In this document: piece by piece, positions 1 to 18,239 of the stretch
Numbering within the stretch: the first letter of the stretch is position 1
Layout: each line of letters opens with the position of its first letter
DNA from: Candidatus Bathyarchaeota archaeon
GTDB taxonomy: Archaea; Thermoproteota; Bathyarchaeia; 40CM-2-53-6
Reading direction: 5' to 3'
Assembly: GCA_963706285.1 (NCBI GenBank)
Contig: CAVPLU010000001.1
Coordinates: forward strand, 1 to 18,239
DNA length: 18,239 nt
Translations under genes and position numbers: made by a program
Notes under the pieces: generated by a model
The model's database searches: none
What the model was told of the DNA's origin: nothing
Seen by the model: only the letters and a program-made list of their open reading frames with translations

Positions 1-36
1 TCCCGCGGGCCTGATTTGAACAGGCGACAGTCCGGT

Positions 37-85
37 TTCTATTGTCCGCCTGATAGGCTGAGCGGCCCGCGCCGTGGGCACAGGT
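37..85 (-). other. tRNA-Tyr intron at canonical position 37/38 (49 nt)
   Basis: Central helix CUGU(32-35)/AUAG with bulges AG^A and AA^A. The intron-side outer helix is imperfect (relaxed BHB). Confidence 0.88.
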
Positions 86-92
86 CTACAGC

Positions 93-118
93 ATCTCCGT
101 CAGGTTATTCACCTGACT
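93..118 (-). other. tRNA-Tyr intron at non-canonical position 30/31 (26 nt)
   Basis: AGTCAGGTGAATAACCTGACGGAGAT has a 7-bp hairpin GTCAGGT/ACCTGAC, central helix CUUC/GGAG and bulges CG^A and AU^G. Removing it restores the anticodon stem TCCGG/CCGGA. Confidence 0.9.
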
Positions 119-262
119 CGGAAGCTCTACCAGGCTGAGCTACCGCGGGATCGACAGGACTCACCGAACGACCGTGAAATAAAGATTGCCGGCAACAGAT
201 TCAGTGGTAGGCTTCGCGCAGCTTTGGAAGAGGAAGTATGCGCCGCCCACAATGAACAAACT

Positions 263-718
263 TCAGAGCTTGATTGATGTCTCTTCCTTGATTGTTCTGA
301 GAACGAGCACGGTTTCGGTTCCGGCTACTCCTTCTATCTGGCCAATTCGGTCAAGTATCTGCGCCAACTGTTCCGAGGTGCTTGTTCTCATCTTGAGGAT
401 GGAATAGTATGCACCGGTTACGTCGTGGATCTCGCAGATCTCGTCAATGCTCTTCAGCTCAGCGAGCATCTTTGGGTAGGACTTTGGTTCTGCTTTGACG
501 AGTGCAAATGCGGCTACTTGCCTACCGACGCTCTGGGGGTTCACGACCGCTCTGAAGCCTTTGATAACCCCGCTCTTCTGTAGCTTCTTGACCCTGACAA
601 ATATCGTGGCCTCGCTTGTTCCAACCTCTTTGGCGATCTCCTTGAAAGAAATTCGCGCGTCTTCCTGGAGCCGATTCAGTATGGTCTTGTCGGTATCGTC
701 GAGATCAACGAACGGCAT
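263..718 (-). CDS. Lrp/AsnC family transcriptional regulator
   Basis: N-terminal HTH LDDTDKTILNRLQEDARISFKEIAKEVGTSEATIFVRVKKL..SGVIKGF, and a C-terminal RAM domain (HDVTGAY...ETVLVL); 151 aa. Confidence 0.95.
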   Translation of the reverse strand: MPFVDLDDTDKTILNRLQEDARISFKEIAKEVGTSEATIFVRVKKLQKSGVIKGFRAVVNPQSVGRQVAAFALVKAEPKSYPKMLAELKSIDEICEIHDVTGAYYSILKMRTSTSEQLAQILDRIGQIEGVAGTETVLVLRTIKEETSIKL

Positions 719-961
719 GTTGAATGGGTCGCAGGAGGAGCTATATCAAGAATTCCTACCTGATGGCCTTCAAGCAATATGAGATCACTAACGCATGCCC
801 TAAGGCTTATTAGGAATCCACATCCCCGAAGGGTTTCAATTGTGGATACGTTAGCAAATGGGCGAGAACGATATGTCGGAATGGATTGTTTTTGCCTATT
901 TGGACTGCCTCGATACTTCGGCGACAATTCCCTGGATTAAAGAAATGAACGGGTAGTTCCA

Positions 962-2434
962 TTGTCCTCACTCTATCGTGCTTCAAGACTCGGGCCCGCG
1001 CGGAAGGAGGCGAGAAGATTCGTGTCCAGCATGGAATCGGATAGGCACCTATTCGAATACGTAGTGGAGATCAATCAGGCACACATTGTCATGCTTGGAC
1101 ACGAGGGCATCCTTGCTCGCAGTCAAACGCGCAACATCCTGAAAGCACTCATGAAAATCCGCGTGATGCCTAAGTCTTCAAAGGCCGAAGATGTCCATGT
1201 AGCGATCGAGGAAGCCGTAACCAAGCGAGCTGGCAAGTCTGCGGGCGGAAACCTTCAGCTCGCAAAGAGTCGAAACGATCAGGTTGCAACCGCCATTCGA
1301 ATGCGCCTCCGAAGCGAAGTTCTCCAGATTATGGACTCACTCATCGATCTTCTAGTACAGCTACAAGGAACAATCAGAAAGAACCACAAGACCCTCTTCA
1401 TCGGCAGGACTCACCTGCAGCCTGCTGAACCAATTACTTTTGGACACTATCTGATGGCTTTCCACGACGCAATCCTCCGTGACCTTGAGAGGCTCGAGGG
1501 TTCTTACACTCGGCTGAATCTGTCGCCAATGGGCGGATGCGCTCTCGCCGGTACCAGTATTCCGATCAATCGCAGCATGGTTGCAAATCTCTTGGGGTTC
1601 GATGGTCTTGTCGACAACTCGTTAGATGCAGTCGGCTCTCGAGACTTTGCTCTGGAGTTTTTGGCCAACATGGCGGCACTGTCCGTGGACATTAGTCGAC
1701 TTGCCGAGGATTTCATTCTCTACACAATGCCTGAGGTTCATCAGCTGCTATTGCCGGATGATCTATCGTTCACGAGCAGCATCATGCCACAGAAGAAGAA
1801 TCCGGACATGATCGAACTCATACGGGCGAAGTGCGCTATTCCTATCGGCGCCTTCTCACAGACGGCAACAACGCTTCACTCCCTTCCCACGAGCTACAAC
1901 CTAGACCTACAAGAGATCACACCCAGAATCTGGACGACATCAAAAACAATGCAAGCACTAGTAGACATCGTCAAGACCATGATCTCTAGAACGAGGACCG
2001 GGGAGATTGAAACAACTCGGCCTGACCTGATCATGACCACGGCGACAGAGATTGCCAACGTGCTCGTGACTAACCTAGGAATCTCCTTCCGCAATGCTCA
2101 CCAGATTGTCGCGTCCGCGGCGCACAAGTTCTCACAAAGTGGTTCAGATCAAGCGGATCTGTGGCTACGGCTCGTTCTTCAGAAAGCACAAACGATTCCT
2201 CCAGATCGATTTGAAAAACTGAAGGCTGCACTGCTTAGAGTTGGCACGCCTGCGGCTGTTGTGATGCACAAGAGATCTGTTGGATCGCCCGCCCCAAGCG
2301 AGACCCTTAGGTTGCTGAGAGTTCGAGTCAACAAAGTTGGTCGCTTGATCAGCCGCCAACGTGTGAGGAAGAATCGGCTCGCTTTCGCGAAGGCACAGCT
2401 TCACCGACAGGTACTTCGACTAAGTAGACCGTAA
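962..2434 (+). CDS. argH: argininosuccinate lyase
   Basis: Motifs EDVH, SRNDQVAT, THLQPAEP, SPMGGCALAGT, NSLDAVGSRDF, the fumarate-lyase signature SSIMPQKKNPD, and YNLDLQE; 490 aa; TTG start. Confidence 0.95.
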   Translation: MSSLYRASRLGPARKEARRFVSSMESDRHLFEYVVEINQAHIVMLGHEGILARSQTRNILKALMKIRVMPKSSKAEDVHVAIEEAVTKRAGKSAGGNLQLAKSRNDQVATAIRMRLRSEVLQIMDSLIDLLVQLQGTIRKNHKTLFIGRTHLQPAEPITFGHYLMAFHDAILRDLERLEGSYTRLNLSPMGGCALAGTSIPINRSMVANLLGFDGLVDNSLDAVGSRDFALEFLANMAALSVDISRLAEDFILYTMPEVHQLLLPDDLSFTSSIMPQKKNPDMIELIRAKCAIPIGAFSQTATTLHSLPTSYNLDLQEITPRIWTTSKTMQALVDIVKTMISRTRTGEIETTRPDLIMTTATEIANVLVTNLGISFRNAHQIVASAAHKFSQSGSDQADLWLRLVLQKAQTIPPDRFEKLKAALLRVGTPAAVVMHKRSVGSPAPSETLRLLRVRVNKVGRLISRQRVRKNRLAFAKAQLHRQVLRLSRP

Positions 2435-2448
2435 AAGATTATTGCAGA

Positions 2449-4392
2449 TTATCTTTGGGAGAGCCCGGCTCTTTTCTTAAAGCCGGCCATTAGCGTTTCG
2501 GCAGCCTTTCTAATCTCATCGATGGACGCCTCATCTTCTATTGTCGAGTAGTCTCCCAAGGCTTGTCCCGTTATCACGGCTTTGATGAGGCGTCGCATGA
2601 TCTTCCCGCTTCTTGTCTTTGGAAGCATATCGACGAAGTCGATATCATCGACCACAACGATTTTGCCGAGTGATTTCTGAACAAGTTGCCTGAGATCCTT
2701 TCGCAATTCCTCGTTCGGGTAGTAACCAGCCTTGAGGACGACGAACGCTGCTGCGACCTCTCCTCTCACAGGGTCGGGTTTTCCTACTACGGCTGCCTCT
2801 GCGACTGAAGGGTGACCGACGAGGGTGCTCTCTATCTCGATCGTACCGATGCGGTGGCTTGCTATCTTGATGACTTCATCCATTCTGCCGAGGAACCAGA
2901 TGTATCCGTCCTCATCTCTCAGCGCGGCGTCCCCAGTGTAGTAGCAGCGTGGGATCCGTTCCCAGTAGTCCTTAACGTATCGATCATGATCCTTCCAGAG
3001 AGTCGGCGTTAGACCGGGAAAGGGACGCAGACAAACAAATGTTCCTTTCGCGTTCACGGGAAGCGACTCCCCTCTTTCGTTCACTATGTCTGCTTCGATT
3101 CCGGGCAGTGGTATTGTTGCTGAGCCGGGCTTGATTGGCAGCATAGCGATGCCCACTGGGTTTCCGACCATCGGACCGCTGCTCTCGGTCTGCCACATAT
3201 GATCGATCACCGGCACCTTATCCTTCAGCACAGTCTGCTGCAACCACTTCCAAGCTGCAGGATTCAGAACCTCGCCTGCGCACACGACGAGGTTGATTGA
3301 ACTGAGATCATATTTGGCGGGATACTCGTCACCGAACTTCATCAGGCCTCTAACGCCCGTTGGGGACATCCACATTTTGCTCACTCGGTGCTTCTCCGCG
3401 ATGCGCCACCAGACATCCGGCGTCGGATAGTCCGGAACGCCCTCGTACATGACGGTCGTGCAGCCGAAGAGTAGTGGTGCATAGATGACGTAGCTGTGAC
3501 CGACGATCCATCCGATGTCCGAGGTTGACCACCAGATGTCTTGATCACTCATTTTGTAGACCCATCTGCCCATGGCATGGATGTAGACTTGGTAACTGCC
3601 GTGAGGTTGAACCGTTCCCTTTGGCTTGGCCGTAGTGCCTGAAGTGTGAAGAATGAACGCCAGCTCGTTCGACTCCACAGAAACATAATCGCTCTTCGCG
3701 GACTTGCCAGCGTCGAGCGCTTCCTCCCAATACAGGTCTCTTCCGTTCTTCATCTGCGGGTTCTTTGGGCCTCTCTTGAGCACCACAACCTTCTCAATCG
3801 GGTTGGGTGTCTGAAGCGCCTCATCGACAACCTCTTTCAGGTTGACCTCTTTTCCTCGCCTGAACCCGACATCCGATGTAACTAGAATCTTAGAGCCCGC
3901 ATCAACAACCCGTTCCCCCAGAGCAACAGATCCGAAACCCCCGAAGACTACAGAATGAATGGCACCGATCCTAGTGGATGCGAGAATCGCTACGACCGCT
4001 TCCGGAACCATCGGCATGTAGATAGTGACTCGGTCACCTTTCTCCACACCTAGCGCTCGCAAAGCTGCTGCGAACTTCTTCACCTGATCGAACAGTTGAC
4101 TGTATGTGAGCGTTCTGCTTTCGCCGGTCTCGCCTGATTCCCAGATTATTGACGCCTTGTCTCCTCTTCCTTTGTGGAGAACGTGATAGTCCACTGCATT
4201 GTAGGAGATGTTGGTTAGGCCTCCAACGAACCACTTGAAGTCAGGATACTTCCACTCGAAAACCCGGTCCCAAGGTTTGAACCAATGAAGTTCACGGGCA
4301 GCGTCCCCCCAGAAGCCTTCCGTATCTTCTAGTGCACGTTCAAGCATCTTTCTCAGATGGAGCGGATACTCGATCCTCTGCTCTCCACCCAT
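2449..4392 (-). CDS. acs: acetate--CoA ligase (AMP-forming acetyl-CoA synthetase)
   Basis: HSVVFGGF, P-loop HTSGTTAKPKG, DIGWIVGHSY, WQTE, YYTGD, GRMDEVIK and PKTRSGKIMRR (catalytic Lys). A purine-rich GGGGTGGAG lies upstream of the ATG. Confidence 0.92.
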   Translation of the reverse strand: MGGEQRIEYPLHLRKMLERALEDTEGFWGDAARELHWFKPWDRVFEWKYPDFKWFVGGLTNISYNAVDYHVLHKGRGDKASIIWESGETGESRTLTYSQLFDQVKKFAAALRALGVEKGDRVTIYMPMVPEAVVAILASTRIGAIHSVVFGGFGSVALGERVVDAGSKILVTSDVGFRRGKEVNLKEVVDEALQTPNPIEKVVVLKRGPKNPQMKNGRDLYWEEALDAGKSAKSDYVSVESNELAFILHTSGTTAKPKGTVQPHGSYQVYIHAMGRWVYKMSDQDIWWSTSDIGWIVGHSYVIYAPLLFGCTTVMYEGVPDYPTPDVWWRIAEKHRVSKMWMSPTGVRGLMKFGDEYPAKYDLSSINLVVCAGEVLNPAAWKWLQQTVLKDKVPVIDHMWQTESSGPMVGNPVGIAMLPIKPGSATIPLPGIEADIVNERGESLPVNAKGTFVCLRPFPGLTPTLWKDHDRYVKDYWERIPRCYYTGDAALRDEDGYIWFLGRMDEVIKIASHRIGTIEIESTLVGHPSVAEAAVVGKPDPVRGEVAAAFVVLKAGYYPNEELRKDLRQLVQKSLGKIVVVDDIDFVDMLPKTRSGKIMRRLIKAVITGQALGDYSTIEDEASIDEIRKAAETLMAGFKKRAGLSQR

Positions 4393-4436
4393 AACTCCAC
4401 CCCTCAGGACACGTGAACGCGAACATTAGCATACGC

Positions 4437-4477
4437 TAAAAAAGCTTCGATGAAGCGTCGCCTCGAAACGCTAAATA
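4437..4477. promoter_or_regulatory. putative back-to-back archaeal promoters of the divergent acyl-CoA synthetase pair
   Basis: CTAAATA at 4471-4477 lies about 35 nt before ATG 4512. TTTTTTA on the minus strand at 4443-4437 lies about 45 nt before ATG 4392. A GCTTC-gat-GAAGC inverted repeat sits between them. Confidence 0.35.
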
Positions 4478-4511
4478 CTCCACGACACAGCCCTCGAATA
4501 CTAGATACGCA

Positions 4512-6443
4512 ATGTCGATCGTCTGGAAGCCCACAAGCCAGTACGTCGACAATAGCAACATGAAGAGGCTCATGCAGAAGCATAACATACGTACGCTTGA
4601 CGAGCTAACGAAACGCTCCATAAATGATATTGAATGGTTCTGGGACGCGTGCGATAAAGACCTCAATATTGAGTGGTTCAAACCATATGAGAAGATCCTC
4701 GATACCTCCAAAGGTATTGAGTGGGCTCGCTGGTTCATCGGAGGAAAACTCAACATCACACACAACTGCGTCGACCGGCACTCAGAGACGAGAAAAGAGA
4801 AGACTGCCATAATCTGGCAAGGTGAAGATGGAGAAGTCAACAAGCTCTCTTACGGAGCTCTCTGTGAGGAAGTTAACCGGTTCGCAAACGGCCTAAAGAG
4901 TCTGAACGTACGCAAGGGCGATGCTATTGGACTCTACATGCCAATGTCTCTACAAGTGCCGATTTCGATGTTCGCCGCATTCAAACTCGGCGCAATTTGC
5001 GTCCCGATCTTCTCAGGATTTGGAGCCTCGGCCGTTGCGTCAAGGCTCAATGATGTTCAGGCAAAGATCCTTGTCACATCTGATGGGACACTAAGGAAAG
5101 GCAAGAATCTGAAAGTCAAGAATGAGGCAGATGCTGCAGCCGATCTGGTCAAGAGCATCAAGCACGTTGTGGTCACCAAGCGACTTAACATCGAGGTGCC
5201 TTGGTCAAGCGCTCGCGATATTTGGTGGGATGACTTAATCAAAGACCAGCCTAGAGAATGCGAAACAGCCCACCTGGATTCTGAGGATGTATCCTTAGTT
5301 CTCTACAGCTCGGGAACCACCGGTAAACCAAAAGGGACTGTACACACCCACGCCGGGCCGCTGATTGAATGCACGAAAGATGTTGGATATCATTTTGACA
5401 CAAAAGAGGATGATGTCTTCTTCTGGGTCACGGACATAGGCTGGATGATGGGGCCGTGGATGCTTATCGGTGCGTTGAATCTCGCAAGCACCGTCCTCCT
5501 CTTCGAAGGCGCATTCGACTACCCACGCCCAGATAGACTGTGGAGGATCATTGAGGACTTCAAGGTGACAATCTTCGGAATCTCCCCCACCCTCGTTAGG
5601 TTGCTGATGAAATATGGAGATCAACATCTAGCAAGTCGCGATCTCTCAAGCCTTAGAATACTGGGATCCACCGGCGAGCCCTGGGATCCTGAATCATGGA
5701 CTTGGTTCTTCGAGAAGATCGGCGCATCAAGATGCCCAATCATCAACATATCAGGCGGCACCGAACTGATCGCGCCTCATCTCACACCATCCCCCCTCTC
5801 GCCACTGAAACCCTGCACCGTAGGAGGACCGGGCTTGGGAATGGATGTCGATGTCTTCAATGAGAAAGGAGAATCAGTACGAGGAGAGGTCGGCTACCTT
5901 GTCATGAAGAAGCCATGCCCGTCGATGACAAAGGGATTCTGGAACGATCCGCAAAGATACATCGAAACCTATTGGTCCCGATGGCCCAATATTTGGTATC
6001 ACGCTGACTGGGCACTCGTGGACAATGATGGTTTCTGGTTTGTACTTGGAAGAGCGGACGACACGATCAAAGTGTCGGGAAGACGCGTTGGACCAGCAGA
6101 GGTTGAATCCGCGCTCATGGAACACCCGAGCGTATCCGAGGCCGCGGCTATCGGCGTGCCTGATGAAGTGAAAGGCGAAGAGGTGACCTGTTTCGTGGTT
6201 CTCAAACGTAACGTCGAAATGAGCGAGAATCTCCGGGAAGCGCTCAAGGATCAGGTGGCGCGAGTCATGGGCAAAACCTTCAGACCAAGAGATGTGCGAT
6301 TCGTTCGGCAACTCCCAAAGACACGTTCAGGCAAAGTTGTGAGGAGACTGATCAGATCTCGGGTCCTTGGCAAGGCAGAGCTGGGAGATCTCTCAACACT
6401 GGACAACCCTGAAGCTCTTGATGAAATCGCGAAAGCTACGTGA
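4512..6443 (+). CDS. AMP-forming acyl-CoA synthetase (Acs paralog, acetoacetate/longer-chain-type pocket)
   Basis: YSSGTTGKPKG, DIGWMMG, GSTGEP, NISGGTE (replacing DTWWQTE), WYHAD, GRADDTIKVSG and PKTRSGKVVRR; 643 aa. Confidence 0.9.
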   Translation: MSIVWKPTSQYVDNSNMKRLMQKHNIRTLDELTKRSINDIEWFWDACDKDLNIEWFKPYEKILDTSKGIEWARWFIGGKLNITHNCVDRHSETRKEKTAIIWQGEDGEVNKLSYGALCEEVNRFANGLKSLNVRKGDAIGLYMPMSLQVPISMFAAFKLGAICVPIFSGFGASAVASRLNDVQAKILVTSDGTLRKGKNLKVKNEADAAADLVKSIKHVVVTKRLNIEVPWSSARDIWWDDLIKDQPRECETAHLDSEDVSLVLYSSGTTGKPKGTVHTHAGPLIECTKDVGYHFDTKEDDVFFWVTDIGWMMGPWMLIGALNLASTVLLFEGAFDYPRPDRLWRIIEDFKVTIFGISPTLVRLLMKYGDQHLASRDLSSLRILGSTGEPWDPESWTWFFEKIGASRCPIINISGGTELIAPHLTPSPLSPLKPCTVGGPGLGMDVDVFNEKGESVRGEVGYLVMKKPCPSMTKGFWNDPQRYIETYWSRWPNIWYHADWALVDNDGFWFVLGRADDTIKVSGRRVGPAEVESALMEHPSVSEAAAIGVPDEVKGEEVTCFVVLKRNVEMSENLREALKDQVARVMGKTFRPRDVRFVRQLPKTRSGKVVRRLIRSRVLGKAELGDLSTLDNPEALDEIAKAT

Positions 6444-6486
6444 ATGCCAACAATATGGCACTCGAGCGGTAGCCGAGACTTCAATT

Positions 6487-7615
6487 CTAGAGAGCGTTAA
6501 GCTCTGAAACAAGCTTGTCAATCTCACCTTCTGTGTTATAGAAGTGGGGCGAGATCCTTAACCCACCGCCTCTGACGGACACGACGACCCCGCGTTGCAG
6601 AAGGCGTTGAACAAGAGATTCGGGATCACGACAAGCCAAGCTTACAATACCTGATCTTGACGATTCTTCAAGCGAGCTTTTCACTTGCACACTCGTGTTC
6701 CGCTTCAGCCCATCGACCATACGGTCGACAAGAGAAAGAATCCTAGTTCGTACCGTGTCAATGCCCACTTCTTCTAGTAGCGCAATCGACTCTTTCATTC
6801 CTGCGAAACCTGGGAAATTCAGCTGACCACCTTCATACCTGCGGGCAGTGTACGCTGGCTGGAATTCTCTGAAATTGAACTCCATCGAATTCTCATCTGC
6901 TCGGTAGCCAACAATCGTTGGCCACAGCTCTTCAAAAAGCGCCTGTCTGACGTACAGGAAGCCCGTTGCGATCGGCGACAGCAACCACTTGTATCCACTC
7001 GTCGCGAGAAAATCAACTCCAAGCTCAGATATGTCAACCGGCATTTGGCCGAGAGCCTGCACTGCGTCTGTAACAACATATGCGTTGTTCTCGTGTGCGA
7101 CCCTTGAGAGCTCTTTGAGGTCTATCTTGAACCCGTTCGAGTATTGAACATAAGATATAGCTACGACTTTTGTCTTTGCATCGATTGCCGTGACAAAATC
7201 ATCCATTTCTAGTCTGCCATCACGGTTTCGCACCACTTTCAGTTGCAGACCGTAGCGCCTAGCGAGCGCTTGCCAAGGGAAGAGATTCGACGTGAACTCT
7301 AAGTCGCAAGTGACTATGTTCTGACCTTTCGTCGTATGATAGCCCATTACCAACAATTGCCAAGCCTTCTGATGTATTGTGGACTAGGGCGATTTCCTCG
7401 TCCTTTGCTCTGACTAGGGACGCGATCGACTTTCGAGTCGCCTCAGCAGCATCCTCCCACGATCCCCAATGCAAATCCCCCTCGGACTTTTCTTCTACAA
7501 CGCGTCTGGACGCCTCTATCGCTCTGGTTGGTAGTGGTCCAACAGCTGCATGGTCGAAGTACGCATACCTATTTGTGACAGGAAATTCTGAGCGAATTCG
7601 ATCGATATCCAACAC
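6487..7615 (-). CDS. class V PLP-dependent aminotransferase-fold enzyme, split by a +1 frameshift near 7330
   Basis: ORF 7259..7615 gives IRSEFP..YFDHAAVGP..NTSEGL. ORF 6487..7356 gives GQNIVTCDLEF, DAVQALG, SGYKWLL (PLP Lys), RRYEGG and LRISPHFYN. Removing one base near GACGAAAGGT joins them into about 375 aa. Confidence 0.88.
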
Positions 7616-8017
7616 GAGTCTCCGTCCAAGCTAGAATGGATACCACGCGATTTAACTCTGAACTCCAAAGAAATCCAATCTTTCCACATAGAGGTTCTTG
7701 GCGAGAAGTCTCAAAGCGGCACCTCTTTCCCGGAAGGCGGCACCTCTTTGGAGGATGGGAGTCGATTCGAACCTTCTGAATAGATTATGGCTCCTGATTC
7801 CCGTGCCGAGTTGCGCTCTTCTATGAAGTTGTTGAAGCACAAAACCCTAGGGGCCTAGCGCTTCACTCGTTTCTCTGCGTTCACTTCTGGCTGGGATGGT
7901 CGTGCACCACCAGCCTAAACACCATAGAAAGGCTGCAAAGAGATACGGCTTAACTTCGAAAGAGGAGGTGGACGTACCATACAAGAGGTAGACGAACACG
8001 TGCATCAGATATTGGGT

Positions 8018-8116
8018 CTAGTTATCGCGTTTCCACGGCTTCACTGCAACGATTGCGAGCACAGCCAGTCCTAGGGCCAAGAATAGCGCGAAAACAGCGA
8101 GTTTGTTGACTCGCAT
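8018..8116 (-). CDS. putative small single-pass membrane protein (32 aa)
   Basis: MRVNKLAVFALFLALGLAVLAIVAVKPWKRDN is a clean hydrophobic helix flanked by basic residues. The ATG at 8116 is preferred over the upstream start at 8212. Confidence 0.4.
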   Translation of the reverse strand: MRVNKLAVFALFLALGLAVLAIVAVKPWKRDN

Positions 8117-8238
8117 CACGTCGCCGTCAACAGGGACGCTAGTAGTGTAGGCGCTGGGTTTACGTAGGCCCGGATAATGCGTGGTAGCTGTCGAATGAGG
8201 CATAAAGCTCAACTCATAGCACTAGTGATTGTGAGAAC

Positions 8239-8679
8239 ATGGATTCCACTCCTACGTTGGATGACGCAATTCTCCTTGCTGCACAGAAGCATCATGGCCA
8301 GAAGGACCTGGCCGGGGCGCCATACGTAATGCACGCGCTCCGAGTCATGTTTCGCCTAAGACAAAACGACGAACGGGTCGTCGCTGTCCTACACGACCTT
8401 GTCGAAGAAACAGATGTGACTCTCGAACAGTTGAAGGAACTCGGATACCCAGATCAAATCGTCGAAGCCGTCGATCATCTGACTTGGCGTAAAGGCAAGG
8501 AATCCTATGATCAGTACATTAAGAGACTGAAGTTGAACCCGCTCGCGATAAGCGTGAAAAAGGAAGATGTCAAGGATCACTTGGCACCCGACTATGATGG
8601 GAGCGTAGGTTGGCTGGAAGAGAACCGCCAGGACCTCTACGAAAGATATCGGAAAGTCCTGATGGAGTTGTACGAATAA
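8239..8679 (+). CDS. stand-alone HD-domain hydrolase, RelA/SpoT hydrolase-like (small alarmone hydrolase/Mesh1-like)
   Basis: H-x-GQ-x-D-x-AG-x-PY-xx-H-x-LRV, AVLHDLVE, AVDHLT, ESYDQYI and VKKED match the RelA/SpoT-type HD hydrolase layout; 146 aa, no synthetase domain. Confidence 0.85.
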   Translation: MDSTPTLDDAILLAAQKHHGQKDLAGAPYVMHALRVMFRLRQNDERVVAVLHDLVEETDVTLEQLKELGYPDQIVEAVDHLTWRKGKESYDQYIKRLKLNPLAISVKKEDVKDHLAPDYDGSVGWLEENRQDLYERYRKVLMELYE

Positions 8680-8924
8680 CCTCCTGACGGAAACGTAACA
8701 TGAGCCATGTCTAGGAAAGCGGATCTGTTTCACTACAGAGTGTACTTCGCTAGGGATCTCCAGCCTCTCTCAGCCCTAAATGAGAGCGAGTATGATTGGC
8801 AGAAACATTGGAAAATGGCGAAATTGACGCCTAAGAAACCCTGAAAGCCGAGCCGTTTAACTTTCGGAAACCTCCTCGCTCATAGGCTAAGGGGCGCAAA
8901 GTTCCGAAACCAACGGGGAAAAGC

Positions 8925-10379
8925 ATGACCTTCGCAGCTGCGAGACCCAGGACTACTTCAGGATACAAGTGGACAGTTCTTCTAATAACCACTATTGGCT
9001 CGTTTATGGCGCCGTTTGACGGCAGCATAGTGACGATAGCCATCCCTTCGATTGCGTCTTCGATGATGATAGGACTCGAAACCGTCGTCTGGATATCTCT
9101 GGCCTACCTACTTGTCCTGACAGTGCTTCTCATCAACGCGGGAAGGCTTGCTGATCTTAGAGGAAGGAAGCGCATCTACATCGCCGGCTTCATCATCTTC
9201 ACGGCGGGATCCGCTTTATGTGGAGCATCCGCAACAGGGATTCAACTCGTATTTTTCCGGGCGCTGCAAGGCATCGGTGCAGCATTCATCGCTGCCAACA
9301 GTCCAGCAATCGTGACCGAGTCGTTTCAAAGCTGGGAGCGAGGCAAAGCGTTGGGAATCAATGCGATGGCAGTCTATACCGGATTGACTACTGGTCCAGT
9401 CATCGGCGGCATTCTAGTTCAAAGCTTCGGCTGGAGATCGATCTTCTATGTCAACGTCCCGATCGGAATCCTAGTCGTTGGTCTAGCCTCAATCAGACTG
9501 AAGGAGAGGAAGATCCCGTTGGTGGACGAGGGATTCGATTTCGCTGGAGCCGTGACACTCTCAGCGGCGTTAGCTTCACTTCTAGTAGCCTTGACGCTCG
9601 GAGGCAGCTTTGGGTGGAATTCTATCTCTACCGTGTCACTTCTCGTGCTAGCGGTCAGCGCGTTTCTCCTGTTCATTTACGCGGAACGCAGAATGACTCG
9701 ACATCCAACCTTGGATCTTTCACTCTTCACAAAGAACCGTTTGTTTGCTGCCGCCAATACTGCAGCGCTTCTCAACTACACCGCTATCAGTGGAGTGACT
9801 TTTATGATTTCGATCTACCTGCAAGATATTCAAGGATTTCAGCCTGAAAGCGCAGGCTTGTTCCTGATCGCCATGTCTGTTGCGATGGCACTTCTCTCTC
9901 CCATCAGCGGTTGGTTAGCAGACAGATTCGGCTCAAGATCACTGAGTACGGTGGGCATGGTCATCGTAACGGGCGGCCTGCTATTGCTTTCGCAATTGAA
10001 TACGGAATCCTCAGCTAGCGACGTCGTCTTGAGACTGACTTTGCTTGGAATTGGATTTGGCTTGTTCTCTTCGCCAAATACGCGTGCCATCATGAACTCA
10101 GTGGATAAGAGCAAGCTTGGCGTGGCTTCGGGAACCCTCAGCACGATGAGATCGACAGGACAGTCAATTGGGCTTGCCATGGTAGGCGCCATCATTGCAG
10201 CCTCATTACCTCCGCAGGTAATGCTTCAACTCTTCACGGGCCTGATGACTCAGAGCACCGCTGCCGGAAACGACTTCATCGTCGGAATGAGCAGGTTCTT
10301 CCTAGTTGCATCAGGAATGAGCGCGGTTGGTACGGTTGCATCTCTGGTAAGAGGACGAGAGTTACTCGAGGGACCATAG
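8925..10379 (+). CDS. MFS transporter, DHA2 (EmrB/QacA-like, about 14 TMS)
   Basis: DGSIVTIAIPSI, motif A GRLADLRGRKR, RALQGIG, GPVIGG, WRSIFYVNVPIG, LDLSLF and GWLADRFGSR. Confidence 0.93.
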   Translation: MTFAAARPRTTSGYKWTVLLITTIGSFMAPFDGSIVTIAIPSIASSMMIGLETVVWISLAYLLVLTVLLINAGRLADLRGRKRIYIAGFIIFTAGSALCGASATGIQLVFFRALQGIGAAFIAANSPAIVTESFQSWERGKALGINAMAVYTGLTTGPVIGGILVQSFGWRSIFYVNVPIGILVVGLASIRLKERKIPLVDEGFDFAGAVTLSAALASLLVALTLGGSFGWNSISTVSLLVLAVSAFLLFIYAERRMTRHPTLDLSLFTKNRLFAAANTAALLNYTAISGVTFMISIYLQDIQGFQPESAGLFLIAMSVAMALLSPISGWLADRFGSRSLSTVGMVIVTGGLLLLSQLNTESSASDVVLRLTLLGIGFGLFSSPNTRAIMNSVDKSKLGVASGTLSTMRSTGQSIGLAMVGAIIAASLPPQVMLQLFTGLMTQSTAAGNDFIVGMSRFFLVASGMSAVGTVASLVRGRELLEGP

Positions 10380-10431
10380 GAAGAACAGGATTATTTGTTC
10401 AGCGGAAGCTAACTTCCGACAGCCGCGTCCG

Positions 10432-11046
10432 TCAAGACATAGGTTCTGTTGGCGGCAGTTCTTCCAAGCGGAAGTACTCGGCAAATGAGTCTGCTCTAGC
10501 CTTCCATTCTACCGGCAATGCATCCTTGTCGACTGTGCGCATCAATTCATAGAAAAATGTCTTGAGCGTACACGGAATCACCCCGGCTTGATACATACGT
10601 TCCAAGGCGGGTCGAACGCGATGTTCAGAAGTGAATGTACAATCTTCTAGGAGGAATACTTGCAGACCCATACTCATCAGGCCTAATGACGACTGCAGGA
10701 TGCACACATCGGTCTCCGCGCCTGCAACCACGACCTGCGAGATCTGAAGCCCTCTAATCGCCTCACGCACAACATCGTCAGAACAACAATTGAATGTTCG
10801 CTTCACAAATCTCTGCCCATGCGATGGAAAAACCTTCTCAAGGCGTTCCGGAAGCCAGCCCTTGACTTCGATGGGGTGCTCGAACGTAGCGATGAGTGGC
10901 AATCTGATCCAATCGGCTAGCATTAGTAAGCGCTCAACGCGCATAAGTATCGGCTCTTTCGAGCCGTGCATGGAATTCCAGAAGTATGGCTGAGCATCTA
11001 TCAGCAGGAGACCAACGCTGCCCGGATCAATAGCGGAGGCGGACAT
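10432..11046 (-). CDS. isochorismatase (cysteine hydrolase) family protein
   Basis: LLLIDAQ, KRTFNC and VVVAGAETDVCILQS supply the Asp-Lys-Cys triad, followed by V(F)LLEDC. Confidence 0.9.
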   Translation of the reverse strand: MSASAIDPGSVGLLLIDAQPYFWNSMHGSKEPILMRVERLLMLADWIRLPLIATFEHPIEVKGWLPERLEKVFPSHGQRFVKRTFNCCSDDVVREAIRGLQISQVVVAGAETDVCILQSSLGLMSMGLQVFLLEDCTFTSEHRVRPALERMYQAGVIPCTLKTFFYELMRTVDKDALPVEWKARADSFAEYFRLEELPPTEPMS

Positions 11047-11317
11047 GTTTCGTCTCTATTGAGTAATCTCGCTGTGCAAGATATTGCTGCTGATCATAGA
11101 AGATGATTCCATTTTCCGACTTGATGCGGCGATCGGAAAAATAACCCTACCAGAAGGACGTCTATCGATGTAGCAAGAGACGGCTGCTTGAGAATCTCTC
11201 TAGTGATCATTCCACACGAGCTCTTCTCGATATGAGCTGGGAATGACTCGCAACTGTCGATAAGATGAGAATCATTTATCAAGGATAGAGAGCGACTGAT
11301 CTAGTAGGCGAACGCTC

Positions 11318-11680
11318 ATGGCTAGAGTTGGATATTTCGAGGGAACCGATCCTCTTCTCCTAGCGAAACTTGCGTCTGAAGGAATTGAGACGCTGCCCGT
11401 CGCCAACACGTGGGACGGCCATGGAAAGTATGTGAACCACCTTAGCAAGGGCGAAGTCAACGTGGTAGTTGGGTACATGCACAAGGTCGTGCCAGCAGAG
11501 CGGGAAGGAACGAAAGCAACCGACCTGCTGTTCGCATGCATGAACTTCGACATACCTGTCGTGCTTATCGTGCCGGCGTCGCACCGAGACAAAGCCAAGA
11601 AGATGTTGGGCGATGTTGGAGCAAACGTTCACTTCACCGCTCCTGAGGAGCTTGAAGCCGAGATCAGAAAGTACTTGTAG
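11318..11680 (+). CDS. hypothetical protein (small alpha/beta fold)
   Basis: 120-aa ORF with ATG start, protein-like alternating beta/alpha pattern (RVGYF, VNVVVGY, IPVVLIVP) and an AT-rich TTTATC about 40 nt upstream. It does not overlap any better-supported gene. Confidence 0.8.
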   Translation: MARVGYFEGTDPLLLAKLASEGIETLPVANTWDGHGKYVNHLSKGEVNVVVGYMHKVVPAEREGTKATDLLFACMNFDIPVVLIVPASHRDKAKKMLGDVGANVHFTAPEELEAEIRKYL

Positions 11681-11968
11681 GATGTAGCAGAAGAACCGCG
11701 CCTTGCACTCGACGGTCCGAGTCAGAGATCTGCGGTCGCGAAGAGTTTTCGATAGGTCTACAAGGAGTCGAATTCTGAATCATTGAGCTCTCCTTCCGAG
11801 CTACTCTGGAAGCTCAGTCACGAGATGCGATTGCATCCTGATCCAGAATGGTAGAGTCTCTGTGGAACTCGTTTGGAATAAGACATGCCTAGAGAATAGG
11901 CGGATTAGGTGCCAGTATGTGGGCAGAGCACCCACACTGGCTATCTCGGATGCCGTGCGCTAGCTTCG

Positions 11969-12526
11969 CTACTGCTTAGCGCCGCACTTTGGACAGAAAC
12001 CGGGGCGTCCTAACAATTCGGCCCCACAGTTTGTACAGAACGTCTTGGCCTGAGGAGGTGGAGGGATTGGTGGCGCCTGCATGGGCATGGGAATGGAAGG
12101 TGACTGTGAAGGTTTGATGACAACGGTTTTCGCGAGGCGGTCACCGAGTCTTTGTTTCTTGTCTGATCTTGACATGAGGATTATTCCGATTATGTATAGG
12201 AATGGTAGCCCGTCGATAATTCGAAGCAGATTTCTCACGACGGACGGAACAAGGCCGCATGGTGAGCCGTCTTCTTGCACGACTTTGATTTTTGTGACCA
12301 TCTTACCGACCGTTGCCCCGAAGAAGCCCTCAAGCACGATGAAGTACAGTAGGAACACTAGTCCATAGGCACCCATGAAGCCAAGCGCCGCAAGACCGAA
12401 AACATTGAAAGTGAAGGCGCCGAACGCGGCTGCACCTAGCACGAAGTATAGGATCATGAGGACTATTCCGTCAATTATCTGCGCGACGAGTCTAGGCCCG
12501 ATCCCTTGATAATTCAAACTTGCCAT
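11969..12526 (-). CDS. RDD family membrane protein with Pro-rich linker and C-terminal zinc ribbon
   Basis: YQGIGPRLVAQIID, GATVGKMVTKIKVV, RNLLRIID and KQRLGDRLAKTVVI, then PPIPPPP and FCTNCG..FCPKCG. ATG at 12526; alternative TTG start at 12538. Confidence 0.92.
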   Translation of the reverse strand: MASLNYQGIGPRLVAQIIDGIVLMILYFVLGAAAFGAFTFNVFGLAALGFMGAYGLVFLLYFIVLEGFFGATVGKMVTKIKVVQEDGSPCGLVPSVVRNLLRIIDGLPFLYIIGIILMSRSDKKQRLGDRLAKTVVIKPSQSPSIPMPMQAPPIPPPPQAKTFCTNCGAELLGRPGFCPKCGAKQ

Positions 12527-12967
12527 AACGATACTCAATCCTACTTGAAGTCTAGAGATATCTTGAATCTATATTAGCCCTTCCACAACGCGAACGCATA
12601 AAGGGAAATCGGATGCATCTACAGCTGAAGGCCTCACATGCGGACAGGGCAGCGTCGCCTCAGCCCGATTAGGGGAAAGGATTGTGCCTGTCACCAACCT
12701 CCAAGATCCCAATTTCCGATCTCGTCGTAGAAAGTATGGACATCGAGTCCGAGGCATAGCACAGCTGGCTATAGGGACATACGGCACAAGTGAAGCTTGA
12801 CCCGATCAAGTCAACTACCACACATATTGTTAGCGATGGAACGGGGCCAAGCAACCAGCACTAGTTCGCATGCCTCACATGCTATTGAGACGTTAGGGGA
12901 GTTGACCATCCTTTCAACCTGTTTTTCTGCGACCCAATGATTCCATGGATTCTGTCTGACGAGATAT

Positions 12968-13502
12968 TCAGATCGCGCTATTTTGCATCCACCCAGCGGG
13001 CATCCAATCCTTCACTTCTGGGTCAAAGACCCACCTTGGCTTCCCTGCAAATTGTGTACTTTGCCTTCGAAGATAATAGAACAACTCCACAGCTGCTCCA
13101 AGATGCCCAGCTGGGGCTTGAAATCCCTGCTGATCCTCCCTACTCATCCTCTCACGAATAACCGGGCATTTCACGGAAGCATTCCAATTCGCTCCGGTCC
13201 TCGATCTAGACTTGTACTCGAATGGAAAAGCTCGGCACATCAGAGGGCTATCATCGTATACTGTGCACTGATTGACATTGCTCAGGTAAGGACAGACCTT
13301 AGCGTTGAGCTGGTAGGATAGCACATCTTGCGTCTGATCGCACCCGACAGCGAGTACTGGAGAAACCGAGATTCATAGGAAAAAGGTTGGTTTCCTCTTC
13401 TCTCAGGAACAAACCGTTCAGATAGCCGCCGGAGGAATACTCTCCTAGGTCTGTACAGCACTTGCCGCATTTCCTGCAGGAAAACCGGTATTCGCGATTC
13501 AG
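12968..13502 (-). pseudogene. YkgJ-like CxxCxxCC cysteine-cluster (zinc/iron-chelating) protein, frameshifted
   Basis: A frame not in the ORF track reads YRFSCRKCGKCCTDLGE..LFLREEETNLFPMNL. It shifts near 13367 into ORF 12968..13324 (CPYLSNVNQCTVYDDSPLMCRAFPF..KCP). The only candidate start is CTG at 13502, 9 nt after GGAGG. Confidence 0.75.
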
Positions 13503-14072
13503 TGGAAAGAGCCTCCGCTCTGACCTCTTCTACGCCACAAAGAGAAATCAGTTCGATCACAATCCTCCACAATTCGGTTTCCGCCTCCCCTCAGACAGAG
13601 AAAAACCAGCGGATCTCAATCTTCCATTAATTCGAGCGCGTTCGCTATCCTGCGAAGCTCTGACAAGGACTAGAGAAAACTCTACCCGAAACAGTTGTTC
13701 CCCTCCATACAGTCCAAACGAGAATCCTTGTCACCAAATGTACGATCTGGAACTATCCAGTCCACCCCAGAATAGATTCACCACAACCATCAAGCCTACG
13801 CATTTGACTTCTTAACCCTTAACCAGTTGGACAGCAACCAATCAGCAAGTCAAAGATGCCTCCAAGTTACCCGGGGAACAAGTCGGCCACGATCTCTCTG
13901 CCAGTCAGTATCGTACACGAATCAAAACGATGCGGTCTCAACATCAGCAGAAGCAGCCAGAACGCGTCAAGCGATACAATTTTCAGGCCAAGCGGGTCTT
14001 GCCGTTCACAGAAGTATTCTGCTAGAAGTAGTGTGGCGGGCCCGCAGGGATTCGAACCCTGGACCCCAGGCT

Positions 14073-14088
14073 TTCCTCACCGGTTGTT
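14073..14088 (-). other. tRNA-Arg intron 37/38 (16 nt)
   Basis: Central helix CUUC/GAGG, bulges GG^A and AA^A, inner pairs AC/GU. Confidence 0.9.
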
Positions 14089-14096
14089 CCGAAGGC

Positions 14097-14114
14097 CTAC
14101 ACCGAAGCGTACGA
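14097..14114 (-). other. tRNA-Arg intron 29/30 (18 nt)
   Basis: Strict BHB: outer helix AGG/CCU, central helix ACAC/GUGU, bulges AG^U and AG^G, inner pairs CG/CG. Confidence 0.9.
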
Positions 14115-14131
14115 CTGTGTCCTAATCCTGG

Positions 14132-14171
14132 TTATCCGCACCTTTTCGTTAGCCATGAACGATCAGGTGCC
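14132..14171 (-). other. tRNA-Arg D-loop intron 15/16 (40 nt)
   Basis: Stem GCACCT/AGGTGC, central helix GUCU/GGAU, bulges AG^G and AA^C. The exon-side outer helix is absent (relaxed motif). Removal gives the typical archaeal Arg D-loop AGCCAGGA. Confidence 0.85.
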
Positions 14172-14436
14172 CTAGACTACGGGCCCGACACTAGAGAGAC
14201 TACCTAGTCTTTTCACCCTTCCGTTTTCCTATCTCAAGGCTATAGACTTCACCTCAGTCACCAACTTGATGGGGCGATCCTCATCACGATAATCGGTTTG
14301 TCCGCAGGTTAAGCGTCTGCCATGTGCTGCCAGACCGCTATTCTGTTCCGACTCTTGTTCACTAATCACAGGCACGCCGGCTATTCGAAGTAATAGAAAT
14401 CGCGTGCATCGGAGCATCTACTATACTGAGATTCAC

Positions 14437-14967
14437 TCACTGCGTCACGAACGCCTTGGCAGCCAAGTCAAGCCGCATAAACACCTTCAGAAGCTTGTCC
14501 ACGCTTCGTTGAACCGGTGTTGTCATGTGGCCTCTTGTTGAACCGATTTGGATCCCAACCAAGATTGTGTAGACGGGTAGACCGCGTTCTTGTGCAATCA
14601 TTCTTATGATCGACGCCACCAATGACAAAGGGAACTTGTGACTTGCTAGAGATGAGGATGAACGGTCGAGGGATGGAAGTTCGTCCAATACTACTGCGCC
14701 GGGTCTAAGAGAGCGATGTACGGCGTTTACGAATATTATGAGGTTAGGTTCAACCCTGACAGCTTCCTCCATGCAATCCTGAGGACTAGTTCCGCAATCC
14801 AACAATCTCAATCTGACTACTTTGCCTGTCAGCCTACGGAATAGGGCTTGACCTACTCCGTCGTCACCCCTAACAGGATTACCCACACAGACAATGAGCG
14901 CTCTGCTGCCCTTCGTGAAATGAACTAACTTGCTTTCCAGGGCAGACCAAGTCATCTCCAGCATCAT
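14437..14967 (-). CDS. hydrogenase maturation endopeptidase (HycI/HybD family)
   Basis: IVCVGNPVRGDDGVG, LLDCGTSP, IIFVNA, SHKFPL and LVGIQ. The ATG at 14967 overlaps the upstream stop (ATGA); the ORF-track extension to 15090 overlaps the upstream gene and is unlikely. Confidence 0.88.
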   Translation of the reverse strand: MMLEMTWSALESKLVHFTKGSRALIVCVGNPVRGDDGVGQALFRRLTGKVVRLRLLDCGTSPQDCMEEAVRVEPNLIIFVNAVHRSLRPGAVVLDELPSLDRSSSSLASHKFPLSLVASIIRMIAQERGLPVYTILVGIQIGSTRGHMTTPVQRSVDKLLKVFMRLDLAAKAFVTQ

Positions 14968-15851
14968 CGTGACACTTGAGCGGCCTGGGGGGCAGGGATA
15001 GCATAGATCTTGTTGGCATATGAAAGGAGGGCTTTGTACATGTCGACGAAGTTGAATGAGAACGGGCAGACTCCCGCACATAGACCACACAAGGTACAGA
15101 CTGTTGTCTGCTCAGCGATCGATTTAATTTCGCCAGCCGCAAGCGATCCAGTCGCGACCATCCTGAAGTATTTTCTCAGCTTGAGGACAGGCGCTTCAAC
15201 TCTAGCTCCGTCCATTGCTTCATAGAGCGGGCATACCTCGACGCATCTTCCGCAACGTCCGCATGCATCACTGAATGTCAAGAATATGGCCTCTTTTCTT
15301 CCAGGGCTGAGAGTCCTCCACATTACGGTTGCCAATGCGTGCCTCACGGCCCCACCTACGAAGAGTGACACAACAATCCAAGCGTATATGATCGTGACGT
15401 GAATGCTTGCAGCCCAAGTCAACGGATACGCCGTGAAACTGTTGACCTGCATCAATCCAAAGACCGCGAGCGCCTGCAGTGTGCCGGTAATCGCGATTGC
15501 TAACATGAAAGCTAGATCCAAAAAGAATATTCTACCATAAGCCAACCTGAAATATCGGTTCATGAAGTATTTTGCAACAAATCCTGCTCCACCAACCACC
15601 AGAAGCACGCCAGTAACTCCATGCGACCATGATATCAGCCAACCAAGGCCGCCGAATATGCCAGCGAAACCTGGCACAAAGTTTGAGATCTCTGTTATTG
15701 CTCCTGTAATGATGCTTCCATAGAGTCCGATGTGAAATATGTAGTCAGCCATGCCTACGATTACTGATCTATTGAAGAGCAACGCCAGCAACCCTGGCTT
15801 CGATAAATCAAAAGAGGAAAGCCTGTACCGTTTCGTTTCAGGCGTAGGCAA
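14964..15851 (-). CDS. NarI/HdrE-like cytochrome b membrane domain fused to C-terminal HdrC-like 2x[4Fe-4S] domain
   Basis: At least four clear hydrophobic helices carry four His residues (FHIGLYG, SHGVTG, IHVTII, RHAL), followed by CGRCGRCVEVCP and CTLCGLCAGVCP. The probable start is TTG 15851, 10 nt after GGAGG and 2 nt after the upstream stop; the ORF track starts at 15929. Confidence 0.8.
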   Translation of the reverse strand: MPTPETKRYRLSSFDLSKPGLLALLFNRSVIVGMADYIFHIGLYGSIITGAITEISNFVPGFAGIFGGLGWLISWSHGVTGVLLVVGGAGFVAKYFMNRYFRLAYGRIFFLDLAFMLAIAITGTLQALAVFGLMQVNSFTAYPLTWAASIHVTIIYAWIVVSLFVGGAVRHALATVMWRTLSPGRKEAIFLTFSDACGRCGRCVEVCPLYEAMDGARVEAPVLKLRKYFRMVATGSLAAGEIKSIAEQTTVCTLCGLCAGVCPFSFNFVDMYKALLSYANKIYAIPAPQAAQVSR

Positions 15852-15853
15852 CT

Positions 15854-16702
15854 CTACGAAGCCTCCTTCAACCGCCCTTTCCTCCATTTCGAAATGTAAA
15901 GCACCGTCCCAAGAGCCACAGGCACCCACGCTAACCTAGAATACTTCAACATGTCAGCGATCCACCTCGAGGCGGAAGGATACCTATTCTTGACGACTGT
16001 AACATCAGCGCTGTCAAGGAACGTTTCAAATTGTTTCCTAGAAAGAACGTACAGTGTACTTGTCTCTCCCGCGTAGAGCAAGACGCCGTTCGTCTTCTCT
16101 GCAAGCTCCATTCCTTCACTCAGCTTATCATCATACAATCCAAAGGACCTAGTCTTCGTAGGACAAACCTCAACACAGCTTGGACTCATACCCTTCTCTA
16201 TTCTCATATAGCACATGTCACACTTGCTAATCTTCTTCTCAATCGGATCGAATGTAATTGACTGGAATGGACATTGATTCACGCAGAGAAGACAACCAAT
16301 ACACTTGCTCCGATCGTAAACTACAGGTCCATAATCAAGCTGAGTAATCGCATGAGTGATACAGGCGCTGGCGCAAGGAGCATCAACACAATGCAAACAG
16401 AGCTGCGGCATAGGCGCCGTATCAGCAGACGATTGAACTAGTGCCACCTTAGTGTAGACGCTCCCCGTCGCAGACAAACCCTGGAATTCCTTATGGTAAG
16501 CTTCGCATCCAGCAACACACTTCATACAACCAATACAATTCCCAACATTCACGAGAATAGAATACTTCGGCTTCGACGCAAACGCCGAAGCAAAACCAGC
16601 ATTCCCAACAAGAAAGAGGAGAGTCCCTCCTGCTGCCGAAGACCTCAGAAAACTCCTCCTCGTAAGCGACCCCATTGACTCCATCAAGGTTTTGCCAGGC
16701 AT
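15854..16702 (-). CDS. Tat-signal 4x[4Fe-4S] electron-transfer subunit (HybA/NrfC/DmsB-like) with C-terminal membrane anchor
   Basis: Twin-arginine motif TRRSFL, hydrophobic h-region and ASA/AFA site. It has 16 Cys in CIGCMKCVAGC, CLHCVDAPCASAC, CIGCLLCVNQCP and CDMC..CVEVCP, and a C-terminal hydrophobic stretch LAWVPVALGTVLYI followed by basic residues. Confidence 0.9.
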   Translation of the reverse strand: MPGKTLMESMGSLTRRSFLRSSAAGGTLLFLVGNAGFASAFASKPKYSILVNVGNCIGCMKCVAGCEAYHKEFQGLSATGSVYTKVALVQSSADTAPMPQLCLHCVDAPCASACITHAITQLDYGPVVYDRSKCIGCLLCVNQCPFQSITFDPIEKKISKCDMCYMRIEKGMSPSCVEVCPTKTRSFGLYDDKLSEGMELAEKTNGVLLYAGETSTLYVLSRKQFETFLDSADVTVVKNRYPSASRWIADMLKYSRLAWVPVALGTVLYISKWRKGRLKEAS

Positions 16703-16707
16703 TTTGC

Positions 16708-18128
16708 TTACTTCCTCCTGCGTATTTCTTTCACAACTTCGCCTTCAGTGTCTCTGATCTCGACAACGAGTGAATCATCTAGGTGTGTTGAACATGAGAT
16801 GCATGGATCGTATGCTCTGATGGCTAGGCCCACCTCGTGCCAAAGTCGATCTTCGTCGATGTTGCCTTTGGATATCGACCTTTGGGCAACGGCCTTCATT
16901 GACAGATCGATAGGATAGGAGTTTGTGGTTGTCGGCACGATGAGATTTGCCTTGGTGATGTATCCGTTCTGATCCCATGCGTAGTGATGTATGAGTAGGC
17001 CACGCGGAGCTTCAACAGTGCTGATACCTTCTCCCTCCTTGATCTTCCATGGGGTCTTGGTGTTTGAGTCTGTGATCCCGGGCTTTGCAGTAGCTGTTCA
17101 GCACGTTCAACCGCGAACGCCAAGCACACGTATCTGGCCAGATGATACGACATTGTCAGGTTAGAGGGAGCGCCGAATTTCGTCTTGAATTCTCTCACGA
17201 GAGAGTTGGCGAAGTCTGTCGAAGCGCCTCTTGACACGTTCACCCGCGAAAGTGCGCCAACTCTCAAGATACCTTCTGTCATGCCTTGAGATCTAAGAAA
17301 GACACGCTTAGCGTAGGAGTAGTCTACGGTTCTCTCAAGAAGATTGCTCAGATATTCGCTTGGACCAAATTCCGTCATGATCCTGTCGGATTCGTTGACG
17401 ACTCTGCATTTGCCGTCGTACAATTCGAGGTGGTCATTCTTGATTAAACCCAGGTAGTTTGTCTTGAGGAAAGCCAGATCTTTGTAGGACTCCACTGACT
17501 TCTCCAGTATCGGCGTGACTATCGTATCATACCATCCGAAGATTCTCTTCTTCACATCCTGAACACGCGTCAGGAGCTTGTCTGCATCCGATCTGGAGAG
17601 ACTCCTGTTGATCCCACCCGGGATTGCAGTCATCGGATGCGTGGATTGAACGCCTAGGAGGGATATGATCTCCTGCCCGACCGATCGTACCTTAACAACT
17701 TCCTTAACAACTTCTGGGAACTTCTTGTAGAGTTCGAATATGCCGCGACTGGATTCTGGAAGTTCTGAAAGGAGAATGTCGGGACCAGCGAGCACAAATA
17801 TGTGGAGAGTATGATCTCCGATGAACTCTCCCAGTAGCATAAGTTCTCTGAGCTTGGCCGCGGCTGGCGGAATCTCGATGCCCAGACCTAGATCGAGCGC
17901 CTTTGCCGATGCCAAGTGGTGAGGAACAGGACAGACGCCGCAGATCCTTGTCGTTATGATCGGTGCCTTGTAGAGGAGCCTCCCAACAAGGAACTTCTCG
18001 AATCCTCTGAATTCAAGTATGTTAGCGTGAGCTTCCTCAACTTCTCCGTCTTGATCTAGACCTACAGAGACTTTCAGACAACCCTCGATGCGGGCGATCG
18101 GCCCTACATCCACCACTCTTCGGCTCAT
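16708..18128 (-). CDS. [NiFe]-hydrogenase large subunit, group 3c/3d-like (MvhA/HoxH-like), split by a one-base deletion near 17080
   Basis: RIEG, FRGFEKFL.GR, L1 motif RICGVCPVPHH, HTLHIFVLAGPD and HP..AIPGG. After the shift at CCCGGG (17077-17082) it reads EGEGISTVEAPRGLLIHHY..ANLIVPTTTN and L2 motif RAYDPCISCSTH plus a 24-aa cleavable extension. The ATG at 18128 gives about 473 aa when repaired. Confidence 0.93.
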
Positions 18129-18239
18129 CTGGCTCGCCCTCTCGGAGTGAAGTTGTTCAGCACCGCCTCGAGTCCGCTTCGAACAACCGTCAAAGGCGGC
18201 GGGACAACCAGGAATCACAAAATCAACCTTCACATACTC
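18125..18239 (-). CDS. [NiFe]-hydrogenase small subunit, C-terminal end (partial; short HoxY-like)
   Basis: EYVKVDFVIPGCP. Removing one base in the run at 18201-18203 gives GCPPPLTVVRSGLEAVLNNFTPRGRAR*, whose TGA overlaps the large-subunit ATG (ATGA). Confidence 0.8.

Follow-up and report, generated by a model that had tools for sequence, protein, structure and literature searches.

Gene Organization of the Locus

The window, that is, the whole stretch of 18,239 nucleotides that was analyzed, is the entire contig G000:C1 of the host genome G000 and carries on its minus strand the genes of a [NiFe]-hydrogenase operon. In the direction of transcription these encode a short small subunit (SSU; 18125..18239), the large subunit (LSU; 16708..18128, about 472 residues), a 4x[4Fe-4S] protein of the HybA/FdnH/PsrB type with a Tat motif (15854..16702, 282 residues), a fusion of a membrane domain with an HdrC-like 2x[4Fe-4S] domain (14964..15851, 295 residues) and a hydrogenase maturation endopeptidase of the HycI type (14437..14967), the latter assigned through the NCBIfam match of its orthologue on the metagenome contig L115. 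All five coupled genes listed in the preliminary description are present. As read from the sequence, ATGA overlaps join SSU to LSU and the fusion to the protease, whose probable start (MMLEM, 14967) lies across the stop codon of the fusion gene, and gaps of 5 and 2 nt separate the Fe-S protein gene from those of the LSU and the fusion, respectively.

The contig ends inside the SSU gene, the remainder of which was not assembled; the C-terminal 38 residues, ending in VDFVIPGCPPPLTVVRSGLEAVLNNFTPRGRAR before the stop codon, were recognized from the reading frames and by alignment to SSUs of the same family. Two frameshifts occur in the operon, one extra C in TGTCCCGCC of the SSU gene (around 18201-18203) and one base missing from CCCGGG in the LSU gene (around 17076-17081). 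Both fall in homopolymers, and the TatC, HypD and other hydrogenase genes of G000 are likewise split over frames, which makes assembly errors, and not pseudogenes, the most likely explanation.

Hydrogenase Subunits and Their Location

The LSU contains both CxxC metal-binding motifs of [NiFe]-hydrogenases (L1, RICGVCPVPHH; L2, DPCISCSTH), belongs to Pfam NiFeSe_Hases and ends in a 24-residue C-terminal extension. The motifs by which it had been likened to MvhA and HoxH were all found (FRGFEKFLVGR, LHIFVLAGPD and RAYDPCISCSTH in addition to L1), and that likeness extends to scores and phylogeny. Solved chains of the 3c/3d type scored between 215 and 259 bits (7t2r_D, 259; MvhA 5odc_F, 254; 5xf9_D, 215), those of group 1 only 55-72 bits, and VhuA was the best NCBIfam model. 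In the trees the window LSU and its relatives, including P0043 from an Anaerolineae genome, form a separate clade (SH-aLRT 100, stem 0.45) that lies beside the LSUs having 3c or 3d gene context, outside all those sampled, and does not cluster within group 1. By sequence, then, the LSU is group-3-like and not a member of group 1, and the scores and tree placement likewise set it apart from groups 2 and 4.

The SSUs of this family are of two kinds. Free forms measure 150-172 residues and in six out of six cases begin with the fold itself, without N-terminal extension or signal and with stop codons in frame shortly before it. In the alignment, family SSUs end about 20 residues past GCPPP and keep only the proximal cluster, the C-terminal domain with medial and distal clusters being absent; the Tat signal on a three-cluster SSU that marks group 1 was thus found in none of the six free forms. 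Other SSUs are preceded by a signal-anchored outside domain and a single membrane helix. At L115 a PsrB-like domain is followed by a membrane helix, the stretch YARKRKRLF and the SSU itself, and in the fused SSUs the flank C-terminal to the helix is strongly positive. Since the free SSUs are signal-free and the fused ones lie behind a membrane helix, the hydrogenase dimer most likely sits inside the cell, a topology read from relatives of the window SSU, whose own N-terminus lies beyond the contig end.

The Exported Fe-S Protein and the Membrane Fusion

The third gene product shows four Cys groups comprising 16 invariant or almost invariant Cys, and matches Pfam Fer4_11 (E 5e-21) and the exported Fe-S subunit PsrB (2vpw_B, E 5.5e-24); DsrO was the best NCBIfam match of the corresponding domain at L115. 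Tat export is indicated by the twin-arginine motif TRRSFLR, although the Pfam TAT_signal score (17.2 bits) is below the 22.7-bit cut-off; the motif is present in 6/6 intact Fe-S proteins linked to the hydrogenase, and G000 encodes TatC as well as HypD. A C-terminal membrane anchor followed by KWRKGRLK aligns with the anchor of FdnH.

In the fusion, four His located at both ends of the membrane helices are conserved among homologues (H40 and H77 in 28/28, H151 in 27/28, H171 in 26/28), and positive residues occur at the N-terminus, in the loop between helices 2 and 3 and after helix 4. The ferredoxin domain (Pfam Fer4_8, Fer4_17) has eight Cys that are invariant or nearly so, arranged as in HdrC in two CxxCxxCxxxCP motifs with a long linker between them; a CCG partner is missing from the window itself and is found in the distant relative G705, where an HdrB-like CCG protein follows the fusion homologue. 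The AF2 model (pLDDT 74.5, pTM 0.72) consists of a four-helix bundle and the ferredoxin domain. Its best structural match was EtfD (9ojn_A; Z 13.5, rmsd 7.7, 271 aligned residues; helical bundles can yield Z values of about 13), followed over 136 residues each by NarI (Z 11.0, rmsd 3.8) and the cytochrome b of Hyd-1 (Z 9.6, rmsd 4.9). EtfD was also the top Foldseek entry (E 0.58), with no match to the model at E <= 0.001, and at the sequence level the membrane domain matched no Pfam family in 7/7 members and reached about 1% probability against E. coli FdnI and NarI in hhalign. The model thus suggests a haem-type bundle joined to a ferredoxin domain, closest to EtfD/HdrDE and with putative haems, a picture that accords with the term cytochrome b-HdrC fusion used earlier.

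The docking of the hydrogenase on the HdrC-like domain, proposed in the preliminary description, agrees with a complex prediction carried out on L115 proteins (LSU 69% identical to that of the window). Run with custom alignments and three chains, a setting unlike that of the calibration, LSU, SSU (residues 225-442) and fusion obtained a score of 0.79, the best of three controls reaching 0.47. Of the solved complexes, 58 of 80 attained the mark used with this score, as did 2 of 110 mismatched pairs; here it may be passed on account of a resemblance to Mvh or Hox complexes of known structure. The runs have at least 64% of their contacts in common, with partner pLDDT of at least 71. In the predicted interface, residues 351-364 and 410-430 of the SSU, around the proximal-cluster Cys352 and Cys417, touch the cluster motifs of the fusion (205-213 and 239-284), which would place the ferredoxin domain on the SSU; the membrane helix of the L115 SSU lies outside the confident contacts.

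Conservation of the Gene Cluster

Eight loci with an LSU of this type were examined: the window, L115, five Nitrososphaeria genomes (L130-L134) and the Anaerolineae genome G1325. Synteny of the HybA-like and cytochrome-type genes with the LSU had been set beforehand as the point on which the proposal could fail, and 8/8 loci carry the exported, or fused, four-cluster Fe-S protein and the membrane fusion beside SSU and LSU. The order SSU-LSU-FeS-fusion-protease is the same in L130-L134, while the bacterium has FeS-fusion-SSU-LSU. In protein searches, the members of 14 LSU/fusion pairs were located on contigs of equal size.

The partners usual for such enzymes were not encountered: neither MvhD/Hdr nor HoxEFU adjoins the LSU in the seven related loci. 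In HydDB, group 3 enzymes couple to a soluble cofactor (F420, NAD(P)) or to a heterodisulfide reductase module; no module of either kind occurs in the window operon, whose upstream region is unassembled, or in the seven related loci.

Relation to Known Systems

The nearest LSUs are those of subgroups 3c (MvhAGD/VhuAGD) and 3d (HoxFUYH and the HydABCSL type of Acetomicrobium), which likewise have the L1 and L2 motifs, a C-terminal extension and the protease, and the short proximal-cluster SSU resembles the 176-193-residue SSUs of loci with HoxU/NuoF-type neighbors. However, a membrane protein with putative haems and Fe-S clusters and an exported Fe-S protein stand here in place of MvhD/HdrABC or HoxEFU/NuoEFG-like partners. 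Loci of 3c context have VhuG-like SSUs of 301-307 residues (one, extended at its N-terminus, has 419) and in some cases VhuD or HdrA, whereas the present family shows neither the SSU of about 300 residues with extra clusters nor the MvhD/VhuD and Hdr neighbors of 3c. Loci of 3d context do have HoxU/HoxF/HoxE- or NuoE/F/G-type genes; none of the eight loci contains a NuoE/F/G-like gene, and the short SSU is present without the diaphorase that characterizes 3d.

EtfD, a bundle with haem b followed by a 2x[4Fe-4S] domain, is matched by the fusion over its full length, and EMO and HdrDE belong to the same comparison. Proteins of this kind form a wire from clusters to haem: EtfD has five helices and one haem, fed by [4Fe-4S] clusters about 7 A away, and for EMO the haems are described as part of a reverse redox loop that proton-motive force drives. 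The window fusion differs in having four helices, four conserved His and no CCG domains, in its putative cytoplasmic partner, a hydrogenase, in the exported Fe-S protein at the other end, and in the lack of a sequence-level family match.

The exported Fer4_11 subunit with four clusters and a C-terminal anchor is of the kind found as FdnH, PsrB and HybA in FdnGHI, PsrABC and Hyd-2 (HybOCAB), and at L115 the resemblance to PsrABC includes a PsrA/PhsA-like catalytic subunit and a TorD-like chaperone alongside. In those systems, however, the membrane subunit leads to a quinone site, and any hydrogenase is a Tat-exported group 1 enzyme, whereas here a probably cytoplasmic hydrogenase forms the inner end. 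The DsrMKJOP, Hme and Tmc complexes also link the two membrane sides through an exported Fe-S protein, a cytochrome b and a cytoplasmic HdrC/D-like Fe-S unit. In sulfate reducers their cytoplasmic end is a CCG-type disulfide reductase and hydrogenases act outside; in the window a hydrogenase takes the place of that reductase.

The layout is outside the standard hydrogenase classes, and no published description of it was found in the literature. A preprint describes a 'group 3e', a divergent LSU clade beside 3c and 3d with a small subunit, reported from Anaerolinea only and without accessory or electron-transfer subunits (bioRxiv 10.1101/2021.08.23.457424). Compared by that description only, the two clades may overlap, although the present one is mostly archaeal and its Anaerolineae member, G1325, has both partners upstream.

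Proposed Arrangement and Electron Flow

The arrangement favored here, with a probability of roughly 0.6, is one membrane-bound complex in which a cytoplasmic hydrogenase, a membrane wire of haems and Fe-S clusters and an outside Fe-S protein conduct electrons from H2 outward. The group-3-like LSU and the SSU with only its proximal cluster would form the cytoplasmic dimer docked on the 2x[4Fe-4S] domain of the fusion, the four conserved His would hold two b-haems, one close to each membrane face, and the Tat-exported, tail-anchored 4x[4Fe-4S] protein would occupy the outer face. Electrons would then pass from the NiFe site through the proximal cluster, the two clusters of the fusion, the inner and outer haems and the four outside clusters to an outside partner, H2 being oxidized inside and its electrons pushed out to low-potential acceptors, probably sulfur compounds. 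This last point is supported by L115, the closest relative, whose outside module is the Tat-signal PsrA/PhsA-like molybdoenzyme mentioned above, and a link to sulfur is also seen in the Nitrososphaeria, where DsrE-like, Se/S-carrier and YeeE/YedE genes lie on either side of the operons. By standard redox-loop bookkeeping, outward flow spends proton-motive force, two charges per H2; the system would therefore be a reverse redox loop, enabling near-isopotential reduction. Against this direction, sending cytoplasmic H2 electrons out wastes proton-motive force for an uncertain benefit, and in the genome G1129 the operon is immediately preceded by a Tat-signal CoxS-like gene together with CoxL- and CoxM-like genes, a dehydrogenase set that suits the opposite direction. 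Against the complex as such stand the absence of the fusion from all 40 relatives of G000 searched and the LSU-free paralogous locus of G000 described below.

The wire is probably reversible, and inward flow may hold where an outside dehydrogenase is available. As an alternative, the same topology with electrons running from an outside dehydrogenase (with CO, an aldehyde or formate as donor, for example) through the haems to H2 inside, quinone-free and making proton-motive force, appears unlikely, yet it has the Cox-like genes of G1129 in its favor, and the distant conduit relative in G705 adjoins a Tat-signal Fe-S protein and an aldehyde:ferredoxin oxidoreductase. In FdnGHI a membrane potential is generated as electrons move inward, and the same redox-loop logic would apply here; HydDB moreover titles group 3 'cofactor-coupled bidirectional'. 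However, the potential of the donor would need to be far below the sum of the H+/H2 and membrane potentials, a condition attainable only when H2 is very low, the dehydrogenase neighbors occur each in a single genome and may be coincidental, and the PsrA/PhsA-like enzyme of L115 belongs to a family known as reductases.

It is improbable that there is no transmembrane wire and that the membrane protein serves as anchor and quinone reductase of a cytoplasm-facing H2:quinone oxidoreductase, in the way EtfD serves ETF, with the Fe-S protein as part of an independent quinol-linked module. In favor of this view, EtfD, the closest structural counterpart, hands electrons from its cytoplasmic clusters by way of one haem to menaquinone, and the module of Fe-S protein and fusion also occurs without LSU: a paralogous locus of G000 has an SSU-like domain, the Fe-S protein and the fusion, which implies that the conduit can exist without a hydrogenase. 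Yet four His are conserved rather than two, and at both helix ends; the tail anchor of the Fe-S protein corresponds to that of FdnH; and whichever the gene order, this protein is the neighbor of the fusion, while in L115 it forms one chain with the SSU.

Hydrogenase large subunits are known to hitch-hike on the Tat signal of a partner. Export of the dimer on the signal of the Fe-S protein to work outside as Hyd-2 does, with the fusion carrying electrons inward and making proton-motive force, is nonetheless very improbable, and the suggestion in the preliminary description of a group 3 enzyme repurposed for export is unsupported. In favor of export, it is energetically more sensible, the cytoplasmic domain of the G705 fusion serves an HdrB-like protein and not a hydrogenase, and the N-terminus of the window SSU is unseen. 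Against it, the free SSUs lack a signal, the fused ones follow an outside domain and a positively flanked helix, no medial or distal clusters would reach the outside Fe-S protein, the predicted interface pairs the proximal-cluster face of the SSU with the ferredoxin domain after helix 4, and this domain is cytoplasmic in the EtfD/HdrDE fold.

Beyond the cytoplasmic dimer with outward flow favored above, it may tentatively be proposed that this unclassified [NiFe] lineage of archaea and some bacteria constitutes a quinone-independent transmembrane redox loop, with the dimer inside and interchangeable modules outside; as modules, a PsrA-like reductase, a CoxSLM-like dehydrogenase or an Ig-like CxCH domain might possibly serve. 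Such a loop would represent a new way to couple H2 to the membrane, spending membrane energy with one module to drive electrons from H2 to outside acceptors of very low potential and making it with another by proton reduction inside.

The Hydrogenase Gene Cluster

Five genes occupy the minus strand of the window from 18239 down to 14437. The cluster starts at 18239 with the C-terminal 38 codons of a [NiFe]-hydrogenase small subunit (SSU), and continues within 18239-14437 with the large subunit (LSU, about 472 aa), an Fe-S protein of 282 aa that has a twin-arginine motif, Cys residues in four groups and an anchor at its C-terminus, a fusion protein of 295 aa in which a membrane domain is combined with two CxxCxxCxxxCP motifs, and a HycI-type protease, which ends at 14437. 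The SSU/LSU and fusion/protease junctions are ATGA overlaps and the other two gaps measure 5 and 2 nt. The tight coupling of these genes had been claimed in the preliminary description and was found again, as was every sequence motif cited there. The parts of this cluster are all of known kinds; only their combination was not found described. The literature searched contained no description of this architecture; supplementary tables, such as those of the "group 3e" preprint (see below) and PMC11094006, could bear on it.

Relatives and Phylogeny of the Large Subunit

Residues 1-351 of the LSU were used as query against solved structures. The highest scores were obtained with 7t2r_D (259 bits), MvhA (5odc_F, 254 bits) and 9sfi_g (246 bits), followed by the NAD-reducing enzyme 5xf9_D (215 bits), while the F420-reducing enzymes reached 78-89 bits, the sulfhydrogenases 68-69 bits and the group 1 enzymes 53-72 bits. 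The assignment of the LSU to a group 3 type in the preliminary description is thus borne out by the 3c/3d-type structures (215-259 bits against 53-72 for group 1), and the trees agree. In a library of 5.8 billion protein clusters the nearest relatives are metagenome proteins with 65-69% identity, and the next set, about 44-56% identical, includes Conexivisphaerales and Nitrososphaerales records. The source names of the LSUs of this family are inconsistent, being F420-reducing, F420-non-reducing or NAD-reducing.

A scan of genome contigs with the LSU alignment, the patterns of which were too general, listed matches of at most 41% identity that served as tree references. A FastTree phylogeny of 163 LSUs, which sampled every fourth row of P0043-P0120 in the protein library and excluded both rows below 400 aa and duplicates of the window or the metagenome contig L115, placed the window in a 43-row clade with support 100. 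In an IQ-TREE analysis of 50 rows (LG+C20 PMSF, quick search) the 14 family rows formed a single clade (SH-aLRT 100, stem 0.45), sister with support 90 to a 33-row clade that holds 8 of the 9 LSUs with 3c-like and all 6 with 3d-like gene neighbors; the ninth 3c-context LSU (L058) branches below both clades. Neighbors were typed as 3c-like by a VhuG-type SSU of about 300 aa, in some cases with VhuD or HdrA, and as 3d-like by a short SSU next to HoxU/NuoG-like genes and, in loci that covered the region, NuoF-like ones. This placement, together with the neighbor typing, indicates by sequence that the LSU is group-3-like and nested in neither of the sampled subgroups 3c and 3d.

Group 3 in the HydDB table comprises cofactor-coupled enzymes in subgroups 3a-3d. 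A 2021 preprint (bioRxiv 10.1101/2021.08.23.457424) proposes a "group 3e" beside 3c and 3d, called unique to Anaerolinea and described there with a small subunit and without identified electron-transfer partners. One Anaerolineae LSU that sits in the present clade has both partners (exported Fe-S protein and membrane fusion), so the present clade and "group 3e" may overlap.

Linkage and Distribution of the Module

Relatives of the membrane fusion are few (70 proteins by single-sequence search and 66 by profile search) and are named only "ferredoxin", "4Fe-4S dicluster domain-containing protein", "hypothetical" or similar. In the protein searches 14 of them pair with a family LSU by equal contig size. 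A scan of metagenome contigs returned one locus, L115 (17 kb), the LSU of which is 69% identical to that of the window. It encodes, in this order, a Tat-signal PsrA/PhsA-like molybdoenzyme, a 442-aa SSU fusion, in which a PsrB/DsrO-like 4-cluster domain and a single membrane helix precede the SSU, then the LSU, the membrane fusion and the protease, and last a TorD-like chaperone. After the hydrogenase cluster, positions 14847-17182 of L115 encode Fe-S proteins of a NapG-like type, with a Tat motif, and of a NapH-like type, and a second Tat DmsA-type molybdoenzyme of which the start is present.

Among sampled genomes the fusion occurs in 6 of 401 Nitrososphaeria and 1 of 301 Anaerolineae. All five Nitrososphaeria loci examined encode SSU, LSU, Tat Fe-S protein, fusion and protease in the order of the window, with frameshifts in one of them; the Anaerolineae locus is arranged as Fe-S protein, fusion, SSU and LSU, followed by hyp genes. 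Across other genomes, the synteny noted in the window recurs: the exported Fe-S partner and the fusion accompany this LSU type in 8 of 8 loci, in two gene orders and in both archaea and bacteria, and MvhD, Hdr or HoxEFU-type genes were found beside the hydrogenase genes in none of these 8 loci. In one Nitrososphaeria locus (L133, G1129:C2) positions 2718-6712, directly upstream of the operon, encode CoxL-like and CoxM-like proteins together with a CoxS-like 2Fe-2S protein, which has a Tat motif and a long linker rich in Thr and Val.

Closer to the window, the 40 genomes of its genus, family and order contained neither the fusion nor an LSU more than 43% identical. In its class the LSU search at E 1e-85 yielded a single additional genome out of 400, and there a VhuG-type long SSU stands beside the LSU, a 3c kind of context. 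The distribution of the module is therefore patchy.

The Membrane Fusion

By sequence, the membrane domain (residues 1-188) had no Pfam match in 7 of 7 members with E values allowed up to 10, hhalign of the fusion profile with Escherichia coli FdnI and NarI gave a probability of about 1%, and a PDB sequence search matched Fe-S motifs only. The Atlas provided a weak lead from the membrane domain to a NarI-family cluster (0.83). An AlphaFold2 model (pLDDT 74.5, pTM 0.72) places a helical Fe-S domain after four long helices. When it was aligned against 48,161 solved chains, the best match was EtfD of Mycobacterium smegmatis, which covers the whole model (Z 13.5, rmsd 7.7, 271 residues), followed by NarI and the E. 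coli hydrogenase-1 cytochrome b, each over 136 residues (Z 11.0 with rmsd 3.8 and Z 9.6 with rmsd 4.9, respectively), by superoxide oxidase CybB over 151 residues (Z 9.4, rmsd 4.2) and, lower in the list, by FdnI over 155 residues (Z 7.6, rmsd 5.0), Z values of this size being attainable by chance in helical bundles. Foldseek against the PDB gave no match at E <= 0.001 and also ranked EtfD first (E 0.58).

EtfD is described as a protein of five transmembrane helices that binds one haem b and contains two [4Fe-4S] domains as well as two CCG domains; it superposes on an HdrDE model, and its last cluster is about 7 A from the haem. In the genome G705 a distant homolog of the fusion (33% identical) is preceded by a HybA-like protein and followed by a CCG-domain HdrB-like protein. 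With the EtfD overlay on HdrDE and this HdrB-like neighbor, the earlier label of a cytochrome b-HdrC fusion probably holds.

Four histidines of the fusion are conserved in 28, 28, 27 and 26 of 28 homologs: H40 in helix 1, H77 in helix 2, and H151 and H171, 20 residues apart, in helix 4. This geometry would fit a haem near each membrane face. Positive residues lie at the N-terminus, in the helix 2/3 loop and after helix 4, the remaining two loops being uncharged, a distribution that puts both termini and the ferredoxin domain on the predicted inner side.

Topology of the Small Subunit and the Fe-S Protein

Six free SSUs of the family (150-172 aa) start at the first strand of the fold, e.g., MAAKAKLAIEDCAICGGCE, and have in-frame stop codons immediately upstream; they thus lack a signal. 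Every family SSU ends about 20 residues past GCPPP and retains the four proximal-cluster cysteines only, while the long small subunits in the same alignment bear a Cys-rich C-terminal extension. A search with the SSU domain over 1.84 billion representatives uncovered other forms. In one the SSU follows a single membrane helix; in another a signal anchor at the N-terminus, about 300 aa of outside domain bearing a conserved CxCH motif, and a membrane helix come before it; in a third it is fused to a PsrB-like protein. An Arg/Lys run comes after the membrane helix in each of them, which by the positive-inside rule puts the SSU in the cytoplasm. The Fe-S protein carries an RR motif in all 6 intact hydrogenase-linked members; all 16 of its Cys are conserved, and the tail anchor can be aligned with its counterpart in E. 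coli FdnH.

Predicted Complex

The LSU, the SSU with its preceding helix (residues 225-442) and the membrane fusion of L115 were co-folded, each with an alignment. The model supports binding with a score of 0.79 (0.47 for the best of 3 controls), a mark that 58 of 80 solved complexes attained, as did 2 of 110 mismatched pairs, although stand-in proteins, author-built alignments and three chains make the calibration differ and the score may be raised by resemblance to Mvh or Hox complexes of solved structure. The runs had at least 64% of contacts in common and partner pLDDT was at least 71. Confident contacts link two stretches of the SSU around the proximal-cluster residues Cys352 and Cys417 (351-364 and 410-430) with the two cluster motifs of the fusion (205-213 and 239-284); the SSU membrane helix is outside these contacts. 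As modeled, the predicted interface is the one required of an electron-transfer pair.

Proposed Electron Path and Direction

In the proposed path electrons would pass inside the cell from the NiFe site to the proximal cluster and the two clusters of the ferredoxin domain, and onward through the inner and the outer haem to the four clusters of the exported protein and an outside partner. By the usual accounting for redox loops, with H2 oxidized inside and an acceptor reduced outside, two charges would move the "wrong" way and proton-motive force would be spent. This outward flow from H2 is favored since the nearest relative (L115) carries a PsrA/PhsA-like enzyme, since the Nitrososphaeria operons are flanked by sulfur-type genes (DsrE-like, Se/S-carrier-like and YeeE/YedE), and since H2-driven thiosulfate or polysulfide reduction is nearly isopotential, so that the membrane potential would help to drive it. 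Reduction by Salmonella PhsABC is powered by proton-motive force. For EMO, a reverse redox loop that relies on haems has been reported.

Inward flow, from an outside donor to the cytoplasmic hydrogenase and generating proton-motive force, also fits: it is suited by the Tat-signal CoxS/L/M-like genes upstream of the operon in G1129 and by the Tat Fe-S protein and aldehyde oxidoreductase that adjoin the conduit genes (exported Fe-S protein and membrane fusion) in G705. The module may serve both directions, outward flow from H2 being the favored one.

Hydrogenase classes are widely used to infer H2 metabolism from genomes, and here the cofactor labels of the annotated LSUs and the plain "ferredoxin" given to the membrane fusion by automatic annotation would mislead on physiology. 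If the wiring is real, it would constitute a third link between H2 and the membrane, besides the outward-facing group 1 and the ion-pumping group 4 enzymes, and a compact natural electron wire across the membrane that is free of quinone. On the same proviso, its occurrence in Conexivisphaerales-type archaea with adjacent sulfur-trafficking genes would bear on H2 use by these sulfur and iron reducers.

Conduit Modules Without Hydrogenase

A paralogous module that includes neither LSU nor protease is encoded on contig C3 of the same genome (C3:166360-169613; locus L121:8319-11614, minus strand). Its 515-aa protein consists of a signal anchor, an outside CxCH-motif domain, a membrane helix and an SSU-like domain with altered Cys motifs; the HybA-like protein is 70% and the fusion 68% identical to the window copies, with Gln in place of His151. 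SSU-like variants resembling this form occur elsewhere (P0195, P0199, P0202). The outside CxCH domain, which matched no Pfam family, is also found as a free 382-aa protein at C9:30877-33275, beside a membrane protein of 222 aa, a possible b-type cytochrome as judged by sequence alone; this free copy next to a putative cytochrome hints that the domain may be a redox module in its own right.

In G705 (locus L122, G705:C13:9000-27000) positions 6208-12721 carry on one strand the HybA-like protein, the 33%-identical fusion and the HdrB-like CCG protein, with a Tat-signal Fe-S protein and an aldehyde:ferredoxin oxidoreductase transcribed divergently from them. This arrangement points to a tungsten or molybdenum enzyme that would be exported and wired to an Hdr-type site in the cytoplasm.

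Contig Assembly and Other Genes of the Window

The window is an entire contig (18,239 bp) of a 2.13-Mb bin of 21 contigs, 89% complete and with 7.5% contamination. Two single-base indels, each within a C/G homopolymer, interrupt its hydrogenase genes: one extra C following the GC of IPGCPPP in the SSU, and one base short in CCCGGG in the LSU. The genes for TatC and HypD and two other hydrogenase loci of this genome are likewise broken across reading frames, and from these sites and split genes the indels are read as probable assembly errors. A pseudogene cluster is dismissed by the same homopolymer position and by the splitting of essential genes. Mis-binning of the contig is not supported either, its GC (0.51) and tetranucleotide correlation to the large contigs (0.964) being like those of other small contigs; an 889-bp repeat, 97% identical, shared with contig C6 fits its place in the bin, and the paralogue on C3 (217 kb) also speaks against mis-binning. 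The rest of the SSU was not found at any other contig end of the genome.

The 889-bp stretch (11724-12612), which includes an RDD-family gene, corresponds to the end of C6, and another 283 bp (13862-14140) are 84% identical to a different place in that contig. Within the 1.9 kb that separate the protease from the RDD gene (about 12540-14437), no ORF had a family match and Rfam gave no hit. A class-V aminotransferase gene (6487-7615) is apparently split by a further frameshift. At the first bases of the contig (1-84) ARAGORN called a tRNA-Asp with the odd anticodon ATC, which may be a truncated or mis-called gene, and positions 2449-6443 hold two adjacent, divergent genes of the acetyl-CoA-synthetase type (AMP-forming), encoding 647 and 643 aa.
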